From contig CM000208.1 of assembly GCA_000002445.1 (NCBI GenBank), positions 2,432,001 to 2,496,000 of the forward strand: DNA of 64,000 nucleotides. Direction: 5' to 3'. Made by a program: the position numbers and the translations under genes. How positions within the stretch are numbered: the stretch's first letter is position 1; the number at the start of each line of letters is the position of its first letter. Below the pieces are notes generated by a model. The model was not told where the DNA came from. It ran no database searches and saw only the letters and a program-made list of their open reading frames with translations. The DNA comes from Trypanosoma brucei. Taxonomy: Eukaryota. This document shows positions 1 to 64,000 of this stretch, piece by piece.

Positions 1-7
1 GGGTCCC

Positions 8-1198
8 ATGCAAGGCCGAGAGTGGCGCTACACGCGCGAGGCCATTGAGAGCTATCGGAGGGGTGTCTCAAAAGAAACAGATGAGCGCTTTGCCGAGTTC
101 CAGCAGCTCATGAAGAAACCTATGTGCTTTCCCATAGTAAAGACACTTTCTGGATTCTTAGAAGCAGTGGATAAGCGAGACAGCCTCCAGATAAAGAGTT
201 CGCATGTCACACACGCAATTACACTTTGCATGAACCAATGTAGGCAGATACCACTCCTTCTGGACGACTGGGAGAAGCTTCGCATCATCGAGGAGGGACT
301 TGAAAAACATATAATGACTAAGTTGTTCAAACGTACGTTCGGCGTTTGCCCAGAAGAGCAAAAGTGTGAAGCGGAACTCAGCGAAAAGTTACACCGGTTG
401 TCAAAGTCAGTTAGGGCACAGGACCTCGAGGCACTGGAGGAGGTTGAGAGCCATAATTGTTGGGAACAGGCAATGTACGAGTTGGACGCAATGAATTTTT
501 TTAAATCACCGAGAGGCAAGTTTTTGTGCAGCCTACGTGCTTATCAGCAACTTACTGAAATAGTGAGAGATACTGTAGCAGAGATTAAGAAAGCAAGGGG
601 CAAAAATCCAAACAAAGCTCTTGATGCTGATGACTTTGGGGCGAACGAATTTCTCCCTTGCTTCCTGTTGCTGGTTCTCCGTGCGTGCCCGCGTAACTTC
701 TATCTGAATGTGCAATATGTGAAAAACTTTCACAGCCCTGACAGAATGACACCAGAGGAGAGTTACTGCCTTGCTACACTGGAATCAGCAGTGAGTTTCT
801 GGCAGTCATACTCCAACGCAAGCACAGGCACGGTAACCCCAGCATGCGCAGTACCTGCTGCCCCTGCTCCCGTGTCGTCGGCACCCGTACCTGTTGTGGA
901 ACCGCAATTACAACCCCAAGCTAACTTCTTGGATAGTCTATTCACCTCTCCAGCCTCTTCTATCATTATTCCAACTTCTGGACCAGTGGATCTGAGTTCC
1001 TCGTATAACTTTGATGACTTCTTTAACGGCGGTGGGGGCACTGTTCTAACGCCCCCAAAGAAGGAGAACAAAATTAATGTGACGAAGTTACTGCTGGACG
1101 ACAAGAAGGCATTTGACGATCTCAGTGTAGCGGAGCTCCGCGCAGTCGTGGAGGAAGCGCGATCTCTCCTTGCAGAGAAGCGGAACGCCCGGTCGTAA
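8..1198 (+). CDS. VPS9-domain protein (Rab5-type guanine-nucleotide exchange factor). Probably 5'-truncated by the window edge, because the frame is open upstream of the ATG at position 8.
   Basis: The translated ORF carries the VPS9 catalytic-core signature 'GANEFLPCFLLLVLRACPRNFYLNVQYVKNFHSPDRMTPEESYCLATLE'. This matches Rabex-5/Vps9 'GADDFLPiLIYVviKAnPPrL.SNLqYI.rF.nPdrL.gEagYyfTnL'. Start is ATG; the reading frame has no stop between position 2 and 8. Confidence 0.7.
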   Translation: MQGREWRYTREAIESYRRGVSKETDERFAEFQQLMKKPMCFPIVKTLSGFLEAVDKRDSLQIKSSHVTHAITLCMNQCRQIPLLLDDWEKLRIIEEGLEKHIMTKLFKRTFGVCPEEQKCEAELSEKLHRLSKSVRAQDLEALEEVESHNCWEQAMYELDAMNFFKSPRGKFLCSLRAYQQLTEIVRDTVAEIKKARGKNPNKALDADDFGANEFLPCFLLLVLRACPRNFYLNVQYVKNFHSPDRMTPEESYCLATLESAVSFWQSYSNASTGTVTPACAVPAAPAPVSSAPVPVVEPQLQPQANFLDSLFTSPASSIIIPTSGPVDLSSSYNFDDFFNGGGGTVLTPPKKENKINVTKLLLDDKKAFDDLSVAELRAVVEEARSLLAEKRNARS

Positions 1199-1969
1199 GG
1201 CCACGATAAGGCGTGGGGAGAAAATTGGACGTTCTTTATTTTTGAAACTGTTATGTTTCTTCAGTTGCCGCGGTTATTGCGGTTTTTGTACTATAGCGAC
1301 TATCGGCCTGTATTACCTCCCGATTTGTAGGGCATAGGTGAGCCACTAGTGTGCTTTTCCCATAAAGCAGTTGTGTTGAAACCGTCCTCGCGTGCACCTC
1401 CCACACCCGTTTTTTTTTTCATCCTCCAATTTTGGTTTGGCCTTCGTGTACGACGGTGTGGCATCTTTTTTGCTGTGCAAAATGTGTGTGTAGTCCGTCC
1501 ACGGTGCTGAAATGGGGAGGTTACTCTGTTTCCTTTCGGTTTTCCCTTCTTGTGGTCGTTGCTCTTTTACCACACTTCCATCACTGCGTGGTGAGCGAAC
1601 GTAAACCCACGTACTCATCACTGTTTTGTTTTTGTCGTGACATACTTCTTGCTGTTGAAACTATTTCTTGTGCATATATATATGTGTGTGTGTGCTTGTG
1701 TGTATTTGCGTCCTTCAATATGCCTTCTTTCTTTTCCCTCCTGGGAATGCACCGTGCTAACTGTAACAGCAGTGATGATGGTTTGCTGTCTTGATGACTT
1801 GTGCTGTTGTTGTTGTTTTTTCCGAACTGGGTTTCCCCTTTTTTCGTGATTTATAACAACATAGTAAAAGGAAGAACCGAAGTTTCTACAAAATTTTTAC
1901 ACATTAATACTCGCAACGTTACGCCGCGCACGCATTCACTTTCGACCTGCTTTCATCTCTTCAACGCTG

Positions 1970-2272
1970 ATGTCCGCCGAGGCCGTAGCAGACCTGGAGA
2001 GGCGTGCCGCCGCCGCTGAAACCGCAATTGGGGAGTTGAGTTTGCGACTTCAAACAATGGGCTCGAGTGTCGGGGCAGGTATTGAACCAAGGCTACGAGA
2101 ACTGCTTAAACTAATGCACGAAGACCGCGCAGAATTTGAGGCAGTGCGGGCCCAGCGCGATGAGCTGAAGGAAGAAAACGAGAGACTCAAGATACAAGTG
2201 GCAAAGCATGAGTATCGCATCAAACACTTATTGAGAACAATAGAGGAAATCTCTCCGGAGGAGAACTCGTAG
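1970..2272 (+). CDS. small coiled-coil hypothetical protein (100 aa)
   Basis: ATG-initiated ORF with a heptad-like, charged alpha-helical composition ('LKEENERLKIQVAKHEYRIKHLLRTIEE'). Not overlapped by a longer ORF. Family not recognised. Confidence 0.4.
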   Translation: MSAEAVADLERRAAAAETAIGELSLRLQTMGSSVGAGIEPRLRELLKLMHEDRAEFEAVRAQRDELKEENERLKIQVAKHEYRIKHLLRTIEEISPEENS

Positions 2273-4420
2273 TGATATGAAGTAAAAGGGAGTGCATGCG
2301 TCACTTTATTTTCATTCATCCACAGTTGTGTTTGGATGGAAAGAGGCTATCGTGGTCGCGGCAAAGCTCTCCCCACGCCATTATGATAAGCTTCTTCAAA
2401 CTCTTTACCTTGTTCACACCGGCGGTCCATCACGTCCAAGAAAAAGAGTTAAGCGACCACCCATGTTTCGTAAACTATACATTGTCACCTTCCTTTAACG
2501 ACACGTACAGGGGGAAATGTGGACGGGACACTGCATGGCCATGTGTAGGGTGTATGATCCCGTAGCTCACTGCACTTCCTCACTTTACCAACTTTTTCTA
2601 CCCTATAACGTCGTGTTTATGTGGCCTGTTGTTATGCTTCCTCCCTTTCTCCTCTCCTCTCCTCTCCTTCCCCCCTTCTTTTGTCTTTTTAACATTTGCC
2701 TCTGCCCGTCATTTCCCCTTTCTATTTAGTAACGATAATGAAGGCGCTTGAAAGCTGGTGCGGTTAGAGCACATTGCTTGGGTTGGGAGAAACCCCCTCA
2801 CCGTCGTCCAGAGCGAGGTGGCGACGTGGGGAGTGTTGGTGGGGAACATCAACGAAACATTTTGTGGATGGTTGCAGCAATGTGTATACATGTATAAATT
2901 AGAATTGTTGTGTACTTGGATTGGGAGTTGGTTTGCGGGCGATACTCCAAGCAGGAGCACGGAGAGGCAGGGAAAGGAAAACATGCAAATAACAAAGCCT
3001 TTAAGAGAACACCAAGAAGAGTGGGTGGGTGGCGTAATTTCTTCTATATGTTTTATCGTCAGACATCCTCTCGGTACTGTTTGCCGGTATTCGGATATGA
3101 TACCGCAAGTACTGTGCGTGTATATGTGTGTGTGTCGGCCGCAGAATAGTGGTGGTATGAGGAAACGGGGTGTGATAAACACTTTCATGCGACTCTTGTT
3201 GTATGGCAACTTACCCAGTTTTACGTTGAGTAACCACCACATACACGTGGATGAGTATGTGCCGTTGTTGTTACTGTTTTTGGCATCTTTAAGTTATCTG
3301 CTTCATTTTATGGTTCCGCTCCCAGGTGCATAAACAATCATGCGTCTCATTTATTATGTTTTGTTGTTTGTTTCATGTCCCTTACTCCCTTCGTTTTCTT
3401 TTTTTACTAATTATTACACTTAATAGGCTGTGAGAAGTCTGCAAGGAGGCACCCACAGCAACCGAACCGAAGAGGAAGAAGAAAAAAAAAAGTGGGGCGC
3501 ACTGAACTGGGTGTTCCCGTTGTTTGGGAGCACGTGGAGTGGGAGAAGCTTAAGGGTTGAAGAAACAGAAAAGGGTGCGGCGAGACACGTGTAACAAATC
3601 ACGTCTACCCGCACAGCAACACCAATAGTAGCAGCAGCGGTAACAACAAAGGAGGAAGAGGGAAGGAAAAGTTGTGTGAAGGACGGCGCTGCGCTGGAAG
3701 GCGACCGCGGGGAACGAACGGAATCAAAAAGAAAGCAAGAAAAAAAATAAAACCCCGCGAAGGACAGGCGAGGGAGTAAAGGCAAAAGCGGTACAATATA
3801 AGAGTTAGGGAGTCGTATTGTGTGGACAGCAGCAACAGTTATAACAGCGGGCTGTGTCGACAGAACTAAACTCGCATATACACACACACAAAAAAAAGAA
3901 CACTCTCATACATTCGTCATCTTCCATTTGTCTTTCTTCAGGTGTGCTCGTCCGACTCTCGCCTCGCCGTATTCTTGCAATTGTCCAGACGCACTCATTT
4001 GTACCCAATACACTTACAGCCATATATTTATACACCCGGTTGTTAGGTGCTTCCAGGGTGAAAAACGGAACGTGGAGAGGTAACGGTGACATTTTCCTTC
4101 CCCAATCGACGTTGAGCACAAAGGGAAAGGGGGAAGGCATAATATTTTGTTATTGAACGAAGCAAAAAAGAAAGAAAGGGAGGGGGACAAAGGGGGTTTG
4201 GTTTGTTTTTCCGTGTTTACTTTGATCTGTAGGATTATCTGTTGTTTTCAGTTTGTTCCTTAGTTTTGTTTTTTGCCGCATCCAGTGTGGAGCAGCTAAC
4301 GGTTGTATTCAGGAAGAGAGGAAAGGAGTGAGTCAGTTGGAGAAAAGAAGAAAAGGGAGAATATTAATATTAACCAAAATAAACCGACGACAAAGTGTTT
4401 CCTTCTTGGGTGGCTTTATT

Positions 4421-7400
4421 ATGTTGTTGGGGTTGAAAGATCTTTTTATTGTACGCGGGGGAGCTGCCCACAGGCCAACTCTTCAGTGTGATGAAGACGG
4501 TTTCGTCGTGTACCTTATGCTTCTTGTGGCTTATTGCATTTGTGTTTGCTTCACCACATGGAACTACGGGAGGACATGCTCTCCGGTTGTGTTGGAGACC
4601 ATCATTTTACTTGCGCGAGTTATGGTTGGAAATAGTGAATTGTTGTTCAAAGGGGATCAAGCTGCAGCGTGGGCTGGGTTTGGTGGCCCGCATCGGTCTC
4701 CAAACGGGGAAACCTCTTCGCACGGTGTTGGGTCGCAGCAGCGGCGAAAGGATCGAGTAATTTCAAAGCCCACGTTTGCCCCGGTGCCGTTTTTTTCAGT
4801 TTGTGCTGCGGCGTTTTTGATTGTATCTGCTTTTACTACGTTGTTCTGCAAGACAGATGCTTGTTTACTGCACTCCACCCGAATTGCATTTGGTCTCAGC
4901 ATGGTAATCATGCCCGCTACTCTCACGGGTCGCAAGGCGTTCATGCTCGCGGGGGGTTGTTATCTCGTATATGTGTTTTGGGGGCCTTTCGCCCTCTATA
5001 TCCAACAGTTTCAAGAGTCTGGTACGCACACTTGGTGGCACTCTCTTTACTCCCGTTACAGCACGGCCCTTGCACTTACTGTGCTGCTGATGGACGTTAG
5101 AGATTTCACCCAGTGCCAGTTGGGTAGAAAGTGTGTGGCGGCTTTTCCAGCGCTAGAGAAACTGGTGAAAATCATTCCAGATTCTTCGTCACATGGAGAT
5201 GATAAGGTCTGGGGGGTTTCAATCAGTTATGTGTGTTTCGTGTGTTCCATCACCACCATGACGCTTTGTTTGTGGGCGTCTTCGATGATGCTTGAGAGAT
5301 CATTGGATGTGTCATGCACAGGAGTTTTTTGTGCGTTGGTCGTTGTACTGAAAATTGCGGATGGCTGCTTAGCGAAAGGCTTCATGAAGGCATTGCGGGA
5401 ATCCTTTCCATTGCTCACAATTAGTGCTCTTCTGGTCGCTGTTGTTTACTATTGTGTGCCCGTCGAGTCGCACCCGATAGTAGCGGGGAGTATGCCGTGC
5501 TCGATGGTGGTTGTTTACATTGCAAACCGGTGCCCTTGTGGTTCATATTCTGAAACGATATTTTTACTTATGTGGCTGACGATGTTTGGGTCGGTATATC
5601 GGGGCTCGAGCTTCGCCCATGTGATCGAGGGTCGTTACGTATTTCCTAACCAAATGCTTCACTTGGTTACCATTGGTGTTGGCTTTCATACCCTGTTTGT
5701 ATTGGGGTTTGCCACTCTCACACAAGGATCTCACCCATGCAGTGGGCCGTTGCTGCCGCTACTTAAAAGAGTGACCGCCATACTGAGGGAGTTGCGCCTG
5801 TTGAACAAGGGTCGGTGTGGACGAAAAGAGGAGAGAAACACTCGATCATCACCGCCACCACAAACTGTGGTGGAGAGGTCGCCTCTAAGGGTCGAAACGC
5901 GTGGTGCCGAAAAGAATGGTAACTCTACCGAGGGAAATCTCTATGTGATGTCATCTGAGTTGCCTTCATTAACGAAGTTGGTCAAAATGGAGGCAGAACT
6001 CAGCGCAGAAATTTCAAGCACGACAGAACAACCCAGCCAAGACGATGACGAATTTTTTGGTGTTGTACACAGGGGGTCGACGGGTGAGGGTGTGAAGCGG
6101 TTGGAGTGTTTAGTCGATCACGGATCAGCAGTGGAGAGCACACAAGGAGTTTCACAGCATGAGTCCCCAACTGCCACACCCATTTTGGTACACGAGGGAC
6201 ACTTCAATGAATCTCACATGGACGCGAGAGAAGAAGAGGCGGAAACGACACCAGCATTTGAGGACATTAGGGAAATGGAATGCCCCAAAAAAGAGATGGA
6301 GGAGAAGGTGATGATTATATTGGAGGAAAGGCAGGAAAGCAGAGTGAGGGACGTTGCCGACCAGTCGTCAGAGATGGGGAAAAGGAAGTTGTCGGCGAAC
6401 GGTAACAGCAAGGCGACGTATGCAGAGGCCGTCCTCGAGGATCTACAAGCCGAAACCAAGGCGGCGAAACTCATTACTGCTCAACAGAAGGCGCAACAGC
6501 CGGAAGAATCACTTGATAAGCAACAACTTCTGCGAGACTCGGGGCTTTCCGAACCGAAGAAAAACGTTTTGCGTGCCTCCACCTCCGCAGAAGGATCGCT
6601 TAAAAGGAGTGGTGATGCTTCTGAGCGTGTTCCTGTGGGGGCGGTAGTGAAGATGTCGCGGCAACACCAAGCAGCAGCAAAATCGAAGAAAGAATTAACC
6701 GTGCCATTGCCCAAATGCATGGTGACGGCGCAGGAAATGTCAAGCACACCAGCGCTGGTAGCAGCGGATGTGGCAGCTGAAAGGCCTTCAAAGAAAGAAG
6801 TGAAGCACGCAACAACGCCTAAGCGCAATACGGCGGAGGTCGAGGCAGAGAAGCAGAAAGGCACTGCAAAAGGTGTTAATCAAAAAGGTGGTAAAGTCCT
6901 TCAAGATGAACCTGCGAAGAAACCTCGTGCAGTAGCGGACAGCTTGAAACAGAAGGAGAAAGTTGAGTCAAGACGACGGAAAGACGAGAAGGATCCGACG
7001 CGCTGTACTTCTGACAGCAAGCCGAAGCAATTTATCCCTTCACTTCAGAACATTGGGGCCCAAGTTGGTGATAATTGTCGAGAGGACGGGAATGCAAACG
7101 ACACCAAAACAACAACTGCAACTGGTGTTGCAGCGGACCAGCCATCCTGTACTTCAAAGAACTCCGCGGTTGCCAGCGAAACACGTGAGTGTGTAGCCAT
7201 CTCTATACCGCAACCGCGTTCCTGGAGCAGCCCTGCCCAAAATACATCGCTAGTGCTTAATCCCATTGCGGCGGAGGCAAATTCAAGGAAAACCACATGT
7301 TGGAACACTTCTTCAGTAAATGACGGTTGTGAAGCTGCCGGTTTTGGCGATCAGATTTCCTTATTGGGAAAAACATCATCTCCATGGGAGACGCCTCCCT

Positions 7401-8086
7401 CTCTCGGGGAGAGCCCTTTGGCCGAGTTGTCGCAACTGTACCTCACTGCGGGCCCCATGTGTGAGGCTCCACAAGGGGAAACAACACGGTCCATACCTTT
7501 GGAGGCACGCAACGCGCTGGAAAACTTTGCGAAAGCGTGGGAACCCCGCGAGAACGTTACACATCTACCCCGGGAAAGTGGTTTGGAGGGTGGTTCCCCA
7601 CAGAAGGAGGGAAAGAGAAGGCAATCTGTCGGGGGTGTGTGGGCGGGAATTCCCCTTTCCGTTGCAACAGATTCCAAGGGTTTGCAACTCGTAAATCACG
7701 AAGCAGCGAGCTCACCTAACATTTTCAACGTTTCTGAACCCCCTACGACCATGTCAAACAGTGGAATGGCTGAGGGTTTGGAGCACCAAACGGCACCTTC
7801 ATCGGTGGAGGAACATCACTTTGCACGTCTCCAATACCCAGCCGCCCAGCAAGCACAACTGCTCATGATGGCAGACGGGCGGCTGGCAATGTACCCTGTG
7901 TATTCCCCTCCTTACGTGCATCAGGCTGTTGTTATGTCCCCACCGCATGGCGGTGCTGCGGTGCCCCACCACCACGTCCAACATCAACATTCGCTTGCTT
8001 TTTATCCGCAGGTCGTTGTGCCCGTGTCACAGATGCCCTCTGGAACGTGGTCGCCCTACGCCCAAAGCCCCGGAGTTCATCAGTAG
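4421..8086 (+). CDS. hypothetical polytopic membrane protein with a long low-complexity hydrophilic C-terminal half
   Basis: The 3.8-kb ORF listed from 4253 starts on TTG. The first in-frame ATG is at 4421, directly after a polypyrimidine tract plus AG at about 4205-4420. The N-terminal about 550 aa contains many hydrophobic segments. The C-terminal half is rich in S, T, E, K and Q, with a His/Pro/Gln-rich tail. Confidence 0.55.
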   Translation: MLLGLKDLFIVRGGAAHRPTLQCDEDGFVVYLMLLVAYCICVCFTTWNYGRTCSPVVLETIILLARVMVGNSELLFKGDQAAAWAGFGGPHRSPNGETSSHGVGSQQRRKDRVISKPTFAPVPFFSVCAAAFLIVSAFTTLFCKTDACLLHSTRIAFGLSMVIMPATLTGRKAFMLAGGCYLVYVFWGPFALYIQQFQESGTHTWWHSLYSRYSTALALTVLLMDVRDFTQCQLGRKCVAAFPALEKLVKIIPDSSSHGDDKVWGVSISYVCFVCSITTMTLCLWASSMMLERSLDVSCTGVFCALVVVLKIADGCLAKGFMKALRESFPLLTISALLVAVVYYCVPVESHPIVAGSMPCSMVVVYIANRCPCGSYSETIFLLMWLTMFGSVYRGSSFAHVIEGRYVFPNQMLHLVTIGVGFHTLFVLGFATLTQGSHPCSGPLLPLLKRVTAILRELRLLNKGRCGRKEERNTRSSPPPQTVVERSPLRVETRGAEKNGNSTEGNLYVMSSELPSLTKLVKMEAELSAEISSTTEQPSQDDDEFFGVVHRGSTGEGVKRLECLVDHGSAVESTQGVSQHESPTATPILVHEGHFNESHMDAREEEAETTPAFEDIREMECPKKEMEEKVMIILEERQESRVRDVADQSSEMGKRKLSANGNSKATYAEAVLEDLQAETKAAKLITAQQKAQQPEESLDKQQLLRDSGLSEPKKNVLRASTSAEGSLKRSGDASERVPVGAVVKMSRQHQAAAKSKKELTVPLPKCMVTAQEMSSTPALVAADVAAERPSKKEVKHATTPKRNTAEVEAEKQKGTAKGVNQKGGKVLQDEPAKKPRAVADSLKQKEKVESRRRKDEKDPTRCTSDSKPKQFIPSLQNIGAQVGDNCREDGNANDTKTTTATGVAADQPSCTSKNSAVASETRECVAISIPQPRSWSSPAQNTSLVLNPIAAEANSRKTTCWNTSSVNDGCEAAGFGDQISLLGKTSSPWETPPSLGESPLAELSQLYLTAGPMCEAPQGETTRSIPLEARNALENFAKAWEPRENVTHLPRESGLEGGSPQKEGKRRQSVGGVWAGIPLSVATDSKGLQLVNHEAASSPNIFNVSEPPTTMSNSGMAEGLEHQTAPSSVEEHHFARLQYPAAQQAQLLMMADGRLAMYPVYSPPYVHQAVVMSPPHGGAAVPHHHVQHQHSLAFYPQVVVPVSQMPSGTWSPYAQSPGVHQ

Positions 8087-8563
8087 CGCGGTCCGTGCAT
8101 CTAATATTTTAGATTGAAGTTGGACGGGGGTAAGCAGTGTCCACGAAGTACATTTTTGCGTACTTGCATATGTATGGAAGGGAAGTTGAGTGAGGGAGGG
8201 AGGGAAAACAAAAAGGAAAAGCACAGGTGGCGATGTCCTTGGATCTGTATTTGTCTCTGCAGTGTATCATTTGTTGTGTTAACTCACCCGTCTCTGCTAC
8301 CGCTGCTGGTTTCGTGGACGTTCCGCTCGTGGGAAGATGTACAGCCCGATGTGTCGAACCGAGCATCTACCTCAATGGCAGGTGTGTGTGCGATTTCAAA
8401 GGGATTATTACTTACCTCTCCGAGATGGTATTAAAAGGAGGAGTCCTTTGCGTTGAGGAAGGACGGGGTTAGTCTGACGGGCTGGCGCATTGTTAATTCT
8501 TCTTCGCTGCACTGTGGCACGAGGGTCTTTGCAAATTGCATGTGTGCGTTTGCGTTTGCGCTC

Positions 8564-8599
8564 ACGTGTGTGTGTGTGTATGTGTGTGTGTGTGTGTGT
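8564..8599. repeat. (GT)n microsatellite, about 18 units with one interruption
   Basis: 'gtgtgtgtgtgtgtatgtgtgtgtgtgtgtgtgtg' read directly in the intergenic region. Confidence 0.9.
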
Positions 8600-11587
8600 T
8601 ATGTAAATATGTAAGCACTCGGACCTTTGAAGGAGAGGAGCAGGTGTACTGGGAGGTTACGTATATGTGCACATATATATTACTCATGTATACGTTACGA
8701 AGGTATTACTTGGACAGGTTTATGCGGACGGCAACAAGAGTAAATGAGCATAAGAAGGAAAAGTTAAAAAAAAAACAAAGAAAATAAAAAACAAAGGGAA
8801 TCTGAACGCAACTTTTTGTACGTGAAGGGTAGTGAGGAAGGAGGTGCCTATGTAAACATAGAGAATTTTTTTTCTGAGGAAAAGCCCTTCATTGTCACTT
8901 TTTTTTTTGCTTTTCGGTCCCTACTTTCCTCTTCCATCTTTTTATTTTTGTTCACCGGTGATCGTAACCTAATGTGTTATTGCTCTCCTCTACGTTGTGA
9001 TTACACTTTCACGGATGTGTGATGGAGGTGGTGGTGGTAATCACTCTTTTTGCTTCCTCATGGTTTGTAAACTCGCGACGTTTCGAACACCTCACCCCAT
9101 TTTCTGTTTTTTTACAGCGGTTTGTGGCTGTCATTGACATCCGGTACTGCTGCCACGTGCCCAAGCTGGCCACAGTGGTGCCCACACAACAAACCGGATG
9201 GTGTGTTCTCTCGTCTGCGTGTGAAGGAAAAGGGAATGTAAAGAGTGAGGGGGATTCCACGCAAAAATTGTGTGAAAGGGATGAGATTGCTACGGGGTGG
9301 AGGGGCGGTTGCAGGAACGAAGGGAAGGAGTGGAATGCGATAAACCACCAAAAAAAAGAAAAAAAATAGGAGTTTTCTTTTTTTTTTTTAATTTTCCCTT
9401 TCGTTACTACTTCTCGCGTATTGAGCAATTCTAAAGTACACTCGGTTGATGGTGGGATAGTTTTGTTGATGGTTACTTGGAGGAGGAGAGAAATCTGTAG
9501 GGAAAGCGTGGGTATGTGTGTGCATGAAAGCTTGAAGTATTTTGAAGAGTGATACAATGGTGCCCATGTACTTCGTAGCTAACAATATACATATGTACGC
9601 ACATGCGGAAGATATATCAACACTGGTGAAGCGAAGGGCGGCGAAGAAGCTGCAATCCACACGCCAATCACTTTGTTGGTATCCCTTTTCTACTGCTATC
9701 CCGCGAGAAGAGGAGGAAAAAAAAAGAAAACAAAAAATGGAAAAGGAGACGGGGGAGTCACACGGCATGCTTTTCGCGTACCGCACAGATGTTTTCTCAT
9801 TTTTTTTCTTTTTCGGAGCAGTTGTTGACTCTTCAATGACTTTACGTACACATGCAAGATTAACACTCTCGCACATATCACGTGCGATACCTCATGCTCA
9901 ATTCCGCATGTGTGATGTTTGACCAAACCTCGTCTCGTCTTGATCGAGTATGTTCGGCTTTACGCATTGCATCGGAGCATGCGGGTGGGTTGCTATGCGG
10001 CCTGTTGGCATGGTTATTGTGGTGTGCAGGCGGTGAGAGTGAAAGTAAAGAAATTTATATAATGTCTGTATAGTGGTATATATATGTATATATATATATA
10101 TATGCACATAACAGGGAGTAAGTTTCGACTATATACATTGATTGATTGGGAGGGGAAAGGTACAATGGAGTAAAAGGTGGAAGGAGAAAGGAGGGGAACG
10201 TGTGGAAGATTGTTATCCGAAAAGACACCAATTTACGCTCAAACGTACGTGTCGTCTTTGTTTCATTTTCCTTTAGCTGGTGTTGTCCATTTTTTTTTAC
10301 CTTATTTTTCTTTCTTGTGCACATTACTTTTGTTGTCGACTACCATCCCTTTCTTATTATTTTTTTTTGATAATTCTTTCTTTTTTTTTTGGGGGGGGGG
10401 AGGGTCTTTGTTTAAACGGTATTAATAACGACGAACAGAGAAACTTGACTGCACAGTTTGTTTTCCAACCAGTGGTGATTGATCGTTTCGCAGGACAGTA
10501 GGTCCACTTTGCATCGAACGGTACGTGTGGATTAACTTCTCTACCTGATTTAATCTCTTGAGCACACCCTCGCTTCTCATTTTTCTCATCACATCCCTCC
10601 GTCAGGTTGGGTAAAGTACCCTCAACCCCAGGAAGCAAACAAACAGGAAGGAGAAGTTCTTAGTTCATTGTTCTTTTGTTTATATATTCTATTTTGGTGA
10701 GGAAAATGTTGGCGTTCCATTGGCGGTACACGCGTTAGGCACGCAGATATTACTGTAGGTGCGCTCGAGTGGATTGGACGCATTGACTATGGAAGCAGTT
10801 TTGCTTATTACTATTTTGTTAAAAGGGCATCATCTCAACAAATGTTTATATTATTTTGAAGGTGTTGACTGGATTTTCGGACTACATGTGGAGTGACGAC
10901 GCTGGGTAAATGATGAGCATTCTTACCACAGGTACGCGAGGAAGTTGTTTGTTTTGTTGTTGTTGATGTTGATGATGCTGTTTTCTTGGTCTCTTGTTGT
11001 CCTGTGATTTACTTTCATCTGTGGCGATAATGGATGCCTTCTTCACGTATTCTGCAGAGTAGGTCACCATTTCTGGTCTATCACGGAGAATATTTTGGTA
11101 GGAGTGAGCGAGTATATATTGTCGCAGATGTTGTGTTGAAGGGTGTCAAATAGTGTTAAGCACCTCCCACGCGCGCATTTCCCTCACTGTGTTCGAGAGG
11201 GGGGTGGGTGAAATTAAACAGTGTTATGAATCGTCACCGATCCCTGTGAATTAACTGTAATGCGATGATCGCATTTACTACCCGGACCCCGTGTGTATCT
11301 TCTTCTTTCGTTTTCTTTCCAATTTGCTTCCTCTGCGCAATGAAATTGGGAGCTCACGTGCGTGTCCGCAGCGGGCGTTTTTTTTTTTTAACGCAGCTCG
11401 CTCCACTAGTTAAAGGGTTTCACTTGTAATTGTGTAGGGAAGGTGAATAGGAGGGCGTACACTTGTTTCTTTGTGGAGGCCCGCTTTGTGGGGAACTCCA
11501 TATCGGAGAGGGAAAGCGCGCCGAATTTAATCCGATTGGAACGGAAATTTTTCCATTTACTAGCAGATTAGCAATCTTTCCTAACAA

Positions 11588-13255
11588 ATGGATCTTGACA
11601 ACGTGGTTCTTGATGATGATGTGTTGCTCGGAGATGGTGTAGCCGCTTCCGTGCCGCCTCCCCTGCTGGTGTCGGCGCCCGTGTTGGACCTTGCGATGCA
11701 TCCAACACTTCCGTTATTTGTTGCTGGTCTGGTGACAGGTGATGTAGAGATACACGAATATTGTGGGGCAGAGACTCGTCATCGTCCGACATCGCAGCAG
11801 TACTTTACAGACATGGACACCACACATGCGTTTAGCCCTTACAATATTCGTATGCACCCTCGTGGGGGTGTGACGTCTATGGAATTCACAGAAGACGGGA
11901 AATATCTTGTTTCGGTGAGCAGCGACCGCACAATTAGTGTGTTTGACTGTGTGACTGAAAAGATGGCGTTGCATATTGCTGCAAAAGAGTCTGACACGTC
12001 CGCAGGGGCACCGGCAAAGGCAAAGGTCAAGGAAACAAAAGAAAGAGAGACAAAAGCGAAGAATAAGGTGGGGCAAAATGACAATCTTGTTAAGTCTAAA
12101 AAGAAAAAGAATCCCCATAAATTTGGCATATCCGCGGTTAACGTGTGTGATGCAAACACAATAGCCACGGGTGATGATGACGGCATGATTGTGCTGTGGG
12201 ATATGAGGAAGCGGAAGGCTGCTCATCATTACCACGAACATGGCGACTACGTTTCACAAATGGTCTACTTTTCAGACATTGAGGAACTTGTATCGAGTAG
12301 CGGTGATACCTGTCTAGGGGTGTTCGATATGCGTGCTGGAAAAATTCGTGATTACAGTGAGAAACGTAAGGATGAGTTGAATTGTTTTGCGTTTGTAAAT
12401 AACACAGCAAGCAATAGAAATACCTTCATCCCGAGCATCATATGTGGTACACCGAAGGGCTGCCTGCCTGTGTGGAAGTTTGGCTCGTGGCGCCGTCCGT
12501 ACGATATGATGGATCGGCACCCCGCAGAATGTGAAAGCATCATTTCGTTTAACAACCCTGATAGCCCCTTTAACCACAATATTATTCTCACTGGCGCGTG
12601 TGACGGCCTTGTACGTGTCCTTGAAATGTACCCTGTTCGCCGTAATCTCTGTCAACTGAGTGCGAGGGATTTCACTTATTCGCATCAGAGTGCACTTGGC
12701 TGTGGTGGTAGCAGCAATAGTTACGCGAACACGGCGGTCCGACGACAGAGGGGCAACCAAGGGATTAGCCGAATGCGTTTAAGCTTTGATTCATCCCTAC
12801 TAGCCGTCTGTGGGACCGACAACATCATCGACTTTGTTGATGTTGCATTTCTTTCAAATGAGAAAGAGCTGAATAAACTTCGGTCACAAACGGAGCAGCG
12901 GCATTTGGAGGTCCTGAAGGAAGTAGAAGAGGAACGGAATAAGGAGGCGGAAGAAGATAGTGACAGTGGTAGTGATGGCAGCAGCAGCGCGGAGGGTGTC
13001 GTCTCGGTGGAAGACACCGTTGGCAAAAAGAGAGGGAGGGATGCAGAAAAAACAGAACTGGAGAGTAACGTTGGTCGTGGGGACGGTGTTGACGAAGAGG
13101 AAGCAGATGTCGAGGTTAAGACGGAAAGGCAGAAGAGACGTGAAAGAGTTGCTGCTGCTAAGTGGTTGAAAGTGGAAAAGAAGAAGAAAGTTAATTTCAC
13201 GTTTGAGAAGCGAAGACGACGTGTTCACGGTTTCTTTGGCGATCTTAATTCCTGA
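11588..13255 (+). CDS. WD40-repeat protein, WDR55-like (nucleolar rRNA-processing factor family), with an acidic/basic C-terminal tail
   Basis: ATG start. WD motifs 'ATGDDDGMIVLWDMRKRK' and 'SGDTCLGVFDMRAGKI' parallel WDR55 'ATGDDTGGIRLWDQRK' and 'SGDGCLGVFNIKRRRF'. N-terminal 'GDVEIHEY' resembles WDR55 'GDVYLYSY'. The C-terminus is rich in E, D, S and K. Confidence 0.6.
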   Translation: MDLDNVVLDDDVLLGDGVAASVPPPLLVSAPVLDLAMHPTLPLFVAGLVTGDVEIHEYCGAETRHRPTSQQYFTDMDTTHAFSPYNIRMHPRGGVTSMEFTEDGKYLVSVSSDRTISVFDCVTEKMALHIAAKESDTSAGAPAKAKVKETKERETKAKNKVGQNDNLVKSKKKKNPHKFGISAVNVCDANTIATGDDDGMIVLWDMRKRKAAHHYHEHGDYVSQMVYFSDIEELVSSSGDTCLGVFDMRAGKIRDYSEKRKDELNCFAFVNNTASNRNTFIPSIICGTPKGCLPVWKFGSWRRPYDMMDRHPAECESIISFNNPDSPFNHNIILTGACDGLVRVLEMYPVRRNLCQLSARDFTYSHQSALGCGGSSNSYANTAVRRQRGNQGISRMRLSFDSSLLAVCGTDNIIDFVDVAFLSNEKELNKLRSQTEQRHLEVLKEVEEERNKEAEEDSDSGSDGSSSAEGVVSVEDTVGKKRGRDAEKTELESNVGRGDGVDEEEADVEVKTERQKRRERVAAAKWLKVEKKKKVNFTFEKRRRRVHGFFGDLNS

Positions 13256-13625
13256 GGTGAGCCATTCGACTCAACCTGTTGCGCATCTGAAACCCGACGA
13301 CTCAATGACGCCTTCACCCATCCACTGTAGCTTCATGGTGAGCTTATTCGGTTAAACTTAATGTCCAACTAATTGCAAATAATAAACAGCATAAACCATG
13401 AAAATAACGAAGGGACATGTGGTCGGTTCCGTCGTTCTTGTGCCGTCCTTTCAGTAGTTGTATGGGAGGGCTGTAACCAATTTTTGAAATGTATTATGTG
13501 CACCTTGGCAACCCCCTGTCTGGTGTGTTCGTTAACTCTGGTCTTCGCTTCACCGTGATTTCTTTACTTCCTTATTAATATTATTATTTTGCTTTCAATT
13601 TGTTCGGCAGTCGTTAGCTGTGACA

Positions 13626-14066
13626 ATGCCACCTAAGAAGGACGAGGCAGCGCCAGTGAAAAAGAAAAAGGAACCACCAAAGGAGCTTTGTGGCTGCGGC
13701 GTCGACACTTATCGCCCACCACCAAAGGGGAAGAAAAAGAAGAACCAGCTTCCCATCGAGCACGCACCCGGTTGCCCTTACCAACGAACTGTATGCACCG
13801 CCTATCCCTATCTGCCCCTCTGTTCCGTTTGCCTCAATCCCTGTAAGTATTGCTTGGGAACTAATAGGTGGTGCCCTCACTGCTATGAGAAGCGCTGCAT
13901 CAATGTGTATAAGCGGGTTGTTCATGGCCACGAACGGCTGGATCCGCAACGAAGCGCTTCTACTTTGGGCATGGTCCCTGACCCCAGCGTCGGTATGCTG
14001 GACTCACGAAGCCGACCTCCGAAGTCTTCATCTCCGCGTGAACTGAGGGCAGACAGATCTTCGTGA
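13626..14066 (+). CDS. small Cys-rich basic protein (146 aa), hypothetical
   Basis: The listed ORF starts on GTG at 13620; the first ATG is at 13626. It is immediately preceded by a strong polypyrimidine tract plus AG ('tctttacttccttattaatattattattttgctttcaatttgttcggcag'). Contains a Lys-rich N-terminus and 12 Cys in C-x-C and C-x2-C spacing. Sits alone in a 1.6-kb gap. Confidence 0.4.
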   Translation: MPPKKDEAAPVKKKKEPPKELCGCGVDTYRPPPKGKKKKNQLPIEHAPGCPYQRTVCTAYPYLPLCSVCLNPCKYCLGTNRWCPHCYEKRCINVYKRVVHGHERLDPQRSASTLGMVPDPSVGMLDSRSRPPKSSSPRELRADRSS

Positions 14067-14858
14067 GGGAACGATGTCGGTGGATGGGTGCATCAGGGCA
14101 CTTACGTGGAATATCACGAGAGGGAGACGAATGACGATACGGTTGCGGAGAATGGCACATGGAAGCGGTGGGTTTTCCATCCAACATGACTCTTGTTTGC
14201 ATCAAAAAAGAGAGTCCGCACATGTATATGTCTGTTTCACAAATAGAAATGTTGGTGAGGCTCAACAGCTAGGGTGCCTTAGATTACTGAAAAAGTGGTG
14301 GTGTGTGCGGTTTCTTTTCGATCACCGAGTGTGATTGACGCGAAAAAACGCACGGAGATGCTCCTGTGCCTCTGTGCATGTATCTTGTTATTTAGCGGTC
14401 GCTTAACTGTTTGGGTGACGACAACGTACAATGACAATGAAACCAGCTTGAGAATGAAGGTGGGGATGAGGTGGAAGAATAACTTAGCAGAAAATTTAAA
14501 GTTTCCTGACAGACTGGCATTCTTTTTATTTGAGACCCATATGCCGTAGACTCACGGTTATACTGTACACTCATCCCCCTTTATGTCAACCTTTGGTAAA
14601 GCATGACACTCTGATGGCAGGTGTGGCTGACAAGCCAAGGCATGCGTTTTCTCCCACTCTTGTGCTTCATTAGGCAGGGACCAGGAGAGGGCAATTAGGC
14701 ATAATTGATATTTCCCCTTGAAGTGACTCGATTAACTGGGGTTCAGAGATAACCCAGCCACCAGCGAGTCGTCTGGCCCGTGTGCTTGACGCGATAAGAA
14801 GGGTAGGGCACATATCAATCACAGATTTAGGAGGTTTGACACTGTTGGAGACAAAGTG

Positions 14859-17800
14859 ATGTCCGTTGCGCTCGACGAGAACACCGTTTCGATCCCCCTG
14901 TGGCCAGTGAACGGAGTGCCGACGAGGTCGACGGGTCAAATCCTGCAGGCCACGCTGACTGGTAAGGAGACGCCACGGTTCACACTAACGTTCTTTGATC
15001 CCCAGAACCCAACGACGTTGTACGCATGTACCAGCAGCTCGCTAGTTTATGCGTTTTTCCTAAACAAAAATGTGGTCAGATTGTTCATAGCCCTTGAATG
15101 TGCCATAACGGCCATGACATGCTTTAGTTGCTCAGGAAGTTCTTTATTTGTTTGCGCCACTGGTGACAATTCTCTCGTTTGGGTCGATTGCGCCAGCGGC
15201 CGGATAGTGAAAAGAATGAAGACACCGCACCAACACGCGGTCAACATGATCAGATTATCGCATGTAATTGGAGACCACCGGTCTATCGTCACCGCATCAC
15301 GGGAATCACTGGCTGTTTGGGATGTAGCGCGGATGGCGTGCCGCATGTGCAGTAATGGGAAATCGACCAAGGAAAAGCGTGAATTTTTGAGTATCCATAC
15401 GGGCCGACAATCACTGTTAACAGTTGAACGGTTCGGTCGCGTAACAATGTGGGAGCCATCCACATTATCGCCAAGTAAGTCCATAATGCTGGCTATGCAG
15501 CCACGCGCGTCTGCTTTCTGCCAAAAGTGTTTAGCTATTGGTGGACCGGGCCCCCTGGTCGGCCTGCTGGAGGTGGAGGGTTTGACTCCCATCGGGTGCG
15601 TTCAACTTTCAACAGCACCAGTGGCAACACGGTCTCTTTTTATTATTAACGACACTCTTCTTGCGTGTGAGCTAACCAGCGGAACGGTAGTCTTCGTTGT
15701 TATCGGTAATTACACAGTGTCATTTTCCCTTGATGCACCGCATACGGGAGCAGTTCCAAGAAAAATGACGAGTTTTTCTCTGTCTGGGCCATCGTTTGCC
15801 GCTTTTGCGCAAGGAGAGAAGTTGACAATCTTCCATTTGCCTACCGCACGGCAACACTACGTCCACCGAGAGCGATTAGGAGGTGGTTATTCTGACTCAA
15901 CGTTGCCGGCTCGGTTGCATTCGTTCGTGCAGGGGAAGAGCAACGCATACAGAGAGGGTGCATCACGAACAAGCAAAAAGTGCGCAAGAGACGAGAACCC
16001 TGGCAGTGACGTGGAACTTCCACGACCTAATCTTAGACCTGCCGATAAGGACGTGAATAAGTGGGTTAAAGTGAAGGCGCTTCCTGCTGGGGTGCAAGAT
16101 GAGGTCAAGTCCACAAAAGGCAGCGCGGGAGGTCGTGTTGAGCCCCTTGAGCGTACAGGAAAGGATCGGAAGGTGGAGAAAGGCATCGGTCCCAGACCAA
16201 AAGGTGGAGTAGAACTGTCACTAAGACCCTCCTTAGACGAGGAGTCTCGCAAAGCAAATATGAACCACCTCCAGCAGCTGTTGCTGCGCTACGGACTTTT
16301 TCCCGATACGTATCGTGCGGTCACATGGCGGTTCTTGCTGCAGCTACCCGACAAGCGCTTTACAGCGTCGCAGTACGCGCAGTTGGCAAGTAAGGGAACA
16401 CACCCTTCCGCGCATATCCTCATGAAACCGTTTCGTCTTGCCAATGATGGTGTTCAGACTTCAATGGAAAAGGCGTTGTCTGTTTTGGTGTGGCACGTGC
16501 CCATGTTTGCGGCCATCCACTTCCTACCCATGGTTGTATATCCTTTCTTGCACCCTTTCGAAGGTGACGTGCAGTCAGTGGTAGAGGTCGTCCTAGTCTT
16601 CTTATCGAACTGGGGGAAGGAGTTTTTTCAGTTTTACCCGCAACAGCCCGTTGCCCTTACTACGCTTTTAGACCGTCTCCTCCGCGCGGAGGACGCAGAA
16701 CTACACAGACATCTTTCAATGTCCGGTGTTTTGGTAGAAGAATGGGGATGGGAGCCGCTGCGGTCAATATATAGTGATACCGTGAAACCTGCCGAATGGT
16801 TGCAAGTACTGGACCACACCTTTTTCAACGAACCCTTATGGTTCTTTCTTTTCCATATTCGCTGGATGATAAGCATTCGCAGTGACATCATGAAATTTCG
16901 AGATCAGAGGGAAATTATGAACTCTATTTTGACTACACATGACGTCGATGTAAACCGCATTATCGGTGAGACGTACCGCCTGCAGGCACGCTGTCCTAGG
17001 GGGGAACTGACCAATCCCTACAGCAAACTCGAAACCCTTGCGAACTATGCGTACCCTACGTTGTGGAAGTACAATGAAGAGAATGTCGAAAGGAAACTCA
17101 ACGACATGAAATTATTGCAGGAGCAAATAGAGCGGAGTAAGGCCTCCAGTCAGGAGATTGCGAAAATTTGTGACCAACTTGCCCAGGCTGATGTTTTGGA
17201 GGAGGTATACGTCAGGAAACAGCAGGCAGAGGCGGCGGCGCGCGTCAGCGCCAAGGCGGATAGTTGGAAGGGCGAGGTTGCACGTGAAATGGAAAGGCAA
17301 TACACCCGCGACATGGAAAAAATGCTTCGTTTGCGACAGATGCGTCAGCAGATCGAGCAGTCCGGCCGTTTAGAGGTACTTAACGAAGAACTGGAGTGTG
17401 CCAACATTCAGGTCGACCACTTACATGAAATACGCCAAAGGGAAGCAACACACTGGACGCTGGCAGACCAGCTGTCAGAACAGGAGTTACTGCACCTCGA
17501 GGAAGCAGCCCGCAATCGGCTGAAGGGGGCAAAAAAGGCCGTTGAAAGCGGCACCGTGGGGGCCGAACGGTCACCAGTGACTGATGGTGGTGAGTTCGGG
17601 GCAGTGAAATCAAGGATGACAACAGCAACACCAGATGTAGTAAGTGTTGTCAGGCCCCTGTCCGCATCTCCCGGAGAACAGCAGTTAACTTACGACCTCG
17701 GCAACCCCATGAATGTTTATCGGGCGCTACAGAACTCCGCGGCACGGGAAATGGTTGGTCGCCGGATACCTTCAGAGACTGGCGGTAAACGAGTGCAGCG

Positions 17801-18119
17801 TTCTTACGATGATACGCATGTAGCTGAGGTTGTTTCTACCGTCGGTGCTACTTTTCAACGGCAACATGGAGACCATCTCATAGCCGCTTTTGGCAAAGCC
17901 AGTGATAGTCGCAGTGAGAGGGGTGCGGCTCTTTACGATAACCTCCTTCCTCCGGGCGCATCACCGAGCGAAACCCAAACGTTGTGTTCATCAGACCTGA
18001 ATCGCCACACAACCGAACACCGGCAGACGAGTGAGAGTTATGAACCGTCGTCCGCTGCCACTGTTTTGCTCCGCCCTCAGGACCCTGGTGCGTACCGGCT
18101 ACAACGCTGTTCGCGGTAG
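14859..18119 (+). CDS. WD40 + TBC (Rab-GAP-like) domain protein with a C-terminal coiled coil; TBC1D31/WDR67-like architecture
   Basis: First ATG is at 14859; the listed start at 14856 is GTG. N-terminal WD-like repeats ('SLVWVDCASGRIV', 'SLAVWDVARMA'). Central segment 'LRYGLFPDTYRAVTWRFLLQLP...LSVLVWHVPMFAAIHFLPMVVYPFL...VLVFLSNWG' fits the TBC fold (RxxxW motif and helical core). The last about 350 aa are heptad-rich (E, Q, R). Confidence 0.55.
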   Translation: MSVALDENTVSIPLWPVNGVPTRSTGQILQATLTGKETPRFTLTFFDPQNPTTLYACTSSSLVYAFFLNKNVVRLFIALECAITAMTCFSCSGSSLFVCATGDNSLVWVDCASGRIVKRMKTPHQHAVNMIRLSHVIGDHRSIVTASRESLAVWDVARMACRMCSNGKSTKEKREFLSIHTGRQSLLTVERFGRVTMWEPSTLSPSKSIMLAMQPRASAFCQKCLAIGGPGPLVGLLEVEGLTPIGCVQLSTAPVATRSLFIINDTLLACELTSGTVVFVVIGNYTVSFSLDAPHTGAVPRKMTSFSLSGPSFAAFAQGEKLTIFHLPTARQHYVHRERLGGGYSDSTLPARLHSFVQGKSNAYREGASRTSKKCARDENPGSDVELPRPNLRPADKDVNKWVKVKALPAGVQDEVKSTKGSAGGRVEPLERTGKDRKVEKGIGPRPKGGVELSLRPSLDEESRKANMNHLQQLLLRYGLFPDTYRAVTWRFLLQLPDKRFTASQYAQLASKGTHPSAHILMKPFRLANDGVQTSMEKALSVLVWHVPMFAAIHFLPMVVYPFLHPFEGDVQSVVEVVLVFLSNWGKEFFQFYPQQPVALTTLLDRLLRAEDAELHRHLSMSGVLVEEWGWEPLRSIYSDTVKPAEWLQVLDHTFFNEPLWFFLFHIRWMISIRSDIMKFRDQREIMNSILTTHDVDVNRIIGETYRLQARCPRGELTNPYSKLETLANYAYPTLWKYNEENVERKLNDMKLLQEQIERSKASSQEIAKICDQLAQADVLEEVYVRKQQAEAAARVSAKADSWKGEVAREMERQYTRDMEKMLRLRQMRQQIEQSGRLEVLNEELECANIQVDHLHEIRQREATHWTLADQLSEQELLHLEEAARNRLKGAKKAVESGTVGAERSPVTDGGEFGAVKSRMTTATPDVVSVVRPLSASPGEQQLTYDLGNPMNVYRALQNSAAREMVGRRIPSETGGKRVQRSYDDTHVAEVVSTVGATFQRQHGDHLIAAFGKASDSRSERGAALYDNLLPPGASPSETQTLCSSDLNRHTTEHRQTSESYEPSSAATVLLRPQDPGAYRLQRCSR

Positions 18120-18587
18120 TTTGTGGGCCTCCCCATCGTCGTCGCCTTTCTCACTCGGGGAGTGGTATTCACCTTCTATTTTTCTAATCTGATATACTCC
18201 TCCTATAAACTCACATAGACTGGTGGTAACGGTGAAGTTGTTGTGGTCTGCAACAATAACGAAATCAATTTGGGTAGTGAAGAGCCCCTTGCGGAAACCC
18301 GAAGGAAGGTGGCGGCAAGGGGAGGAAAGGGAAGGAAACAACAGAGTATATTGCAAACGTTTCCCGGTCTCTCGGTGTTGTTTCCTTTTTATTTTGTGTG
18401 CATATGCCAACGTGCCTTGCTCCGGACTCATATGCTTTCTTCTCACCACTCTTGAAGGTATTTAACTCTATGTATCGTCGGATTGGTACGTAGGAACGTG
18501 GGGCCCGTAAGACGAGAAGAAAAGTCTAGCTGACATAAAGAAATAATTTTTTTTCAGTGACTACTTGTTCGCTAACAATAGAAAAAT

Positions 18588-21056
18588 ATGAATAGCAGTG
18601 GTCTTGTTTTGGAACTCCTCTGCAATCTACGATGGGTTTTGTCGTACATAGTACAACGCCTAGACCCAATAGTGGAGAAGCACTACGGGCGTACAATCGA
18701 ACAAGCGAAACGGATGGAATCTGCAGTGTCTCGATCATTTGCCAATGCACAATCCCTCTCCGATCTTCCACCGGAGGTTCTCACTCTGGCACAGGAGGGT
18801 GTGGTTTACCTTCTCGTTGCAGAAGGCGTGCTTGGCTACTGCCCACCCACAATGCATTCGTTTTTGCTTCGCGGAGCATCGTCCTGTGTTTCAGAAGCAT
18901 TTAGTGGCTGCTTTAGCGGCAACAGCAGCGCTAGTTCCGCTTGTTCAAAGATACACTCAACGGCGAGTAACTACCAGGCTCAGTTTTTAGTTGTACGGTG
19001 GCTGACGGAGGAAGGAATCCTGACAGATGAGGAGTTGCTCGATGCGATGGATGAGGGAGGCGAAGTCCCACTGAATAAGCAAGAAAGTCGCTTTGGTTTA
19101 CATATGGCAATGGCGGAACGCCTTTCAGTCGAATGTTCCTTTTCAGTTCAGGCACATGTCGTTCTCACTCGATCGCTTCTCCTGTACTACTGCTCAACAC
19201 TGATTACTGTGGAGGACGTTGAATTACATCTCAACTTCCTGGACCCAACGTGCGAAAAGGAATTAACCAACATGGAGAGTGCCCTTTTACTCTGGCTACT
19301 CTGCCTACTGAAGAACATGCAGCGGGGAGGGACGATAAATGATCAAGTGTTTCGGGAACTTAAAGGGTCCGCTGATTCCTTGTACAAGACCGTTCAGAGC
19401 GGCACAGTATTAGCTCTTGTGATGAGTTTCTACAAGCCACATTTGCTTCCACCGAGTAGTATTGACGCACGTGCAAGCAACCCATCGGAAATGCTGCGGC
19501 AGCAACAACATTTCGAGCACTGGGGAAAGACGCTTCGTGTAGCAGAGGAGCTGGGGCTTTCTCCATGTCTGTATGCAGATGAGGCTGGACAATATGGTTC
19601 AGTTGTCCTTCAGCTTCATGTTCTTAGATTTATAGGGGAGTTGTTCGCAATGCTGGCCACACAAGCGGAGGATGTAGAAGGTTTTTGTGCTTATGCTGTC
19701 CGGTCGCAGAAACTTCACGCCTCAGCTGACTGTCAGCGTTGGTGTAGTATGATGGGTAGCGATCGGAGTGGAGGTCATGCGGATGGGTCGATGAATGTGA
19801 ATGGCATGGAATCGTCGTGTGAAACCTTTCGAGACGCGGAGTTGTCACAACGCAAAGGTGATAATGAAGACAGTGCCGTTGACCACACGAGGTCTATTAA
19901 CAGCTCTGTCGTTTATAGTTGTTTCCCCTCCGCCCACAACCGCCGTCAATACGATGTGATGAAAGCGAGTCTTTTACGTAGTGGGGAGAACGACATGGCG
20001 GCGCCCAAATACTGTTCCAGTTCTGGGAAGCACTGTGAAGCGCGAAACGTAAGTAGCGTTGAAGGGCACGTGGATTTAGGGGTTGAAGAATCCTTTGCAT
20101 CGGAAGGTCTTGTTCCGTCGGCAAGTGGGGCCCACCGGTCACCCACTGCTGCTCCTTCGTATGCGGGACTAGTTGATTCTTGCCGCACAAGAACAAGGAC
20201 GTCTGTTGCTAAAGTATGGTGGAGCAGCGATGAGGGAGACGTGGAGGTGTTTTCGCACTCAACCTCAGGAACGGGGAACGATGTTTTTCTCAACTCCACA
20301 ATTGTACAAGCTCCCTCCCTACCGAGCAGTGGTTGCGCTAACTCAAGCGTCTGCATGCAGCAAAGAGGATGGAAGCCACGTGACAGCTCGCTCCACCCCC
20401 CAGCGCCGTTCAACATTGAAGAAAGTGACGGGAGTGGAGCATCCCCACGCTTTGGTCACTCAGACATGCTATCACCTCTAAGCAGTACCGCATGCGAGGC
20501 GGAAGTTGTCGTGGGAATCGATGGATCGCGTATCACATCAGAAAATAGTTTCCGCATCAACACTGTAGAAAGAGGGTACACCCCTCAGGCAAGTAGTTCT
20601 GGGCTTTCCCCCCTCACACCTGTTGAAACGACTGACCGTGGTACAATTCCAGTGGACATGGCAATTCAGAAAAATAATGACGCCAAAAATGGCACGTTCC
20701 CGCGCGCACCACATAGTGGGGCGCGGGAACAAATGCAAAACTGTCCGCCGAACGATGAATCGGATGATGATGCCTTGCTACGGGAAGTTTACTCACTGTA
20801 CCCTGCTCTGCCTACTATTGACAGCCGTCAGAAGCTTCTTGAAACATTGGAACACCAGCATGTTTTGATCAAACGCCTTACCCAAAAGCTGTTGGAAGCA
20901 AAGAAGGCAAGCCCTTCACCGGCCGGACTTGCTCCACCAGAAGTCGCCGATCCAAACCGGACGCTTCCATCTATCATGAACAAAGCAAAGGAACGGTTCC
21001 ACCACGAAAGCGCAGCTGGTCGAATGGGTAACGAGAAAATGAATTCCGAAAAATAG
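18588..21056 (+). CDS. hypothetical protein (822 aa), Ser-rich C-terminal half
   Basis: Long ATG-initiated ORF with a trypanosomatid-like codon pattern. No domain recognised. Confidence 0.5.
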   Translation: MNSSGLVLELLCNLRWVLSYIVQRLDPIVEKHYGRTIEQAKRMESAVSRSFANAQSLSDLPPEVLTLAQEGVVYLLVAEGVLGYCPPTMHSFLLRGASSCVSEAFSGCFSGNSSASSACSKIHSTASNYQAQFLVVRWLTEEGILTDEELLDAMDEGGEVPLNKQESRFGLHMAMAERLSVECSFSVQAHVVLTRSLLLYYCSTLITVEDVELHLNFLDPTCEKELTNMESALLLWLLCLLKNMQRGGTINDQVFRELKGSADSLYKTVQSGTVLALVMSFYKPHLLPPSSIDARASNPSEMLRQQQHFEHWGKTLRVAEELGLSPCLYADEAGQYGSVVLQLHVLRFIGELFAMLATQAEDVEGFCAYAVRSQKLHASADCQRWCSMMGSDRSGGHADGSMNVNGMESSCETFRDAELSQRKGDNEDSAVDHTRSINSSVVYSCFPSAHNRRQYDVMKASLLRSGENDMAAPKYCSSSGKHCEARNVSSVEGHVDLGVEESFASEGLVPSASGAHRSPTAAPSYAGLVDSCRTRTRTSVAKVWWSSDEGDVEVFSHSTSGTGNDVFLNSTIVQAPSLPSSGCANSSVCMQQRGWKPRDSSLHPPAPFNIEESDGSGASPRFGHSDMLSPLSSTACEAEVVVGIDGSRITSENSFRINTVERGYTPQASSSGLSPLTPVETTDRGTIPVDMAIQKNNDAKNGTFPRAPHSGAREQMQNCPPNDESDDDALLREVYSLYPALPTIDSRQKLLETLEHQHVLIKRLTQKLLEAKKASPSPAGLAPPEVADPNRTLPSIMNKAKERFHHESAAGRMGNEKMNSEK

Positions 21057-21656
21057 CCCACAATATCAACACATTACATTTCCAACTTGGAAGGTGTTTT
21101 AACTTCACAGCGTCGTGACGCAGGGCACAAGGGCTGGCGAGATATCGAATGAACCTCCGCATTTATGAGGAGTGGCGAGGAACCGCTCACGTTGTTGTCC
21201 TCATCATCAACAATTTCAGAAACGGGAGGTCAGCGGGCGTTTCCTCATATCCGAGACAGGCACGTGGTTTGAAACGTGCATCTGGCTGACGTTGCATGTG
21301 TTAGCACCGAACTACCTTACGGCGGTACGTAGCCAGTCGATAGACCGTTTTTTTTTGTGTGTGTGTGAAGCTCACTCTCCATTGGAACCTTACAGATGGG
21401 CTTTATTCACTTAACACTTGCTTGTTTTCCAACCTAAGTTACTTGAGTACAAGTTTGTGGGTTTGCACGTGAGCGCGAGCCTCTGTTTTCCCCCACCAAG
21501 GGGAAAGTAGTCGAGTGGTTATTTTTGTGGGTTGATGTGCCCAGGCCGACATCTTCCGTGCTGCTGTGCGCCCTTCTTACCTTTCTCACTTACCTTTTTT
21601 ATTTGGATTATTGTCACGTAGTTGTCTGGTCTTAGGCCACGTCAACAGCGGATTCA

Positions 21657-22103
21657 ATGCCCCTAAGATGCACTAAACCACTGGGGGCGACACCCGCAAC
21701 GCCAACGGCCCCCCCAACAGGTCGCAAGGGACACCAAGTGGCTATTAACGGTTTCATCACCTGGATACTGGTAACAATGTCGTTGGTGGTGTATTTTCTC
21801 TGGGCGTTTATTCCCACATCATTCCTTGACATGGTCCTCGCGAGTTATTACCCTGACAAGTATTGGGCTGTTGCAATCCCCGCTATATTGGTTATGACTA
21901 TGGTGTACTACTTAACCGTGCATTTTCTGTTAATGTTATACAGGACGGACCCCCTCACCGACGGGTTTTGTGTGGCGCAGACAAACGGAGCGGTGAGGCA
22001 TGAAAGTATTGAGAACTTGGTCGATGTGGAGGACGGTGTTCCACCCATCACGGACATTCCAGTGAGTGTGGCAAGCAGGTTGTTGTTTCAACCGTGGAAT
22101 TGA
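21657..22103 (+). CDS. PIG-P / GPI19 subunit of GPI-N-acetylglucosaminyltransferase
   Basis: Two transmembrane helices and the conserved blocks 'FLWAFIPTSFLD...SYYPDKYWAVAIPAILVM' and 'VPPITDIPVSVASRLLF'. These align with human PIG-P 'LVWAFIPESWLN...TYWPQKYWAVALPVYLLI' and 'IPALRDISISEVNQMFF'. Confidence 0.8.
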   Translation: MPLRCTKPLGATPATPTAPPTGRKGHQVAINGFITWILVTMSLVVYFLWAFIPTSFLDMVLASYYPDKYWAVAIPAILVMTMVYYLTVHFLLMLYRTDPLTDGFCVAQTNGAVRHESIENLVDVEDGVPPITDIPVSVASRLLFQPWN

Positions 22104-22399
22104 TAAGGCAGGGGGTGGTCAGCGAGTATGCGTGAGCATGCACGACTGAAAGTTGGGGAATACGGCAGAAAAACTGTCTTTTCCATATACAAAAATTTGT
22201 GCAAACTCTCTTCTTTCGGATCGTGCGGTATGTCGCAACCAGTGGTGCATAGGACACACCAGTTAGAAAATATCTTCTGTTTGTTGTTGTTGTTTTTTTC
22301 CACCTGAGGGTTAGGTAGACAAGGGGTTGGCGGGTGAGATTTACGGTGTGAAGTAGTGGAGGTTTGCATTGTTCCCCACTAGTCCACTGAAGGGGTGGA

Positions 22400-24124
22400 A
22401 TGCGTCGTTGCAAACTGTGGCTACAAGGCAAGGGTCTAACAACGCTGATCTCTGCTGTCTCTTCATGTCGTGTTGCTCTGGCATCTGAGGACGTGTATAA
22501 AATCTGTGCGTTGCTGAAGGCCAAAGAAGATACGCTGCATTTGCAAACGAACCAGAGCTTTATCCATGGACTGCATGTTCAGTACAAAAAACTGGACCCA
22601 GAGGAGGTGACACCTTTTCAGAAGTCATTCATTGATGGTACCTTCGCCGCTTTCCCACTTAGCCCTGACTTGCTGGTTGCCTCCTCCCAGACCGGAAAGA
22701 ACGAGGGTAGTGATATAACCAACATTCAAGCAGGGGAGACAAGCATATCACCAGTTGTCGCCTCCGGAACCGTGGTGGAAAAATGTCCACACGCGGGTTT
22801 GGGGTCCGGTGGGGAGACAGAGGTGGAAGAGAGGTTAGCTGCCGTGTGGGATATTGTACAAGAGTGTCAAAAGTCTAACTTCGTTGGAACGGACGGAATA
22901 CAGAAGATACAAGTACACTGCAAAGCACTGGAGAGGCACTTACGACGAATGAGGCCCTTCGAAATAGTATCCCTCGTTAGGGCCCTCGCCACGATCAACT
23001 ACCAAGATTATGCGCTCACAAATCTGCTCGCTCGTCGGAGCTGTGAGGTCGCGTCAAAGCTGTCCTCTTCTGAAGTTTGCAGAACCTACTTCAACCTCAG
23101 CAAACTACAAAGCCACGACTCGATGGTGGCCTTCGTAAACCAGATTGAGATTCAGATGGACAATTTACATCGTGACCAGGTTCAGTTTGTTGCCATGGCG
23201 CTCGAACGCCAACCGCAGATCGCGTCAGCGCCAGCACGCATGGTGCCAAAGCTTTTGGCTAGAGCGGTTACGCTTCTCCACGAAGTAAATGATGCAGCGT
23301 ACCACAGGTCCCTGTTGGTTGTGGCAGCACGATACAACCTACGACGCCATCCTGCAGTTCCGAAAATAATTGCCAACGTGACTAAACATCTCGGCAGCGT
23401 CTCTGACCGCGATTTACTGACCATGCTGCAGTCCGCAGTGGATCTCGAAATTTCAGCGGGTACCACAGGGATGTCCGAGCTGCTAGAGAGAACAGAAACT
23501 GCGGTGGATACGGTGGAAGTGAGGTCTCTCGACACACTCGTGGACATACTCTCTGTCCTGCCCGTAGACACGGGAAAGATAATGGAAAGGTTGTTAAACC
23601 GTCTCACAGTAGACGCTGGTAAACTGTCCATACCTCAGTTAGCCCTGACGCTCGATCTCTTATCCGGCTATCCGGCTGCAAGGGGCCACCCGTGCATTGC
23701 AGCTTTAGCGTTTGCGGCCTCAATGAGGGCCGACTCCTTCGACGGCGAAGCGCTAGAACAATTGCTGCTGAATCTGGGCCAATTGGGTCAATTCTCCGAT
23801 GACTTTTATGCGTTGGTGCAAGTTTTGCAGAACGTCAAGGGTGGCTTCCGTAGCGCTGAGAAGTTATTCGAGTTGATGAGGTGCTGTACCCGGGACGTTG
23901 TATCAGATGTCCGGGGCCAAGACATGATCACGAGGGGGATTCTGGGATTGGCGCCGGGCATGAACGACGAAAATTTATCAGAGGCTCGCAAACTCCTTGT
24001 GCAGCTCGGTGTTGATGATAAAAACGTTCATCAGATTATTTTCCGTCGTGCGAAGCAGATCCAAAGAGAGTCAGGTAGTCGGTGGGGTCGCCGCGGTTAC
24101 GATGTCTCGGGCGACACCATGTAG
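22400..24124 (+). CDS. hypothetical alpha-helical repeat protein, paralogue A of a tandem pair (possibly heptatricopeptide/FASTK-like)
   Basis: ATG start. Shares collinear motifs with the next gene: 'DVYKICALL...FIHGLHVQYKK...TPFQKSFIDGTFAAF...LGQLGQFSDDFYALVQ'. Confidence 0.55.
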   Translation: MRRCKLWLQGKGLTTLISAVSSCRVALASEDVYKICALLKAKEDTLHLQTNQSFIHGLHVQYKKLDPEEVTPFQKSFIDGTFAAFPLSPDLLVASSQTGKNEGSDITNIQAGETSISPVVASGTVVEKCPHAGLGSGGETEVEERLAAVWDIVQECQKSNFVGTDGIQKIQVHCKALERHLRRMRPFEIVSLVRALATINYQDYALTNLLARRSCEVASKLSSSEVCRTYFNLSKLQSHDSMVAFVNQIEIQMDNLHRDQVQFVAMALERQPQIASAPARMVPKLLARAVTLLHEVNDAAYHRSLLVVAARYNLRRHPAVPKIIANVTKHLGSVSDRDLLTMLQSAVDLEISAGTTGMSELLERTETAVDTVEVRSLDTLVDILSVLPVDTGKIMERLLNRLTVDAGKLSIPQLALTLDLLSGYPAARGHPCIAALAFAASMRADSFDGEALEQLLLNLGQLGQFSDDFYALVQVLQNVKGGFRSAEKLFELMRCCTRDVVSDVRGQDMITRGILGLAPGMNDENLSEARKLLVQLGVDDKNVHQIIFRRAKQIQRESGSRWGRRGYDVSGDTM

Positions 24125-24427
24125 CGGCAACCACGGTGCTTTTACCCAGCTCTGTCGTTAGCGCCACCTACGGTTAGTATCTGTAGCTTTTTTCCCTGTG
24201 GGTTTCACACATTGTCAACCTATTACTGGGCAGCTGTGTCTGTCTCCTGTTTGTATTGGCTCCGCAGCGGTATTTTGATGCGCTGTGTGTGCAAAATTGT
24301 TTTTCCCCTCTTTCTTTCTTGACGGGCGTTGCGGTGGCAAATGTACTCGGTTGTTTATTGATTTATTACCACAGTTCCATAGGCTAAAGTCACGCTAGAG
24401 TGGAAACTTGTGTTCACTGTGGGCACA

Positions 24428-26065
24428 ATGCTCAACGTTCTCTCGAGCACAGCTTCGGCCGCGCTCGCGACAGTAGTAGTGGCACGCCCCTCCGCACTAC
24501 ACCTCATATTTGAGCGATGCAAGCTGAATCTTGTGGAATTCACGGCTCAGGACGTATATCAAATTTGCACCACCGCGTACAACATGGACACGCTGGGCAT
24601 GCTTCAGGATCCGGACTTCATGCGTGGGCTTCATGACGCCTTCCGACGCTCGGATCAGACGGTTATCTCCCCGTTTCAGGCGAACCTTATCGCTGATACC
24701 TTCCGCAAGGTGGGCATCAACAGCATGCCGAAGGAAGTGTCTGTGCCGGAGGAGGACGCCATTTCCCCCGAGTCACTTATACTAGTGCTTCGCAACATGA
24801 ACATCACGAAGCAGCGAGATGAGCGAAAGATTAACGAAGTTTTAAAATTGATGTTTCCTATATTAGACGAATTTAGTCCGACACAGCTGTCTCTCACGGT
24901 AACAGAGTTGGCGAGGCTAAAGTCTACAAATGCCGATTTCGTGGGTAAATTAGCCAAACGGATTATGGAATATAACGATGACTTAAGTGCACTTGACATA
25001 TCGTCAGCTGCTGTAAGCCTCGCCTACTGCCCGGGAATATCGCATAATATACTTTACCGCATGATGCAAATTGTAGAGGAGAGGATGGGGGAATTCCAGC
25101 CAGAGGATTACATTAACGTTTTACACGCTCTTAACACATTAGGGCCCAAGTTTGTGAATACCTTCCGAAAAATAGTGGAGTGTGGCCTGCAGCATGTGGA
25201 AAACATGGATGCCGTAACGTTGACAAATTATATGGTTTGTTTTTCAACAATGGACTACAAGCAGCGTGAACACATTGATATCTACGCAGATGCGCTGGTG
25301 GAAGTTGCGACAGACCTCTCTGAAAAGGATCTGGTGATGGCTTTTATCGCGCTCCAGCGACTTCGACTTCTCAGTGACACAATGTTTGGCACCATGGCGT
25401 CTTGTGTGATACGTTACGCAGCGAAAATGGACCCGCGTAACATCGCACCTATTATGGACATCTGCAGCACCGTCCCTCATGCATCCGATCACCTCATGAA
25501 GGTCCTCATGGATCGCGCTGTCGAGTGTACGCGCATTCTTACAGCGAATCAATTAGGAGACATTCTCGATATATTGGGCCTTTACCCACCAGCACGAGAG
25601 CATCCACTTGTACAGCTGTTCGGAAAGCAGGCTCGGCTCCGCCTGGATTTGATGGGCCCCGATGCGCTCGCTAATGCCACTCGGGGGCTGGCGAACCTTG
25701 GTTACGCGGACCCGGAGTATTACGCTCAAGCGGCGGAGACGGGCTTTCGCTATGGTTTCAAAGACTGGACTCTGCTGGAACCGATGCTCATGGGCCTCAG
25801 CATCACAGGTCAATGCCCACCTACCATGGTGCGAGTGCTCGGTTCACATATAGCGCCAATGGCCCGCTCAATGAGTTTAATGGAAATCGAGAGGGCTAAT
25901 CGTTATTTGAGGCGTCTCGGCTGCGAAGATGACTTTGTTTACAAGGCGATGGCGAGTCGTGTGTTGCAATTTGTGAAAGAGGTTACGCCTGAAATGCCGG
26001 AAGACCTGCAGGTCCTACTGCAGAGGGGGGCGGTTGAGCCTGGAGCTGCTCCCGGAGTTATGTGA
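24428..26065 (+). CDS. hypothetical alpha-helical repeat protein, paralogue B of the tandem pair; N-terminus looks like a mitochondrial presequence
   Basis: The listed ORF starts on GTG at 24410; the first ATG is at 24428 ('MLNVLSSTASAALATVVVARPSAL'). Motifs collinear with paralogue A: 'DVYQICTTA...FMRGLHDAFRR...SPFQANLIADTFRKV...LANLGYADPEYYAQAA'. Confidence 0.55.
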   Translation: MLNVLSSTASAALATVVVARPSALHLIFERCKLNLVEFTAQDVYQICTTAYNMDTLGMLQDPDFMRGLHDAFRRSDQTVISPFQANLIADTFRKVGINSMPKEVSVPEEDAISPESLILVLRNMNITKQRDERKINEVLKLMFPILDEFSPTQLSLTVTELARLKSTNADFVGKLAKRIMEYNDDLSALDISSAAVSLAYCPGISHNILYRMMQIVEERMGEFQPEDYINVLHALNTLGPKFVNTFRKIVECGLQHVENMDAVTLTNYMVCFSTMDYKQREHIDIYADALVEVATDLSEKDLVMAFIALQRLRLLSDTMFGTMASCVIRYAAKMDPRNIAPIMDICSTVPHASDHLMKVLMDRAVECTRILTANQLGDILDILGLYPPAREHPLVQLFGKQARLRLDLMGPDALANATRGLANLGYADPEYYAQAAETGFRYGFKDWTLLEPMLMGLSITGQCPPTMVRVLGSHIAPMARSMSLMEIERANRYLRRLGCEDDFVYKAMASRVLQFVKEVTPEMPEDLQVLLQRGAVEPGAAPGVM

Positions 26066-26459
26066 CAAGGCATATGAACTGCATCTCCGTCGATGCTGTC
26101 ACTTCGTTACAAAGAGAGGAGAGTTCTTGGAGGGAGGGCCATTTCCTACACGTACCTCTTAGGATATTTTATGTGTGCGGGTATGCGATCTTCTTTTTTT
26201 TTTTTTGTACCTCTTTGTGCATTGTCTATATGGCTGTAACAACAATTCCACCTTGTGTTCTTTTTCGACTGCCTGTTACCTAATTCTTCCTCTTTTCTCC
26301 TCTCCCCCACACTGCATGTTGGGCACTCGGCTCTCGTTCACTTTTGTGGCCGTCCTTCTAGGTGCCATTCACTCAGACGCACAGGAAACAGGAAGGTGAC
26401 AAAACTCGTTACATTCGGTTTGTATCGATTATATTATTATCCTTCCTTCACAAGCTACT

Positions 26460-27455
26460 ATGTACCGGTCCCGGCCCGAGCCCGTTCAGGGCCACTTGTT
26501 TACCTACTACAAAGATCCCTACTGTAAGATACCCGTTTTCATGATGAATATGGACGCCCGTCGGTGCGTTTTGTGGGTAGGAGGACAGACTGAGTCCTTA
26601 TTAAGCTTTGACTACTTCACCAACCTTGCTGAGGAACTCCAGGGGGATTGGGCCTTCGTTCAAGTTGAGGTGCCAAGCGGGAAGATCGGCTCCGGTCCAC
26701 AGGACCACGCACATGATGCCGAAGATGTGGATGACCTCATTGGTATTTTGTTGAGGGACCACTGTATGAATGAAGTGGCACTATTCGCAACAAGCACAGG
26801 AACTCAGTTGGTGTTTGAGCTGCTCGAAAATAGTGCCCACAAGAGTTCTATCACACGCGTCATACTTCATGGTGTCGTCTGCGACCCTGAGAACCCATTG
26901 TTCACTCCTGAGGGGTGCGCAGCGCGAAAAGAGCATGTCGAAAAGCTAATGGCAGAGGGCCGCGGTGAAGATTCTCTTGCGATGCTCAAGCACTACGACA
27001 TCCCTATTACCCCTGCACGCCTTGCAGGCGGAGGCTTCCCCACCCTCCAGGAAGCCGTTTGGAACCCTTGCATTCGCAAGGAATTTGACGTGCTGCGGAG
27101 GTCCGTCGGTGTGATTAAGGTTCCATTGCTTCTCATGCTTGCCCACAACGTGCAATACAAGCCGTCCGACGAGGAAGTAGGAACTGTCCTAGAGGGCGTG
27201 AGGGATCACACAGGATGCAATCGTGTCACCGTGTCGTATTTCAACGACACGTGTGATGAACTTCGTCGCGTGTTGAAAGCAGCAGAAAGCGAGCATGTGG
27301 CCGCCATTCTTCAGTTTCTTGCTGATGAAGACGAATTCCGCACCGAGACTGAGAAGAACAACCGAATTAAAGCAGCTGAGGATGAAAAGAAGAGAAAATC
27401 GGTCCTACAGGTATCATCTTTTGCTCAAGCCGCTTCCTCAGTGAAAGCTTCGTAA
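26460..27455 (+). CDS. alpha/beta-hydrolase-fold protein, DUF1749/UPF0613-like
   Basis: ATG start. 'VLWVGGQTESLLSFDY' followed by a nucleophile-elbow-like 'ALFATSTGTQLV'. Length and order resemble the DUF1749 esterase family. Confidence 0.45.
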   Translation: MYRSRPEPVQGHLFTYYKDPYCKIPVFMMNMDARRCVLWVGGQTESLLSFDYFTNLAEELQGDWAFVQVEVPSGKIGSGPQDHAHDAEDVDDLIGILLRDHCMNEVALFATSTGTQLVFELLENSAHKSSITRVILHGVVCDPENPLFTPEGCAARKEHVEKLMAEGRGEDSLAMLKHYDIPITPARLAGGGFPTLQEAVWNPCIRKEFDVLRRSVGVIKVPLLLMLAHNVQYKPSDEEVGTVLEGVRDHTGCNRVTVSYFNDTCDELRRVLKAAESEHVAAILQFLADEDEFRTETEKNNRIKAAEDEKKRKSVLQVSSFAQAASSVKAS

Positions 27456-27851
27456 GGAACCTATGTATTTTTACTGCATGCAAAACAACTTATAAAAAGT
27501 ACCGAAGGCAAGGAAGAAAAACAAGGTGAAGAATGTTTCCAAGGGGCTCCCCGATGTATTTCGATGTTTAAAGAGAGGAGGTTTTGATTCGTTTTGTCCT
27601 TCATGTATCTGGGCAACTAACACTCCGCTCCATTTTTTGTCGCTATTGGCTTGTCCCTAAGCATCTAGTTGTGCCCTCAAAGTGGGTTCATCACTTCTGA
27701 GGTGCGTGCCTTTTAAAGCAACGAGAGTGTTTCCCTGTTTTTTGGCCGCCTTTTCCGGTGCAATGTGTAAACTTCCCACATTTTTTCTCTCATAAATGTG
27801 TAAGCGGCCCTCACCTCCTCGCGGGTGGTTGTGTGGAGCAATAAGGAAAAC

Positions 27852-29837
27852 ATGACAGACGCCGAATCTGACGGCACTGTTGAGTACTACGTGGAAGATG
27901 CCACAGCGATTTCGGTTTTATTCACGCGATCATTGAGCGGGAGCTCGAGTAGGTCATCTACGGGTGGTGAATCACCCGTACCAGCGGCGAAGACTAAACC
28001 TTTCGGTGAGATTGCAGCTTTGGCTCGCTATCCGTTAGGTTCGTGGGAACGCCACGTCGTCGAAGAGCGGCTTCGCGCTATCAAGCGACATGAACGGGAG
28101 CGTATACTCCGCGCTGAAATAGAAAAGGAATGCACCTTTAAACCTCGTGTGATTTCCTCGGATGGGCACACCCGCAGTGCGTCAGCAGGGGCACCCCAAC
28201 CTGAGTCAGATCGACGGACACAGGTGTTCATGCGACTTACCGAGAGGGCGAAGAAACGGGACGCTCGAATTGCTCAACTAAAGGCAGAGAAGGAACTCAA
28301 GGAGGAAGAAGCGCTACGGGATGCCTTTAAGCCTCGTGTCAACGCAGCGGGGGAGCCGAAGAGTGCGCTTAACGTGCGCTCGCTTAACGTTCCGGTGGAG
28401 GAAAGACTCCTTCACTACGGCAAGACCATAGAGGAGAGCCGTCGTTTGCTTCAAGAGGAGCGTCGGCGAGAGGAACTGAAGGAAATGCGCAACGGTTTGC
28501 TTCCTCGGAGGGAGCGAAACAACGCCCCAAAGAAGGAAGAGAGGGATATTGCCTACCGTTCGCAACATTTAATCATAGAGCGCGAAAAGGAACGGGCGCT
28601 TGCCCAAAAGGCCCTTCTGGAGCAACATCCATTTCGCCCAAAGGTGTGCAGTACGTCAGACGCGATCGACCGTGAGCGAAGGGCTCAGTACAACGCCAAG
28701 GATCGTGGAGCACTGCTCTACGCCGAAGGGTTACATAGACAGCGACGACGGCAAGAAGAGGTTGTGCGGCAACAAAAACGAGAGTTCAGTGGATCCGGCA
28801 AACCGACCACGAGCCCGTTAACCAACGACTGGATTTACCATGGGCAACACAGGGCCCTCTTCGAGCAGAATTTCGTTCGCCGACAGGAGTTGTACCAGCA
28901 AGTGCGGGAGGAGCACCAGCGACGACTTGCATTGGCCCTCGAAGAGAATGATAGAAAGGCTGCCGAAATTCCGCGCATTGACCCAGCAATGATTGAGGAA
29001 CAAGTAGAACGCCTTTACCTCGGCGGCTACGGAGTTGGTAAAGAATCCAAGAAATGCAAAGACCGTCTTGATAAGGATGATGGTTGTTCCTTTCGTCCAC
29101 AACTTGCACCTGGAACAGCATATGTTATCGCACACTCCAGGCGTGAGCCGGATGTCGTGAAGCGTTTGGCAGCATCTACGCAGCGGAGGCGGTGTGCATC
29201 AGATGTCAATATATTCGGATCATACGACGAGGGAAATGAGGAAAGGGAAGAAAAGGCGAAGAATAAAAACAGCAATGCACGGACTGTAGGGCCCGAAGAG
29301 GCTGAGGAGTTTTATCAGCGACAGAAGCGTGCTGTGGAAGAGCGGCAAGCACAGTTACGCGAACGCAAGCAACGACTGGCAATGGAAGAACTCTTTGCTT
29401 GTACATTCAGGCCGAAGACGTGTACAGACGGGTATCAGCAACGGCGCCAAAGGGAAGTGTCGCCAGAGAGGCAAAAAGAATATAGAGTGGAGGCTCGCGT
29501 CTCCGGGGTAACCGCCTATCTGCAGCGCCAAGCTGAGGCAAAACGGCAACGAGACGACTTGCGGGCGAGGTACGAAAACCTTGGTCGCTTGTCTTCTTCA
29601 AGTGCGCGGGGCCCAACTGTCATTAAGCCGTTTAACCTGTCAAGCGGACGCGCATCGCGCACGCGCTGCTTGAGTTCCGCCACAGCTTCACAGGGATGTA
29701 ACAGCGAGGTGGAAGAGCGAGAGGGTAATCGTCACACAGATTTATTTACTCAGCAGGAGGTTATCGAGGCGCTTGATGGGAAGCGAGAACCGGCATCTGC
29801 GAGGTGCCACCACCAACGAACGCGGGGCCCCTGGTGA
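27852..29837 (+). CDS. basic, Arg/Glu-rich coiled-coil protein with five copies of a C-x-F-[KR]-P-[KRQ] motif
   Basis: Listed start 27825 is GTG; first ATG is at 27852. Motif copies: 'ECTFKPRV', 'DAFKPRVN', 'HPFRPKVCS', 'CSFRPQLAP' and 'ACTFRPKTC'. They are spaced through long ERK-rich helices. Confidence 0.55.
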   Translation: MTDAESDGTVEYYVEDATAISVLFTRSLSGSSSRSSTGGESPVPAAKTKPFGEIAALARYPLGSWERHVVEERLRAIKRHERERILRAEIEKECTFKPRVISSDGHTRSASAGAPQPESDRRTQVFMRLTERAKKRDARIAQLKAEKELKEEEALRDAFKPRVNAAGEPKSALNVRSLNVPVEERLLHYGKTIEESRRLLQEERRREELKEMRNGLLPRRERNNAPKKEERDIAYRSQHLIIEREKERALAQKALLEQHPFRPKVCSTSDAIDRERRAQYNAKDRGALLYAEGLHRQRRRQEEVVRQQKREFSGSGKPTTSPLTNDWIYHGQHRALFEQNFVRRQELYQQVREEHQRRLALALEENDRKAAEIPRIDPAMIEEQVERLYLGGYGVGKESKKCKDRLDKDDGCSFRPQLAPGTAYVIAHSRREPDVVKRLAASTQRRRCASDVNIFGSYDEGNEEREEKAKNKNSNARTVGPEEAEEFYQRQKRAVEERQAQLRERKQRLAMEELFACTFRPKTCTDGYQQRRQREVSPERQKEYRVEARVSGVTAYLQRQAEAKRQRDDLRARYENLGRLSSSSARGPTVIKPFNLSSGRASRTRCLSSATASQGCNSEVEEREGNRHTDLFTQQEVIEALDGKREPASARCHHQRTRGPW

Positions 29838-30194
29838 CGATATTTTTAAATTCAATGAGAGTGCAGCAGGTGATACTGCTGATGACACGCTGGTACGTGC
29901 CCAGGGACCGACAAGTCAAAAACGGTGTCCCAGCAAGACGCTGCTGATCCCTGTGCTGTATGATGCCGTAGCCGGAGCAAAGAAATGTTCCAAAGGAGAG
30001 GAAGGCTGCTGGCTCTTGGCTTCCCCCGATGAAACGGGGTAATGGACCCTGGCACCACGTTGAGGTGGCCGGCATCGCCATGGGAAACCGCAGGTCCCAC
30101 GCCACATCAATGAGGGCAGAGAACAGCCACGATAATCGTGAGTTCAGTCTGTGTTGCTGTGCCCCCACAAACCGTCCAAAATCTGTTTTTCTTT

Positions 30195-30216
30195 TGTGTG
30201 TGTGTGTGTGTGTGTG
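30195..30216. repeat. (TG)n microsatellite in the 5' region of the PPR gene
   Basis: 'tgtgtgtgtgtgtgtgtgtgtg' read directly. Confidence 0.9.
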
Positions 30217-30538
30217 TTTTAATTATTGTTCTTGTGTGATGCTATTCATCGGTCTCACTTACTTCACAACCAACTGTTCCTCCTCTTTCTCACTTTCTGG
30301 TTACTTTTGCTCATCCTGTTTGCTGTCGTCGTCTACCACCGAAACTGAACGGCTGCCAATTTTATACCTTTCATTGAGCCCGGCGGAGTCCTGTATCACC
30401 ACAGCCCGAACTGACCCAACGGTACTGGAAAAAGTGCGGGTATCACTAATTTCTGTTGTGTACAGCAAAGCCGCGCGTAGGTGCTTTCTTTGTTTTCGGT
30501 TGCCATCGCAGACATTTTGTTCACCCCAGCGCCGTGTC

Positions 30539-31405
30539 ATGGCAATGCTTTCACAGGCTCGCGTAGCAGGTTGGGCGTCGCGCTGGCTTACTGATGAATT
30601 AGTGGCACTCTCTAAGGCGGGGAATTGGGAAGCAGCGATTAGCACCTTTTTACAATTGCAGCAGGCCAACATCGTGCAGAGCAATGTCTTTCATTATACA
30701 ACTGTAATTAGTGCTTGCGGTCGTGCTGGGAAATGGGAAGCAGCCATGTCCATTTTTGACCAGATGACGAAGAACGAAGTGAAACCCAACGTCTACACGT
30801 ACACGGCTGTGATTAATGCCTGCGCCAGCGCCGAGAAAGCAGACGTTGCGCTCCGCATGTTCGCCCATATGAGGTTGGCAGATGTACCACCCAACGTGCA
30901 AACCATGACAGCTCTTGTTAACGCGTGTGCTCGTTCCGGCGAATGGGAACGAGCGATAAAAATACTTCGCGATTGCGAGGAACTTTTTGTAGCGCCAAAT
31001 GTCTTCACATACACCGCTGCAATGGACGGGTGCAGGCGGGGGGGTGTTTGGAAACCTGCGGTGGATTTGCTCAACGAGATGCGCGACCCGACCCGCGTTC
31101 GCCCCAACGAGGTCACGTACAACACTGTGATTAATGCATGTGCGGTGGCGTCCGAGTTGAATGCCGCGCTCCAAGTTTATGCGACTATGGTAAGCGATGG
31201 ATACACTCCTGTCAACTTCACCAAAACACTGCTGATGCAGTTGTTTAGAAACACAGCACTCAGTGGCCTAGCTGATGAACTGAAGGTGCGTAAAACCACC
31301 TGGCGAGAGATAAATGTCCCCGACACTGACCCTGCCACAGCACTTGAAGCTGTCCGCGAGGATTCCCCGGCAGTGGAGGAGGAGGAGGAGGAAGGGAAAG
31401 GGTAA
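30539..31405 (+). CDS. pentatricopeptide-repeat (PPR) protein, probably mitochondrial
   Basis: Six or seven canonical 35-aa PPR units ('VFHYTTVISACGRAGKWEAAMSIFDQMTKNEVKPNVYTYTAVINACASAEKADVALRMF...'). The ATG at 30539 gives an amphipathic Arg-rich N-terminus, 'MAMLSQARVAGWASRW'. The longer ORF listed from 30029 spans the (TG)n tract and is probably 5'UTR. Confidence 0.7.
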   Translation: MAMLSQARVAGWASRWLTDELVALSKAGNWEAAISTFLQLQQANIVQSNVFHYTTVISACGRAGKWEAAMSIFDQMTKNEVKPNVYTYTAVINACASAEKADVALRMFAHMRLADVPPNVQTMTALVNACARSGEWERAIKILRDCEELFVAPNVFTYTAAMDGCRRGGVWKPAVDLLNEMRDPTRVRPNEVTYNTVINACAVASELNAALQVYATMVSDGYTPVNFTKTLLMQLFRNTALSGLADELKVRKTTWREINVPDTDPATALEAVREDSPAVEEEEEEGKG

Positions 31406-31762
31406 AGAAAAGCTGTCGATGCGCAACGAAGCTCGTCGGAAATTCTCAATTTCACATAACGCGTCTTTCCCAGCATACGCTCGGATGTTAGCGCCTCTGC
31501 TATTCGAGCAGAGACCACCCGAAGTCTCTAGTAAAACTATTTTCGGTGGCCGTTAGTCATTCCCGTCACCATCCCCACGCATTCACCGTGCACTACAAGT
31601 ACATGTTCCTCCACTCTGTTTCTATTTTTAGTTTGATGCCGGCACCCCGTTTACTTCCTTTCGTTTCAAGTCCCTTTTCGTCTTGATTGTTTTTACTCGT
31701 GTAACATAGGAAGGTAAGAATCCAAGTGACGGTTGGGGTGGTAAGAGTGCCGTGCGGCAGAC

Positions 31763-33097
31763 ATGAAATGTGAGCTGGCATCCCTAATAAAGGAGAATGC
31801 GCAGCTTGGACGCGAGATGCGTGGTACTCCCCAGCTCCGTGTTCCACAGGAAACGGATGTTGCGTGGCGGTTGCGCCGTGACGTGCTGCTCCATTCCGAG
31901 TATCCGCACGTCGCGGCGTGTCCAGAAAAGGATGTGGAGCGAAAAGATGGTCGTGCCGTTGTCGTATTTCAGGAGTCCAAGCTGCAAGGGGAGCCTCCGG
32001 AACGAACTGCAGCACAAAAGCGGTCAAGGTCTGACCACACTGCTGTTGTCTCGGTTGACCCAAGCGTTCTGAAGGCTCGTGCTTCATCTCTAGGTGAGCG
32101 CATCGTTGGTGCCGCTGGCCCTTCCTTCGAGCCGTATACGGCTCCACCCTCGTGGAAGATGGCCAAAGTGTTGGTAGGCCACCGAGGCTGGGTGTGGGGT
32201 GCTGCAGTAGATCCTAGCAATTCGTGGTTCGCTACAGGAGGCGGGGATGGCGTAGTTAAAGTCTGGGATCTGACCACCGGTGCGCTTAAGCTCAACCTTA
32301 CTGGGCATAAGGAAGGTGTCAGAGCCCTCTCGCTCAGCACATTGTCACCGTACATGTTTACTGGTAGTGATGATCACTCGGTGAAGTGTTGGGACCTTGA
32401 ACGCAACGAAATCATACGCGATTTCCACGGCCACAAAGGCTCCGTTCACTGTGTAAGCACACACCCATCGCTTGATATTGTGCTTAGCGGTGGCCGGGAT
32501 AAGACCGTGCGGGTGTGGGATGTCCGTACACGCTCCTGCGTCCACCTACTGTTAGGCCACAGCGACAGTGTAATGTCCCTTGCTGTTCAGCAGGAGGATC
32601 CGCAAGCGATATCTGGAGGTAGTGACGGAATGGTTTATCTGTGGGACATAGCTTCAGGTCGCGCCTTCACCCGACTCACAAGGCACAAGAAACCTGTACG
32701 TGGGCTGGCACTGAGTCGGCAGAGAGTATTAGTTTCGTGTGGAGCTGACAACATTCGCGTATGGTCACTACCAACGGGGGAGTTTCTTTTCAACGCCTCC
32801 ACACTGGATAACGGCAAGGAAACGAAGAAGGAGAAGGAGCAGGAACCGCAGCGTTGGAGTTGTTGTAGCGTCAGCCCGCGGAATGTGCTGGCGGTGGGAA
32901 GCCAAGAAGGAAGGCTTTTGTTCTTTGACTGGTCACATCCACAGCAGGGGCCGTACCAGGCGACAAAAACGCGGTCCGTACCTGGTACTCTACCAGGGGA
33001 GGGCGGAATTAACGGCCTTGCATTCGACGCCTCCGGATCGCGATTGATTACGGCGGAAAGCGACAAGAGTGCTAAGGTGTGGCGCACGAAGGAGTAA
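31763..33097 (+). CDS. PLRG1 / PRL1 / Prp46 spliceosomal (NTC-associated) WD40 protein
   Basis: Seven WD repeats that align almost collinearly with PLRG1: '[51 protein letters not shown]...[37 protein letters not shown]' versus '[51 protein letters not shown]...[37 protein letters not shown]'. Confidence 0.85.
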
Positions 33098-33403
33098 ATT
33101 CGAGTAGCAAAGCACTGGAACCCGAAAGGTTCACTTCACGTGCGAAGCTGTTGCGGTAAGAAAGGGAACGCGCCCACATGCTAATATCTTCACCGTCATT
33201 TCAATACACTAATTTGGGAGTGCTTTGTTATTACCCTGTTTCGGGAATTACCCTACTTGCCTCCACCTCCATAACAATCTTCTAGGACTGTCCGAAGGCT
33301 GTGGTGTGTTGGAGCGTAGGGAAGGTGTAAGGTAAAGGTTGAGACAGAAAGGAGACGCATTACCCCCAATACCACACGTTTATCGTGTTAGGTTCGACTG
33401 AGC

Positions 33404-34306
33404 ATGGGCGCTGCGGATTCGCCTGACTTACTGCGTGTCCTGGTAGTTGGGCATACGGGAGTTGGGAAAACGTTGTTTCTTCAGCGGCTGCACCGATCCA
33501 CGGTAGAGAGGAGAGAAGGTCCTCTGCGTGCACGGGGGCATACCGTTGGCTTCAACGTGGAGGTGATCAGCACACACCGGGAAAATAAATTCGGTTCCTC
33601 GACCCACGTAAGCGACAATGAGCGCCACATTGCGTTCGTGGAAGTTGGAGGCAACCGTAATTTTGGTCGCAGCGGCCATTTCCCCCTTAGTTTAATGACT
33701 TTCCACGGCGTGATATTTGTATATGACCACCACAATATTGAGAGTGCAACGGATTTGATGTACTGGTACGAGTACCTGAAGGGCTACGGTGCCGTAGGGA
33801 GTGGCGGCACTGCAAGGGTAATGTTAGTCGAGACAACACATATTCCTTTGACAGACGACCCGTCCTCCGCGGCCCGGGTGCTTCCAGACGAACTTCTGGG
33901 GAGCTACTTGCAAGAAAGTATCAAGAAGGCTCCCACATTTCGTGAAAAGATGTGCCACACCGTGCGGTCCCTGTTTAGACGTTGCGCGAGCGTGAGTCGA
34001 CTTTCCGTCACGGACTTTCAACCCCAGTATCTTCGCTTTCTCCCCCGTGTTGCTGTGTTTCTGCATCAGCTAATGTCCATTGTGGAGAATTTGCTGCTCT
34101 TTATTATGGCCGTTACACTTTTCGGCCCAGGGCAAAAGTCTGTTTCCTTTTGCCCTCCGTCAGTGTCCGCCGCACTACGAACGATTGAAGATGATGCGAG
34201 CGGCACCCGGACGCTGAAGCAGTGTCCCTTGTACGATCAGGGGTTGTTTGAGGCAACGGCGCTTGAGGAGGTGTTAAGTTTCTTGGGCTCGCTGAGGTCC
34301 GCGTAA
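33404..34306 (+). CDS. divergent Rab/Ras-like small GTPase with an N-terminal MGxxxS myristoylation-type motif
   Basis: P-loop 'VVGHTGVGKTLF'; switch-II-like 'VEVGGN'. N-terminus 'MGAADSP' (Gly2, Ser6). Not assignable to a named Rab. Confidence 0.5.
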   Translation: MGAADSPDLLRVLVVGHTGVGKTLFLQRLHRSTVERREGPLRARGHTVGFNVEVISTHRENKFGSSTHVSDNERHIAFVEVGGNRNFGRSGHFPLSLMTFHGVIFVYDHHNIESATDLMYWYEYLKGYGAVGSGGTARVMLVETTHIPLTDDPSSAARVLPDELLGSYLQESIKKAPTFREKMCHTVRSLFRRCASVSRLSVTDFQPQYLRFLPRVAVFLHQLMSIVENLLLFIMAVTLFGPGQKSVSFCPPSVSAALRTIEDDASGTRTLKQCPLYDQGLFEATALEEVLSFLGSLRSA

Positions 34307-34634
34307 CCTTGTGAGCTTTGCATAATTCCCCTCAGCCGCTTCATTTGTTCATCACTTCCCGTGGCTTCCAGGTCAAGTTGTTGGCGCTGCGCAGCATGCC
34401 GCTAACCGAAGTAAAGCTTTGTCGCTGTTGAGTTATCCAGGGGGCAAGTTGCTATGCGAATTTTTTTTTTACGCTTTCCCTTTTTGCACTCCTTCGACAG
34501 CTGCCGTTAAACAATAATAGCGATAGGGCAAGGAAGGGGACGAATCAGGTTTTTAGTTTTCCACTCAGGGAGGATCTTTGTCTGTACTTGAACGTTGTTG
34601 GGCACTGACCCCAGCACAGTAAAAAGTTGGTGTA

Positions 34635-37175
34635 ATGGCTGATCCCATCGCTGTTAACTTCAGGCGAGCGCGCTTTCCCAACACACCACCAGCGCAGTTA
34701 CTCACGGTTATTGTGTCGTACAGACGAGGATGTGCTCCGCTCGCCCTTTTGGCGGTCAGCCCCACAGCGCGACGGGCGGTGGAAGAGACCGGATGCGCAA
34801 TTGGTGGACTTCGTGTCATCCATAAAAACAATGACGTAAAGAAATGTGATGATGTGCGTTTTGTAGCCCCGGAAGAATTGGAGTTGGCCGCAAGTAACAA
34901 GCAAAGTCTCCAGTCTGCGGTATTTGGGTTGTGGTGGTACAAACGCTACCCGTTCACATCACTTGTGGTCGATCACGCAGGAAAGGAGAACATGCCTCTT
35001 ATAATCCGACTCAAAAAGGCACTGAACATTAAGAAGATGGTAATACTCAAGTCTGCGGTAACAAATGAAATGATGCACATCGTTTCTATGGCCCGTGATC
35101 TTGAGTCACTAACAGTACGCAACTGCTTTAGTGAGTCAGAGGCGAGCCTGTGCAGTGTGACGTCCATTCTCAACAGCCGTGCAACGAACAGGCGAGATGC
35201 GAGAACGTTTTATCTATCCGGTGTAACAAGTTTGGGGGTTTTAAGGTGCCTACGAAGCCTCACCTTGTTCGCAACACCGCTCAGTAATCAAATCATGTCG
35301 TACTTTTGCGAATGCACAAATTTGGAACGAGTTGTAGTGGATTCGTGTTGCGGTTTGGTCTCATTGGAGTGTTTTGCTGCTTTACAGCGGCTGACACATC
35401 TATCTGTATTAAATTGTACCATAACCGACGAAGGGTTACCGCCAATTAGCAAGTGTTTTTCACTGCAATATGTGATGCTTGACAACTGTATGAAACTGAG
35501 GAGTCTGAACTGTCTTGGGTCGTTGCGGAACTTGCGAACGCTAATAGTTTCGCGCAACAGGATACCTGAAGAGGGTGTTCAGGGTCTACGAAAGCTACGC
35601 GACTTGGAGGTCCTGCGATTTTCTGTCTTTAATCGTCCCACCGCCGTCGAGTTTATTTCGAGCCTTGGAAGTTTGGTTGAACTTGATCTGAGGGATAACT
35701 GGGTAGGGGACGCAGGTTGCGCCTCTTTCGTTCATTGCAGGCAGCTCCAGCAACTGAAACTTTCCTGCTGCCGCCGCGTATCGGATGTGCGGTGGCTGGC
35801 TGCGCTAACCTGCCTGCGCACGTTGGATCTCTCGCACACAAACGTGAGGAGTCGCTGGCTCGAGTCGCTGAGAGCGTGTCGTTATCTTGTGGAGCTGAAT
35901 GTCGCCTACTGTAGGGATGTAGTGGAAGTTTCGTTTCTTAGTGAGTTGCGTTTGCTGAAGCACTTGGACCTAAGTGGAACGGATATTGGAGAGCAGAATC
36001 TGGACCCCATTGGACGGTGTGAGGGGCTTACGTTCTTGTTGTTAAAAGATTGTAGTTCCGTGAAAGATTTGCACTTCTTGGAGACACTGCGGGAGTTAGT
36101 GAAACTTGACACAGAAAGGACGGGAATTATGGACGCAAACGTCTGCCAAGTGGTAGCGTGCAAAAAACTTGAATTTTTGTCTTTCCGCTACTGCCACCTA
36201 CTGACGGACGTGAAGTGCTTGGAGGGGCTGAGGAATTTGAAGACGCTGGACCTTGCGGGTACCAACGTGACAAACGAGGGAATCTCCTCCCTCCCGAAGT
36301 GTGTGTCGCTAGAGTACGTTGACGTGAGCGAGTGCTGTTTAATCACACACCTCGAGTTTCTGCGGCCACTCCCCAATTTGCAGCAAGTTGTTGCTGACCA
36401 AATGAATTTGACGGATATCGGTGGGTTGACTGGCGCTCCTTCCTTGAGAAGAGTGACCCTAAATGAGTCGAAGCGATTGGGGACGGTGGGCGAGGTGCGA
36501 TTGCCGTACCTGCAGGAACTGTCACTGAGGAAGAGCACTATTTCCAACGCCGGCATTCGCAGTCTTCTGGCATCGTGCCGCTCTTTGCAGCACCTCGACA
36601 TGCAACACTGTCATTCCGTCACCGAACTTAGTGCTCTTTCCCAATTGCCCAACCTCAGAGAACTCCTGCTGAGAAACATAAGAGTGACGGGTGAGTTCAT
36701 GACTCACATCGCCTCGTGTGTGAATTTGAGAAAGCTCCAAATGACTGAATGCGCTGATATAACGGACGTGAATTGCTTGAGCGCACTGCAGTCACTGGAG
36801 GATATCGACCTTTCGAGAACAAGTGTAACAACAGAAGGTATTAAAGGTCTTTCCAAATGTTACGCGTTAAGGAAGTTGAACTTGAGTGAGTGTCGTTACG
36901 TTACCAACGTCAACTGTCTAGGAAAGCTACCCTTTCTTCGGGAACTCCATTTAGAAAAAACAAATGTTACGGACAAGGGTATCGCTGGCTTATCAAATTG
37001 CATCCAGCTGGAAACTCTAGCGCTTACGAAGTGTAGCCGAATCACGAATGTGGAGCGGCTTCATAGCTCTTTGCCCCATCTCGAGGAATTTGATGTTTAC
37101 GGCACGTCAGTTGATAAATTCCACCGATGTCTGGGTGGAAGTCAGCGTACGCAGCATGCTTGCTCAGTTCTTTGA
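34635..37175 (+). CDS. leucine-rich-repeat protein of the ESAG8/LRRP1 type (846 aa)
   Basis: More than 20 tandem 23-25-aa LRRs of the trypanosome type: 'LRTLDLSHTNVRS', 'LKTLDLAGTNVTNEGISSLPKC', 'LEDIDLSRTSVTTEGIKGLSKC', 'LRELHLEKTNVTDKGIAGLSNC'. Confidence 0.75.
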   Translation: MADPIAVNFRRARFPNTPPAQLLTVIVSYRRGCAPLALLAVSPTARRAVEETGCAIGGLRVIHKNNDVKKCDDVRFVAPEELELAASNKQSLQSAVFGLWWYKRYPFTSLVVDHAGKENMPLIIRLKKALNIKKMVILKSAVTNEMMHIVSMARDLESLTVRNCFSESEASLCSVTSILNSRATNRRDARTFYLSGVTSLGVLRCLRSLTLFATPLSNQIMSYFCECTNLERVVVDSCCGLVSLECFAALQRLTHLSVLNCTITDEGLPPISKCFSLQYVMLDNCMKLRSLNCLGSLRNLRTLIVSRNRIPEEGVQGLRKLRDLEVLRFSVFNRPTAVEFISSLGSLVELDLRDNWVGDAGCASFVHCRQLQQLKLSCCRRVSDVRWLAALTCLRTLDLSHTNVRSRWLESLRACRYLVELNVAYCRDVVEVSFLSELRLLKHLDLSGTDIGEQNLDPIGRCEGLTFLLLKDCSSVKDLHFLETLRELVKLDTERTGIMDANVCQVVACKKLEFLSFRYCHLLTDVKCLEGLRNLKTLDLAGTNVTNEGISSLPKCVSLEYVDVSECCLITHLEFLRPLPNLQQVVADQMNLTDIGGLTGAPSLRRVTLNESKRLGTVGEVRLPYLQELSLRKSTISNAGIRSLLASCRSLQHLDMQHCHSVTELSALSQLPNLRELLLRNIRVTGEFMTHIASCVNLRKLQMTECADITDVNCLSALQSLEDIDLSRTSVTTEGIKGLSKCYALRKLNLSECRYVTNVNCLGKLPFLRELHLEKTNVTDKGIAGLSNCIQLETLALTKCSRITNVERLHSSLPHLEEFDVYGTSVDKFHRCLGGSQRTQHACSVL

Positions 37176-37986
37176 CTACCGACGCGAGACTAAATTTATT
37201 GCACCATGCTGGAGGCATGCGAGCTTGCTTTGAAACCCCTCGCTCCCCCTTCTTTGATATGTCTCTTAGCTGGAAACCCCGGCGTACTCTTGTTAGTTCG
37301 ATGTCGTTTTTTTTTTGTTACCCGTTGCGTTCATAGTTATTTTTTCTCCCCTCTCGCTGCGTGCCTCCTCGGTATGCGGGCAGTACCGTGTACATCAGCG
37401 AGCGTTGCCGGCGTGTAAACGGCAAAGCGGTAATAATCGTGTAGCGACGGTCATTTGATTTATTTCCCCTCCCCCATTTCCAAGCTGCTACGCTAACCTT
37501 TACGTGCATGTGCGTTTAGTTCGCTACGATATCCCCTTCTTCAATGGCCAACTGGCATTCAACCCGACAAAATGCGCGTTCTCGCCTAGTCAGGACGAGT
37601 GGGCGGGTTGCCTCCCCTGTTTTGCTGTTTCCCCTCCCCCTCCCTCTCTTGCCCTAACCCCAATTTAATCCCTTTCTTATCCAACTTAGCCTTGTATTGA
37701 TTTGCCCTCCTTCTTCACTCCTTCTTCCAGTGTAGTTAAGTTGATTCTTCACACAATTTGATCCCTTCAGGCGGGTAGGAAAGATTCTCAGGTCTTCGGA
37801 TTCGTACCGATTAACGCTGAACCCGTGGAGGGTTTAGGTGAGGCAAAGCGGTCAACCAGAGGCGCGGAAACGGAAGGGGGGGGGTCGGTGTGCCATTTTT
37901 TCTGCTGGCGCCCCACGCGGAGGTTTGCACATATATTTTCCTCGTATTGTTGATACTTTTCAGAAGACAGGGGGGAAAGGAGGTGC

Positions 37987-39396
37987 ATGGCCATCACGGT
38001 GCAGCTGGTTCTCGCTTCCACGGGGCATAGCCTTCCAATGACGGTGTATCAGGAAGAGACAACACCCCACACCACCTGTCAACTATCCTCGATCCCTGTG
38101 TTGCGCTCCCAGAAGGTATTCGTATCGGATCTGGTGCTTCTTATACGCAATTGCAGGTCCGCATCGATGGCAGATTGTCACCCCTCATCGGAAGGGTGGA
38201 AGTACATAGAATGCTTTGACTACACGTCGCTGCGGCCGTTGCGACCCAACGAAGCAATAGCGGACAAACAAAAACTTCTGGTCTTCACTCCGCTTTTATT
38301 GAGCGAAGCCCTACTGGAACAATACTCCTCGACTAAGGAACACTCTCATCGTACAAAGTCCAAGGTGGACATGGAAGAGGAGCGCTGGCTCAACCTCAAA
38401 CAGGCGATTGCAGCGCTTGCTGTGCCGCTGAAACTCCATCGAGAACAAATGGAACGGCAGATGGATTTATGCGTGAAGAAAGTTAACGAGACGGCCCCGC
38501 GCTTCCATGCGGCGAAAGAGGGCATAAGCCATGCCTTAGAAAAAATAAAAGACATAAAGGTTTTTAATGACCCCGATTTTTCATTGATAGCCCTTGTAGA
38601 TGCCAGTGAAATTGAGACCGCCGTTGAACAGGGAGAAGTGAAGCTTCAACGAGCGTTAAGGTACCTTAAAGAAGCGCAGACGATGGCACCGAGTGTTTTG
38701 GACGCCATTAGCAAGGAAGTTGAACTTGGAAACAGTATTCAGACAACGTCGGCTTGGCACAGTTACAAAACAACTGAGCAAGCCGATGGCTGCTCAGCCG
38801 TATCTGCGTTGATGCTGGAGGTAAAGCGAAGGGTCGACGCGGTGCGTATGATTTTGACTGATATAACGAAGATCGGGCGAAAACAGTCGGCATGTTCTCG
38901 ATACTGCGATGCTGTGCACTGCCACGTTGTGCAGAAAGAGAATAATTTGCATCAACTGCCGAAAGGGTTGGAGGTTGCACAGAGATTGATGGAGCGCCGG
39001 ATAGTTATGCGGCGCGCCATCCACCGGTTATTGGCGCCACTAGAAGATGAACATCGTTCGCTACAGCAGCATCTCCGCCAGTTCGCTGGAGATTGGGGCG
39101 ACTGCCTTCCCAAGGACCTGTTCGGGGCGGTAGCGGCGCCGCTTCCACCACTGTATCCGGTCGACGACGACGTCGCACAAAAAATGGACCGACACTTCTT
39201 TGATTTGGAAAAGGACGCGACGGAGGAATTTCTCCTCTCCGTCGGTGCCGCATCCGTTGGGCCCTCAGAGCCCTGCGCAGCACTGGAACGCAGACTGCGG
39301 GAAGTGGAAGGAGAGCTGCGGCTATGCAGAGCGGCGCTGAAGGCCACGTCCCGGGAAAAGAACAAGCTCCATACAGGAGGTGAACGGCCGAAGTAG
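37987..39396 (+). CDS. hypothetical protein with a C-terminal coiled coil; last gene of the plus-strand array
   Basis: ATG-initiated 469-aa ORF. The true start may be an internal Met. No domain recognised. Confidence 0.45.
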   Translation: MAITVQLVLASTGHSLPMTVYQEETTPHTTCQLSSIPVLRSQKVFVSDLVLLIRNCRSASMADCHPSSEGWKYIECFDYTSLRPLRPNEAIADKQKLLVFTPLLLSEALLEQYSSTKEHSHRTKSKVDMEEERWLNLKQAIAALAVPLKLHREQMERQMDLCVKKVNETAPRFHAAKEGISHALEKIKDIKVFNDPDFSLIALVDASEIETAVEQGEVKLQRALRYLKEAQTMAPSVLDAISKEVELGNSIQTTSAWHSYKTTEQADGCSAVSALMLEVKRRVDAVRMILTDITKIGRKQSACSRYCDAVHCHVVQKENNLHQLPKGLEVAQRLMERRIVMRRAIHRLLAPLEDEHRSLQQHLRQFAGDWGDCLPKDLFGAVAAPLPPLYPVDDDVAQKMDRHFFDLEKDATEEFLLSVGAASVGPSEPCAALERRLREVEGELRLCRAALKATSREKNKLHTGGERPK

Positions 39397-40486
39397 AAAG
39401 GAACCCCCCTCCCTAACAAATGAAAAAATGCAAACAGAATAGCATTACTCCACCGCAACCGTCAAAGCTTTCCCCGAGGGGCGGTGCTAGCCATATTGCT
39501 TCACATAAATACAAATGCATATATATACATATTTATTTATATTTTTCCCCCTAGTTGTTTGCGTCCCGTTTTGTTGCGGGACATGCCCATCCTTCGGTTA
39601 GAATCAGTTGGTTGCTGTGCAAACCGGGGGCGACAGGGAAGACACGGGGAACGCAGTAATAAAAGGCGCAGTCGCACAATTTGCATGGATGGGTGCTCGT
39701 ATTTCCGCTGTGGTGAGAGGGCTTGGGTAGAGTGAATTTGCCTTTAAAACGTTTTCGCTTTTCTCTCAAGTGGGCACTATTTCCATGTATATGTCAGTGC
39801 TAAATTCCTGTTCACGGTTGGAAATTAACAGGGATTGCCGCATTAGCAACGGAGATGTCGAAAGAGAGATGCAGATCATGTTTTCCCTGTCCCTCCTCGG
39901 AGTGTTGCTTCCCACATACTTTGAGTGTATCATGAGAATGTCACACTATCGTCAGTTTTCTGCATTCAAAGGGTTTAAGGCCGTACAAAAAAAAAAAATC
40001 CACCCGTAGCCGGCGTAAGATTAACTACGTGCAGCTGCGTCTCGATGTAACGTGGAAAAATGGATCGTGGTAGTTTGCGCAACTCTCTTTCCTCAAAAGA
40101 CAGAAGCGGTCGGAAACGCCCAACGAAAACCTCTCATCACAGAGTTTCGTGGAACATCTGAACAGCTGCTGCAAATTCATTTGAGTTGCTGTCTATCTCC
40201 GCCTCTCTGATTCTCATTTACCTGAATATTAGATGTGCAGAACGCACATAAGGCAACGGCACTAAGTAAGCAAGTATAGAATCTCGGAGTTATAAAGACC
40301 GACTGCCGTTGCAACAACGAGCTCCTTCAGCACGCGAATATTTGCGAGAGATGCGGGGCCGAGACTTATCAAATCAAATAAGGGGTAAGCGATCGGCATG
40401 GACAGTAGGCGAATTCCGTACAAAAGCCGTGGCAAAGCACCTTGATGGGCTACGGAAAGTACATGCTGAAGGGGGAAGAAACGAAT

Positions 40487-40488
<2 letters not shown>

Positions 40489-40522
<34 letters not shown>
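40489..40522. repeat. (TA)n microsatellite, about 17 units
   Basis: 'atatatatatatatatatatatatatatatata' read directly. Confidence 0.9.
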
Positions 40523-40523
<1 letters not shown>

Positions 40524-41026
40524 GTGAACGGTTGAGCCCCGCCGGGGGCGTATCGCTAGCGACTCGGCAGTGGTGACACCACCACCTCAACGTGGGCTCA
40601 TGCATTCCGCTACCTCGCATTTTTCGGGGGGGGGGAATCCGGGGGCCGGGAGAGGTTCCACACTCTTATGGGGAACACTGTTTTGAATTCTCCGTCTACG
40701 GCACAACCGCTAACTACGTCCTGTCAGGTCAGCGTTTTCTTCACAGCATTCCCCCCCCCCCGCCCTCCCGTCCTGGAACGAAGACTATCTCGTCGAAATC
40801 CTTATGGCTTTCCTTCCCACGCCATCTTCTTTCGCATTAAGTGCCTCACAGTTGTTCAGCTACCTCAATTTCTTAACCGCATCGAATCTCCTTCCGAGAG
40901 TGCCATTTCCCACTTCTTGACTTACACCTCACCAGACACTGCTATTAACTGAAAAAAAAAAAGTCAAACCCGGTCATTACACACTGTACCAAAAAAAAAA
41001 ATATGAAACGGCTCCCCACCTGAGCG

Positions 41027-41058
41027 AGAACCCTCATCATTGAATAAAAGCATCATTG
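41027..41058. repeat. perfect 16-bp tandem duplication 'catcattgaataaaag' x2, immediately 3' of the last PAG gene
   Basis: Read directly at 41027-41042 and 41043-41058. Confidence 0.85.
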
Positions 41059-41085
41059 AATAAAAGCAAGTGTTGCAAGACCACT

Positions 41086-42207
41086 TTACACCATCGCAGC
41101 GACAAGCGAAATTACCAACCGAACCCTCCAATCACCATGCGAATGCACCGCCGAGTCCCCAAAAAAATTCTTTTGTCGCTTGTGTGTGAAATTCCCACAC
41201 CTTCTGATCATGTAGTCAAGAAGCCGTTTCCCGCTACCGCTCGTGTCCTTGCTTGTCGTCATATTCTTTTCCTGCAAGCTTTCCAGTGCATCCTCAACCA
41301 CTGCCAGCACCTCCTTGTTGATCTTCTGAAACTCTCCAAAAAGTTTCGCGGTCGATGTCAGGGTCGGCACTGTCTTGGTCGGGTGTTCCTCCCATACGAC
41401 ATCTGAACTGTAAGAACTTCCGCGAACTGTACCCTTTGCTCCAGAGCTGGCTTCCCCGCCCTTCTTAATGCCGAGCATCCCGTCACCCCAGGTAATGTGT
41501 TTTGTTGGCTCGATTTTGTAACCTTTATTACGGGAATCCATGTGCACAAGATAGCCCCCACCATTTCCTCCCTTCGTCAGGTGGCAGTTCGCACCACTGC
41601 TTTCCAGTGGATCGGTGTTGTTAAGCTGCAGTGCTTCATCCAACATGGTTGCAAATTCCTTTCCATCACCATCAAAACCGCCGTCTTCACTAGCCCCAGT
41701 GCCGTCGAAACTTGCCGTCCCAAAGCACCCCGTGAAGTTTTGGCGATCTTTGACACAATAGCTATTGTTATCGTTTCCCCCAATAGGCCCCACGAAAACA
41801 CTTAACATTTCATCCAGTCTCCCCGCAGCTAGTGACGCGGCTGCCACAAGTTTTGTCCCGACGTCCCACAGTTTCTTCACGAGTTTCCTTATCATCGCTT
41901 TCTTCCCTTCAAGGGTATATGTTATAAACACCTTCGCCTTGGTACACTCGAAGCCACTCGAATTACTTCTCAATACCTTCAGTTTCGCATAATTCCCCAT
42001 GTGACTCACCTTTTCCATCATCTTTTCGACCGCCTCCGTCTTAGTCAAAACATATCTGTACACGCCACTCTTCAGCATACGAGATGCACTGCAGATACCT
42101 CGCGCCGCCTCACCGGACAGCGGTCTGTTTGTTTCAGCGCTCCCGAACGAATGCAGCATAAACACCAACGCCACTAGCCCTTTTATTGTCTTCCCCATGG
42201 TTGTCAT
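41086..42207 (-). CDS. PAG4: procyclin-associated gene, ESAG6/7 (transferrin-receptor)-related. Fourth and last PAG of the unit, corresponding to PAG4 by locus order.
   Basis: ATG start, N-terminal signal peptide ('MGKTIKGLVALVFMLHSFGSA'). Carries the ESAG6/7-family block 'KLVAAASLAAGRLDEMLSVFVGP' (ESAG6 'AAAGIAAGRLEEWIFVFAQA') and 'ITWGDGMLGIKKGG'. Position is downstream of EP1/EP2. Confidence 0.65.
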   Translation of the reverse strand: MTTMGKTIKGLVALVFMLHSFGSAETNRPLSGEAARGICSASRMLKSGVYRYVLTKTEAVEKMMEKVSHMGNYAKLKVLRSNSSGFECTKAKVFITYTLEGKKAMIRKLVKKLWDVGTKLVAAASLAAGRLDEMLSVFVGPIGGNDNNSYCVKDRQNFTGCFGTASFDGTGASEDGGFDGDGKEFATMLDEALQLNNTDPLESSGANCHLTKGGNGGGYLVHMDSRNKGYKIEPTKHITWGDGMLGIKKGGEASSGAKGTVRGSSYSSDVVWEEHPTKTVPTLTSTAKLFGEFQKINKEVLAVVEDALESLQEKNMTTSKDTSGSGKRLLDYMIRRCGNFTHKRQKNFFGDSAVHSHGDWRVRLVISLVAAMV

Positions 42208-42323
42208 ATCGCTAAAACTAACGCGAAAGGGAAAAAAATGTGATTTATCAACCCCTCTGTTATACTAATTTTCTAGATCTTTCGTGCTAACGTTTGAATA
42301 ATGGAGTAAATCACCGAAAACAT

Positions 42324-43532
42324 TTAGTCGTCCTTTCCCCAATTTCCGCCAAATATCTTCCTCCACGCCTTTCTGAACATTCTTCGGAAGAAGCTCCTCC
42401 TCCCCAACCCTCCACACAACCCAATCTCCGTCATCAGAAGGTCTTTGTCGGCATCCTTTACCTGACCTGCCGAGAGCCAATCCTGTTTAGTACGGCTATT
42501 CAGCGCGGAAACGTTTTCAATTGGAAGACTTCCTAGTCCATTCAGTATTTTCATGGCATCCGCCCTCCTCCCAATAGTTTTTTCTGTCCACTCCTCCGTG
42601 AGACTCCTATATATGTCGCCGTACTCACTTACCTGCTCTTCAAACGCCCGGTAAGCATCCATTGCTGCCCTCAGTGTGGGGACGTTTGTTGTTGGATTTT
42701 CCTCCCACATCATATCGTAACTATATGTCTCATTCCTCGTATCTCCTATGTATGCGGTTTCGCCAACTCCATCTTTCTTTACTCCAAAGATTCCATCGCC
42801 CCAAAGCAAGTTAGTCGTGAGGCTCGCGTTTCCCAGGTATCCTCCCCCCGAACTTCCGCGCACCAGCTGACACCCCTGTGACTCCCCTCCCGTGTATCTT
42901 GGGTCGTTATTGCTCAGCTTTAGGTGCCTTCTAATTGCTTCCTCCAGGTTTGCTCTGCCCTCCGCTTGTGAACCCTTTTTCTCTTCAACATCCTCTACAG
43001 AGAGGAATTCTGCAGCATCTACAGCCGTTTTCCCCCCTTGAAAACAGTCGTGAAGCTCCGCCTTAGTTGCTGCTTCACCTCGTGCACCCGCAGCGCAAGA
43101 AAAAAATTCAACCCCGTTTCTGTTATTCGGTTGCTGGAAAACACTAACGAACTCATCCAACCTCCCCGCTGCCAGCCCCGCCGCTGCTGCTAGTGATAAC
43201 CCTTTCTTCCGGACACTCGCGATCATACCGACCATCCTATCCAAACCACCCACCATGTACTTGAGAAAAAATGCCATTTTGTCGCATTCGGGTCCCGTCT
43301 CCTTCTCTTTTACAACCTTCAACTTCGCCAGCTTTACCATTTTTTCCACATCTTCCAACATCGCTTCTGAAACGTCTGTTTTCTTGACAACATACTGGTA
43401 CATTTCCTTCAACGCCTTACTCACCCCACATACGCCCTGCATTGCCTCCAACCTCAGCGCCCCTCTTTCACCAGGGCCGCCGGCACTTGCCACAGCTACG
43501 ACCGCCGCTATTGTGAATACGACCCTTATCAT
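42324..43532 (-). CDS. PAG2: procyclin-associated gene, ESAG6/7-related; third PAG, PAG2 by locus order
   Basis: The listed ORF runs to 43664 but starts on GTG. The ATG at 43532 follows a polypyrimidine tract plus AG and gives the signal peptide 'MIRVVFTIAAVVAVASA'. Shares 'SLAAAAGLAAGRLDEFVSVF' and 'LLWGDGIFGVKKDG' with the other PAGs. Confidence 0.65.
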   Translation of the reverse strand: MIRVVFTIAAVVAVASAGGPGERGALRLEAMQGVCGVSKALKEMYQYVVKKTDVSEAMLEDVEKMVKLAKLKVVKEKETGPECDKMAFFLKYMVGGLDRMVGMIASVRKKGLSLAAAAGLAAGRLDEFVSVFQQPNNRNGVEFFSCAAGARGEAATKAELHDCFQGGKTAVDAAEFLSVEDVEEKKGSQAEGRANLEEAIRRHLKLSNNDPRYTGGESQGCQLVRGSSGGGYLGNASLTTNLLWGDGIFGVKKDGVGETAYIGDTRNETYSYDMMWEENPTTNVPTLRAAMDAYRAFEEQVSEYGDIYRSLTEEWTEKTIGRRADAMKILNGLGSLPIENVSALNSRTKQDWLSAGQVKDADKDLLMTEIGLCGGLGRRSFFRRMFRKAWRKIFGGNWGKDD

Positions 43533-43653
43533 TTTCCCAGAGCCACCTAAAGAAGAAAAAGATAGAGCACATACCTGCATCCTGATGCCCAATACACTTC
43601 CACCCACCCATCCCCCTCCCCCAAAAAAATACACACATATATTAGTAAAGTGC

Positions 43654-44766
43654 TTATACCCCACAATCCTTCAACTCTTCCCCCAGAAGCCTGTCCTCCA
43701 CACGTTCCCCATCCACTTGCGCCACCCAGTCCTCCATGCTCTTTTCTTCTTCGTCATCTTCCCCCTCCGTGTTTTTATCAACAGCAGAATTTGCTTTCCT
43801 CCCAAGTGTCCCGAGATCCTCCACATACAGATTCTCCTGAACGAAACGATCTACTAAATGTTTATGCGACGCGTCGACTTTTCTTTCCAGTTCTGCAAAT
43901 AGTTTATAGTCTTTCACCACCTTTACTAGGGTGGGATTCCCTCCCGTTGGATTTTCCTCCCACACCACTGCGGTGTCATACGTTGTCGCCCGGGTGTTTC
44001 CCTTAAACCCCGTCATCTGGGATCCCGACTTGACGACACCGAGCACTCCGTCACCCCATATGATATTCTCAGAGAGATCGCCATTTCCCATATAGCCACC
44101 GCCCGCCTTCCCAACTGTAAGCTGGCATCCCAAATCCTTGCCAAAGTCGTGCCTTGGGTCACCTCCATCCACAAGCAAGCTATCGTGAAGCACGCTTTCC
44201 AAATTCATTTCGAACGGATTTTCAAAAAGGTTTTCGCCTTCTGTAATTTTGAGAGACTCCCACTCACCGCTGTCTTTGTTCTTGGCGTAGCAGCTGGGTA
44301 GCACTTCTTCAGGGAAATTCACACTTAGACCACCGATGCAAGAGTTATTCGCGTCTCTATGGGCCTGAACGAAAACGGACACCATTTCATCCAATCTTCC
44401 TGCGGCAATGCCCGCTTCTCCCACTAATCTCCTTCCAACGTCCCACAACTCGTCCACTTCCCTGACCATGTTCTGCTCATTGATTCTTACCTGTGTAAGG
44501 AATACTCTTAGTGTTCCACACTTCAGTCCTTTGTTCCATTCTGTCAATAATTTCAGTCGTACGACTTTCTGGAGCAGTTGGACTTCCTCGAGTTTTCTGT
44601 CAGCCTCCATGAGTTTCTGCTCGACGAAACCGTGCACAGCCTTTAGTTTTTTTGAGGTATTACATAACGCTTTTATTGCGGACAATTTCAAAGCTGCCCC
44701 AGCGTCCGCATGATGACAACAACCACTTACTAACGCCACTACTAAAAATGCCACTGTTCTTCGCAT
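43654..44766 (-). CDS. PAG5: procyclin-associated gene, ESAG6/7-related; second PAG, PAG5 by locus order
   Basis: Listed start 44829 is GTG. The ATG at 44766 gives the signal peptide 'MRRTVAFLVVALVSGCC'. Shares 'GEAGIAAGRLDEMVSVFVQA' and 'IIWGDGVLGVVKSG'. Confidence 0.65.
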   Translation of the reverse strand: MRRTVAFLVVALVSGCCHHADAGAALKLSAIKALCNTSKKLKAVHGFVEQKLMEADRKLEEVQLLQKVVRLKLLTEWNKGLKCGTLRVFLTQVRINEQNMVREVDELWDVGRRLVGEAGIAAGRLDEMVSVFVQAHRDANNSCIGGLSVNFPEEVLPSCYAKNKDSGEWESLKITEGENLFENPFEMNLESVLHDSLLVDGGDPRHDFGKDLGCQLTVGKAGGGYMGNGDLSENIIWGDGVLGVVKSGSQMTGFKGNTRATTYDTAVVWEENPTGGNPTLVKVVKDYKLFAELERKVDASHKHLVDRFVQENLYVEDLGTLGRKANSAVDKNTEGEDDEEEKSMEDWVAQVDGERVEDRLLGEELKDCGV

Positions 44767-44847
44767 TTGCTGAAGAAAACAAAAGATGTCTGGCACCTGC
44801 AACCCACTAAGTTTTCCCTTAAACCACACAAACTAAAAAATACGATT

Positions 44848-46065
44848 TTAAAACAACAAAAATAACAACGCGAGGGTCCTCCTGAGAGAGCCAATCCTGC
44901 CAACACCACACATCGCCATCTCCTCCAACAGCTTCTCCTCTTGCACCGTTTCTCTGTTCCCGAGCACGACGAAGGACTTCCCACTATCCTCATCTACCAC
45001 TACTGTGCTTTTATTTCCGTGGGTGCCCGTGTTCACAATAGCTTGCGCGTATTCCCAGTTCCAGTGTGCGCCGGTTTCGTGCGCCAGCTCTTCGATGTGA
45101 GTATACAAGTTCACAAATTTGCGAAGCTCTCGGTAGGCGTTTCTAAGAACGGGGACGTTGTTAACGGGGTCTTCCTCCCAAGTTACATCGTGTATTAGAA
45201 CCTCTGCACGGGTTTTTCCTGTCCCCCCAACGAATCCTCTTCCACTTCGTTTAAGGGAAATAATTCCATCTCCCCAGAGTATTCTTCTGGAGGTGCTGTT
45301 TTCGGAGAGGTAGCCGCCCCCCGGACGGGTGTTTGTTAGGTGGCAGTTTGCGCTGTGGACGTAGCGTTCCAAGGGGTTTCCACCGCCACCAGTGAGCCTA
45401 AGCAGTTCGTTCATACTCTCCCGTGTCATGTTCATTTCCTCCACCCTTTCCATGCGGTGCATATCCCCCAAAGAAATAAATTCATCCTTCTCCGAGTCAC
45501 TTAAATAGCAATTCAACAACTGATTCCGCGTCGCGTGGTGCTCGCTATTTCCTACGCAAAAATCCCCTTTCCCACTGGAATACGCGCGCCGCCACACATT
45601 TATCATTTCATCCAACCTCCCCGCCGCTATCCCTGCTGCCCCTACCGCTGAGTATCCAAGATATCTCAACCTCTTCAATTCTCTCCTCTTCACCCTATTC
45701 ACTTTACTCCCCACACGTTTCAAAAACTTCGCGATCCCCGTGCACGAGGTCCAATTGCTATTTCCCCCTTCATTTCCCCTAACCCTCACAATCTTCAACC
45801 TCACCAACTCCACCATATCCTCAAACTCCCTCACCTTCTCGGTTGCATACTTAGTTTTCGCTTGGACGAAGGCATACACCGATTTCAGCCTCTTCGACGC
45901 ATTACAGAGCGCTTCCGCAGCTCCACTCAAACTCAGTGCGCCACTGTCCGCGGAGGCGCTACCAGTAAGTACAAAAAAGGACACAATCACTAATACCTTC
46001 ATGAGCGTGCGAACCCTATTCGCGATGGCAAAGGTCAAGCGAAAAAGGATAATCAAAGAGACCAT
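44848..46065 (-). CDS. PAG1: procyclin-associated gene, ESAG6/7-related; first PAG downstream of EP2, PAG1 by locus order
   Basis: Listed start 46101 is TTG. In-frame ATGs at 46065 and 46002; the latter gives the signal peptide 'MKVLVIVSFFVLTGSASA'. Shares 'AVGAAGIAAGRLDEMINVW' and 'ILWGDGIISLKRSG'. Confidence 0.65.
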   Translation of the reverse strand: MVSLIILFRLTFAIANRVRTLMKVLVIVSFFVLTGSASADSGALSLSGAAEALCNASKRLKSVYAFVQAKTKYATEKVREFEDMVELVRLKIVRVRGNEGGNSNWTSCTGIAKFLKRVGSKVNRVKRRELKRLRYLGYSAVGAAGIAAGRLDEMINVWRRAYSSGKGDFCVGNSEHHATRNQLLNCYLSDSEKDEFISLGDMHRMERVEEMNMTRESMNELLRLTGGGGNPLERYVHSANCHLTNTRPGGGYLSENSTSRRILWGDGIISLKRSGRGFVGGTGKTRAEVLIHDVTWEEDPVNNVPVLRNAYRELRKFVNLYTHIEELAHETGAHWNWEYAQAIVNTGTHGNKSTVVVDEDSGKSFVVLGNRETVQEEKLLEEMAMCGVGRIGSLRRTLALLFLLF

Positions 46066-47758
46066 TTTCGATGATTGATGAAACAGGAAAGACCGCGGCA
46101 AGTTGTGACGCCCCCACTTGGGGACTGGAAAATCCGCCGGGGATGCGCCTGCCAGATTCAGGCTTCAGCAACGGCAACGGCGTTAGTGTTGGCGGGGAAG
46201 GGAAGGTGCAAGGCGCCTTTTTGCAGCTGGAATTTAAAGCTTAACCGACAGCATGAAATCATCCGTGACACTGTCTTATTTCCCTCCAAAACCATTGGAT
46301 ACGCCGTGGTTGGCACACGGCCCATTGCCATCAATTGCTGAGGTGGGCTCGTGTTGCCGGCGGTGGGATCCAATGCACTATGGCGCATCAGAGAAGGAAG
46401 AGCGACCCCCCTGATACTTAGGGGGGTCAAAACAGGGTTTCCAGGCTACAAACCGTTCTTAACGCTATCCGCGACAACACGTTGGTGGGTAGGAAAGTGT
46501 CGGGTAGGGGCTTAAAAGTGAGATTGACCGATGGCAACTATTCTCGAGATGGCATAAAACCCTAACCGCACCCCGCCGACGCTTAGAAATTAGGTCCAGG
46601 AAAGAAAGTCAAGCCCGACCAAGGACCTCCTTTTCTTCGGTTTTGGCTTTGTCGAAAGGACACGAAATCGATCCACCGCGGGGCGCGCAGTGGACTTGTT
46701 ACTTATTTAACTGACTCCTAAACGAGAAAGCTCCCCTGCGGCGCGCGACGCACATCATCTCAAAGGCGATGTGGGAGAGAAAACACTGCGAGAACATATG
46801 ACCACCGACGAGCCGGTGAATGCCCCAGAAGTATTTCAAAAAATGTCACACTCTCCATTGATTGTCCCAGCATATTTCACAAAGTGGACCAAAACAGAGG
46901 GCAGTGCAGTAAATACGTAAAGTTCATGGAAACAACGCGCTTACCCTCTCCGCAGCCTCTCCTCCCCAACAGATCAAGTGGCAGCAGCTCACTCAACTGA
47001 ATCGCTCCCCTGACGAGAACAGTTAAATAAAGGCAAGGCAAAAGGCAAAACACCGCTCAGGCCTCAATTTTGAACAGTTACGGTGAACTTCCTGAAGGTG
47101 CTTTAAAGTTTCCCCGACATATTAACAAACATGATGATGCACCACCGTAGGCGAAGAAGGAATCATCACCAGGAATGTGCTTCCTTCAACCGCTGCTTCC
47201 CATGTTGCAACTCCACGGTGTCAAACGGAAGCTGAGATGGCGGAAATATCGAGGGACAAATCGCTTGAGTCATCAAAAGTCCATTTGTCTCCCATTTCTA
47301 GCCTGAGGTTTTAGAAGGAACTATTTTCCCAGTACGAAAAAAGGACAAGGCAAAAAGTTCGAAAAAAAAAAAGTTCAGTCACAAATGGAGGAGGTTGCTG
47401 TCAACCATTGCAGGAACAAGACATAGGAGAAGACCGCAAATGCAGTGGATGAATTTTTGACAAAACCATACGAATGGTTTACAGAAGAAACCGTTTGGTA
47501 GAAGCCAAGGAACACATTGACAGGCACACGCAGAAGTCTACAGGGCTGCGTGCTACCGCCGACGGTTCCGAGGCATAAAAAAAAAAATAGAACTCAAAAA
47601 AATAGGTTGAAAAAAAATATTACGTATATGCAAGTGTCCTGTCGCCAAGGGACGTCATAAAGCGGGCGCATCGCGCCAAAGGAAAGGTCAAAGAAATAAC
47701 TGGGGCCACCCTTGTTAAAAAGTTTTGACCCCCCAGAGAATTTTCTGTTTACATGAGC

Positions 47759-48148
47759 TTAGAATGCGGCAACGAGACCAACGGCCGCGATTGCAAACGG
47801 AAGAGCAACAGACTTCAGCGTTGCAGCACCAGGTTCAGGTTCAGGTTCAGGTTCCGGCTCGGGTTCCGGCTCGGGTTCAGGTTCGGGTTCAGGTTCGGGT
47901 TCAGGTTCGGGTTCAGGTTCAGGTTCAGGTTCGGGTTCGGGTTCGGGTTCGGGTTCAGGTTCAGGTTCGGGTTCAGGTTCAGGCTCAACTTCGTCCTGGA
48001 CCTTGGTTCCCTTCTCGCCTTTGCCTTTGCCTCCCTTAGTAAGACCCTTGTCTTCTGGTCCTTCAGCGGCTGCGGCAAATCCCACGCCAGCGAAGAGGTT
48101 CGCGCTGAACAGAAGAATAGCGAGCAGATAAAGGGAACGAGGTGCCAT
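47759..48148 (-). CDS. EP2: EP procyclin (PARP), isoform without an N-glycosylation sequon; EP2-type
   Basis: '[54 protein letters not shown](EP)~26[23 protein letters not shown]'. Has the signal peptide, the (Glu-Pro)n rod and a hydrophobic GPI-addition tail. No GPEET motif. Confidence 0.9.
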
Positions 48149-48779
48149 TGTGAATTTTACTTCTTGGTGTAATTGAAGTCTTCAAGTTGAAAAAATGGGG
48201 AAATGGCATATATGAATGCGCAGATCAACTGGGATAACCAGCATTGCATTGCCCTCTCATCTCTGAGGTGCCTTTCATCCCTAGGGGACAATTAACCGAA
48301 ACTCGGATAAATAAATCACTCTCCCGACAAGAATAGCTCAAGAGGGGGAGAGGCAATAGAAAAGGCACAGCACTCAGCCCTTAACTGCCTGTAGTAACCG
48401 CTGCGAGCTTCCTTCCATATTCATACAAAGTCTTCAAAAGCACACACCCGTCAACCTCCAACATCGTTTCTCCAGCAGCAACGCAGCAGTGGGGGGCAGG
48501 GCAGCGAAACAACTTCAGCTGCGGGGCCCATCTGAAGCAGGGAAACACTGCACATAAAACCACCAATGAAATAAAGCAAAATGCAGACCCCTTCGCCCAA
48601 GTTGGCCGGTCTAACACTTGTTTCCCATTTCTGGCCTGAAGGTTTAGAAGGAACTATTATTCGAACCCAAAAGAAGAGAAGGCAAAAAAATTAATGAAAT
48701 AGCTCATCCAACAAATTAAAAGGCAGAGCGCCACATTCACACGCAGCACGCACAATAACACAAGGCACCAATAATAATT

Positions 48780-49077
48780 TTAAGATCCAAATTCAAAGGA
48801 ATGAAAAAAAATAGAAGTGAAACGCTTAAAATTATGGAATACGCAACCGAAACATCACAGAAATCTACAGGGCTGTGGGTCTCAGGCGATGGTTAATAAG
48901 ACATTAGAAAGGATGTCACCAAAAATATATAACGAAAAAATATTAAATGAATGTCCACACTGTTTTACAAGAAACAGCAGGAAACAAACACGATGCACCA
49001 TATGGAGGCGATATAAATGAAAGGAACCTTTTCAAAGGGTTTCGTTCCTCCGAGGCGCTTTACACGCTTGCATCCGC
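48780..49077 (-). promoter_or_regulatory. EP1 3'UTR. Expected site of the conserved procyclin 3'UTR control elements (the U-rich 26-mer and the 16-mer stem-loop), location approximate.
   Basis: Immediately 3' of the EP1 stop. The sense strand is U-rich and contains 'cauucauuuaauauuuuuucguuauauauuuuuggugacaucc' (about 48903-48945). A related 'uuggcgacaggacac' lies in the EP2 3'UTR. I cannot recall the exact element sequences, so the position is a candidate only. Confidence 0.35.
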
Positions 49078-49503
49078 TTAGAATGCGGCAACGAGAGCAG
49101 CAGCCGCGACTGCAAACGGAAGTGCAACAGATTTCAGCGTTGCAGCACCAGGTTCAGGTTCAGGTTCGGGTTCAGGTTCCGGCTCGGGTTCCGGCTCGGG
49201 TTCAGGTTCAGGTTCCGGCTCGGGTTCAGGTTCGGGTTCAGGTTCAGGTTCAGGTTCAGGTTCAGGTTCAGGTTCAGGTTCGGGTTCGGGTTCGGGTTCG
49301 GGTTCAGGTTCAGGTTCAGGGTCGGGGTCAGTGCCATTGGTATCGTCGGCGCCGACCTTGGTTCCCTTCTCGCCTTTGCCTTTGCCTCCCTTAGTAAGAC
49401 CCTTGTCTTCTGGTCCTTCAGCGGCTGCGGCAAATCCCACGCCAGCGAAGAGGTTCGCGCTGAACAGAAGAATAGCGAGCAGATAAAGGGAACGAGGTGC
49501 CAT
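49078..49503 (-). CDS. EP1: EP procyclin (PARP), isoform with an N-glycosylation sequon; EP1-type and first gene of the unit
   Basis: Same N- and C-termini as EP2, but '[14 protein letters not shown]' (NGT sequon) precedes about 28 EP dipeptides. The 47 nt upstream of the ATG are identical to those upstream of EP2. Confidence 0.9.
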
Positions 49504-49559
49504 TGTGAATTTTACTTCTTGGTGTAATTGAAGTCTTCAAGTTGAAAAAAATGGGGAAA

Positions 49560-49900
49560 AGGAAAAAAAACTCGAAGGCGCGTGCAGCGATCACGAGAAC
49601 ATGTTAAACTCAGTACTCACCCGATAACCCCTATTTTCAATGCACGCCCACCCAGAGACACGGAACAGCACAAAACAACCATATCACTTCCACAAAATGG
49701 ACATTTTACACAAAATGCACTATTGACTAGTACTCAACTATACTAATAAGAGATACCTATCGGACACGATATACTGTGAAAAGGATATTAAGCTCACTAT
49801 GCATCTGAAAACGCTTTCACCTCACAACCTACTGACACACACCTTTCCGCTTAACCCCAATGACAACAAAGGCTGACTGCACCTCACATCTGAGGAAGAG
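49560..49900 (-). promoter_or_regulatory. procyclin (EP/PAG) RNA polymerase I promoter region, approximate
   Basis: By established knowledge the procyclin promoter lies within about 250 bp upstream of the transcription start, which is about 100-150 nt upstream of the EP1 trans-splice site. Here the polyY tract plus AG sits at about 49545-49600 on the minus strand. The interval upstream is ORF-free and AT-rich, and EP2 has no duplicated equivalent beyond 47 nt. Confidence 0.45.
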
Positions 49901-50925
49901 GTCCAGGGGAGCGGTGCCTGTTCGCGGTGCGGAATTGTTGTTTCCCCCTCTTCCTCATCCGCCCCCTCGGTTCCGTGGGCCCTGACTCCCGAAGAGTTTT
50001 CGAGAATTGTTAATAGAGAAGGGATTCGCTCACCATATTCGGAACAATACACTTGTCAGAAGTTTGGCAATCCAGTTTGGGGGCACTGAAAAGCACTTTG
50101 TGGTGAATCAGCGGCATTTAGGCCGGCAGCGGTATGTTTTGCTACGAAACACCGGGCATCGAAGAAGTCAGAAAGCCCTTCAGCACGACGGCTGATGGAG
50201 AACGCTGGTAAAGTTTTCCTTTCATGCGCCCTCAACGAGAACTAGCGGAAATTAAAACCAATTTCGGCGGATAAAGGCCCCGCAACTCGGCACATCGGCG
50301 GCGTTGGTGGGCCGACTCACCGATAAAACGAGCCGACACCTGCCACCACACACACTGGTATATGAAGGGGGCACCTCCGGTGGGCACGCAACTCCCAATG
50401 AGCTTTTGCCGTGGTGGGAACCGTGGCGCGCCTGATTGGTTGAAATTTCGTCGGCACAATGACCTGCCAGGATGCGTTGGGCTTGGTTAAGGATGTTGGC
50501 GCTTTGGGGAAACGAAGACCCACGCTCAGCGGAGCCTGAACATGGGACCACATCTGCGTGGTTTATTGGGCTGCCAAGGCCTCCGAAAGGCGAGCCCGAT
50601 CCTGGAAACGGGTGGAGCAAGTTCCTAAGAGGGTTGCTCTCCCGCGTTTCACGGCCCACTGCCTACGCGCGCAGGGTAAGTAAATTGGCTTAGACATAGC
50701 CCCCGAAAGGGGAAAAAGAAGGTCAAGGATGGCAACCGGGTTCTGTCCGTGACATTGCGAGGGACAATTGGTTGCCATGACCGGAAGGCGCCCGCCACCC
50801 ATGGGTTTCTACCCACCCCCAAATGAGGCGAGGGTTTTGCAGGCTAGGAATATCTATGATTGAATCAAATATTGCCATGCCTCCCCCCGATGTGGGACAC
50901 GCAAATGCGTTACGCTCCCCTCCCC

Positions 50926-50941
50926 CCCCCCCCCCGAAGGG
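50926..50941. repeat. poly(C)16 homopolymer inside the GC-rich island
   Basis: 'cccccccccccccccc' read directly. Confidence 0.9.
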
Positions 50942-51206
50942 ACCGAACGCACAGCCTCCTCCACGAGGTGGAACAAAGGAAACGGTAGGACAGCAGCGGC
51001 GCACGACTACCACACAACCACTGAGCACACCGATGAGAAGCGATACGCTTGGAACATGGGGCGCACCGAAGGGAAAAAGCACTGAAGAAAAGGGCGGAGC
51101 GGGTGAATCGAAGGGCTCCCCGAATGTAAACACGCGCGCACTGAAGAACACACACCGCGACAGTTGCTCAAAGTCAGCGCGACCCGGGTGTTGCATTGCA
51201 CCTAGG

Positions 51207-51370
51207 CGCACACGCAACTCCACTGCCTCCTGTAGCAAGGCCGCGTAAGTTTGGGGGCCTCCAAGGGCAAGTCAAAACCCGTCGAGGCGGAGCCTCGGTT
51301 AGATAACGGTAACGGAACACGCTACAGCGGGTCCGGCGTCGCTACAGGAGGCAGTGGAGTTGCGTGTGCG
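51207..51370. repeat. perfect 30-bp inverted repeat with a 104-nt spacer (potential hairpin)
   Basis: 51207-51236 'cgcacacgcaactccactgcctcctgtagc' is the exact reverse complement of 51341-51370 'gctacaggaggcagtggagttgcgtgtgcg'. It is also visible as the shared 'RTRNSTASCS' in the opposite-strand ORFs 50823..51248(+) and 51299..51565(-). Confidence 0.85.
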
Positions 51371-54065
51371 GAAACCACAGTGCAGGGTGCGCAGTGGATA
51401 ATTTGTGGAAAGGCTACCATCCGCGTCCGACCACGTTGTGACGGCCGAATGGTTTCCATCACGACATGGCTGCCCACGTATCACGACGAAACCGATAAGA
51501 GATTCGCAGGGTCCAATGGAAGGAGTGAAAAAAACGGGGTGAAGATGAGGAAAGAAAGGCAACACTTACGAGCATTCCGAAATTAAAGCCCGTGATACGG
51601 AGGAGCTGTGTCAAATTGCGAATGACGGAGACGATGTTGGGATACACCTCACAGCATTAAGCTGGGGTCGCCGTTCTCACTGGCATCCCTGGATGCGATA
51701 ACAAGGAGTTGGGCCATATCGGCGAAACGCTACCAGCAATAGCCGAGCTTTAAGCAGTAAGCGAGGAAAGCTGGTGCAACCGGGAACCCACCACTGGGTG
51801 TGCGACCGGGAAGGGAAGGAAATCCGCAGCCAGTTGGAGTTGGTATTCCAATGGTCGTCGGGCTACTTGGCCACTACCACCCGTACCTCAACCGCCTCAC
51901 ACACCCAACAGCATGCACTTACTCATGCACCAAGACGCATGAATAAATGCACTGGGAAGGTAAATAAATTCAGCTTTAAAAAAAAAAGATGAGCCAGGGA
52001 GATTACGTAAAAGGGGCTCATCCGCACCTCCCGCACACCGCAAAATAATAATAATAATAACGCTATGTTAAAAAGCACAAGCAACGGAAAAGCCTCTGCT
52101 TACATTTGTTAATGCACAGGCGCAGCGCAGCGGAGAGAACCCTGCAATTCTCCATGCGCAAAATCACTGTTCAACCGAAAGGGACGACACCCCGAGTGGC
52201 GCAAGTACGGCGGCCAGGGCATGTTTACAAACATGCGTTGAGTATGGCGACTCGACAATCCCCCAAAAATTATGAAAATGGGGGGCAGCAAGACCCGCAC
52301 CCACAACCCACACGGTTTTAGAGCAAACACGCCTACAGGCATCAAAAAAAGTAAAAAAAACTGGCACAGTCATAAAAGGTCCCAGCCGACTTTCCAGCAC
52401 GTTCTCCACCTTCACCTTTGAACGTTAGAAACATTACAACGGTGATCTGTGTGACGCACCTTTGTTAAATTACCCTTAAAAGATAGACAAAAAGCGAAGG
52501 ATCATTAGCGACGTCGCAATACAACCGAGTTTCCGCAACAACCGCAACGACACCCCATTTCCACACAATGCAAAACCGAAGGCAGCACTTCCTCACCACC
52601 CTTCCGCCTCCGCACTACTTGTCATGACCCCCCGCGTTGTCGCCCCCGTAGTGATACCGCTTCCGTGATTTCAAAGGACATAAACACTTACAAAACTGGT
52701 ACAAATCCCTGCACCATCAACATGATAGTGGTTGGCATACTTTCCAACCGCTGTGGTCTGAACTCGCACTACCTTCCCAACCTCTACAATCACACAAAGG
52801 GACAAAAAAATCAGAGGTTCTACTCCAACCTACGGCGTATTCAGTACCACAGCCCAGCATCCGAAGGGACAAAACACGCACCAACAACTCGGGCACGATT
52901 TACACCGTTCCCTCGCACCGACAAGCCACACAAACACCAAATTCATTACGAAATATAACCATCCCCTCACTAATACAAGGCGAAACAATAAGCATAATCA
53001 AACAGCTGACAGACAGAAATCCACCGCAGGGCTCAATGTAAGCTAACTTCGCCCTCCCCCTCCCTCACCCTATGGCCTCAGTGTTGCCCTGTAAAACCTT
53101 CTCTGACACTAGTCAAGCAGAGGTAAAAACTAACCTAACCCTAACACTCTCACACAATGAAAGGAGAATCCGTGGGGAATTTGGGAAAAGGCAAAGCACA
53201 CACGGTAAGCAGTCGGCACAACCCCTGGCGCAAAGAAGGCGCAACTGCACGCAAACAAGGCATTCGATTCAGTACCTTCTGTAGGATATGTGGGTTGCCA
53301 TACCGTAGGCAGTTACCAGTAACAGAAACGTATGGGGAAGGAAAGAATCAAAATATAGCTAAAGCTCCTCAACGCATATATATATACATATATTACCGTT
53401 TCACAGCCAATTCATACATCACACTTAACGCTCCCTCTAAACAACGACCCCAAACAATAACATCCCCAGGTACCTCACCAACAACAACAACAACACAATT
53501 CTTAATTAGCAAATATGGCTTCAATGGAGGCAAAGGAAGAAAGGAAGGACGTACACTCCAACTGTGAGATCCCGCTCGAATCAGCTGTAGCGACGAGAGT
53601 AGTTAACGGAAGGTCGACCCAGGGACCCACATCGCATCCCTACGCTGCCGTTAACATACCCTCAAGTGAAAATTAAAAAAAAAAATGGACCAAAAGTTGA
53701 TTTCAGCAAAAGTGCGTCCGAAAGAAAGGGCACGAAACAACAAACAGAAAATAATCAGCAGCAAAATAAATACATCACATTACGTGGCTATCACTGGACA
53801 CAACCAATAGTTGGTCAGCACGTGCCAGTAGTCGATCGACAAAATACATAATAATCAGCACAGTTAGCACAGGAGAGATAATATCAGCCCTTTCACGCAA
53901 CGCATTATCCACACTCACAACACGAAACAACTACGTTGAGGACAAACGAATGGCGCCACCCAATGGCATACTCCTGCGTACATTGATCTCCACAGTGCAG
54001 CACTCATACGTAAAGACCTTCCAATCACAGTTTAAAAAAGAGGAAAATACCGCTTCTCAAATATT

Positions 54066-57000
54066 CTACACCTTGCGACCCGAGTGATTAACGAAGGTTG
54101 CGCGGTTAGTCGTAACATACATCGAAGGGTCCACATGACGGACCTGTACTGCAGGTTTCCCAATGGGACGAGGAGGACATTGTACCTCAGGCCTGATAAA
54201 CCTGTTGCGGTATTCGCTGCTTACACCTTGCATAGAAATGCTTGACTGTTTAACAGTCGGAGCAGCCTTTGGCATATAAGGTTTGCTGGCACCGTGTGCC
54301 TTGAAATCTCTATGCGCGGTACTCACGTACATATCAGCATCTACATGACAAGGGCAGGAATAACCAACATTAGGGGCCTTTTTCCACTTTGACACACGTA
54401 CTCCGTTACCAGTTGGTTGATCGCCCACAGCCGCAGCAGCACACTCAGTAGTAGCTGCAACAGCCGCAGCAGCACCTCCATTACTCTCCCCACTTGCGAC
54501 ACACTTCATATCAGTGGAGACATCAACCTTCTTTGATGTCACACCACCATCACTTTTACCTTTCACGACCTTCTTAACAACAATAGCATCAGCTACAGAT
54601 GAAGCAGTAAAGCTATGCCTCTTAGATATAACAGATTCATCACCAAAGGAAGACTCCCTACACGAACTCTTATAACAAGAAGAATCATAGCGACAATACG
54701 AATCCTTTGCAGTTGTCCTAAAGTGGCCATCATCACCACCGCGACTTGACACTTTCACAACTTCCTCACGGAGCACATCACGCTTATATGCGGCAGGGTC
54801 AATTGGTGCATACGATTCTGCAGTGGTTGAGCGGAAGTGACTGGGATCAACATGACGAGGGCCCGTTGCCTCCTCTTCCTCACGGAGCACATCACGCTTA
54901 TATGCGGCAGGGTCAATTGGCGCATACGATTCTGCAGTGGTTGAGCGGAAGTGACTGGGATCAACATGACGAGGGCCCGTTGCCTCCTCTTCCTCACGGA
55001 GCACATCACGCTTATATGCGGCAGGGTCAATTGGCGCATACGATTCTGCAGTGGTTGAGCGGAAGTGACTGGGATCAACATGACGAGGGCCCGTTACCTC
55101 CTCTTCCTCACGGAGCACATCACGCTTATATGCGGCAGGGTCAATTGGCGCATACGATTCTGCAGTGGTTGAGCGGAAGTGACTGGGATCAACATGACGA
55201 GGGCCCGTTACCTCCTCTTCCTCACGGAGCACATCACGCTTATATGCGGCAGGGTCAATTGGTGCATACGATTCTGCAGTGGTTGAGCGGAAGTGACTGG
55301 GATCAACATGACGAGGGCCCGTTACCTCCTCTTCCTCACGGAGCACATCACGCTTATATGCGGCAGGGTCAATTGGTGCATGCGATTCTGCAGTGGTTGA
55401 GCGGAAGTGACTGGGGTCAACATGACGAGGGCCCGTTACCTCCTCTTCCTCACGGAGCACATCACGCTTATATGCGGCAGGGTCAATTGGCGCATACGAT
55501 TCTGCAGTGGTTGAGCGGAAGTGACTGGGGTCAACATGACGAGGGCCCGTTACCTCCTCTTCCTCACGGAGCACATCACGCTTATATGCGGCAGGGTCAA
55601 TTGGCGCATACGATTCTGCAGTGGTTGAGCGGAAGTGACTGGGGTCAACATGACGAGGGCCCGTTACCTCCTCTTCCTCACGGAGCACATCACGCTTATA
55701 TGCGGCAGGGTCAATTGGTGCATACGATTCTGCAGTGGTTGAGCGGAAGTGACTGGGGTCAACATGACGAGGGCCCGTTACCTCCTCTTCCTCACGGAGC
55801 ACATCACGCTTATATGCGGCAGGGTCAATTGGCGCATACGATTCTGCAGTGGTTGAGCGGAAGTGACTGGGGTCAACATGACGAGGGCCCGTTACCTCCT
55901 CTTCCTCACGGAGCACATCACGCTTATATGCGGCAGGGTCAATTGGCGCATACGATTCTGCAGTGGTTGAGCGGAAGTGACTGGGGTCAACATGACGAGG
56001 GCCCGTTACCTCCTCTTCCTCACGGAGCACATCACGCTTATATGCGGCAGGGTCAATTGGCGCATACGATTCTGCAGTGGTTGAGCGGAAGTGACTGGGA
56101 TCAACATGACGAGGGCCCGTTGCCTCCTCTTCCTCACGGAGCACATCACGCTTATATGCGGCAGGGTCAATTGGCGCATACGATTCTGCAGTGGTTGAGC
56201 GGAAGTGACTGGGATCAACATGACGAGGGCCCGTTACCTCCTCTTCCTCACGGAGCACATCACGCTTATATGCGGCAGGGTCAATTGGCGCATACGATTC
56301 TGCAGTGGTTGAGCGGAAGTGACTGGGGTCAACATGACGAGGGCCCGTTACCTCCTCTTCCTCACGGAGCACATCACGCTTATATGCGGCAGGGTCAATT
56401 GGCGCATACGATTCTGCAGTGGTTGAGCGGAAGTGACTGGGATCAACATGACGAGGGCCCGTTACCTCCTCTTCCTCACGGAGCACATCACGCTTATATG
56501 CGGCAGGGTCAATTGGCGCATACGATTCTGCAGTGGTTGAGCGGAAGTGACTGGGATCAACATGACGAGGGCCCGTTACCTCCTCTTCCTCACGGAGCAC
56601 ATCACGCTTATATGCGGCAGGGTCAATTGGCGCATACGATTCTGCAGTGGTTGAGCGGAAGTGACTGGGATCAACATGACGAGGGCCCGTTACCTCCTCT
56701 TCCTCACGGAGCACATCACGCTTATATGCGGCAGGGTCAATTGGTGCATACGATTCTGCAGTGGTTGAGCGGAAGTGACTGGGGTCAACATGACGAGGGC
56801 CCGTTACCTCCTCTTCCTCACGGAGCACATCACGCTTATATGCGGCAGGGTCAATTGGTGCATACGATTCTGCAGTGGTTGAGCGGAAGTGACTGGGGTC
56901 AACATGACGAGGGCCCGTTACCTCCTCTTCCTCACGGAGCACATCACGCTTATATGCGGCAGGGTCAATTGGCGCATACGATTCTGCAGTGGTTGAGCGG

Positions 57001-60000
57001 AAGTGACTGGGGTCAACATGACGAGGGCCCGTTACCTCCTCTTCCTCACGGAGCACATCACGCTTATATGCGGCAGGGTCAATTGGCGCATACGATTCTG
57101 CAGTGGTTGAGCGGAAGTGACTGGGGTCAACATGACGAGGGCCCGTTACCTCCTCTTCCTCACGGAGCACATCACGCTTATATGCGGCAGGGTCAATTGG
57201 TGCATACGATTCTGCAGTGGTTGAGCGGAAGTGACTGGGGTCAACATGACGAGGGCCCGTTACCTCCTCTTCCTCACGGAGCACATCACGCTTATATGCG
57301 GCAGGGTCAATTGGCGCATACGATTCTGCAGTGGTTGAGCGGAAGTGACTGGGATCAACATGACGAGGGCCCGTTACCTCCTCTTCCTCACGGAGCACAT
57401 CACGCTTATATGCGGCAGGGTCAATTGGCGCATACGATTCTGCAGTGGTTGAGCGGAAGTGACTGGGATCAACATGACGAGGGCCCGTTGCCTCCTCTTC
57501 CTCACGGAGCACATCACGCTTATATGCGGCAGGGTCAATTGGCGCATACGATTCTGCAGTGGTTGAGCGGAAGTGACTGGGATCAACATGACGAGGGCCC
57601 GTTACCTCCTCTTCCTCACGGAGCACATCACGCTTATATGCGGCAGGGTCAATTGGCGCATACGATTCTGCAGTGGTTGAGCGGAAGTGACTGGGGTCAA
57701 CATGACGAGGGCCCGTTACCTCCTCTTCCTCACGGAGCACATCACGCTTATATGCGGCAGGGTCAATTGGTGCATACGATTCTGCAGTGGTTGAGCGGAA
57801 GTGACTGGGATCAACATGACGAGGGCCCGTTACCTCCTCTTCCTCACGGAGCACATCACGCTTATATGCGGCAGGGTCAATTGGTGCATACGATTCTGCA
57901 GTGGTTGAGCGGAAGTGACTGGGATCAACATGACGAGGGCCCGTTACCTCCTCTTCCTCACGGAGCACATCACGCTTATATGCGGCAGGGTCAATTGGTG
58001 CATACGATTCTGCAGTGGTTGAGCGGAAGTGACTGGGGTCAACATGACGAGGGCCCGTTACCTCCTCTTCCTCACGGAGCACATCACGCTTATATGCGGC
58101 AGGGTCAATTGGCGCATACGATTCTGCAGTGGTTGAGCGGAAGTGACTGGGATCAACATGACGAGGGCCCGTTACCTCCTCTTCCTCACGGAGCACATCA
58201 CGCTTATATGCGGCAGGGTCAATTGGTGCATACGATTCTGCAGTGGTTGAGCGGAAGTGACTGGGGTCAACATGACGAGGGCCCGTTACCTCCTCTTCCT
58301 CACGGAGCACATCACGCTTATATGCGGCAGGGTCAATTGGCGCATACGATTCTGCAGTGGTTGAGCGGAAGTGACTGGGGTCAACATGACGAGGGCCCGT
58401 TACCTCCTCTTCCTCACGGAGCACATCACGCTTATATGCGGCAGGGTCAATTGGCGCATACGATTCTGCAGTGGTTGAGCGGAAGTGACTGGGATCAACA
58501 TGACGAGGGCCCGTTACCTCCTCTTCCTCACGGAGCACATCACGCTTATATGCGGCAGGGTCAATTGGCGCATACGATTCTGCAGTGGTTGAGCGGAAGT
58601 GACTGGGATCAACATGACGAGGGCCCGTTACCTCCTCTTCCTCACGGAGCACATCACGCTTATATGCGGCAGGGTCAATTGGCGCATACGATTCTGCAGT
58701 GGTTGAGCGGAAGTGACTGGGGTCAACATGACGAGGGCCCGTTACCTCCTCTTCCTCACGGAGCACATCACGCTTATATGCGGCAGGGTCAATTGGCGCA
58801 TACGATTCTGCAGTGGTTGAGCGGAAGTGACTGGGGTCAACATGACGAGGGCCCGTTACCTCCTCTTCCTCACGGAGCACATCACGCTTATATGCGGCAG
58901 GGTCAATTGGCGCATACGATTCTGCAGTGGTTGAGCGGAAGTGACTGGGGTCAACATGACGAGGGCCCGTTACCTCCTCTTCCTCACGGAGCACATCACG
59001 CTTATATGCGGCAGGGTCAATTGGCGCATACGATTCTGCAGTGGTTGAGCGGAAGTGACTGGGATCAACATGACGAGGGCCCGTTACCTCCTCTTCCTCA
59101 CGGAGCACATCACGCTTATATGCGGCAGGGTCAATTGGCGCATACGATTCTGCAGTGGTTGAGCGGAAGTGACTGGGGTCAACATGACGAGGGCCCGTTA
59201 CCTCCTCTTCCTCACGGAGCACATCACGCTTATATGCGGCAGGGTCAATTGGCGCATACGATTCTGCAGTGGTTGAGCGGAAGTGACTGGGATCAACATG
59301 ACGAGGGCCCGTTACCTCCTCTTCCTCACGGAGCACATCACGCTTATATGCGGCAGGGTCAATTGGTGCATACGATTCTGCAGTGGTTGAGCGGAAGTGA
59401 CTGGGGTCAACATGACGAGGGCCCGTTGCCTCCTCTTCCTCACGGAGCACATCACGCTTATATGCGGCAGGGTCAATTGGCGCATACGATTCTGCAGTGG
59501 TTGAGCGGAAGTGACTGGGATCAACATGACGAGGGCCCGTTGCCTCCTCTTCCTCACGGAGCACATCACGCTTATATGCGGCAGGGTCAATTGGTGCATA
59601 CGATTCTGCAGTGGTTGAGCGGAAGTGACTGGGATCAACATGACGAGGGCCCGTTACCTCCTCTTCCTCACGGAGCACATCACGCTTATATGCGGCAGGG
59701 TCAATTGGTGCATACGATTCTGCAGTGGTTGAGCGGAAGTGACTGGGGTCAACATGACGAGGGCCCGTTACCTCCTCTTCCTCACGGAGCACATCACGCT
59801 TATATGCGGCAGGGTCAATTGGTGCATACGATTCTGCAGTGGTTGAGCGGAAGTGACTGGGGTCAACATGACGAGGGCCCGTTACCTCCTCTTCCTTACG
59901 GAGCACATCACGCTTATATGCGGCAGGGTCAATTGGTGCATACGATTCTGCAGTGGTTGAGCGGAAGTGACTGGGGTCAACATGACGAGGGCCCGTTACC

Positions 60001-60839
60001 TCCTCTTCCTCACGGAGCACATCACGCTTATATGCGGCAGGGTCAATTGGTGCATACGATTCTGCAGTGGTTGAGCGGAAGTGACTGGGATCAACATGAC
60101 GAGGGCCCGTTACCTCCTCTTCCTCACGGAGCACATCACGCTTATATGCGGCAGGGTCAATTGGTGCATACGATTCTGCAGTGGTTGAGCGGAAGTGACT
60201 GGGGTCAACATGACGAGGGCCCGTTACCTCCTCTTCCTCACGGAGCACATCACGCTTATATGCGGCAGGGTCAATTGGTGCATACGATTCTGCAGTGGTT
60301 GAGCGGAAGTGACTGGGGTCAACATGACGAGGGCCCGTTACCTCCTCTTCCTCACGGAGCACATCACGCTTATATGCGGCAGGGTCAATTGGTGCATACG
60401 ATTCTGCAGTGGTTGAGCGGAAGTGACTGGGATCAACATGACGAGGGCCCGTTACCTCCTCTTCCTCACGGAGCATATCACGCTTATATGCGGCAGGGTC
60501 AATTGGTGCATACGATTCTGCAGTGGTTGAGCGGAAGTGACTGGGATCAACATGACGAGGGCCCGTTACCTCCTCTTCCTCACGGAGCATATCACGCTTA
60601 TATGCGGCAGGGTCAATTGGTGCATACGATTCTTTCATTGTGGAAAGTATTTCTTTATAATTTTGTTTATTTGCTTTTTGTTGTTTCATATAAAGGTTTT
60701 CAGTATTGTGCGGCAAACTTTTTTTTTTGTTTTTTATGTCGATGCAATCGTAGACCTCTGCTCTTTCTTTATCTCTTTGTGGATATGGTTGCGGATCATT
60801 CCACTTATAGTCTGCTTCTAATCCCTTTGTGCCAGGCAT
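54066..60839 (-). CDS. MARP: microtubule-associated repetitive protein (MARP-type). Has N- and C-terminal unique domains flanking about 51 tandem 38-aa repeats.
   Basis: 2,257-aa ATG-initiated ORF. Repeat unit 'SYAPIDPAAYKRDVLREEEEVTGPRHVDPSHFRSTTAE' (38 aa, 114 bp) reiterated almost identically. Ordinary unique N- and C-terminal sequences. The 38-aa periodicity is the hallmark of trypanosome MARP/MAP. Confidence 0.85.
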   Translation of the reverse strand: MPGTKGLEADYKWNDPQPYPQRDKERAEVYDCIDIKNKKKSLPHNTENLYMKQQKANKQNYKEILSTMKESYAPIDPAAYKRDMLREEEEVTGPRHVDPSHFRSTTAESYAPIDPAAYKRDMLREEEEVTGPRHVDPSHFRSTTAESYAPIDPAAYKRDVLREEEEVTGPRHVDPSHFRSTTAESYAPIDPAAYKRDVLREEEEVTGPRHVDPSHFRSTTAESYAPIDPAAYKRDVLREEEEVTGPRHVDPSHFRSTTAESYAPIDPAAYKRDVLREEEEVTGPRHVDPSHFRSTTAESYAPIDPAAYKRDVLRKEEEVTGPRHVDPSHFRSTTAESYAPIDPAAYKRDVLREEEEVTGPRHVDPSHFRSTTAESYAPIDPAAYKRDVLREEEEVTGPRHVDPSHFRSTTAESYAPIDPAAYKRDVLREEEEATGPRHVDPSHFRSTTAESYAPIDPAAYKRDVLREEEEATGPRHVDPSHFRSTTAESYAPIDPAAYKRDVLREEEEVTGPRHVDPSHFRSTTAESYAPIDPAAYKRDVLREEEEVTGPRHVDPSHFRSTTAESYAPIDPAAYKRDVLREEEEVTGPRHVDPSHFRSTTAESYAPIDPAAYKRDVLREEEEVTGPRHVDPSHFRSTTAESYAPIDPAAYKRDVLREEEEVTGPRHVDPSHFRSTTAESYAPIDPAAYKRDVLREEEEVTGPRHVDPSHFRSTTAESYAPIDPAAYKRDVLREEEEVTGPRHVDPSHFRSTTAESYAPIDPAAYKRDVLREEEEVTGPRHVDPSHFRSTTAESYAPIDPAAYKRDVLREEEEVTGPRHVDPSHFRSTTAESYAPIDPAAYKRDVLREEEEVTGPRHVDPSHFRSTTAESYAPIDPAAYKRDVLREEEEVTGPRHVDPSHFRSTTAESYAPIDPAAYKRDVLREEEEVTGPRHVDPSHFRSTTAESYAPIDPAAYKRDVLREEEEVTGPRHVDPSHFRSTTAESYAPIDPAAYKRDVLREEEEVTGPRHVDPSHFRSTTAESYAPIDPAAYKRDVLREEEEVTGPRHVDPSHFRSTTAESYAPIDPAAYKRDVLREEEEVTGPRHVDPSHFRSTTAESYAPIDPAAYKRDVLREEEEATGPRHVDPSHFRSTTAESYAPIDPAAYKRDVLREEEEVTGPRHVDPSHFRSTTAESYAPIDPAAYKRDVLREEEEVTGPRHVDPSHFRSTTAESYAPIDPAAYKRDVLREEEEVTGPRHVDPSHFRSTTAESYAPIDPAAYKRDVLREEEEVTGPRHVDPSHFRSTTAESYAPIDPAAYKRDVLREEEEVTGPRHVDPSHFRSTTAESYAPIDPAAYKRDVLREEEEVTGPRHVDPSHFRSTTAESYAPIDPAAYKRDVLREEEEVTGPRHVDPSHFRSTTAESYAPIDPAAYKRDVLREEEEVTGPRHVDPSHFRSTTAESYAPIDPAAYKRDVLREEEEVTGPRHVDPSHFRSTTAESYAPIDPAAYKRDVLREEEEVTGPRHVDPSHFRSTTAESYAPIDPAAYKRDVLREEEEVTGPRHVDPSHFRSTTAESYAPIDPAAYKRDVLREEEEATGPRHVDPSHFRSTTAESYAPIDPAAYKRDVLREEEEVTGPRHVDPSHFRSTTAESYAPIDPAAYKRDVLREEEEVTGPRHVDPSHFRSTTAESYAPIDPAAYKRDVLREEEEVTGPRHVDPSHFRSTTAESYAPIDPAAYKRDVLREEEEVTGPRHVDPSHFRSTTAESYAPIDPAAYKRDVLREEEEVTGPRHVDPSHFRSTTAESYAPIDPAAYKRDVLREEEEVTGPRHVDPSHFRSTTAESHAPIDPAAYKRDVLREEEEVTGPRHVDPSHFRSTTAESYAPIDPAAYKRDVLREEEEVTGPRHVDPSHFRSTTAESYAPIDPAAYKRDVLREEEEVTGPRHVDPSHFRSTTAESYAPIDPAAYKRDVLREEEEATGPRHVDPSHFRSTTAESYAPIDPAAYKRDVLREEEEATGPRHVDPSHFRSTTAESYAPIDPAAYKRDVLREEVVKVSSRGGDDGHFRTTAKDSYCRYDSSCYKSSCRESSFGDESVISKRHSFTASSVADAIVVKKVVKGKSDGGVTSKKVDVSTDMKCVASGESNGGAAAAVAATTECAAAAVGDQPTGNGVRVSKWKKAPNVGYSCPCHVDADMYVSTAHRDFKAHGASKPYMPKAAPTVKQSSISMQGVSSEYRNRFIRPEVQCPPRPIGKPAVQVRHVDPSMYVTTNRATFVNHSGRKV
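54765..60632. repeat. 114-bp tandem repeat array, about 51.5 units, at least 97% identical
   Basis: Unit '...cctcttcctcacggagcacatcacgcttatatgcggcagggtcaattgg[c/t]gcatacgattctgcagtggttgagcggaagtgactggg[a/g]tcaacatgacgagggcccgtt[a/g]cct...' read continuously. Most variants are synonymous; V/A and M/V substitutions are rare. Confidence 0.95.
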
Positions 60840-61169
60840 CCTTCCTTTGGTATTTTTGATTCCTATTTATTGTAAGTAGTTTTTACACTTATATTTCTGA
60901 AGGTAAGATGCTTCTTTTTCTTAGGTGATTTATGGATATTGAGTAGAGAAATTATATCCTGCAGAGGGGTGTGTGGTAAATTATCTTACAGCGAATATTC
61001 TAATTTTTTTTCATCATTTGGGGTTGAGTTAGCGGATATTAAGGTATACTTTTGGTGTTCAGTCATCACAGTTCCTTGTGGAAGGTGTTACTCATGCAAA
61101 TACACGTGACGTTAGGCGTTTGAGAAACTGCCTCCTTTTCTACATCTACTGACTGGCAACCGCTGGTCG

Positions 61170-61718
61170 TTACATTTGGGTTCTCGCGCCACAGTTCCTT
61201 CCCGCGGACAACTGTCTTTGCACGTGGTGGTTTAAAATGGTGACATCCATAGCAGACTTTGTTGTGCGAAATCGGTCAACCATGGCATCATCTACTGTTG
61301 GTTGGTTTACTGGTTTGGACAGTTTCCCAGTTAGTGCAAAGCGGTCTACGCCGCTGAGCGTGTTTAACGGTTTGCAATGGTGCTTTGGCTTCCCATACCT
61401 GCTATCAATCAGGTATCGCTGTGTGGCGCCATAGTCTTTGCTTGTTGCCACCACTTCATCGACTGTTGGTAGGCCGCTTCCAAATATAAGGCTCTTCCCG
61501 AGTCCACGCTGCCGCAACATCGGCCGGACAGCTGTAACACATGGGGTAGAGTAATCAGCCTTATAAACTGAGGACGGCAGCGGAGATTGGCCGTCTACTG
61601 CGATCGTGAATTTGCCATGCGCCTCATTGATGCGTGCGTCGAACCAGTTATCTACGAGGACACCGCTGTTGTAATGGTTGTCAAAACATGGAAGAACTCG
61701 CTTGTCCCCGGTGTGCAT
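61170..61718 (-). CDS. hypothetical protein (182 aa)
   Basis: Listed start 61742 is GTG; the first ATG is at 61718. It is preceded on the minus strand by a polyY tract ('tttttttcttctctcaccattccctttg') plus AG. Composition is protein-like; no domain recognised. Confidence 0.35.
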   Translation of the reverse strand: MHTGDKRVLPCFDNHYNSGVLVDNWFDARINEAHGKFTIAVDGQSPLPSSVYKADYSTPCVTAVRPMLRQRGLGKSLIFGSGLPTVDEVVATSKDYGATQRYLIDSRYGKPKHHCKPLNTLSGVDRFALTGKLSKPVNQPTVDDAMVDRFRTTKSAMDVTILNHHVQRQLSAGRNCGARTQM

Positions 61719-62374
61719 GCTGGCGCCTGCAACCGATTCCACTCACCCCAGAGCTTTGTGCTGCCTAGCACTGAGGATTCACCTAAATTACAGTGCAATC
61801 GGCTCAGTCACATGGTGTAACACGAGTGTGGTTGCGGTTCAAAGGGAATGGTGAGAGAAGAAAAAAAGTGTAAAACCCCCGTCGAGGAGATCCCACAAGG
61901 GTGGAGAGAGGAAGGAGTGGCATGTAGCCAAACTACAGGCAAGGAATACACGCAAGGCGCCTTTAATCCAGGCGGAGGCAGTTGTATACCGTCAGCGGAA
62001 CTAAACCGGCCCCACTCAAGCAGTTGATAATAAAGAAGGCAGAAGGGGAATATTTAATTACGCCTGAGGGGATCTATTTCACCCTGTGAAACGCACTGGC
62101 GGTTATCACAACATATCAGTTGTAGGCCAAGCACGAGCATCCCCAGGCCACCGTCTGTACACTTCTTCGCGAAAAACTATTTCTTCGAAATACGGTCTTC
62201 CAACGGATTATGGAGGCTCATCCTTGGTATCCTTTTTCTGATCGTACGAGCGTACGCACATCATTTGATCGGTGTGGTTGAACTGCTTCCCAACCTTCAT
62301 TCATACCTCTTCGGTTTGCCTAATAACGAGGTGAAAAAAAAAAATTGTCCATTTTCCTTCGCCCGTGCAGTTCA

Positions 62375-63985
62375 TTAAGCCGGAAGAAAGTGTATGGCTA
62401 CCGAGGCATCAAATCCAGAAGAGAGCATGACCGGGGCAACGGCGGCCAAAGACCATCCCTTGGCGGACATACTCTGCATAACAGAAAGTGCAAAAACCCA
62501 GCACTCCTTCGCATTACCAAAGTCCCCCGCCGTAGCCAACAACAGACTAATGGCGGGAGGCAGGTTTGCCTTAGTCCCAATTAGCGTTGGAGGGTGAAGA
62601 AGTAGTGCCATATACTTACTCATGTAGTGCGCAGATTCATCGAACTGCCGCTGCGACTTCACACAACTGTGCAGCGCATCCGCGATAAGACCTGAAACAG
62701 CACTCGGGGGATCCCTTGTGCAGCATGCAATTATTGCTAACACAGCACATGTTTGCTTCACGGAGCTCACGTGGCGGGACAAAGCGAATTCTGAGGCTAT
62801 TTGCCACACGGTCTCCCAGGAACCCGAAGAGAGCACAGCCGCAGCAATAGCAATAGGAAGGACCTGCGAAGTCCATTTCGGCGCCGCCTGAGCCACAGTG
62901 AGCGACATAAGCCAATTGCCCATTTTCCCCAAATCGTAAGCCATAGCAACCGCAAAGCGGTCGTTACAAGAAGGGGCGTGACGGTACGCTTCAACGCAAT
63001 TCCTCCATGTGGCGGCGAAGGGAACATGGCCCTCTAACAGAACAACATTCAACCACAAAGTGTACGTGTGGTTGTTTCTTGCAGACATTTTGGTGTACAT
63101 GGCAACCGCCTCCTTCCAAAGACCCCCCTTAGCTAAGGCAATAAGGACTTGATTTTGAACGGGAACGCACCGCTGCTCACTCAAAGGGGGCGAGAATGAT
63201 GACCTCTGATACAGGAAAAGGGAGCTTTCCCACTGGCATCCTTCGTTTAGAAGAGCCATTAGCCTTCCTAACGCCTGACACGAAATATTTTCAACCATAG
63301 GAATGACACCTCGTACTAATTCAACGGCCTGTCGCCACTGTTCCGTGGGGCAGTGCAAAAGATAATAATGGAGAGCACGCCTCGGCCAAGGCCTTCCAGT
63401 ATTACTGAATACGCGCACAAACTGGTTTACTTGTTCCCAGTTGAAGGGATCGCGCACGGCCTTCCATTGAAGCACATGTGCTGATAGCACGGCATTGCAC
63501 GTATCTTCATCGTATCCTACCATATTGTTTTCTTTAACGTGCGCGACAAGAGAGCAGGACCGGCGCCACCCCTGGCGTTGAACGGAAGCAACGCGCTCCA
63601 CTAGCTCCAGTAAATGCCCACGAGGTAAAACTTGTAACGCCTCCCGCCAATGACCGGAAGAGGTGAGCCCAACACTGAAATCAACCAAGGCATCATCTGT
63701 CAACGGAACTCCAACTCCCTGCACCTCCTTTAGAAGCAAGAGAGGAACCTCCACCCCAAGTTGAGATAACTGGGAAGACTGAAAAAGAAATCGATAGTGG
63801 TCCGCACGCAGGGGGATCCCCATAACCTGAGCCTCCACGACGCACTGCAGCTGTTCCAACGTCAGCATGTGTTGGCTGGCCTCCAAACCAGCCGCATCGT
63901 GTGCATGTGCCCGATCAGCGTCACCGTAGCATGCCAAAATAGTTTCGAGCGCCTGCGCCTTCTGCCCTGAAGTTCCATACCTCAT
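62375..63985 (-). CDS. helical-repeat protein, PPR-like. Possibly 5'-truncated by the window end, because the frame stays open upstream of the ATG to position 64000.
   Basis: 536-aa ORF with degenerate 35-aa helical hairpins ('GLWKEAVAMYTKMSARNNHTYTLWLNVVLLEGHVPFAATWRNCVEAY'). Confidence 0.5.
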   Translation of the reverse strand: MRYGTSGQKAQALETILACYGDADRAHAHDAAGLEASQHMLTLEQLQCVVEAQVMGIPLRADHYRFLFQSSQLSQLGVEVPLLLLKEVQGVGVPLTDDALVDFSVGLTSSGHWREALQVLPRGHLLELVERVASVQRQGWRRSCSLVAHVKENNMVGYDEDTCNAVLSAHVLQWKAVRDPFNWEQVNQFVRVFSNTGRPWPRRALHYYLLHCPTEQWRQAVELVRGVIPMVENISCQALGRLMALLNEGCQWESSLFLYQRSSFSPPLSEQRCVPVQNQVLIALAKGGLWKEAVAMYTKMSARNNHTYTLWLNVVLLEGHVPFAATWRNCVEAYRHAPSCNDRFAVAMAYDLGKMGNWLMSLTVAQAAPKWTSQVLPIAIAAAVLSSGSWETVWQIASEFALSRHVSSVKQTCAVLAIIACCTRDPPSAVSGLIADALHSCVKSQRQFDESAHYMSKYMALLLHPPTLIGTKANLPPAISLLLATAGDFGNAKECWVFALSVMQSMSAKGWSLAAVAPVMLSSGFDASVAIHFLPA

Positions 63986-64000
63986 TATTTCCCATCGTAA

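What the first reader, a model, noticed from the sequence alone, without database searches (positions are those of the whole stretch)
39397..41085. Pol I unit converging head-on with a Pol II polycistron; candidate antisense-overlap and siRNA zone
The minus-strand EP/PAG unit ends at 41086. The plus-strand array ends at 39396. Only 1.7 kb separates them, and it contains no tRNA or other obvious terminator. By established knowledge, Pol I transcription from procyclin loci reads into the convergent Pol II unit, and convergent units in T. brucei are siRNA sources. The (TA)17 tract and G/C homopolymers at 40489-40760 are candidate pause sites.
Basis: inference. Interest (0 to 1): 0.55.

Follow-up and report, generated by a model that had tools for sequence, protein, structure and literature searches.

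The report
Known procyclin T region overlap zone

Summary
A plus-strand array of 14 ORFs ends at 39396. A minus-strand array (PAG4, PAG2*, PAG5, PAG1, EP2, EP1, MARP) ends at 41086. This is the only convergent junction in the 64 kb, and it has no tRNA or Rfam RNA.

The two flanking ORFs are exact matches to TREU927 XP_823241.1 (a cluster mate is named 'GU2') and to PAG4. The window maps to Tb927_10_v4 2,432,001-2,496,000.

The interval is the 'T region' of Liniger et al. 2001. According to Haenni 2009, it gives mature procyclin-strand transcripts that overlap GU2 mRNA by 700 nt. Pol I runs about 2.5 kb beyond it, and Pol II antisense signal is strongest over PAG2-PAG4.

Tschudi 2012 counted 5,778 siRNA reads from both strands at CTU41, which I identify with this junction. 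The reads are 99.7% DCL2-dependent. H3.V and base J lie within 10 kb. Loss of AGO1 does not change PAG or GU2 mRNA.

So the interval is a transcribed-through overlap zone, not a terminator. The (AT)16 tract and the homopolymers vary in length between strains. They are better read as trans-splicing and polyadenylation signals of the two units than as pause sites.

Verdict: already known, low interest.

The parts
37987..39396 (+). GU2 (Tb10.6k15.0080, inferred equivalent Tb927.10.10200), the last gene of the plus-strand Pol II polycistron
   Evidence: 469-aa ORF. It is an exact match to XP_823241.1/EAN78413.1 of TREU927, and cluster mate AAG59624.1 is named 'GU2 [Trypanosoma brucei]'. Kolev's PTU table ends a plus-strand PTU at Tb10.6k15.0080.
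39397..41085 (.). The 'T region', a convergent strand-switch interval. It holds the GU2 3'UTR on the plus strand and the PAG4 3'UTR plus T transcripts on the minus strand. It is a zone of overlapping transcription.
   Evidence: Its position between exact PAG4 and GU2 matches the description in Haenni 2009. It has only small ORFs (minus strand <=72 aa), no tRNA or Rfam RNA and no PAG-like sequence.
40490..40521 (.). (AT)16 microsatellite
   Evidence: Its length varies from 10 to 16 units among four Trypanozoon haplotypes.
40626..40650 (+). G10-containing G-quadruplex-type motif on the plus strand. On the minus strand it reads as a C10 polypyrimidine tract (40637-40626) with an AG at 40615-40614.
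   Evidence: It is present in all four haplotypes.
40749..40774 (+). The strongest plus-strand polypyrimidine tract in the gap (TTC11GCCCTCCCGTCCT), with the next AG at 40782. It is a candidate plus-strand splice acceptor that would set the upstream GU2 poly(A) site. Its complement is a minus-strand G4-type motif (40751-40769).
   Evidence: The splicing role is inferred and was not measured.
40949..41001 (-). Minus-strand T11 (41001-40991) and CT11C (40963-40951) tracts followed directly by AG (40950-40949). This is the candidate trans-splice acceptor for T-region transcripts, 85-137 nt downstream of the PAG4 stop codon.
   Evidence: This is inferred from the trypanosome polyY/AG rule; no cDNA coordinates were available.
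39987..39998 (-). Minus-strand T12 tract. It is a candidate downstream processing signal that would place the poly(A) site of T transcripts near 40.0-40.1 kb.
   Evidence: This is an inference. With a GU2 3' end near 40.6-40.7 kb it would give an overlap of about 600-700 nt, close to the published 700 nt.
41035..41066 (-). 16-bp tandem duplication in the PAG4 3'UTR
   Evidence: There are two copies in TREU927 and T. equiperdum OVI, and one in DAL972 and IVM-t1.
41086..42207 (-). PAG4, the last protein-coding gene of the Pol I procyclin unit
   Evidence: Exact match to XP_823242.1. Pfam Trypan_glycop, E = 2.7e-07.
42324..46101 (-). PAG2*, PAG5 and PAG1. Published antisense signal is strongest over PAG2-PAG4, and the Pol I attenuating elements lie in PAG1.
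   Evidence: The Kolev coordinates match the window ATGs at 43580 and 46065. The biology is from Haenni 2009.
47759..49503 (-). EP2 and EP1 procyclin genes, at the start of the Pol I unit
   Evidence: EP-repeat ORFs. Kolev's poly(A) sites give 3'UTRs of 300 and 296 nt when mapped onto the window.

Best explanation
The interval is the 'T region' of the T. brucei chromosome 10 EP/PAG1 procyclin locus. It is a convergent junction that both polymerases transcribe through, not a terminator.

Pol I starts upstream of EP1 and is progressively attenuated across the PAGs. What remains crosses the interval on the minus strand. It yields low-abundance spliced and polyadenylated T transcripts and continues about 2.5 kb into and past GU2 in antisense.

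Pol II of the plus-strand polycistron makes GU2 mRNA, whose 3'UTR lies in the interval. In procyclic forms Pol II continues in antisense across PAG4-PAG2, as far as EP1.

The two sets of transcripts form double-stranded RNA. The nuclear Dicer DCL2 cuts most of it into siRNAs and DCL1 cuts a little. H3.V and base J chromatin and TbMex67 limit how far each polymerase intrudes.

The siRNA and AGO1 pathway does not measurably set PAG or GU2 mRNA levels.

The T, A, C and G runs are the polypyrimidine tracts that direct trans-splicing and polyadenylation of the two opposed units.

Shown by published experiment: the overlap, the siRNAs, the chromatin marks and the lack of an AGO1 effect. Shown here: locus identity, anatomy and polymorphism. 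Inferred: which tract serves which processing site.
For: Identity:
- The flanking ORFs are exact matches to TREU927 GU2 and PAG4.
- Window + 2,432,000 gives the Tb927_10_v4 coordinate. This was checked at four CDS ends and three 3'UTR lengths.
- It is the only convergent junction in 64 kb.

Overlap:
- Haenni 2009, citing Liniger 2001, reports T transcripts overlapping GU2 mRNA by 700 nt, Pol I running 2.5 kb beyond T, and antisense signal strongest at PAG2-PAG4. Run-on probes detect both strands over GU2.
- Reynolds 2016 reports opposite-strand transcription detectable from GU2 to EP1.

siRNAs:
- CTU41 has 3,150 top-strand and 2,628 bottom-strand reads in wild type, 0.27% of wild type in dcl2-/- and 61% in dcl1-/-.
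- CTU41 is this junction. The chromosome 10 procyclin unit lies in 2.475-2.525 Mb. GU2 is at 2.516 Mb in the IVM-t1 chromosome. In Kolev's PTU table it is the first of exactly three convergent junctions after the one at 1.8 Mb, which matches the numbering CTU41-43.

Chromatin and other factors:
- H3.V and J lie within 10 kb, and PAG4/2/5/1 and EP2/1 fall 5-14-fold in the H3.V knockout.
- The region is enriched for H3V.
- Dominant-negative TbMex67 lets Pol I read more than 100 kb beyond the PAGs.
- TbFOP overexpression raises antisense transcripts on both sides of the intervening termination site.

Anatomy:
- Polypyrimidine tracts followed by AG are interleaved on both strands of the gap.
- Homopolymer polarity flips from T-runs (up to 37316) to A-runs (from 39987).
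- There is no tRNA or Rfam RNA.
Against: - The primary paper (Liniger 2001) is not held, so the T and GU2 transcript ends are not mapped onto the window. My assignment of tracts to processing sites is inference.
- Kolev 2010 lists no poly(A) sites for GU2, PAG4 or PAG2 and calls no novel transcript in the gap. T transcripts are therefore rare in that data set.
- The CTU41 count covers 14 kb, so the distribution of siRNAs inside the 1.7-kb gap is unknown.
- Reynolds' table of bloodstream-form convergent regions has no chromosome 10 entry near 2.5 Mb.
- CTU41 coordinates are in v5 and my anchor is in v4. The link therefore rests on junction order and approximate position, not on an exact coordinate conversion.
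Confidence: 0.88

Rival explanations
1. The (AT)16 tract and the G10/C11 runs are sequence-encoded pause or termination sites for Pol I and/or Pol II. They might act through G-quadruplex or R-loop formation on the non-template strand, or by nucleating base J.
For: - Two of only eight G4-type motifs in the window (both strands) lie in the gap, where about 0.2 would be expected. They face each other: the plus-strand motif at 40626-40650 and the minus-strand motif at 40751-40769. Each polymerase therefore meets a G-rich non-template strand first.
- Both motifs are kept in four haplotypes.
- G10AAT and ATTC10 form a perfect 13-nt inverted repeat.
- R-loops have been mapped at this locus in TbMex67 mutants.
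Against: - Published run-on data show Pol I continuing about 2.5 kb beyond the T region, and Pol II antisense signal strongest beyond the gap over PAG4-PAG2.
- Pol I attenuation was mapped to PAG1, well upstream.
- Haenni 2009 states that no terminator-related sequence can be recognised downstream of the chromosome X units.
- Tract lengths vary freely between strains: (AT)10-16, G10-12, C9-14.
- Folding of 40600-40790 is no better than shuffled sequence, with z = +0.44 and -1.19.
- C-rich polypyrimidine tracts automatically give G4 motifs on the other strand, for example at 37636-37661 upstream of GU2.
Confidence: 0.07
2. The interval contains one or more small protein-coding genes. Candidates are the T-region ORFs of <=240 bp, or the 117-aa ORF annotated in T. 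b. gambiense. The transcripts would then be ordinary mRNAs.
For: - T. b. gambiense DAL972 has a called 117-aa gene on the minus strand in the orthologous gap.
- T transcripts are described as mature RNAs containing small ORFs.
Against: - The gambiense ORF runs through the (AT)n tract. One extra AT unit cuts it to 56 aa in the window.
- TREU927 annotates nothing between GU2 (EAN78413) and PAG4 (EAN78414).
- No ORF in the gap exceeds 94 aa, and none resembles a PAG.
Confidence: 0.03
3. The overlap has no regulatory role. It is a by-product of a Pol I unit having been inserted at the end of an older Pol II array. The siRNAs are incidental. This is compatible with the best explanation and differs only on whether there is a function.
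For: - The T. melophagium GU2 ortholog is followed by same-strand genes, so the EP/PAG unit sits at a synteny break (also stated).
- AGO1 loss does not change PAG or GU2 mRNA.
- DCL2 loss does not change mRNAs at two other convergent units.
Against: - H3.V loss lowers EP and PAG mRNAs 5-14-fold specifically at this locus.
- PAG deletions change downstream transcription.

The junction region therefore does influence expression by some route.
Confidence: 0.3

Closest known systems
'T region' between PAG4 and GU2 of the T. brucei EP/PAG1 and EP/PAG2 loci (Liniger et al. 2001, Mol Microbiol 40:869, as described in Haenni et al. 2009, PMC2731899)
   Same: It is the same locus. The flanking proteins are identical to deposited GU2 and PAG4, the gene order is the same (MARP-EP1-EP2-PAG1-PAG5-PAG2*-PAG4-T-GU2), and it contains only small ORFs.
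   Different: Nothing substantive differs. The window is the TREU927 allele, whereas the experiments used strains 427 and AnTat1.1. The gap exists as two haplotypes about 1.1% apart.
siRNA-producing convergent transcription units of T. brucei (Tschudi et al. 2012, PMC3447711; Reynolds et al. 2016, PMC4721609)
   Same: The arrays are convergent, siRNAs come from both strands, they depend on DCL2, and H3.V and base J are nearby. This junction is CTU41 in their list.
   Different: One of the two converging units is transcribed by Pol I rather than Pol II. CTU41 is one of only four units whose siRNAs also drop in dcl1-/-, to 61% of wild type.
Pol I termination region downstream of GRESAG2.1 at the chromosome VI GPEET/PAG3 procyclin locus
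   Same: Both lie at the 3' end of a procyclin Pol I unit.
   Different: On chromosome VI three elements terminate Pol I synergistically. Haenni 2009 states that no related sequence is recognisable downstream of the chromosome X units. Here Pol I runs on into the opposing unit.
PAG-associated strand-switch regions (Haenni et al. 2009)
   Same: This junction is bordered by PAG genes, whose sequences (PAG1) attenuate Pol I in both orientations.
   Different: The 1.7-kb interval itself holds no PAG-like sequence. The attenuating elements lie 4-5 kb away in PAG1.

Membership tests
T region of the EP/PAG procyclin locus (Liniger 2001) | Lies directly downstream of PAG4 and abuts the 3' end of GU2 on the opposite strand | tested here: met
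   Exact protein identity to TREU927 PAG4 (XP_823242.1) and to XP_823241.1, whose cluster mate AAG59624.1 is named GU2. Coordinates 41086 and 39396.
T region of the EP/PAG procyclin locus (Liniger 2001) | Contains only small ORFs (<=240 bp) | tested here: met
   The longest minus-strand ORF lying wholly within the gap is 72 aa. The longest on either strand is 94 aa.
T region of the EP/PAG procyclin locus (Liniger 2001) | Gives mature transcripts that overlap GU2 mRNA by about 700 nt | not testable with these tools
   Reported in Haenni 2009. The sequence has matching polyY/AG signals on both strands, but no cDNA ends were available.
siRNA-producing convergent transcription unit (Tschudi 2012) | Two gene arrays converge on opposite strands | tested here: met
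   14 plus-strand ORFs up to 39396 and minus-strand genes from 41086 on.
siRNA-producing convergent transcription unit (Tschudi 2012) | DCL2-dependent small RNAs from both strands | not testable with these tools
   Published counts for CTU41 are 3,150 and 2,628 reads, with dcl2-/- at 0.27% of wild type. The link of CTU41 to this junction is inferred.
T. brucei Pol II transcription termination region (Siegel 2009; Reynolds 2016) | Enrichment of H3.V, H4.V and base J | not testable with these tools
   Literature only. H3V enrichment is a personal communication cited in Haenni 2009. PAG4 to EP1 are flagged as within 10 kb of H3.V and J.
tRNA- or snRNA-bounded transcription unit end | A Pol III gene at the boundary | tested here: not met
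   ARAGORN finds no tRNA in the window. Rfam gives no hit at gathering score and only AT-repeat noise at E<=1.
PAG-like sequence at a strand-switch region (Haenni 2009) | PAG-related sequence within the interval | tested here: not met
   blastn and tblastn of the gap against the PAG proteins and the whole window give only simple-repeat or chance hits. PAG genes flank the interval but are not inside it.
Structured RNA element or hairpin terminator | Folding energy better than shuffled sequence | tested here: not met
   Folding 40600-40790 gives z = +0.44 on the plus strand and -1.19 on the minus strand.

The most novel reading that the evidence does not exclude
The pair of facing G-quadruplex-type motifs acts as a bidirectional barrier. 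The motifs are on the plus strand at 40626-40650 and on the minus strand at 40751-40769, are linked by the G10AAT/ATTC10 inverted repeat, and are conserved in four haplotypes. Each would sit on the non-template strand of the polymerase that reaches it first. It would promote R-loops, slow Pol II and Pol I, and seed the H3.V and base J domain of this junction.

A second, milder reading concerns DCL1. Because mature T and GU2 mRNAs overlap, this junction alone among most convergent units would feed cytoplasmic dsRNA to DCL1. That would explain why CTU41 siRNAs fall to 61% in dcl1-/-.
Probability: 0.07. Interest if true: 0.4.

Novelty: already known. Interest (0 to 1): 0.1.

Why it matters
The locus is a textbook case of a Pol I protein-coding unit colliding with a Pol II polycistron. 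It has been used to study transcription attenuation (PAG1 elements), the chromatin marks H3.V and base J, the Pol I boundary function of TbMex67, and endogenous siRNAs. The open questions are already stated in the literature: what the dsRNA and siRNAs at this junction do, and what sequence, if any, stops Pol I on chromosome X.

Tried and rejected
- Rfam at gathering score and at E<=1, and ARAGORN, found no RNA gene. The two E~0.4-0.5 miRNA-family hits are the AT repeat.
- blastn and tblastn of the gap against the window and the PAG proteins found no PAG-like remnant.
- Folding the G10...C11 inverted repeat on both strands gave nothing better than shuffled sequence.
- Liniger 2001 is not held, and the Haenni 2009 and Siegel 2010 supplements are not held. 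Exact T and GU2 transcript ends could therefore not be placed on the window.
- Kolev 2010 supplements searched by Tb927.10 IDs gave nothing. The old Tb10.6k15 IDs worked, but there are no poly(A) rows for GU2, PAG4 or PAG2 and no novel transcript in the gap.
- Reynolds' S2 table has no chromosome 10 convergent region near 2.5 Mb, so bloodstream-form siRNA levels here remain unknown.
- Logan contigs ending 151 nt after the GU2 stop codon looked like possible mRNA ends. They carry no poly(A) tail or spliced leader and break in AT-rich low-complexity sequence.
- The four Trypanozoon sequences are too close (<=1.1% divergence) to test selective constraint on the gap.
- A literature search for procyclin-associated + siRNAs + DCL2 returned only plant papers.

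Full report
**Observation**

The window carries 14 long plus-strand ORFs from position 8 to 39396. From 41086 to its end it carries only minus-strand genes. The last plus-strand ORF is 37987-39396 (469 aa) and the first minus-strand ORF is 41086-42207 (373 aa). The 1,689-bp interval 39397-41085 is therefore the only convergent strand switch in the 64 kb.

Upstream on the minus strand lie three more VSG-like ORFs (Pfam Trypan_glycop) and two EP-repeat proteins at 47759-48148 and 49078-49503. Further on is a gene built of 114-bp repeats that start at 54761.

ARAGORN finds no tRNA in the window. Rfam finds nothing at gathering score. At E<=1 it gives only two noise hits on the AT repeat.

- (AT)16 at 40490-40521
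- G10 at 40626-40635
- C11 at 40751-40761

Five of the window's 23 homopolymers of >=10 nt lie in this interval. The gap length is within the range of the other CDS-to-CDS spacings.

**Identity**

The 469-aa ORF is identical to XP_823241.1/EAN78413.1 of T. b. brucei TREU927, and a member of its 90% cluster, AAG59624.1, is named 'GU2 [Trypanosoma brucei]'. The 373-aa ORF is identical to TREU927 PAG4, XP_823242.1/EAN78414.1. The consecutive accession numbers show that TREU927 annotates nothing between them.

Kolev et al. 2010 (PMC2936537, supplements) list the following in Tb927_10_v4:
- PAG2 CDS 2475580-2474324
- PAG1 CDS 2478065-2476848
- poly(A) sites giving 3'UTRs of 296 nt (EP1), 300 nt (EP2) and 10 nt (Tb10.6k15.0050)

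All of these fit the window exactly if 2,432,000 is added to window coordinates. The window is therefore Tb927_10_v4 2,432,001-2,496,000. The minus-strand genes are PAG4, PAG2*, PAG5, PAG1, EP2, EP1 and MARP. This is the EP/PAG1 procyclin locus.

**What is published about this interval**

*Haenni et al. 2009* (PMC2731899), citing Liniger et al. 2001:
- PAG4 is followed by a 'T region'. It gives mature transcripts with only small ORFs (<=240 bp), and these overlap mRNAs of GU2 in the antisense unit by 700 bases.
- The procyclin (Pol I) unit extends about 2.5 kb beyond T.
- Opposite-strand transcription is strongest between PAG2 and PAG4.
- Run-on probes detect both strands over GU2.
- Deleting PAG1 or PAG2 raises procyclin-strand transcription as far as GU2, so Pol I attenuation maps mainly to the PAGs and not to the interval.
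- Loss of TbAGO1 does not noticeably change PAG or GU2 mRNA.
- The strand-switch region is enriched for H3V.
- No sequence related to the chromosome VI Pol I terminator is recognisable downstream of the chromosome X units.

*Reynolds et al. 2016* (PMC4721609):
- The locus is drawn with T and GU2.
- In procyclic forms antisense transcription runs from GU2 to EP1.
- PAG4, PAG2, PAG5, PAG1, EP2 and EP1 lie within 10 kb of H3.V and base J and fall 5-14-fold in the H3.V knockout.

*Pozzi et al. 2023* (PMC10250216): perturbing TbMex67 lets Pol I read more than 100 kb beyond the PAGs, as far as the Pol II start site.

*A 2025 preprint* (10.1101/2025.09.02.673782): TbFOP overexpression increases antisense RNA on both sides of 'the intervening TTS' at this locus.

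**siRNAs**

Tschudi et al. 2012 (PMC3447711) found small RNAs at all 49 convergent units they surveyed. For Tb927_10_v5 CTU41 (2,504,000-2,518,000) they list 3,150 top-strand and 2,628 bottom-strand reads in wild type, 61% of wild type in dcl1-/- and 0.27% in dcl2-/-.

I identify CTU41 with this junction on three grounds:
1. The chromosome 10 procyclin unit lies in 2.475-2.525 Mb of the Lister 427 assembly.
2. GU2 is at 2,515,998 on the T. equiperdum IVM-t1 chromosome.
3. In Kolev's PTU table the plus-strand PTU ending at Tb10.6k15.0080 (GU2) meets the minus-strand Tb10.406 PTU. This is the first of exactly three convergent junctions after the one near 1.8 Mb, which matches the numbering CTU41, 42 and 43.

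The window has no other convergent junction within 38 kb on one side and 23 kb on the other. The identification is an inference, but a strong one.

The count covers 14 kb, so how the reads distribute within the 1.7-kb gap is not known. Reynolds' bloodstream-form table has no chromosome 10 entry near 2.5 Mb.

**Anatomy added here**

Polypyrimidine tracts followed by AG are the trypanosome signal for trans-splicing and for the coupled upstream polyadenylation. They are interleaved on both strands of the gap.

On the minus strand:
- T11 at 41001-40991
- CT11C at 40963-40951, with an AG directly after it at 40950-40949
- TTC10 at 40637-40626
- TTTCTTCCCCCTTC at 40481-40468, with an AG at 40467-40466
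- T12 at 39998-39987

On the plus strand there are several short tracts between 39404 and 40094. The strongest is at 40749-40774, with an AG at 40782.

Homopolymer polarity flips from T-runs (last at 37307-37316) to A-runs (first at 39987). The processing signals of the procyclin-strand unit therefore reach to within 600 nt of the GU2 stop codon.

One assignment that fits the published 700-nt overlap is T RNAs spliced near 40949 and polyadenylated near 40.0-40.1 kb, with GU2 mRNA ending near 40.6-40.7 kb. This is inference only.

The gap has no PAG-like sequence.

**Comparison between strains**

The gap exists as two haplotypes 1.1% apart. TREU927 and T. equiperdum OVI carry one, linked to the EP/PAG1 arrangement. 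T. b. gambiense DAL972 and T. equiperdum IVM-t1 carry the other, linked to an EP/PAG2-type arrangement.

All simple tracts are kept in position but vary in length: (AT)10-16, A12-16, G10-12 and C9-14. The 16-bp duplication after the PAG4 stop is present in only one haplotype.

The sequences are too close to test constraint.

In T. melophagium the GU2 ortholog (42% identity) is followed by genes on the same strand. This agrees with the published statement that procyclin genes and PAGs sit at a synteny break.

**The pause-site idea**

G10AAT (40626-40638) and ATTC10 (40748-40760) form a perfect 13-nt inverted repeat. Folding 40600-40790 on either strand is no better than shuffled sequence, with z = +0.44 and -1.19.

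Two of the eight G4-type motifs of the window lie here and face each other, and both are kept in all four haplotypes. This is mildly unusual, since about 0.2 would be expected. It also follows automatically from C-rich polypyrimidine tracts, as at 37636-37661 upstream of GU2.

The published run-on data show both polymerases passing through, and the tracts vary in length between strains. I therefore give the pause-site reading about 7%.

**Verdict**

It describes a locus characterised experimentally since 2001.

The interval is a transcribed-through overlap zone that yields siRNAs with no demonstrated regulatory effect. It is not a terminator.

Novelty: already known. Interest: low.

Noticed in passing
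window 41035-41066: There is a perfect 16-bp tandem duplication (CATCATTGAATAAAAG x2) 20 nt downstream of the PAG4 stop codon, in the PAG4 3'UTR. TREU927 and T. equiperdum OVI have two copies; T. b. gambiense DAL972 and T. equiperdum IVM-t1 have one.
   Followed up: partly
window 40626-40638 / 40748-40760: G10AAT and ATTC10 form a perfect 13-nt inverted repeat 109 nt apart. They are part of two facing G4-type motifs, out of only 8 such motifs in the window. Both motifs are conserved in four haplotypes, but the predicted fold is no better than shuffled sequence.
   Followed up: yes
L002 12284-12637 (-) versus window 40450-40620 (-): T. b. gambiense annotates a 117-aa gene in the T region. The ORF runs through the (AT)n tract, and one extra AT unit truncates it to 56 aa in the window. 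It looks like an annotation artefact.
   Followed up: yes
window 39397-41085 versus L001, L002, L004: There are two gap haplotypes 1.1% apart. They track the EP/PAG1-type (TREU927, T. equiperdum OVI) and EP/PAG2-type (DAL972, T. equiperdum IVM-t1) arrangements of the procyclin locus. Two T. equiperdum strains carry different haplotypes.
   Followed up: partly
L003 (T. melophagium) 10001-15769: The GU2 ortholog (42% identity) is followed by same-strand genes, including an MtN3_slv protein, and not by a convergent unit. The EP/PAG unit is therefore an insertion at a synteny break in the T. brucei lineage.
   Followed up: partly
window 43644-43654: When Kolev 2010's poly(A) table is mapped onto the window, the PAG5 mRNA has a 3'UTR of only 10 nt. 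Its poly(A) site (43644) lies inside the extended upstream reading frame of PAG2*, which is open back to 43664.
   Followed up: no
window 46134-46464, 46585-47320, 48293-48653, 52060-53148 (all minus strand): Kolev 2010's novel non-coding transcripts Tb10.NT.116-119 map between EP1 and EP2, between EP2 and PAG1, and between MARP and EP1. None maps in the T region. NT.118, between the two EP genes, recalls the Pol I lncRNA TblncRNA-23, which is described as lying between the two procyclin genes.
   Followed up: no
Tschudi 2012 Additional file 3, CTU41: This junction is one of only four convergent units whose siRNAs also fall in dcl1-/-, to 61% of wild type. The overlap of mature T and GU2 mRNAs could feed cytoplasmic dsRNA to DCL1. 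This was not tested.
   Followed up: no
window 54066-60859: The MARP 114-bp repeat array gives a 2,257-aa minus-strand ORF and a mirror 2,037-aa ORF on the plus strand. The plus-strand ORF is an artefact of the repeat.
   Followed up: no
L005, L006, L007 (Logan contigs): Three independent short-read contigs all break 151 nt after the GU2 stop codon (window ~39545), in AT-rich low-complexity sequence. They carry no poly(A) tail or spliced leader, so this is an assembly break and not a transcript end.
   Followed up: yes

Follow-up and report, generated by a model that had tools for sequence, protein, structure and literature searches.

The minus-strand gene cluster in the window (the whole 64,000-nucleotide stretch of DNA that was analyzed) is almost certainly the procyclin expression site of chromosome 10 in its long (EP/PAG1) haplotype, from Trypanosoma brucei brucei TREU927 or a near-identical strain, and runs from Tb927.10.10260 to Tb927.10.10210. 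The open reading frame list, an exact protein look-up and restriction sites together gave the minus-strand order EP1-EP2-PAG1-PAG5-PAG2*-PAG4. The PAG1, PAG5, PAG2*, PAG4 and GU2 proteins are identical to consecutive GenBank entries of TREU927 chromosome 10 (EAN78417 for PAG1, EAN78416 for PAG5, EAN78415 for the gene annotated as PAG2, EAN78414 for PAG4 and EAN78413 for GU2), and the strain assignment is based on these five exact proteins. The same order, EP1/EP2/PAG1/PAG5/PAG2/PAG4, has been published for the long chromosome-10 haplotype (PMC4288722), with Tb927.10.10240, 10230, 10220 and 10210 being PAG1, PAG5, PAG2 and PAG4, respectively (PMC3332058). An earlier note on this DNA had placed the cluster in the T. 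brucei chromosome-10 EP/PAG1 organisation, and both the exact TREU927 proteins and the published order agree with it. The present analysis itself established which genes these are, their order and haplotype, and the promoter block, the splice signals and the 3′UTR motifs; RNA polymerase I (Pol I) use, attenuation and the extent of read-through come from the literature. The site is reportedly the one described by Koenig-Martin in 1992, Liniger in 2001 and Haenni in 2006/2009.

The first two genes of the cluster encode procyclins. EP1 (49078-49503, minus strand) encodes 141 amino acids with an NGT sequon at residues 56-58, DPDP followed by (EP)28 (30 DP/EP dipeptides in total) and hydrophobic N- and C-termini. 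EP2 (47759-48148, minus strand), with its splice-acceptor AG at 48181-48180, encodes 129 amino acids with (EP)26, and no N-X-S/T sequon was found in the protein. The tandem minus-strand pair that the earlier note had described, the first gene with NGT and the second without, is thus borne out by these two open reading frames. Both proteins gave full-length matches to Pfam PF05887 (Trypan_PARP), with E-values of 2.6e-69 and 1.7e-67 and scores of 231.8 and 225.9 bits vs. a curated cut-off of 100. In each, the EP repeats (28 and 26) are followed by a C-terminal hydrophobic stretch ending in VAAF, which is predicted to be a GPI signal, and Tandem Repeats Finder reported two arrays with a period of 6, which are 30.5 and 26.3 copies long. 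EP1 and EP3 have one N-glycosylation site N-terminal to the repeats and EP2 has none (PMC4339879); by this distinction the first gene is of the EP1 type and the second of the EP2 type, and the repeat numbers fit the published definitions as well. Published EP1 flank primers fall around the first EP gene, as expected, with the downstream primers mapping to 48769-48798 and 48510-48527. The exact look-up gave no match for the EP1 or EP2 protein, which says nothing either way since the EP genes called in the T. b. gambiense assembly were likewise unmatched. The homology search with EP1 was swamped by unrelated Glu-Pro-rich proteins, returning only GPEET procyclins and ‘procyclin A-alpha’ among the procyclins, and is therefore unusable for naming the gene.

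The 3′UTRs of the two genes carry a conserved motif, CAGCCCTGTAGATTTCTG at 48858-48875 behind EP1 and CAGCCCTGTAGACTTCTG at 47531-47548 behind EP2 (both minus strand), the former in the loop of a predicted stem-loop and the latter with a stem-loop in the fold prediction. Two matches were found in the window vs. 0 expected, and we take the EP1 motif to be the known procyclin 16-mer element. The published EP2-specific 3′UTR oligonucleotide EP-G3 (PMC2731899) matches exactly at 47623-47646 (minus strand), behind the second EP gene only. Between EP1 and EP2, a segment at 48615-48692 (minus strand) resembles the start of the PAG1 5′UTR, being 74-80% identical to 47282-47359.

Upstream of EP1 lies a conserved block (49536-50170, minus strand), whose edges are the limit of chromosome-6 homology (~50,170) and the splice-acceptor AG at 49536-49535. 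The block shares ~95% identity with the sequence that precedes GPEET on chromosome 6 of T. b. gambiense and T. b. equiperdum, and the homology begins sharply. We predict from sequence that the procyclin promoter for Pol I, the site where transcription starts and the leader of the pre-mRNA must all lie in this block. Two candidate positions for the start, ~49,740 and ~49,620, disagree with each other, so the block is given by its bounds. The earlier note had described 41086-49900 as a complete transcription unit. All six genes are there, but the extent was slightly too narrow: the PAG4 stop codon ends at 41086, 49900 falls inside the conserved block, which reaches ~50,170, and Pol I transcription has been found to pass PAG4 and run through the T region into GU2 antisense (PMC2731899).

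PAG1 (44848-46065, minus strand; 405 amino acids) is an exact match to EAN78417/XP_823245, ‘PAG1’ of TREU927, and is preceded by a long 5′UTR (46066-47320, minus strand) that begins behind the AG at 47322-47321. This 5′UTR has its initial ~550 nt in common with the chromosome-6 PAG3 5′UTR, with homology ending at 46,769, and the second half is the sense-strand Pol I attenuator ‘Mid’, nt 662-1240 (PMC2731899). In PAG1 mRNA numbering the window has the ATG at nt 1256 and a HindIII site at 1079, vs. published AnTat1.1 values of 1264 and 1087, an offset of 8 nt that is compatible with strain indels. PAG5 (43654-44766, minus strand; 370 amino acids) matches EAN78416 exactly, and of the PAG reading frames only this second one is cut by XhoI at nt 175 and by SalI at nt 889, equal to the published PAG5 probe sites. 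PAG2*, annotated as PAG2 (Tb927.10.10220), lies at 42324-43580 (minus strand) and encodes either 418 amino acids from the ATG at 43580, identical to EAN78415, or 402 amino acids from the ATG at 43532, identical to T. equiperdum SCU67977. The splice-signal scan placed a polypyrimidine tract and AG at 43562-43547, between the two ATGs, which favours the 402-amino-acid form. PAG4 (41086-42207, minus strand; 373 amino acids) is an exact match to EAN78414/XP_823242, ‘PAG4’. PAG names had previously been assigned from gene order; those of PAG1, PAG5 and PAG4 stand on the exact proteins and, for PAG5, the XhoI and SalI sites, but the third gene is PAG2* and not canonical PAG2, because its N-terminal half is unlike PAG1. 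In the nomenclature of the Roditi lab, canonical PAG2 is the 5′ part of PAG1 fused to the 3′ part of PAG2* and is found on the other haplotype.

The description of the four downstream reading frames as ESAG6/7-related and sharing an AAGRLDE block was also correct. AAGRLDE is present once in each of the four PAGs, all of which match PF00913 (E 2.7e-7 to 4.3e-16), and the PAG profile matches both chains of the solved transferrin receptor, ESAG7 (6SOY_B, E 6e-35) and ESAG6 (6SOY_A, E 3e-31). Pairwise identity among the four proteins is 26-33%, and when the region was compared with itself by BLASTN, the PAG genes showed no similarity at the DNA level outside the 42-nt AAGRLDE block. A tblastn search of the window with all four PAGs as queries revealed no additional PAG-like remnants. 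PAG1 and PAG4 are ESAG6-like and have a hydrophobic, GPI-signal-like C-terminus; PAG5 and PAG2* are ESAG7-like and have none. By analogy with the bloodstream transferrin receptor, the PAGs could form heterodimeric surface receptors in the insect stage, though we consider this improbable. The literature argues against an important role, because PAG mRNAs are very rare and a knockout of all PAGs was reported to have no phenotype.

The flanks place the cluster further. On the same strand upstream is MARP (microtubule-associated repetitive protein; 54066-60839, minus strand), which ends the upstream Pol II unit and neighbours the procyclin unit, with an array at 54761-60633 of 51.5 copies of a 114-bp (38-amino-acid) repeat at 99% identity. 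Downstream is GU2 (37987-39396, plus strand), an exact match to EAN78413 that falls in one cluster with AAG59624, ‘GU2’; it closes the convergent Pol II unit and lies outside the procyclin unit. Between PAG4 and GU2, in the convergent strand-switch region, is the non-coding tail of the procyclin unit known as the ‘T region’ (approximately 39397-41085, minus strand), and the sign of the GC skew switches at ~40 kb. MARP is drawn directly upstream of EP1 in the published map, and the T region is transcribed and overlaps the GU2 mRNA (PMC2731899). Neither Rfam scans (gathering cut-off and E<=1) nor tRNA scans gave a relevant hit. The window agrees with the published EP/PAG1 site in gene order, MARP, T region and convergent GU2, as well as in the exact PAG and GU2 proteins, the PAG5 restriction sites, the EP2 3′UTR probe site and the long PAG1 5′UTR. 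It differs from it only in the 8-nt PAG1 mRNA numbering offset, seen against the AnTat1.1 clone, and in the EP repeat counts, which differ by one or so from the Lister 427 alleles. Both differences are ordinary strain polymorphism, and no result contradicts the assignment.

There is a small chance that the locus is as concluded but comes from another Trypanozoon strain or subspecies (e.g., T. equiperdum OVI, Lister 427 or AnTat1.1) and not from TREU927. PAG2* (in its 402-amino-acid form), PAG4 and GU2 are identical in T. equiperdum OVI too, and an OVI contig starting inside PAG5 is 99.68% identical over 13.5 kb. That contig nonetheless has 22 mismatches and 4 gaps, the published AnTat1.1 positions are 8 nt off, and the exact PAG1 and PAG5 sequences are recorded for TREU927 only.

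Next to the assignment to the long haplotype, we give almost no weight to the window being the short EP/PAG2 haplotype, EP1-EP2-PAG2-PAG4, which T. b. gambiense DAL972 (locus L004) and T. evansi STIB805 carry. Common to both haplotypes are the flanks, the promoter, the pair of procyclin genes, PAG4 and the T region; from 54,784 to 36,000 the window runs collinear with T. b. gambiense chromosome 10, and it is 95.6-98.6% identical to it in the shared parts. The exception is a 2,455-bp deletion in T. b. gambiense, which takes out the 3′ portion of PAG1, PAG5 in its entirety and the 5′ portion of PAG2*, all of them present in the window. The deletion fuses PAG1 and PAG2* inside the AAGRLDE-coding block, within a 17-nt identical run, GCGGGGAGGTTGGATGA (coding for AGRLDE), to give one 428-amino-acid PAG2 that clusters with AAG59622, ‘PAG2’. 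In the window PAG1 and PAG2* are separate, intact reading frames and PAG5 lies between them; a single fused PAG2 was not found. The second procyclin gene of DAL972 is moreover EP3-like, with an NGT sequon. From the junction alignment with T. b. gambiense and the repeat family (D2 for PAG1), the AAGRLDE-coding block of PAG1 (45604-45645, minus strand) is the upstream partner of the recombination that gave the short haplotype, and that of PAG2* (43149-43190, minus strand) is the downstream partner of the deletion.

That the window is instead the paralogous chromosome-6 GPEET/PAG3 locus (GPEET, EP3, PAG3, GRESAG2.1) can be dismissed with similar confidence: the two units have in common the Pol I promoter block, a tandem procyclin pair, elements of the 3′UTRs and ~550-640 nt at the start of the PAG 5′UTR, with 93-95% identity over the promoter block, the procyclin genes and flanks and the first ~550 nt of that 5′UTR, but homology is limited to 50,170 to 46,769 and is followed in the window by four full PAG genes, not by PAG3 (202 amino acids) and GRESAG2.1; the repeats of the first gene are EP, and a search of the whole window in six frames found no GPEET repeat, in line with the earlier note, which had named a locus without GPEET; the second EP gene lacks the NGT that chromosome-6 EP3 has, and the N-terminal domains of both window EP proteins are unlike EP3; the EP-G3 site is missing from both chromosome-6 EP3 3′UTRs; and the flanks are MARP and GU2, not HpHbR. 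A best match to chromosome 6 or to a non-brucei species, or a different PAG order, had been named in advance as grounds for rejecting the placement, and the comparisons with chromosome 6 and T. b. gambiense turned up none of these.

For the long EP/PAG1 haplotype, Pol I transcription of the unit from EP1 to PAG4 rests on the literature; organisation and Pol I data have been published in PMC2731899, PMC4288722, PMC3332058 and PMC10250216. According to the literature, RNA polymerase I is recruited by a promoter lying within the ~630 bp conserved ahead of EP1, and one polycistronic precursor spans EP1, EP2, PAG1, PAG5, PAG2* and PAG4, from which spliced-leader trans-splicing, supplying the cap, and polyadenylation release the individual mRNAs. 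In this account EP1, N-glycosylated, and EP2, not glycosylated, serve as GPI-anchored coat proteins of the tsetse-midgut form, with their abundance mainly under the control of 3′UTR elements. Pol I elongation is attenuated by sequences in the PAG1 5′UTR and reading frame, to which the literature attributes PAG mRNA levels 100-500 times below those of the procyclin mRNAs. The transcription that is left then crosses the T region and overlaps the convergent Pol II unit ending with GU2. Bloodstream VSG expression sites are likewise polycistronic units for surface proteins transcribed by Pol I, and their ESAG6 and ESAG7 belong to the same protein family as the PAGs (PF00913; 6SOY E ~1e-31 to 1e-35). 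Unlike the EP/PAG1 unit, however, they are telomeric, much longer and active in the mammalian stage, with one expressed at a time, and the PAGs are only distant paralogues of ESAG6/7, with no known ligand and very low mRNA levels.

As the earlier note had judged, the result identifies the organism and a locus that is already published, and there is nothing new at the gene cluster; the identification is useful for annotation and as evidence that the earlier note had read the DNA soundly, and it opens no new question. If the PAGs did act as heterodimeric receptors, the short haplotype would cost one ESAG6-like and one ESAG7-like partner and yield a hybrid. The window is now anchored to the T. 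brucei (TREU927-like) chromosome 10, at a convergent strand-switch region where a short Pol I coat-protein unit meets a Pol II unit, and the locus is a textbook example of Pol I transcribing protein-coding genes and a site where Pol I attenuation and polymerase boundaries have been studied by experiment.

On the minus strand of the window two procyclin genes, EP1 (49503..49078, 141 aa) and EP2 (48148..47759, 129 aa), are followed by four ESAG6/7-related ORFs that carry the AAGRLDE block, an arrangement proposed in the earlier note and confirmed here in all particulars by the ORFs, Pfam and a profile match to 6SOY. The N-termini of EP1 and EP2 are signal-peptide-like and identical to each other, and both proteins also have a short charged domain, an extended Glu-Pro repeat and a C-terminus that is hydrophobic. 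Using a cut-off of 100 bits, Pfam family PF05887 (procyclic acidic repetitive protein) matched both over their whole length (232 bits for EP1, 226 bits for EP2), and Tandem Repeats Finder detected two hexanucleotide arrays in the pair. The NGT sequon claimed for the first gene was seen as the only sequon of EP1, at aa 56–58, with DPDP and then (EP)28 following; EP2 has (EP)26 and, also as claimed, no sequon. Both procyclin 3′UTRs contain CAGCCCTGTAGAYTTCTG (2 matches vs. 0 expected), which we take to be the known conserved 16-mer element of procyclin 3′UTRs and which is predicted to occupy a hairpin loop, with stems that are not the same in EP1 and EP2. The two genes agree with the published isoform definitions, where glycosylation is a property of EP1 and EP3 but not of EP2, and the EP1 repeat number is ~30 (PMC4339879). 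The EP2-specific 3′UTR oligonucleotide EP-G3 from Haenni et al. (PMC2731899) has its site at 47623–47646, 3′ of the second procyclin gene, and this site was not found in the chromosome-6 EP3 3′UTRs. The EP1 flank primers of PMC7094864 are located at 49738–49765, 48769–48798 and 48510–48527. The EP2 splice acceptor (48181–48180, minus strand) is homologous to that of EP1. Between the two genes, a 75–78-nt segment (48615–48692) shares 74–80% identity with 47282–47359, the stretch behind EP2 that holds the splice acceptor and the beginning of the PAG1 5′UTR, and looks like a remnant of the duplication from which the procyclin gene pair arose.

The four downstream genes, all on the minus strand and separated by gaps of just 73–116 nt, are PAG1 (46065..44848, 405 aa), PAG5 (44766..43654, 370 aa), PAG2* (43580 or 43532..42324, 418 or 402 aa) and PAG4 (42207..41086, 373 aa). 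AAGRLDE occurs once in each, all four match PF00913 in Pfam, and their proteins are 26–33% identical to one another; a profile built from them matches the T. brucei transferrin receptor 6SOY (ESAG7, E 6e-35; ESAG6, E 3e-31). Exact-sequence look-up returned TREU927 proteins identical to all four: EAN78417 (PAG1), EAN78416, EAN78415 (PAG2) and EAN78414 (PAG4), and EAN78413–EAN78417 are consecutive accessions on a single 4,054,025-bp record. PAG1, PAG5, PAG2 and PAG4 are listed as Tb927.10.10240, 10230, 10220 and 10210 (PMC3332058), and the long chromosome-10 haplotype is ordered EP1/EP2/PAG1/PAG5/PAG2/PAG4 (PMC4288722). Since the GenBank label of EAN78416 is only "PAG1, putative", we sought a test of PAG5 that did not depend on gene order. 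The PAG5 probe of Haenni et al. is a XhoI-SalI fragment covering PAG5 ORF nt 175–889 (PMC2731899); the second PAG ORF has XhoI exactly at nt 175 and SalI exactly at nt 889, and neither site was found in the other three PAG ORFs of the window. Together with the TREU927 matches, this upholds the order PAG1-PAG5-PAG2-PAG4, with the third gene being strictly PAG2*.

The TREU927-annotated start of PAG2* (ATG 43580, 418 aa) precedes a polypyrimidine tract of 14 nt with its AG (43562–43547), and the T. equiperdum annotation starts at the next ATG, 43532 (402 aa). Judged from the position of this signal, ATG 43532 is more compatible with trans-splicing there than ATG 43580. All four PAGs have a hydrophobic N-terminus. 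The tails of PAG1 (…RTLALLFLLF) and PAG4 (…LVISLVAAMV) are hydrophobic and GPI-signal-like, whereas the C-termini of PAG5 and PAG2* are charged, mirroring ESAG6 (anchored) and ESAG7 (not anchored).

To place the locus, comparisons were made with T. b. gambiense chromosome 6 (L002), T. b. equiperdum chromosome 6 (L003) and T. b. gambiense DAL972 chromosome 10 (L004). The window and L004 are collinear from 54,784 to 36,000 except for a single 2,455-bp segment missing in gambiense. The deletion junction lies inside a 17-nt run, GCGGGGAGGTTGGATGA, that the AAGRLDE blocks of PAG1 (45604–45645) and the third PAG (43149–43190) share without a mismatch, and the fusion product in gambiense is 428 aa and clusters with AAG59622 "PAG2". 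Because the 2,455 bp are present here and PAG2 is fused in gambiense, the window carries the long EP/PAG1 haplotype, and the short EP/PAG2 haplotype with its one fused PAG2 is rejected. Haenni et al. (PMC2731899) name the third PAG PAG2* and describe canonical PAG2 as the 5′ part of PAG1 joined to the 3′ part of PAG2*, with the crossover at mRNA nt 1721 (ORF nt ~457, codon 153), which coincides with the AAGRLDE block. The T. equiperdum OVI contig, 99.68% identical, starts within PAG5, and OVI is therefore also of the long form. The second procyclin gene of gambiense DAL972 (L004 6512–6895) is EP3-like with an NGT sequon, its product almost identical to the same genome's chromosome-6 EP3 instead of to an unglycosylated EP2. 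Gene conversion may account for this, or else an error of assembly, and the sequence recalls the "12 divergent amino acids" of T. evansi EP2 (PMC4288722).

The chromosome-6 GPEET/PAG3 locus, whose genes are GPEET and an EP3 with NGT, is rejected as the identity of the window, where the GPEET repeat was not found anywhere and homology to that locus is confined to ~50,170–46,769. This homology has a sharp onset at ~50,170, runs at ~95% identity through the N-terminal coding part of EP1, is interrupted at the EP/GPEET repeats, and resumes from 49,195 to 46,769 at 93% before ending, in agreement with the published ~640 nt that PAG 5′UTRs have in common up to the start of the PAG3 ORF (PMC2731899). 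The exact TREU927 PAG proteins, the published order and the long haplotype thus bear out the earlier assignment to the T. brucei chromosome-10 EP/PAG1 locus without GPEET.

The EP1 promoter must be confined between the splice-acceptor AG at 49536–49535 and the start of the paralogous homology at ~50,170, and published "EP1 promoter" guide RNAs fall within this block at 49631–49669. The upper limit of 49,900 previously set for the unit falls inside it. Upstream, 4 kb without ORFs separate the promoter from MARP (54066–60839, minus strand), recognisable by a 114-bp repeat present in 51.5 copies that are 99% identical. A 2,037-aa plus-strand ORF (54746–60859) runs opposite MARP and is an artefact of this near-perfect array, not a second gene. 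Within the gap, ~1.5 kb upstream of the promoter block, is a 37-nt inverted repeat (arms 51207–51243 and 51334–51370, 90 nt apart, 95% complementary), with a predicted RNA fold of −108 kcal/mol (z = −9.7) and no Rfam match found. Conservation in T. b. gambiense (L004 3408–3595) is 96%, and two arm substitutions there preserve pairing.

The PAG1 5′UTR extends from ~47,320 to 46,066 (minus strand). Counted along the mRNA, the PAG1 ATG falls at nt 1256 and the HindIII site at nt 1079, constantly 8 nt lower than the published AnTat1.1 values (1264 and 1087), which implies an indel between the strains in the first ~1,080 nt. The published Pol I attenuator fragments Mid (nt 662–1240, sense orientation) and ORF (nt 1087–2458, both orientations) correspond here to ~46,660–46,090 and ~46,240–44,870. 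Beyond PAG4 is the 1.7-kb T region and then the stop codon of convergent GU2 (37987..39396, plus strand), which equals EAN78413 exactly and clusters with AAG59624 "GU2"; the GC skew changes sign at ~40 kb. The T region has a (TA)17 run (~40490–40523) and G/C homopolymers of 10–12 nt (~40621–40645 and ~40751–40765) near the meeting point of the two convergent transcription units.

According to the literature, Pol I transcribes the procyclin unit, PAG mRNAs are 100–500 times rarer than procyclin mRNAs, PAG1 deletion raises nascent PAG5 transcription tenfold, and transcription goes ~2.5 kb past the T region, overlapping the GU2 mRNA (PMC2731899); TbMex67 limits read-through by Pol I into the Pol II unit on the opposite strand (PMC10250216). 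Because the conserved promoter block reaches ~50,170 and reported transcription passes the T region into GU2, the earlier description of a complete transcription unit, right in substance, is slightly too narrow at both ends. The procyclin EP/PAG1 locus is already known, as the earlier note acknowledged in claiming nothing new. What is added here is an identification of each gene that does not lean on their order, a proven haplotype whose recombination junction is resolved to the base, the naming of the third PAG as PAG2*, and improved boundaries for the unit.

What the first reader, a model, noticed from the sequence alone, without database searches (positions are those of the whole stretch)
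49504..54065. 4.5-kb interval without a credible ORF, containing a 1.5-kb GC-rich island (about 50200-51700)
Gene spacing elsewhere in the window is 0.1-2 kb. This interval is long. It is split into three zones. The MARP-proximal part (52400-54000) is U-rich on the sense strand and 3'UTR-like. The central island is GC-rich, with poly(C)16, poly(G) runs and the inverted repeat. The distal AT-richer part (49500-50200) is promoter-like. ORFs inside the island (50723..51238-, 50823..51248+) are low-complexity and mutually overlapping, so I do not call them. Candidate functions are a Pol II termination or boundary element, a non-coding RNA, or a decayed gene or retroelement remnant.
Basis: seen in the sequence. 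Interest (0 to 1): 0.5.

Follow-up and report, generated by a model that had tools for sequence, protein, structure and literature searches.

The report
Spacer between MARP and procyclin promoter
This is the non-coding spacer in Trypanosoma brucei chromosome 10 where the RNA polymerase II unit ending in MARP gives way to the RNA polymerase I procyclin (EP1) unit; it is a well-studied locus, and only its unusually GC-rich middle part has no explanation.

Summary
The gap between the MARP stop codon (54066) and the EP1 start codon (49503) is 4,562 bp. No reading frame in it scores as coding. Positions 50175-51699 are 57% G+C, the richest 1.5 kb of the window.

The window is the T. brucei TREU927 EP/PAG1 procyclin locus. 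The "promoter-like" zone is the known EP1 Pol I promoter. It sits in a 671-bp block that is 95% identical to the chromosome 6 GPEET locus, and the homology stops sharply at 50174, the edge of the island.

The island carries an annotated orphan ORF (Tb10.6k15.0010, 157 aa). That ORF is frameshifted in T. b. gambiense, lacks gene-like codon usage, and has no relatives outside T. brucei among 1.84 billion representative proteins.

The island is present and colinear in T. b. gambiense and T. equiperdum, so it is not an insertion. It is about 3% diverged there, against 0.4% in the end of the MARP gene.

No Rfam, tRNA, Pfam or repeat-family match was found.

Published knockdowns (PNUTS, PP1-1) show that Pol II normally stops between MARP and EP1.

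Verdict: a known boundary spacer, low interest. Any specific role for the GC island is untested.

The parts
54066..60839 (-). MARP (microtubule-associated repetitive protein) coding sequence. It is the last gene of the upstream Pol II polycistronic unit. Context only, not part of the finding.
   Evidence: 2257-aa ORF with 38-aa repeats. Tb927.10.10280 lies at the matching chromosome coordinates. The literature names MARP as the gene upstream of EP/PAG1 and uses it as a Pol II standard (PMC2731899).
52400..54065 (-). MARP-proximal zone, rich in G and T on the sense strand: the MARP 3'UTR and/or a trailing processed transcript.
   Evidence: GC 0.457. On the - strand, T-over-A skew is 0.288, G-over-C skew 0.241, and G+T 63%. 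Candidate polypyrimidine tracts at 54034-54047, 53532-53549 and 53334-53347. 98.0% identical to DAL972.
52830..52995 (-). Two overlapping small ORFs (38 and 31 aa) listed as ribosome-footprint-covered candidate CDSs. They show that stable sense-strand RNA reaches at least 1.2 kb past the MARP stop.
   Evidence: Vasquez et al. 2014 (PMC3973304), supplement file 7: Tb927_10_v5:2523435-2523551 and 2523505-2523600. Coverage is 9.6 and 7.2 per nt, with 100% of each ORF covered. In-frame 5' ends are only 38% and 22%, so there is no codon periodicity. The peptides were verified in the window.
51700..52399 (-). Middle zone of ordinary composition, with a small local hairpin at 51881-52040.
   Evidence: GC 0.50, sense-strand T-over-A skew 0.343. 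Hairpin z-score -2.8. 98.6% identical to DAL972.
50175..51699 (-). GC-rich island: unique, non-coding sequence specific to chromosome 10. It begins exactly where homology with the chromosome 6 procyclin locus ends.
   Evidence: GC 0.57. No Pfam, Rfam or tRNA match. No similarity to the rest of the window or to the chromosome 6 locus. Codon-model scores are non-coding. Present in DAL972 and T. equiperdum at about 3.0% divergence, with indels of 1, 1 and 6-7 nt.
50723..51196 (-). Annotated orphan ORF, hypothetical protein Tb10.6k15.0010 (157 aa; probably Tb927.10.10270 by gene order). Judged not to be a real gene.
   Evidence: P0108 is 100% identical to the window ORF. The DAL972 version is frameshifted to 111 aa and labelled 'hypothetical protein, unlikely'. 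A full HMMER scan of 1.84 billion representatives found only this cluster. The codon score of the enclosing 171-aa ORF (50723..51238) is -0.036, against a gene mean of +0.151. Substitutions show no codon-phase bias.
50917..50935 (-). G14 run with adjacent G4 on the sense strand (a C-run on the + strand). It matches a G-quadruplex motif and differs in length between haplotypes.
   Evidence: It is 7 nt shorter in DAL972 and 6 nt shorter in T. equiperdum.
51207..51370 (-). Inverted repeat: 37-nt arms (51207-51243 and 51334-51370) around a 90-nt loop, which could form a long hairpin in RNA or single-stranded DNA.
   Evidence: RNA minimum free energy -108 kcal/mol, z-score -9.7. Arms pair at 35/37 in TREU927 and 34/37 in the other haplotype, with no compensatory changes.
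49504..50174 (-). Upstream block of the duplicated procyclin unit. It holds the EP1 Pol I promoter (about 49600-49880, placed from general knowledge of the promoter and not mapped here) and the EP1 5'UTR. A polypyrimidine tract lies at 49553-49570 and the presumed splice-acceptor AG at 49535-49536.
   Evidence: 95.3% identity over 806 bp to the T. equiperdum chromosome 6 GPEET locus, with a sharp breakpoint at 50174. Polypyrimidine tract. Sequence read. EP/PAG1 is transcribed by Pol I from a promoter upstream of EP1 (PMC2731899).
49078..49503 (-). EP1 procyclin coding sequence (Tb927.10.10260). Context only.
   Evidence: 141-aa EP-repeat ORF. Its size matches Tb927_10_v5:2519684-2520109.

Best explanation
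The interval is the non-coding junction between two transcription units on the - strand of T. brucei chromosome 10. It has three parts of different origin.

1. Positions 54065 down to about 51700 are the transcribed tail of the Pol II unit. This is the MARP 3'UTR and/or a trailing processed RNA of no coding value.
2. Positions 51699-50175 are a GC-rich stretch found only at this locus. It is under no coding constraint and evolves at least as fast as the DNA around it.
3. Positions 50174-49504 are the start of the duplicated procyclin unit, which carries the EP1 Pol I promoter and 5'UTR.

Pol II coming from MARP normally terminates somewhere in parts 1 or 2. This depends on the PNUTS/PP1 pathway, which is linked to base J and histone H3.V. 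Termination keeps the silent Pol I unit from being read in bloodstream forms.

What is shown here:
- the anatomy and composition of the interval;
- the absence of coding potential;
- the homology breakpoint at 50174;
- the presence of the whole spacer in two other genomes.

What is taken from published experiments:
- Pol II terminates upstream of EP1.
- The EP unit is transcribed by Pol I.
- Sense-strand RNA is present 1.2 kb past the MARP stop.

What is inferred:
- The island is a passive spacer rather than a dedicated element.
- The MARP mRNA ends, and Pol II stops, at positions that are not yet known within the interval.
For: Locus identity:
- PAG1 is 100% identical to the TREU927 protein, and the island ORF is 100% identical to Tb10.6k15.0010.
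- EP1 and MARP sit at matching chromosome coordinates.

No coding:
- Best-of-six-frame codon scores across the interval are -0.04 to -0.21. True gene windows score +0.151 +/- 0.063; other gaps score -0.110 +/- 0.069.
- Individual ORFs in the interval score -0.166 to +0.021.
- Open reading frames are not kept between haplotypes, and 1-nt and 7-nt indels break frames.
- Substitutions are spread evenly over codon phases, 13/17/16.
- The 182-aa open stretch of the island (window 50726-51271, - strand) has no relative outside T. brucei.
- No Pfam match in six frames of 49900-52500.

No known RNA:
- Rfam found nothing, even at E <= 5, and no tRNA was found.
- Folding z-scores average about 0.

Spacer character:
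- The island's sense-strand T-over-A skew is 0.195. Other gaps of the window range from -0.08 to 0.35 (12 of 15 are at or above 0.07), and coding regions range from -0.06 to 0.15.

Not an insertion:
- The interval is colinear with DAL972 and T. equiperdum at 97.2-97.4% identity.

Procyclin unit boundary:
- Homology with the chromosome 6 locus starts at 50174.
- The chromosome 6 locus also has an ORF-free spacer of about 4 kb, but without a GC island. This argues that a long spacer is the shared feature, not high GC.

Termination:
- PMC11229358 reports that EP/PAG1 is 'immediately downstream of a Pol II transcribed PTU'. [quoted passage not shown]
- PMC7055916 gives the same reading for PNUTS depletion.

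RNA past the stop:
- Footprint-covered small ORFs without codon periodicity lie at 52830-52995.
Against: - The island's G+C content (0.554-0.608 in 500-bp windows) is 2.3-3.7 sd above the other non-coding gaps of the window, and 'passive spacer' does not explain it.
- The island contains a very stable hairpin (z-score -9.7) and a G14 run.
- CYTTCGG is enriched on the sense strand of the interval, 8 observed against 0.9 expected. I picked this motif after seeing the sequence.
- Any of these features could mark a functional element.
- I could not look at poly(A) or spliced-leader sites, Pol II occupancy, base J or H3.V at these coordinates. The termination point within the 4.5 kb is therefore unknown.
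- The only comparisons available are within the T. brucei group (3% divergence at most), which is too close to reveal constraint on non-coding sequence.
Confidence: 0.6

Rival explanations
1. The GC-rich island is a dedicated cis element: a Pol II terminator or insulator that shields the Pol I promoter from read-in transcription. This would resemble the promoter-proximal terminator found upstream of rDNA promoters in other eukaryotes. Its G-run, hairpin or CYTTCGG motifs would act as pause or binding sites, or as sites of base J deposition.
For: - Termination must occur in this interval (PMC11229358 and PMC7055916).
- The island sits directly upstream of the promoter block.
- It is the strongest compositional outlier among the non-coding DNA of the window.
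- It carries a G14 / G-quadruplex motif on the sense strand, a hairpin with z-score -9.7 and sense-strand-only CYTTCGG motifs.
Against: - The chromosome 6 procyclin locus has the same head-to-tail layout and a 4-kb spacer, but no GC island and no homologous sequence.
- The island is the fastest-diverging part of the spacer (3.0%), and the G-run length differs between haplotypes.
- The changes in the hairpin arms are not compensatory.
- The CYTTCGG motif was chosen after looking at the sequence.
Confidence: 0.12
2. The island is a degraded relic of a gene or mobile element that once lay downstream of MARP, at the break in synteny where the procyclin unit was inserted. It no longer has any function.
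For: - Procyclin loci lie at a break in synteny with Leishmania and T. cruzi (PMC2731899).
- The island's G+C content is at or above that of coding sequence.
- Three - strand ORFs (51565..51299, 51238..50723, 50659..50252) share one reading frame.
- The island begins exactly at a duplication breakpoint.
Against: - No residual codon bias in any frame.
- No Pfam domain, including reverse transcriptase or endonuclease.
- The 182-aa open stretch of the island (window 50726-51271, - strand) has no homologue among 1.84 billion representatives.
- The scarcity of stop codons follows from the low A content of the - strand, 17%.
Confidence: 0.15
3. The island encodes a functional long non-coding RNA, or a hairpin that is a source of small RNAs, processed from the end of the Pol II unit.
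For: - Several polypyrimidine tracts on the sense strand could direct trans-splicing (51808-51822, 50705-50722).
- Functional lncRNAs are known in and near procyclin loci (TblncRNA-23, PMC12008373).
- The stem of roughly 36 bp could be a Dicer substrate.
Against: - No Rfam match.
- No general excess of RNA structure.
- It is not among the novel lncRNAs listed from nanopore direct RNA sequencing for these coordinates.
- It is not among the seven large siRNA-producing inverted repeats (PMC3447711).
- Divergence is high.
Confidence: 0.1
4. Tb10.6k15.0010 is a real T. brucei-specific protein-coding gene.
For: - It is annotated in TREU927 (157 aa) and in T. equiperdum (155 aa).
- The poly-G length difference is in frame between these two.
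Against: - It is frameshifted in DAL972, where it is labelled 'unlikely'.
- The TREU927 and T. equiperdum proteins are only 94% identical over the aligned stretch and differ by a two-residue gap in the glycine run; the 13 nucleotide changes within the ORF show no codon-phase bias.
- Its codon score is non-coding.
- It is an orphan.
- It is low-complexity and overlaps a 141-aa ORF on the opposite strand.
Confidence: 0.03

Closest known systems
Pol II transcription termination regions of T. brucei polycistronic units (marked by base J, H3.V and H4.V; dependent on PNUTS-JBP3-Wdr82 and PP1-1)
   Same: - The interval lies at the 3' end of a Pol II unit.
- Published knockdowns of PNUTS and PP1-1 cause read-through from here into EP/PAG1.
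- It contains no genes.
   Different: - This unit ends head-to-tail against a Pol I promoter, not against another Pol II unit or a tRNA gene.
- I could not check the chromatin marks or the exact stop point at these coordinates.
- No sequence motif defines such regions, so sequence cannot prove membership.
Procyclin (EP/GPEET) Pol I promoter and expression-site upstream region
   Same: Positions 49504-50174 are 95% identical to the region upstream of GPEET on chromosome 6. They lie directly upstream of EP1.
   Different: This covers only the distal 671 bp of the finding. The GC island and the MARP-proximal zone lie outside the shared block.
Promoter-proximal terminators upstream of rDNA Pol I promoters in yeast and vertebrates (Reb1 / TTF-I sites). 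Analogy from general knowledge.
   Same: The position and presumed purpose match: stopping transcription that arrives from upstream before it reaches a Pol I promoter.
   Different: - Those are short, defined protein-binding sites that stop Pol I.
- Here the incoming enzyme is Pol II.
- No binding site is known here.
- The paralogous locus lacks the island.
'Hypothetical protein, unlikely' ORFs in trypanosome genome annotations
   Same: Tb10.6k15.0010 and its DAL972 counterpart are short, orphan, low-complexity ORFs lying in intergenic DNA. DAL972 labels its copy exactly this way.
   Different: The TREU927 and T. equiperdum records still list it as a plain hypothetical protein.

Membership tests
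Protein-coding gene (Tb10.6k15.0010 and the other island ORFs) | The reading frame is preserved in close relatives. | tested here: not met
   A 7-nt deletion frameshifts the ORF in DAL972 (157 aa becomes 111 aa). The 182-aa open stretch shrinks to 136 aa, and the 155-aa opposite-strand stretch is lost.
Protein-coding gene (Tb10.6k15.0010 and the other island ORFs) | Codon usage like that of genes in the same genome. | tested here: not met
   Island ORFs score -0.166 to +0.021, and interval windows score -0.04 to -0.21. Genes score +0.151 +/- 0.063, with a 5th percentile of 0.073.
Protein-coding gene (Tb10.6k15.0010 and the other island ORFs) | Substitutions concentrated at third codon positions (purifying selection). 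| tested here: inconclusive
   Phase counts are 13/17/16 in the island and 3/5/5 in the ORF, with no bias. However, only 13 changes fall in the ORF.
Protein-coding gene (Tb10.6k15.0010 and the other island ORFs) | Homologues or recognisable domains beyond the species. | tested here: not met
   The only hit is the same-locus cluster in T. brucei subspecies, out of 1.84 billion representatives. No Pfam match.
Retroposon remnant (ingi/RIME, DIRE, SLACS) | Traces of reverse transcriptase or endonuclease coding sequence. | tested here: not met
   No Pfam family at E <= 0.1 in six frames of 49900-52500. The single hit, at E 0.13, is to an unrelated DUF.
Retroposon remnant (ingi/RIME, DIRE, SLACS) | Other copies elsewhere in the genome. 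| not testable with these tools
   No copy was found in the 64-kb window or in the three related loci held. No T. brucei genome was available to search.
Known structured RNA family (Rfam) or tRNA | A match to a covariance model, or a tRNA fold. | tested here: not met
   No Rfam match at gathering score for the whole window, and none at E <= 5 for the interval. ARAGORN found nothing.
T. brucei Pol II termination region | Lies at the 3' end of a polycistronic unit, downstream of its last gene. | tested here: met
   MARP and the gene at 62375..63985 are on the - strand, followed by the Pol I unit. PMC2731899 and PMC11229358 describe the same layout.
T. brucei Pol II termination region | Read-through into downstream DNA when termination factors are removed. 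| not testable with these tools
   Reported in the literature for this locus: PP1-1 knockdown yields BMH-21-insensitive EP/PAG1 transcripts (PMC11229358), and PNUTS depletion has a similar effect (PMC7055916). The stop point has not been mapped within the 4.5 kb.
T. brucei Pol II termination region | Enrichment of base J, H3.V and H4.V. | not testable with these tools
   Only general statements are available. H3.V is reported over the downstream strand-switch region and the PAGs (PMC2731899), and H3.V and J lie within 10 kb of the affected genes (PMC4721609).
Procyclin Pol I promoter block | Sequence shared with the other procyclin locus, directly upstream of the first procyclin gene. | tested here: met
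   95.3% identity over 806 bp (window 50174-49369) to the T. equiperdum chromosome 6 GPEET locus, with a sharp breakpoint.
Procyclin Pol I promoter block | Mapped transcription start site and promoter domains. | not tested
   Positions are given only approximately, from general knowledge of the EP/PARP promoter. The original mapping papers were not available.

The most novel reading that the evidence does not exclude
The GC-rich island (50175-51699) is a dedicated barrier that stops Pol II before it reaches the EP1 Pol I promoter. It would act through its sense-strand G14 / G-quadruplex run, its 36-bp hairpin or its CYTTCGG motifs, possibly by recruiting base J or H3.V, or by generating small RNAs. 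That would make it the first sequence-defined Pol II terminator or insulator in a trypanosome.
Probability: 0.1. Interest if true: 0.55.

Novelty: already known. Interest (0 to 1): 0.2.

Why it matters
The locus matters because it is where trypanosomes keep an insect-stage surface-coat unit, transcribed by Pol I, apart from constitutive Pol II transcription. Failure of that separation de-represses procyclins in bloodstream forms.

That biology is already published. What this analysis adds is bookkeeping:
- The duplicated procyclin unit starts at 50174.
- The annotated ORF Tb10.6k15.0010 should be treated as spurious.
- The spacer exists in two old haplotypes.
- Its GC-rich core is an unexplained compositional oddity that the chromosome 6 locus lacks.

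No sequence-defined Pol II terminator is known in trypanosomes. The island would become interesting only if deleting it altered termination or promoter shielding.

Tried and rejected
Searches that found nothing:
- Rfam at gathering score on the whole window, and at E <= 5 on the interval.
- tRNA scan.
- Pfam on six-frame translations of 49900-52500: nothing meaningful.
- TRF, direct-repeat search, and the bacterial-type promoter/terminator scan: only short runs or chance-level matches.
- blastn and tblastx of the island against the rest of the window and the chromosome 6 locus.

Attempts to obtain related loci:
- Exact look-ups of EP1, EP2, the 536-aa gene upstream of MARP, TREU927 PAG1 and TREU927 GPEET2 found no contig.
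- The homology search with EP1 was swamped by EP-repeat low-complexity hits.
- The search with the MARP C-terminal domain found nothing.
- PAG1 finally gave the DAL972 locus. The island ORF gave the T. equiperdum locus.
- T. congolense, T. vivax and T. cruzi could not be reached with these tools.

Ideas tested and rejected:
- That three same-frame - strand ORFs mark a pseudogene. The low A content explains the scarcity of stops, and no frame carries codon bias.
- That the island is generally structured RNA. Sliding-window z-scores average about 0.
- That the inverted repeat is a known siRNA locus. It is not in the list of large inverted repeats in PMC3447711.

Literature that could not be used:
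- Supplements of the lncRNA and polysome papers were not held.
- The nanopore list of novel lncRNAs has no entry at these coordinates.
- The 1989 paper that first described the locus (PMC335039) was not held.

Full report
WHERE WE ARE

The window is the EP/PAG1 procyclin locus of Trypanosoma brucei brucei TREU927, chromosome 10. On the - strand it reads as follows:
- a 536-aa gene (62375..63985);
- MARP (54066..60839, 38-aa repeats);
- the gap in question;
- EP1 (49078..49503);
- EP2 (47759..48148);
- PAG1 (44848..46101) and further PAGs.

A + strand unit (8..39396) converges on this from the other side.

PAG1 is 100% identical to the TREU927 protein. EP1 matches Tb927.10.10260 at Tb927_10_v5:2519684-2520109. 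Window coordinates therefore equal chromosome coordinates minus about 2,470,606, give or take 1.

Published work describes MARP as part of the upstream Pol II unit and the EP/PAG unit as transcribed by Pol I (PMC2731899).

CHECK OF THE OBSERVATION

The gap is 4,562 bp. Positions 50200-51700 are 56.8% G+C. The 1.5-kb window starting at 50251 is the richest of the 64 kb: 0.570, against a mean of 0.501 with sd 0.030.

Against non-coding DNA the contrast is stronger. The island's 500-bp windows are 0.554-0.608. A set of 120 windows from the other gaps has mean 0.466, sd 0.038 and maximum 0.544.

The MARP-proximal zone is rich in T and G on the sense strand, and the distal zone is 46.6% G+C. The inverted repeat is real: 37-nt arms, 35/37 complementary, 90 nt apart.

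Three details need correcting. The C-run is 14 bases, not 16. The G runs on the + strand are only 5-6 bases. The window has two other ORF-free gaps of 3.05 and 3.50 kb, so gene spacing is not confined to 0.1-2 kb.

IS ANYTHING CODING?

No. I trained a codon log-likelihood model on 19 genes of the window. True-frame 450-nt gene windows score +0.151 +/- 0.063, with a 5th percentile of 0.073. Every window of the interval, taking the best of six frames, scores between -0.04 and -0.21. That is the same as the other gaps, which score -0.110 +/- 0.069. Individual ORFs of the interval score -0.166 to +0.021.

Three - strand ORFs share a frame. However, the - strand is only 17% A, which by itself makes stop codons rare, and no frame carries codon bias.

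One ORF (50723..51196, - strand) is annotated in TREU927 as hypothetical protein Tb10.6k15.0010, 157 aa. By gene order this is probably Tb927.10.10270, which is an inference. Its DAL972 counterpart is 111 aa, frameshifted, and labelled 'hypothetical protein, unlikely'. The T. equiperdum counterpart is 155 aa.

A full HMMER scan of 1.84 billion representative proteins, using the 182-aa open stretch as query, returned only this cluster. Six-frame Pfam searching found nothing meaningful.

IS IT A KNOWN RNA OR REPEAT?

- Rfam gave no match, even at E <= 5.
- No tRNA was found.
- Tandem and direct-repeat searches gave only short runs.
- The island has no similarity to the rest of the window or to the chromosome 6 locus.
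- Folding z-scores in sliding 160-nt windows average -0.17 on the sense strand.

There are two local exceptions. The inverted repeat forms a 164-nt hairpin (-108 kcal/mol, z-score -9.7). A smaller hairpin lies at 51881-52040 (z-score -2.8).

COMPARISON WITH RELATED LOCI

The T. b. gambiense DAL972 chromosome 10 locus (L001) and the T. equiperdum chromosome 10 locus (L003) both contain the whole spacer. It is colinear in both, at 97.2-97.4% identity. The island is therefore not a strain-specific insertion.

The two other genomes are almost identical to each other, with 0.07% difference in the island. Both carry a 428-aa PAG that is 62% identical to PAG1. They therefore appear to represent the other known allelic form of the locus, EP/PAG2. 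That identification is an inference from PMC2731899.

Divergence from TREU927 by zone is as follows:

| Zone | Divergence |
|---|---|
| End of the MARP coding sequence | 0.4% |
| MARP-proximal zone | 2.0-2.5% |
| Middle zone | 1.4% |
| GC island | 3.0% |
| Promoter block | 3.0-3.4% |

The island also has indels of 1, 1 and 6-7 nt that would break reading frames. Substitutions fall evenly on the three codon phases, 13/17/16. The changes in the hairpin arms are not compensatory: 35/37 pairs become 34/37.

The T. equiperdum chromosome 6 GPEET locus (L002) shares 95.3% identity with window 50174-49369. The homology stops abruptly at 50174. It is the upstream block of the duplicated procyclin unit, and it contains the EP1 Pol I promoter and 5'UTR. 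The GC island begins exactly where that block ends and is specific to chromosome 10.

The chromosome 6 locus also has an ORF-free spacer of about 4.05 kb, between a gene-like ORF (codon score 0.16) and GPEET. Its richest 1.5 kb is only 0.514 G+C.

EVIDENCE ON FUNCTION FROM PUBLISHED EXPERIMENTS

Kieft et al. 2024 (PMC11229358) state that the EP/PAG1 site is 'immediately downstream of a Pol II transcribed PTU'. [quoted passage not shown] The authors attribute this to Pol II reading through from the upstream unit.

Kieft et al. 2020 (PMC7055916) give the same reading for PNUTS depletion. So Pol II normally terminates between MARP and EP1, which means inside this interval. Neither paper maps the stop point.

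Vasquez et al. 2014 (PMC3973304, supplement) list two overlapping small ORFs with ribosome-footprint coverage at window 52830-52995 on the - strand. Only 38% and 22% of read 5' ends are in frame, so there is no codon periodicity. This shows that stable sense-strand RNA extends at least 1.2 kb past the MARP stop. It does not show translation.

INTERPRETATION

The interval is best read as a composite non-coding junction with three parts:
- a transcribed Pol II tail, which is the MARP 3'UTR and/or trailing RNA;
- an unconstrained GC-rich stretch specific to this locus;
- the duplicated procyclin promoter block.

Pol II terminates somewhere in the first two parts.

In T-over-A strand asymmetry the island (0.195) behaves like the other transcribed spacers of the window and unlike coding sequence. 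Only its G+C content is odd.

Three arguments count against the island being a required element. The paralogous locus lacks it. It is the fastest-diverging part of the spacer. Its G-run varies in length between haplotypes.

Several things remain unexplained: the G+C content itself, the very stable hairpin, the G14 / G-quadruplex motif, and the sense-strand CYTTCGG excess (8 observed against 0.9 expected). I chose that motif after seeing the sequence, so the excess should be read with caution.

RIVALS

- A dedicated Pol II barrier (0.12).
- A decayed gene or mobile-element relic at the synteny break (0.15). This is not exclusive of the main reading.
- A functional lncRNA or small-RNA source (0.10).
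- A real orphan protein (0.03).

None has positive support beyond position and composition.

VERDICT

The distal 'promoter-like' zone is the known EP1 promoter block. The locus and its logic are already known. The GC island is a minor, unexplained compositional feature. Interest is low (0.2).

Noticed in passing
window 49504-54065, - strand (motif starts at 50583, 50703, 50934, 51066, 52175, 52576, 52861, 53718): The heptamer CYTTCGG occurs 8 times on the sense strand of the spacer and never on the other strand. Dinucleotide shuffles give 0.9 on average, with a maximum of 4 in 300. The rest of the window has 8 copies on the - strand across about 59 kb. The motif was chosen after looking at the sequence.
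   Followed up: partly
window 51207-51370: The 37-nt inverted repeat folds into a 164-nt hairpin with a stem of about 36 bp (-108 kcal/mol, z-score -9.7). It is kept at 34/37 pairs in the other haplotype, without compensatory changes. It is not among the seven large siRNA-producing inverted repeats published for T. brucei.
   Followed up: partly
window 52830-52995, - strand: Two overlapping small ORFs (38 and 31 aa) appear in a published list of ribosome-footprint-covered candidate CDSs. They lack 3-nt periodicity. The more likely explanation is 3'UTR or non-coding RNA fragments rather than translation.
   Followed up: partly
L001 (DAL972 chr10) and L003 (T. equiperdum chr10) compared with window 49400-54300: The two other genomes are nearly identical to each other but about 3% diverged from TREU927 across the island and promoter block, against 0.4% in the end of the MARP gene. 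Both carry a PAG2-like gene instead of PAG1. The spacer therefore seems to belong to the old EP/PAG1 versus EP/PAG2 allelic dimorphism.
   Followed up: partly
L002 5947-10000 (T. equiperdum chr6 GPEET locus): The other procyclin locus also has an ORF-free spacer of about 4 kb upstream of its first procyclin gene. Only its last 671 bp are homologous to chromosome 10, and it has no GC island.
   Followed up: yes
window 54066-60839: The MARP ORF here is 6,774 nt, whereas a published table gives 7,116 nt for Tb927.10.10280 in assembly v5. The difference of 342 nt equals three 114-nt repeats. The repeat number therefore differs between assembly versions.
   Followed up: no
window 54746-60859, + strand: A 2,037-aa ORF on the strand opposite MARP is a mirror artefact of the 114-nt repeats, not a gene.
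   Followed up: no
window about 48149-49077 (between EP1 and EP2): A published Pol I-transcribed lncRNA, TblncRNA-23, is reported to lie between the two procyclin genes on chromosomes 6 and 10. In this window that is the EP1-EP2 spacer, outside the finding (PMC12008373).
   Followed up: no
L001 5990-6325 (- strand in the locus; about window 49861-50196, + strand): DAL972 annotates a second 111-aa ORF inside the promoter block, on the strand opposite EP1. No ORF of 80 aa or more exists at that place in TREU927, so it is probably spurious too.
   Followed up: no
window 51881-52040, - strand: A local pair of hairpins, one with a 17-bp stem, gives a folding z-score of about -3. This is borderline given the 116 windows tested.
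   Followed up: no

What the first reader, a model, noticed from the sequence alone, without database searches (positions are those of the whole stretch)
51207..51370. Perfect 30-bp inverted repeat (104-nt loop) in the ORF-free spacer between MARP and the procyclin promoter
A 30/30 perfect palindromic arm pair is far beyond chance in 64 kb. It sits in the most GC-rich stretch of the window. It could fold as a long hairpin in DNA or in a read-through transcript, and hairpins of this kind can feed RNAi. Its position between the end of the Pol II unit (MARP 3' region) and the Pol I promoter also suggests a boundary or termination role. I cannot assign it to a known element.
Basis: seen in the sequence. 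Interest (0 to 1): 0.6.

Follow-up and report, generated by a model that had tools for sequence, protein, structure and literature searches.

The report
Lone short hairpin repeat upstream of procyclin
The perfect 30-bp inverted repeat is real and cannot be a chance match. The evidence points to a one-off local inverted duplication in unique non-coding DNA between the MARP gene and the Trypanosoma brucei EP/PAG1 procyclin locus, with nothing tying it to RNAi or to transcription termination.

Summary
Arms 51207-51236 and 51341-51370 are 30/30 complementary around a 104-nt loop, and extend to 35/37. Shuffled windows give arms of at most 15 nt. Both strands are predicted to fold into a very stable hairpin.

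The window is T. brucei TREU927 chromosome 10, EP/PAG1 procyclin locus, with the unit on the minus strand. The repeat lies about 1.7 kb upstream of the EP1 start codon, in a unique island of about 58% GC.

The island has no Pfam, Rfam or tRNA match. It shows no similarity to about 130 kb of other T. brucei DNA. Its only ORF is an orphan that is frameshifted in T. b. gambiense.

The repeat is present in the diverged EP/PAG2-type haplotype of T. b. gambiense and T. equiperdum, with no compensatory changes. It is absent upstream of the paralogous chromosome 6 procyclin locus, whose homology begins only at window 50177.

Published work places Pol II termination in this spacer. It lists no siRNA locus here, and the known siRNA inverted repeats have arms of 422 bp to 10 kb.

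Best reading: a replication template-switch inverted duplication that is probably neutral. A role as a hairpin-RNA source or pause element is not excluded and remains untested. Interest is low.

The parts
51207..51236 (.). Left arm, perfect 30-nt core (extends inward to 51243 at 35/37)
51341..51370 (.). Right arm, perfect 30-nt core (extends inward from 51334 at 35/37)
51237..51340 (.). 104-nt spacer or loop. It is not palindromic overall and carries 6 of the 12 haplotype differences seen in the 281-nt alignment.
51283..51297 (.). Small central palindrome CGAGGC-GGA-GCCTCG, centred 1.5 nt from the centre of the large repeat (51288.5). It forms the apical mini-hairpin in all predicted folds.
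51320..51347 (+). 8-nt direct repeat CGCTACAG at 51320-51327 and 51340-51347, the second copy at the inner edge of the right arm. It may be microhomology left by the duplication event.
   Evidence: read directly from the sequence
50200..52000 (.). Unique GC-rich non-coding island that holds the repeat (core 50500-51499 is 58.5% GC). No Pfam, Rfam or tRNA match, no similarity to the rest of the window or to the chromosome 6 locus, and no plasmid match.
50723..51196 (-). Annotated orphan ORF Tb10.6k15.0010 (157 aa), whose start codon lies 11 nt downstream of the repeat on the minus strand. It has orthologues only in the T. brucei group, is frameshifted in T. b. gambiense at the C/G run 50922-50935, and has no homologue among 1.8 billion representatives. 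Judged non-coding.
49504..50177 (-). Promoter-proximal block shared with the chromosome 6 GPEET/PAG3 procyclin locus (94.6-95.3% identity). Homology ends at 50177, about 1 kb short of the repeat.
54066..60839 (-). MARP, the last gene of the upstream Pol II unit (context)
   Evidence: PMC2731899
49078..49503 (-). EP1 procyclin, the first gene of the Pol I unit (context)
   Evidence: PMC2731899

Best explanation
The feature is a single-copy, locus-specific short inverted duplication of about 37 nt, copied in reverse orientation about 100 nt away. It lies in unique non-coding DNA of the MARP-to-EP1 spacer.

The most likely origin (inferred) is a replication template-switch event. The nascent strand briefly copies the opposite or folded-back strand and then returns. 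One such event creates a perfect stem with sharp edges.

The duplication arose before the two old chromosome 10 haplotypes (EP/PAG1-type and EP/PAG2-type) diverged. It has since drifted like its surroundings.

Its only certain consequence (shown by prediction) is structural. Single-stranded DNA, or any read-through RNA of either strand, would fold into a 30-37-bp hairpin. With a 104-nt spacer it should not readily extrude as a cruciform, so it is expected to be genetically stable (background knowledge from yeast inverted-repeat studies). I consider it most probably a neutral by-product with no dedicated function.
For: - The edges are sharp. The left half aligned against the reverse complement of the right half matches only in the 30-37-nt arms. 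There is no decayed larger palindrome.
- The copies are close together and there are only two of them. No further copy occurs in the window or in four other T. brucei-group loci totalling about 67 kb, apart from the orthologous site.
- There are no transposon or retroelement hallmarks. Six-frame Pfam scans of 49600-54100 are empty. The flanks CCTAGG and GAAACC show no target-site duplication.
- The island is non-coding and orphan. Stop-codon counts match shuffles. The only ORF has no homologue beyond its T. brucei-group orthologues in 5.8 billion and 1.84 billion-protein searches, and it is frameshifted in gambiense.
- There is no RNA family match, even at E<=5.
- Nothing shows selection. Between haplotypes the arms carry 1 difference in 60 nt. 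The extended arms carry 4 in 74 nt, the loop 6 in 104 nt and the surrounding 50800-51599 about 4.6%. No pair changed on both sides.
- The repeat sits in the most divergent part of the spacer, not in a conserved block.
- It is absent from the paralogous chromosome 6 procyclin locus.
- Template switching is documented to create perfect hairpins of this size in one step (PMC8794818, PMC10710096).
Against: - No sequence lacking the repeat was available, so the template-switch origin is inferred from anatomy and not reconstructed.
- The 28-nt core shared by both haplotypes (56 arm positions) has zero differences against a local background of about 4.6%. That gives P of roughly 0.08, a weak hint of constraint or of arm homogenisation.
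- Both one-sided changes in the extended stem keep a standard pair (G-U) in RNA of the minus strand, the strand Pol II would transcribe. The chance of this is about 0.25.
- The repeat lies in a spacer where Pol II termination is functionally important.
Confidence: 0.6

Rival explanations
1. Hairpin-RNA (hpRNA-like) source of endogenous siRNAs. Pol II reading through from MARP transcribes the repeat. The 30-37-bp perfect stem is then cut by the nuclear Dicer DCL2 into roughly one 23-26-nt duplex, which is loaded into AGO1.
For: The predicted RNA hairpin is very stable on both strands. T. brucei does make siRNAs from inverted repeats and at termination regions, and these increase when H3.V is lost (PMC3447711, PMC4721609). 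The spacer receives Pol II that must terminate there.
Against: The known siRNA-producing inverted repeats have arms of 422 bp to 10 kb, more than ten times longer. The published 'miscellaneous' siRNA loci include none on chromosome 10. The chromosome 10 convergent-unit window most likely to cover this locus, CTU41, appears to stop about 9 kb short of the repeat; the coordinate transfer is approximate. The arm sequence matches nothing else in the window, so no target is evident. AGO1 loss did not change PAG mRNA levels, and procyclin expression was reported unaltered (PMC2731899; PMC4721609).
Confidence: 0.12
2. Boundary element. The hairpin, in nascent RNA or in DNA, slows or dislodges Pol II arriving from MARP. 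This would contribute to termination upstream of the Pol I procyclin promoter, much as a promoter-proximal terminator protects rDNA promoters.
For: Termination of Pol II in this spacer is real and matters for procyclin silencing in bloodstream forms (PMC11229358). The repeat lies 2.7 kb downstream of the MARP stop codon and about 1.7 kb upstream of the EP1 start codon. The structure is strongest on the minus-strand transcript (z -11.2).
Against: The paralogous chromosome 6 procyclin locus follows a same-strand gene but lacks the island and any comparable repeat. The repeat lies outside the block conserved between procyclin loci. Trypanosome Pol II termination is known to depend on base J, H3.V/H4.V and the PNUTS-PP1 complex, and the papers read report no hairpin signals. 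Conservation is no greater than background.
Confidence: 0.1
3. Structured non-coding RNA gene, or a 5'-leader structure of a transcript carrying the adjacent ORF Tb10.6k15.0010.
For: A polypyrimidine tract (51559-51541) with a downstream AG at about 51470 precedes the repeat on the minus strand. The ORF's ATG follows 11 nt after the repeat.
Against: There is no Rfam hit, even at E<=5. The ORF is an orphan, is frameshifted in gambiense, and about 9 of its roughly 15 nucleotide differences change the protein. Stop-codon density is as in shuffles. There is no covariation.
Confidence: 0.05
4. Relic of a mobile element: a miniature inverted-repeat element with 30-bp terminal repeats, or a fragment of a retroposon.
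For: A 164-bp unit bounded by perfect 30-bp inverted termini has the outline of a miniature element. Retroposons often flank Pol I units in T. brucei (background knowledge).
Against: There is no target-site duplication. No second copy occurs in about 130 kb of T. brucei-group DNA. No reverse-transcriptase or endonuclease remnant appears in six frames. No paralogous annotated ORF exists in the protein databases. No DNA transposons are known in T. brucei (background knowledge).
Confidence: 0.03

Closest known systems
Hairpins created by replication template-switch mutations (Monttinen and Loytynoja 2022, PMC8794818; de novo miRNA hairpins, PMC10710096)
   Same: A reverse-complement copy of a nearby stretch of tens of nucleotides, perfect pairing created at once, sharp edges, no pre-existing palindrome needed, and usually lineage-specific and initially without function.
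   Different: Here the event itself could not be reconstructed, because no ancestor or outgroup lacks the copy. The spacing of about 100 nt and the 30-37-nt arms are somewhat larger than a typical miRNA-type stem-loop.
T. brucei long inverted-repeat siRNA loci IR1-IR7 (Tschudi et al. 2012, PMC3447711)
   Same: Near-perfect inverted repeats in the same genome that can fold back when transcribed.
   Different: Those arms are 422 bp to 10 kb and produce hundreds to hundreds of thousands of AGO1-bound reads. This repeat has 30-37-nt arms and is not in the published lists.
Promoter-proximal (T0-type) terminators upstream of Pol I rDNA promoters in yeast and vertebrates (background knowledge)
   Same: Positioned upstream of a Pol I promoter, where incoming transcription must be stopped.
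   Different: T0 elements are short protein-binding sites about 200 bp from the start site and are conserved among repeat units. This repeat is about 1.5 kb away, is not shared by the other procyclin locus, and no binding factor is known.
Miniature inverted-repeat transposable elements
   Same: A short unit bounded by terminal inverted repeats.
   Different: There is no target-site duplication and no additional copies were found. No DNA transposon family is known in this organism.

Membership tests
Template-switch-generated inverted duplication | Reverse-complement copy of a sequence located within a short distance on the same molecule | tested here: met
   Arms 30/30 (35/37), 90-104 nt apart
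Template-switch-generated inverted duplication | Sharp boundaries, with no similarity between flanks beyond the copied segment | tested here: met
   Left half against the reverse complement of the right half matches only at 51207-51236/51341-51370. The global alignment outside the arms is near random.
Template-switch-generated inverted duplication | Ancestral or outgroup sequence lacking the copy, explained by a four-point switch model | not testable with these tools
   Both available haplotypes carry the repeat: TREU927 and the gambiense/equiperdum type. No more distant alignable sequence could be fetched.
T. brucei inverted-repeat siRNA loci | Long near-identical arms giving extended dsRNA (422 bp-10 kb in the seven known loci) | tested here: not met
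   The arms are 30-37 nt, against Table 3 of PMC3447711
T. brucei inverted-repeat siRNA loci | AGO1-bound, Dicer-dependent 22-25-nt reads (Tschudi 2012) mapping to the repeat | not testable with these tools
   No read data were accessible. The published tables list no such locus on chromosome 10 outside the convergent units and IR6.
Miniature inverted-repeat element / DNA transposon | Terminal inverted repeats | tested here: met
   30-bp perfect termini of a 164-bp unit
Miniature inverted-repeat element / DNA transposon | Target-site duplication directly flanking the termini | tested here: not met
   The flanks are ...CACCTAGG | arm and arm | GAAACCAC..., with no direct repeat
Miniature inverted-repeat element / DNA transposon | Multiple dispersed copies | tested here: inconclusive
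   No other copy in the 64-kb window or in L001, L003, L004. The whole genome was not searchable.
Retroposon-derived sequence (ingi/RIME/DIRE/SLACS) | Remnants of reverse transcriptase or endonuclease coding sequence | tested here: not met
   Six-frame Pfam scan of 49600-54100 at E<=1 gave only one sub-threshold chance hit
Retroposon-derived sequence (ingi/RIME/DIRE/SLACS) | Similarity to dispersed copies or to annotated ORFs of such elements | tested here: not met
   The longest island ORF hits only its own orthologue cluster in the 5.8-billion-protein and 1.84-billion-representative searches
Pol I promoter-associated or promoter-proximal terminator element of procyclin loci | Shared by the paralogous procyclin loci | tested here: not met
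   Homology with the chromosome 6 locus starts at window 50177. The island and repeat are absent there, and there is no analogous inverted repeat within 9.3 kb upstream.
Pol I promoter-associated or promoter-proximal terminator element of procyclin loci | Demonstrable termination or insulation activity | not testable with these tools
   This needs nascent-RNA or Pol II profiles and deletion mutants. The literature shows only that termination occurs somewhere in the spacer.
Curated RNA families (Rfam 15) | Covariance-model match | tested here: not met
   0 hits at gathering score in the window and 0 hits at E<=5 in 49500-54100. No tRNA.

The most novel reading that the evidence does not exclude
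The hairpin is a working part of the Pol II to Pol I boundary. It would form in nascent read-through RNA from MARP. It would then either stall Pol II or be diced by nuclear DCL2 into a single siRNA species that reinforces local termination or silencing upstream of the procyclin promoter. It would be a young, haplotype-shared element born by template switching and co-opted at one of the procyclin loci.
Probability: 0.07. Interest if true: 0.6.

Novelty: new member of a known kind. Interest (0 to 1): 0.18.

Why it matters
If it is only a template-switch by-product, it matters little. It would be a clean example of how a perfect 30-bp stem can arise in one step in trypanosome non-coding DNA. It would also caution against reading function into position.

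It would matter more if the hairpin took part in stopping Pol II ahead of the Pol I procyclin promoter. How trypanosomes define such boundaries at the DNA sequence level is unresolved. So far only chromatin marks (base J, H3.V, H4.V) and the PNUTS-PP1 complex are implicated.

The comparative result is useful in itself. The duplicated procyclin unit shared with chromosome 6 begins at window 50177, and everything upstream of that point is specific to chromosome 10.

Tried and rejected
- Exact-protein look-ups of EP1, EP2, PAG1 and the orphan ORF to fetch other strains found nothing on record. The PAG4 look-up gave a T. equiperdum OVI contig that stops short of the spacer.
- Pfam six-frame scans, Rfam at gathering score and at E<=5, and a tRNA scan were all empty.
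- A decayed-gene reading of the island was rejected. Stop-codon counts per frame (8-18 in 467 codons) are as in dinucleotide shuffles, with P=0.60 for the minimum. The longest ORF has no remote homologue.
- A larger degenerate palindrome was rejected.
- Vector or plasmid origin was rejected: no blastn match of the island in 72,556 plasmids, and the repeat is present in three independent assemblies.
- The covariation test was uninformative, with only two distinct haplotypes.
- An older run-on paper on the PARP units could not be opened.
- Text searches for Tb927.10.10270 (my guess at the newer ID) and for Tb10.6k15.0010 found no paper.
- The bacterial promoter/terminator scan and the bacterial, viral and metagenome DNA collections were not used, because they do not apply to a trypanosome nuclear locus.

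Full report
**What the window is.** ORF listing shows a 2257-aa protein of 38-residue repeats on the minus strand (60839..54066), which is MARP. Two EP-repeat procyclins follow (EP1 49503..49078, EP2 48148..47759), then four PAG-type genes down to 41086. These converge on a plus-strand gene array that ends near 39400. PAG1 is 100% identical to the T. b. brucei TREU927 protein. A hypothetical ORF in the spacer is identical to TREU927 Tb10.6k15.0010. The window is therefore the EP/PAG1 procyclin locus of T. brucei chromosome 10, laid out as in the published maps (PMC2731899).

**The observation.** The arms 51207-51236 and 51341-51370 are perfect reverse complements, 30/30, separated by 104 nt. 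Pairing continues inward to 35/37.

- Chance: in 40 dinucleotide-preserving shuffles of the 64 kb, the longest exact inverted repeat with a loop of 500 nt or less was 11-15 nt.
- Uniqueness: the arm sequence has no other match in the window at up to three mismatches.
- Comparison: every other inverted repeat of 18 nt or more in the window is low-complexity or a short palindrome.
- Folding: both strands are predicted to fold into a long hairpin. As RNA the values are -110.8 kcal/mol (z -8.0) for the plus strand and -116.7 kcal/mol (z -11.2) for the minus strand. As DNA the z-score is -10.6.
- GC content: the repeat sits in the GC maximum of the window, with 50500-51499 at 58.5%.

One qualifier applies: the spacer is not strictly free of annotated ORFs.

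**Anatomy.** The repeat has sharp edges. Aligning the left half against the reverse complement of the right half gives only the arms. The 104-nt interior and the outer flanks are not palindromic. Two small details can be read directly. A 6-bp/3-nt mini-palindrome (51283-51297) lies 1.5 nt from the centre of symmetry. An 8-nt direct repeat CGCTACAG occurs at 51320 and at 51340, at the inner edge of the right arm. The flanks (CCTAGG | ... | GAAACC) show no target-site duplication.

**What surrounds it.** The island from about 50200 to 52000 has no recognisable content.

- Six-frame translations of 49600-54100 give no Pfam domain.
- Rfam gives nothing at gathering score for the whole window, and nothing at E<=5 for the spacer. 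There are no tRNAs.
- Sensitive blastn and tblastn of the island against the rest of the window and three other T. brucei-group loci find only the repeat pairing with itself.
- Stop-codon counts in all six frames match shuffles.
- The longest ORF (minus strand, 171 codons from the first alternative start, 157 from the ATG at 51196) is annotated in TREU927 as Tb10.6k15.0010. In the 5.8-billion-protein search and in the exhaustive 1.84-billion-representative HMMER search it hits only its own orthologue cluster.
- That cluster has three members: 157 aa in TREU927, 155 aa in T. equiperdum, and 111 aa in T. b. gambiense. The gambiense version is labelled 'hypothetical protein, unlikely' and is frameshifted at the C/G run 50922-50935.
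- A plasmid search was empty.

The island is unique, non-coding sequence. It is not a retroelement or gene relic as far as these tests reach.

**Comparison with other haplotypes.** The T. b. gambiense DAL972 chromosome 10 locus (L002) is collinear with the window from MARP to EP1 at 97.4% identity. It carries the repeat with one mismatch at the second position of one arm. T. equiperdum IVM-t1 chromosome 10 (L005) carries the same variant and is identical to gambiense over the 281 nt examined. Both of those assemblies have the EP/PAG2-type gene order. The repeat therefore predates the split of the two old chromosome 10 haplotypes described in the literature.

Differences between the two haplotypes:

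| Region | Differences | Positions |
|---|---|---|
| Core arms | 1 | 60 |
| 37-nt extended arms | 4 | 74 |
| Loop | 6 | 104 |
| 50800-51599 overall | 37 (about 4.6%) | 800 |

The last region is the most divergent part of the spacer. No pair changed on both sides. Two one-sided changes remain G-U-compatible on the minus-strand RNA, and one change breaks a pair. The 56 positions of the core shared by both haplotypes have no difference. By my own Poisson estimate from the counts, this has a chance probability of roughly 0.08. The comparison is inconclusive. It neither demonstrates constraint nor excludes it.

**Comparison with the paralogous Pol I locus.** The chromosome 6 GPEET/PAG3 locus of T. 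b. gambiense (L003) and the corresponding T. equiperdum locus (L004) align with the window from 50177 downstream through the promoter and the procyclin genes, at 92-95% identity. They do not align upstream of 50177. The 9.3 kb upstream of the chromosome 6 procyclin gene contains a same-strand HpHbR gene. It has no GC island of this strength and no comparable inverted repeat. The repeat lies about 1 kb outside the unit that the procyclin loci share.

**Literature.**

- Termination: Pol II coming from the MARP unit does terminate in this spacer. Depletion of PP1-1 causes Pol II read-through that transcribes the normally silent EP/PAG1 unit in bloodstream forms (PMC11229358). H3.V and base J lie near the locus and affect it (PMC4721609). 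Among the papers read, termination is attributed to chromatin marks and the PNUTS-PP1 complex, not to hairpins.
- RNAi: the genome-wide AGO1-bound small-RNA study found seven inverted-repeat siRNA loci with arms of 422 bp to 10 kb. The chromosome 10 example lies at 467-478 kb. Its 15 'miscellaneous' loci include none on chromosome 10.
- Coordinates: the convergent-unit window CTU41 (2,504,000-2,518,000) is probably the EP/PAG1 strand-switch region. Transferring coordinates through the T. equiperdum record places the repeat about 9 kb beyond its upper end. This transfer is approximate.
- AGO1: its loss did not change PAG mRNA levels (PMC2731899), and a later paper reports that procyclin expression was also unaltered (PMC4721609).

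**Interpretation.** The anatomy fits a replication template-switch event. The features are two copies only, close together, sharp edges, no mobile-element hallmarks, and a unique non-coding host sequence. Such events are documented to create perfect stems of this size in one step (PMC8794818, PMC10710096). This origin is inferred, not shown, because no sequence lacking the repeat was available.

The structural potential is shown only by prediction. A 30-bp repeat with a 104-nt spacer is expected to be genetically stable, which agrees with its persistence in both haplotypes. That stability argument rests on background knowledge from yeast inverted-repeat work and was not tested here.

I put about 0.6 on 'neutral by-product with no dedicated function'. 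I put about 0.12 on a minor hairpin-RNA or siRNA source and about 0.10 on a contribution to Pol II pausing or termination. Small remainders go to an unrecognised RNA or leader structure and to a mobile-element relic.

**Verdict.** This is a real, non-random, correctly located feature. The hairpin prediction holds. The RNAi and boundary ideas are untested, and the available comparative and published evidence disfavours them. It is a new instance of a known kind of sequence event and is of low interest unless small-RNA or nascent-transcription data show otherwise.

Noticed in passing
window 50177 (and L003 9327, L004 9330): Homology between the chromosome 10 EP/PAG1 locus and the chromosome 6 GPEET/PAG3 procyclin locus starts abruptly at window 50177, 674 nt upstream of the EP1 ATG, and runs downstream at 92-95% identity. 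This marks the upstream edge of the duplicated procyclin unit. The GC-rich island begins right there.
   Followed up: partly
window 50800-51599 versus 51600-53199: Divergence between the TREU927 haplotype and the gambiense/equiperdum haplotype is uneven across the spacer. It is about 4.6% in 50800-51599, which includes the repeat, and about 1.4% in 51600-53199. Most changes near the repeat are transitions.
   Followed up: partly
window 50723-51196 (-) and 50922-50935: The annotated orphan ORF Tb10.6k15.0010 (157 aa) differs in length between assemblies (157, 155 and 111 aa) because of a variable run of 14 C (G on the coding strand). It has no homologue outside the T. brucei group and looks like an annotation artefact.
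   Followed up: yes
L002 and L005 versus window 41000-46100: The T. b. gambiense DAL972 and T. equiperdum IVM-t1 assemblies carry the EP/PAG2-type arrangement (two EP genes, one 428-aa PAG, PAG4). The window carries the EP/PAG1-type arrangement with four PAG genes. The two assemblies share an identical haplotype over the 281 nt around the repeat.
   Followed up: partly
window 54746-60859 (+): A 2037-codon open frame runs antisense through the MARP repeats. It is most likely a by-product of the 114-nt repeat unit lacking stops in that frame and not a gene.
   Followed up: no
window 40488-40527 and 10074-10113: (TA)n microsatellite palindromes. The first lies in the convergent strand-switch region between the procyclin unit and the plus-strand array.
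   Followed up: no
window 41000-46000: There is a strong negative GC skew (-0.27 to -0.40) across the PAG genes on the plus strand, flipping near 40000 and 46000. This agrees with the strand of the procyclin unit and marks its extent.
   Followed up: no
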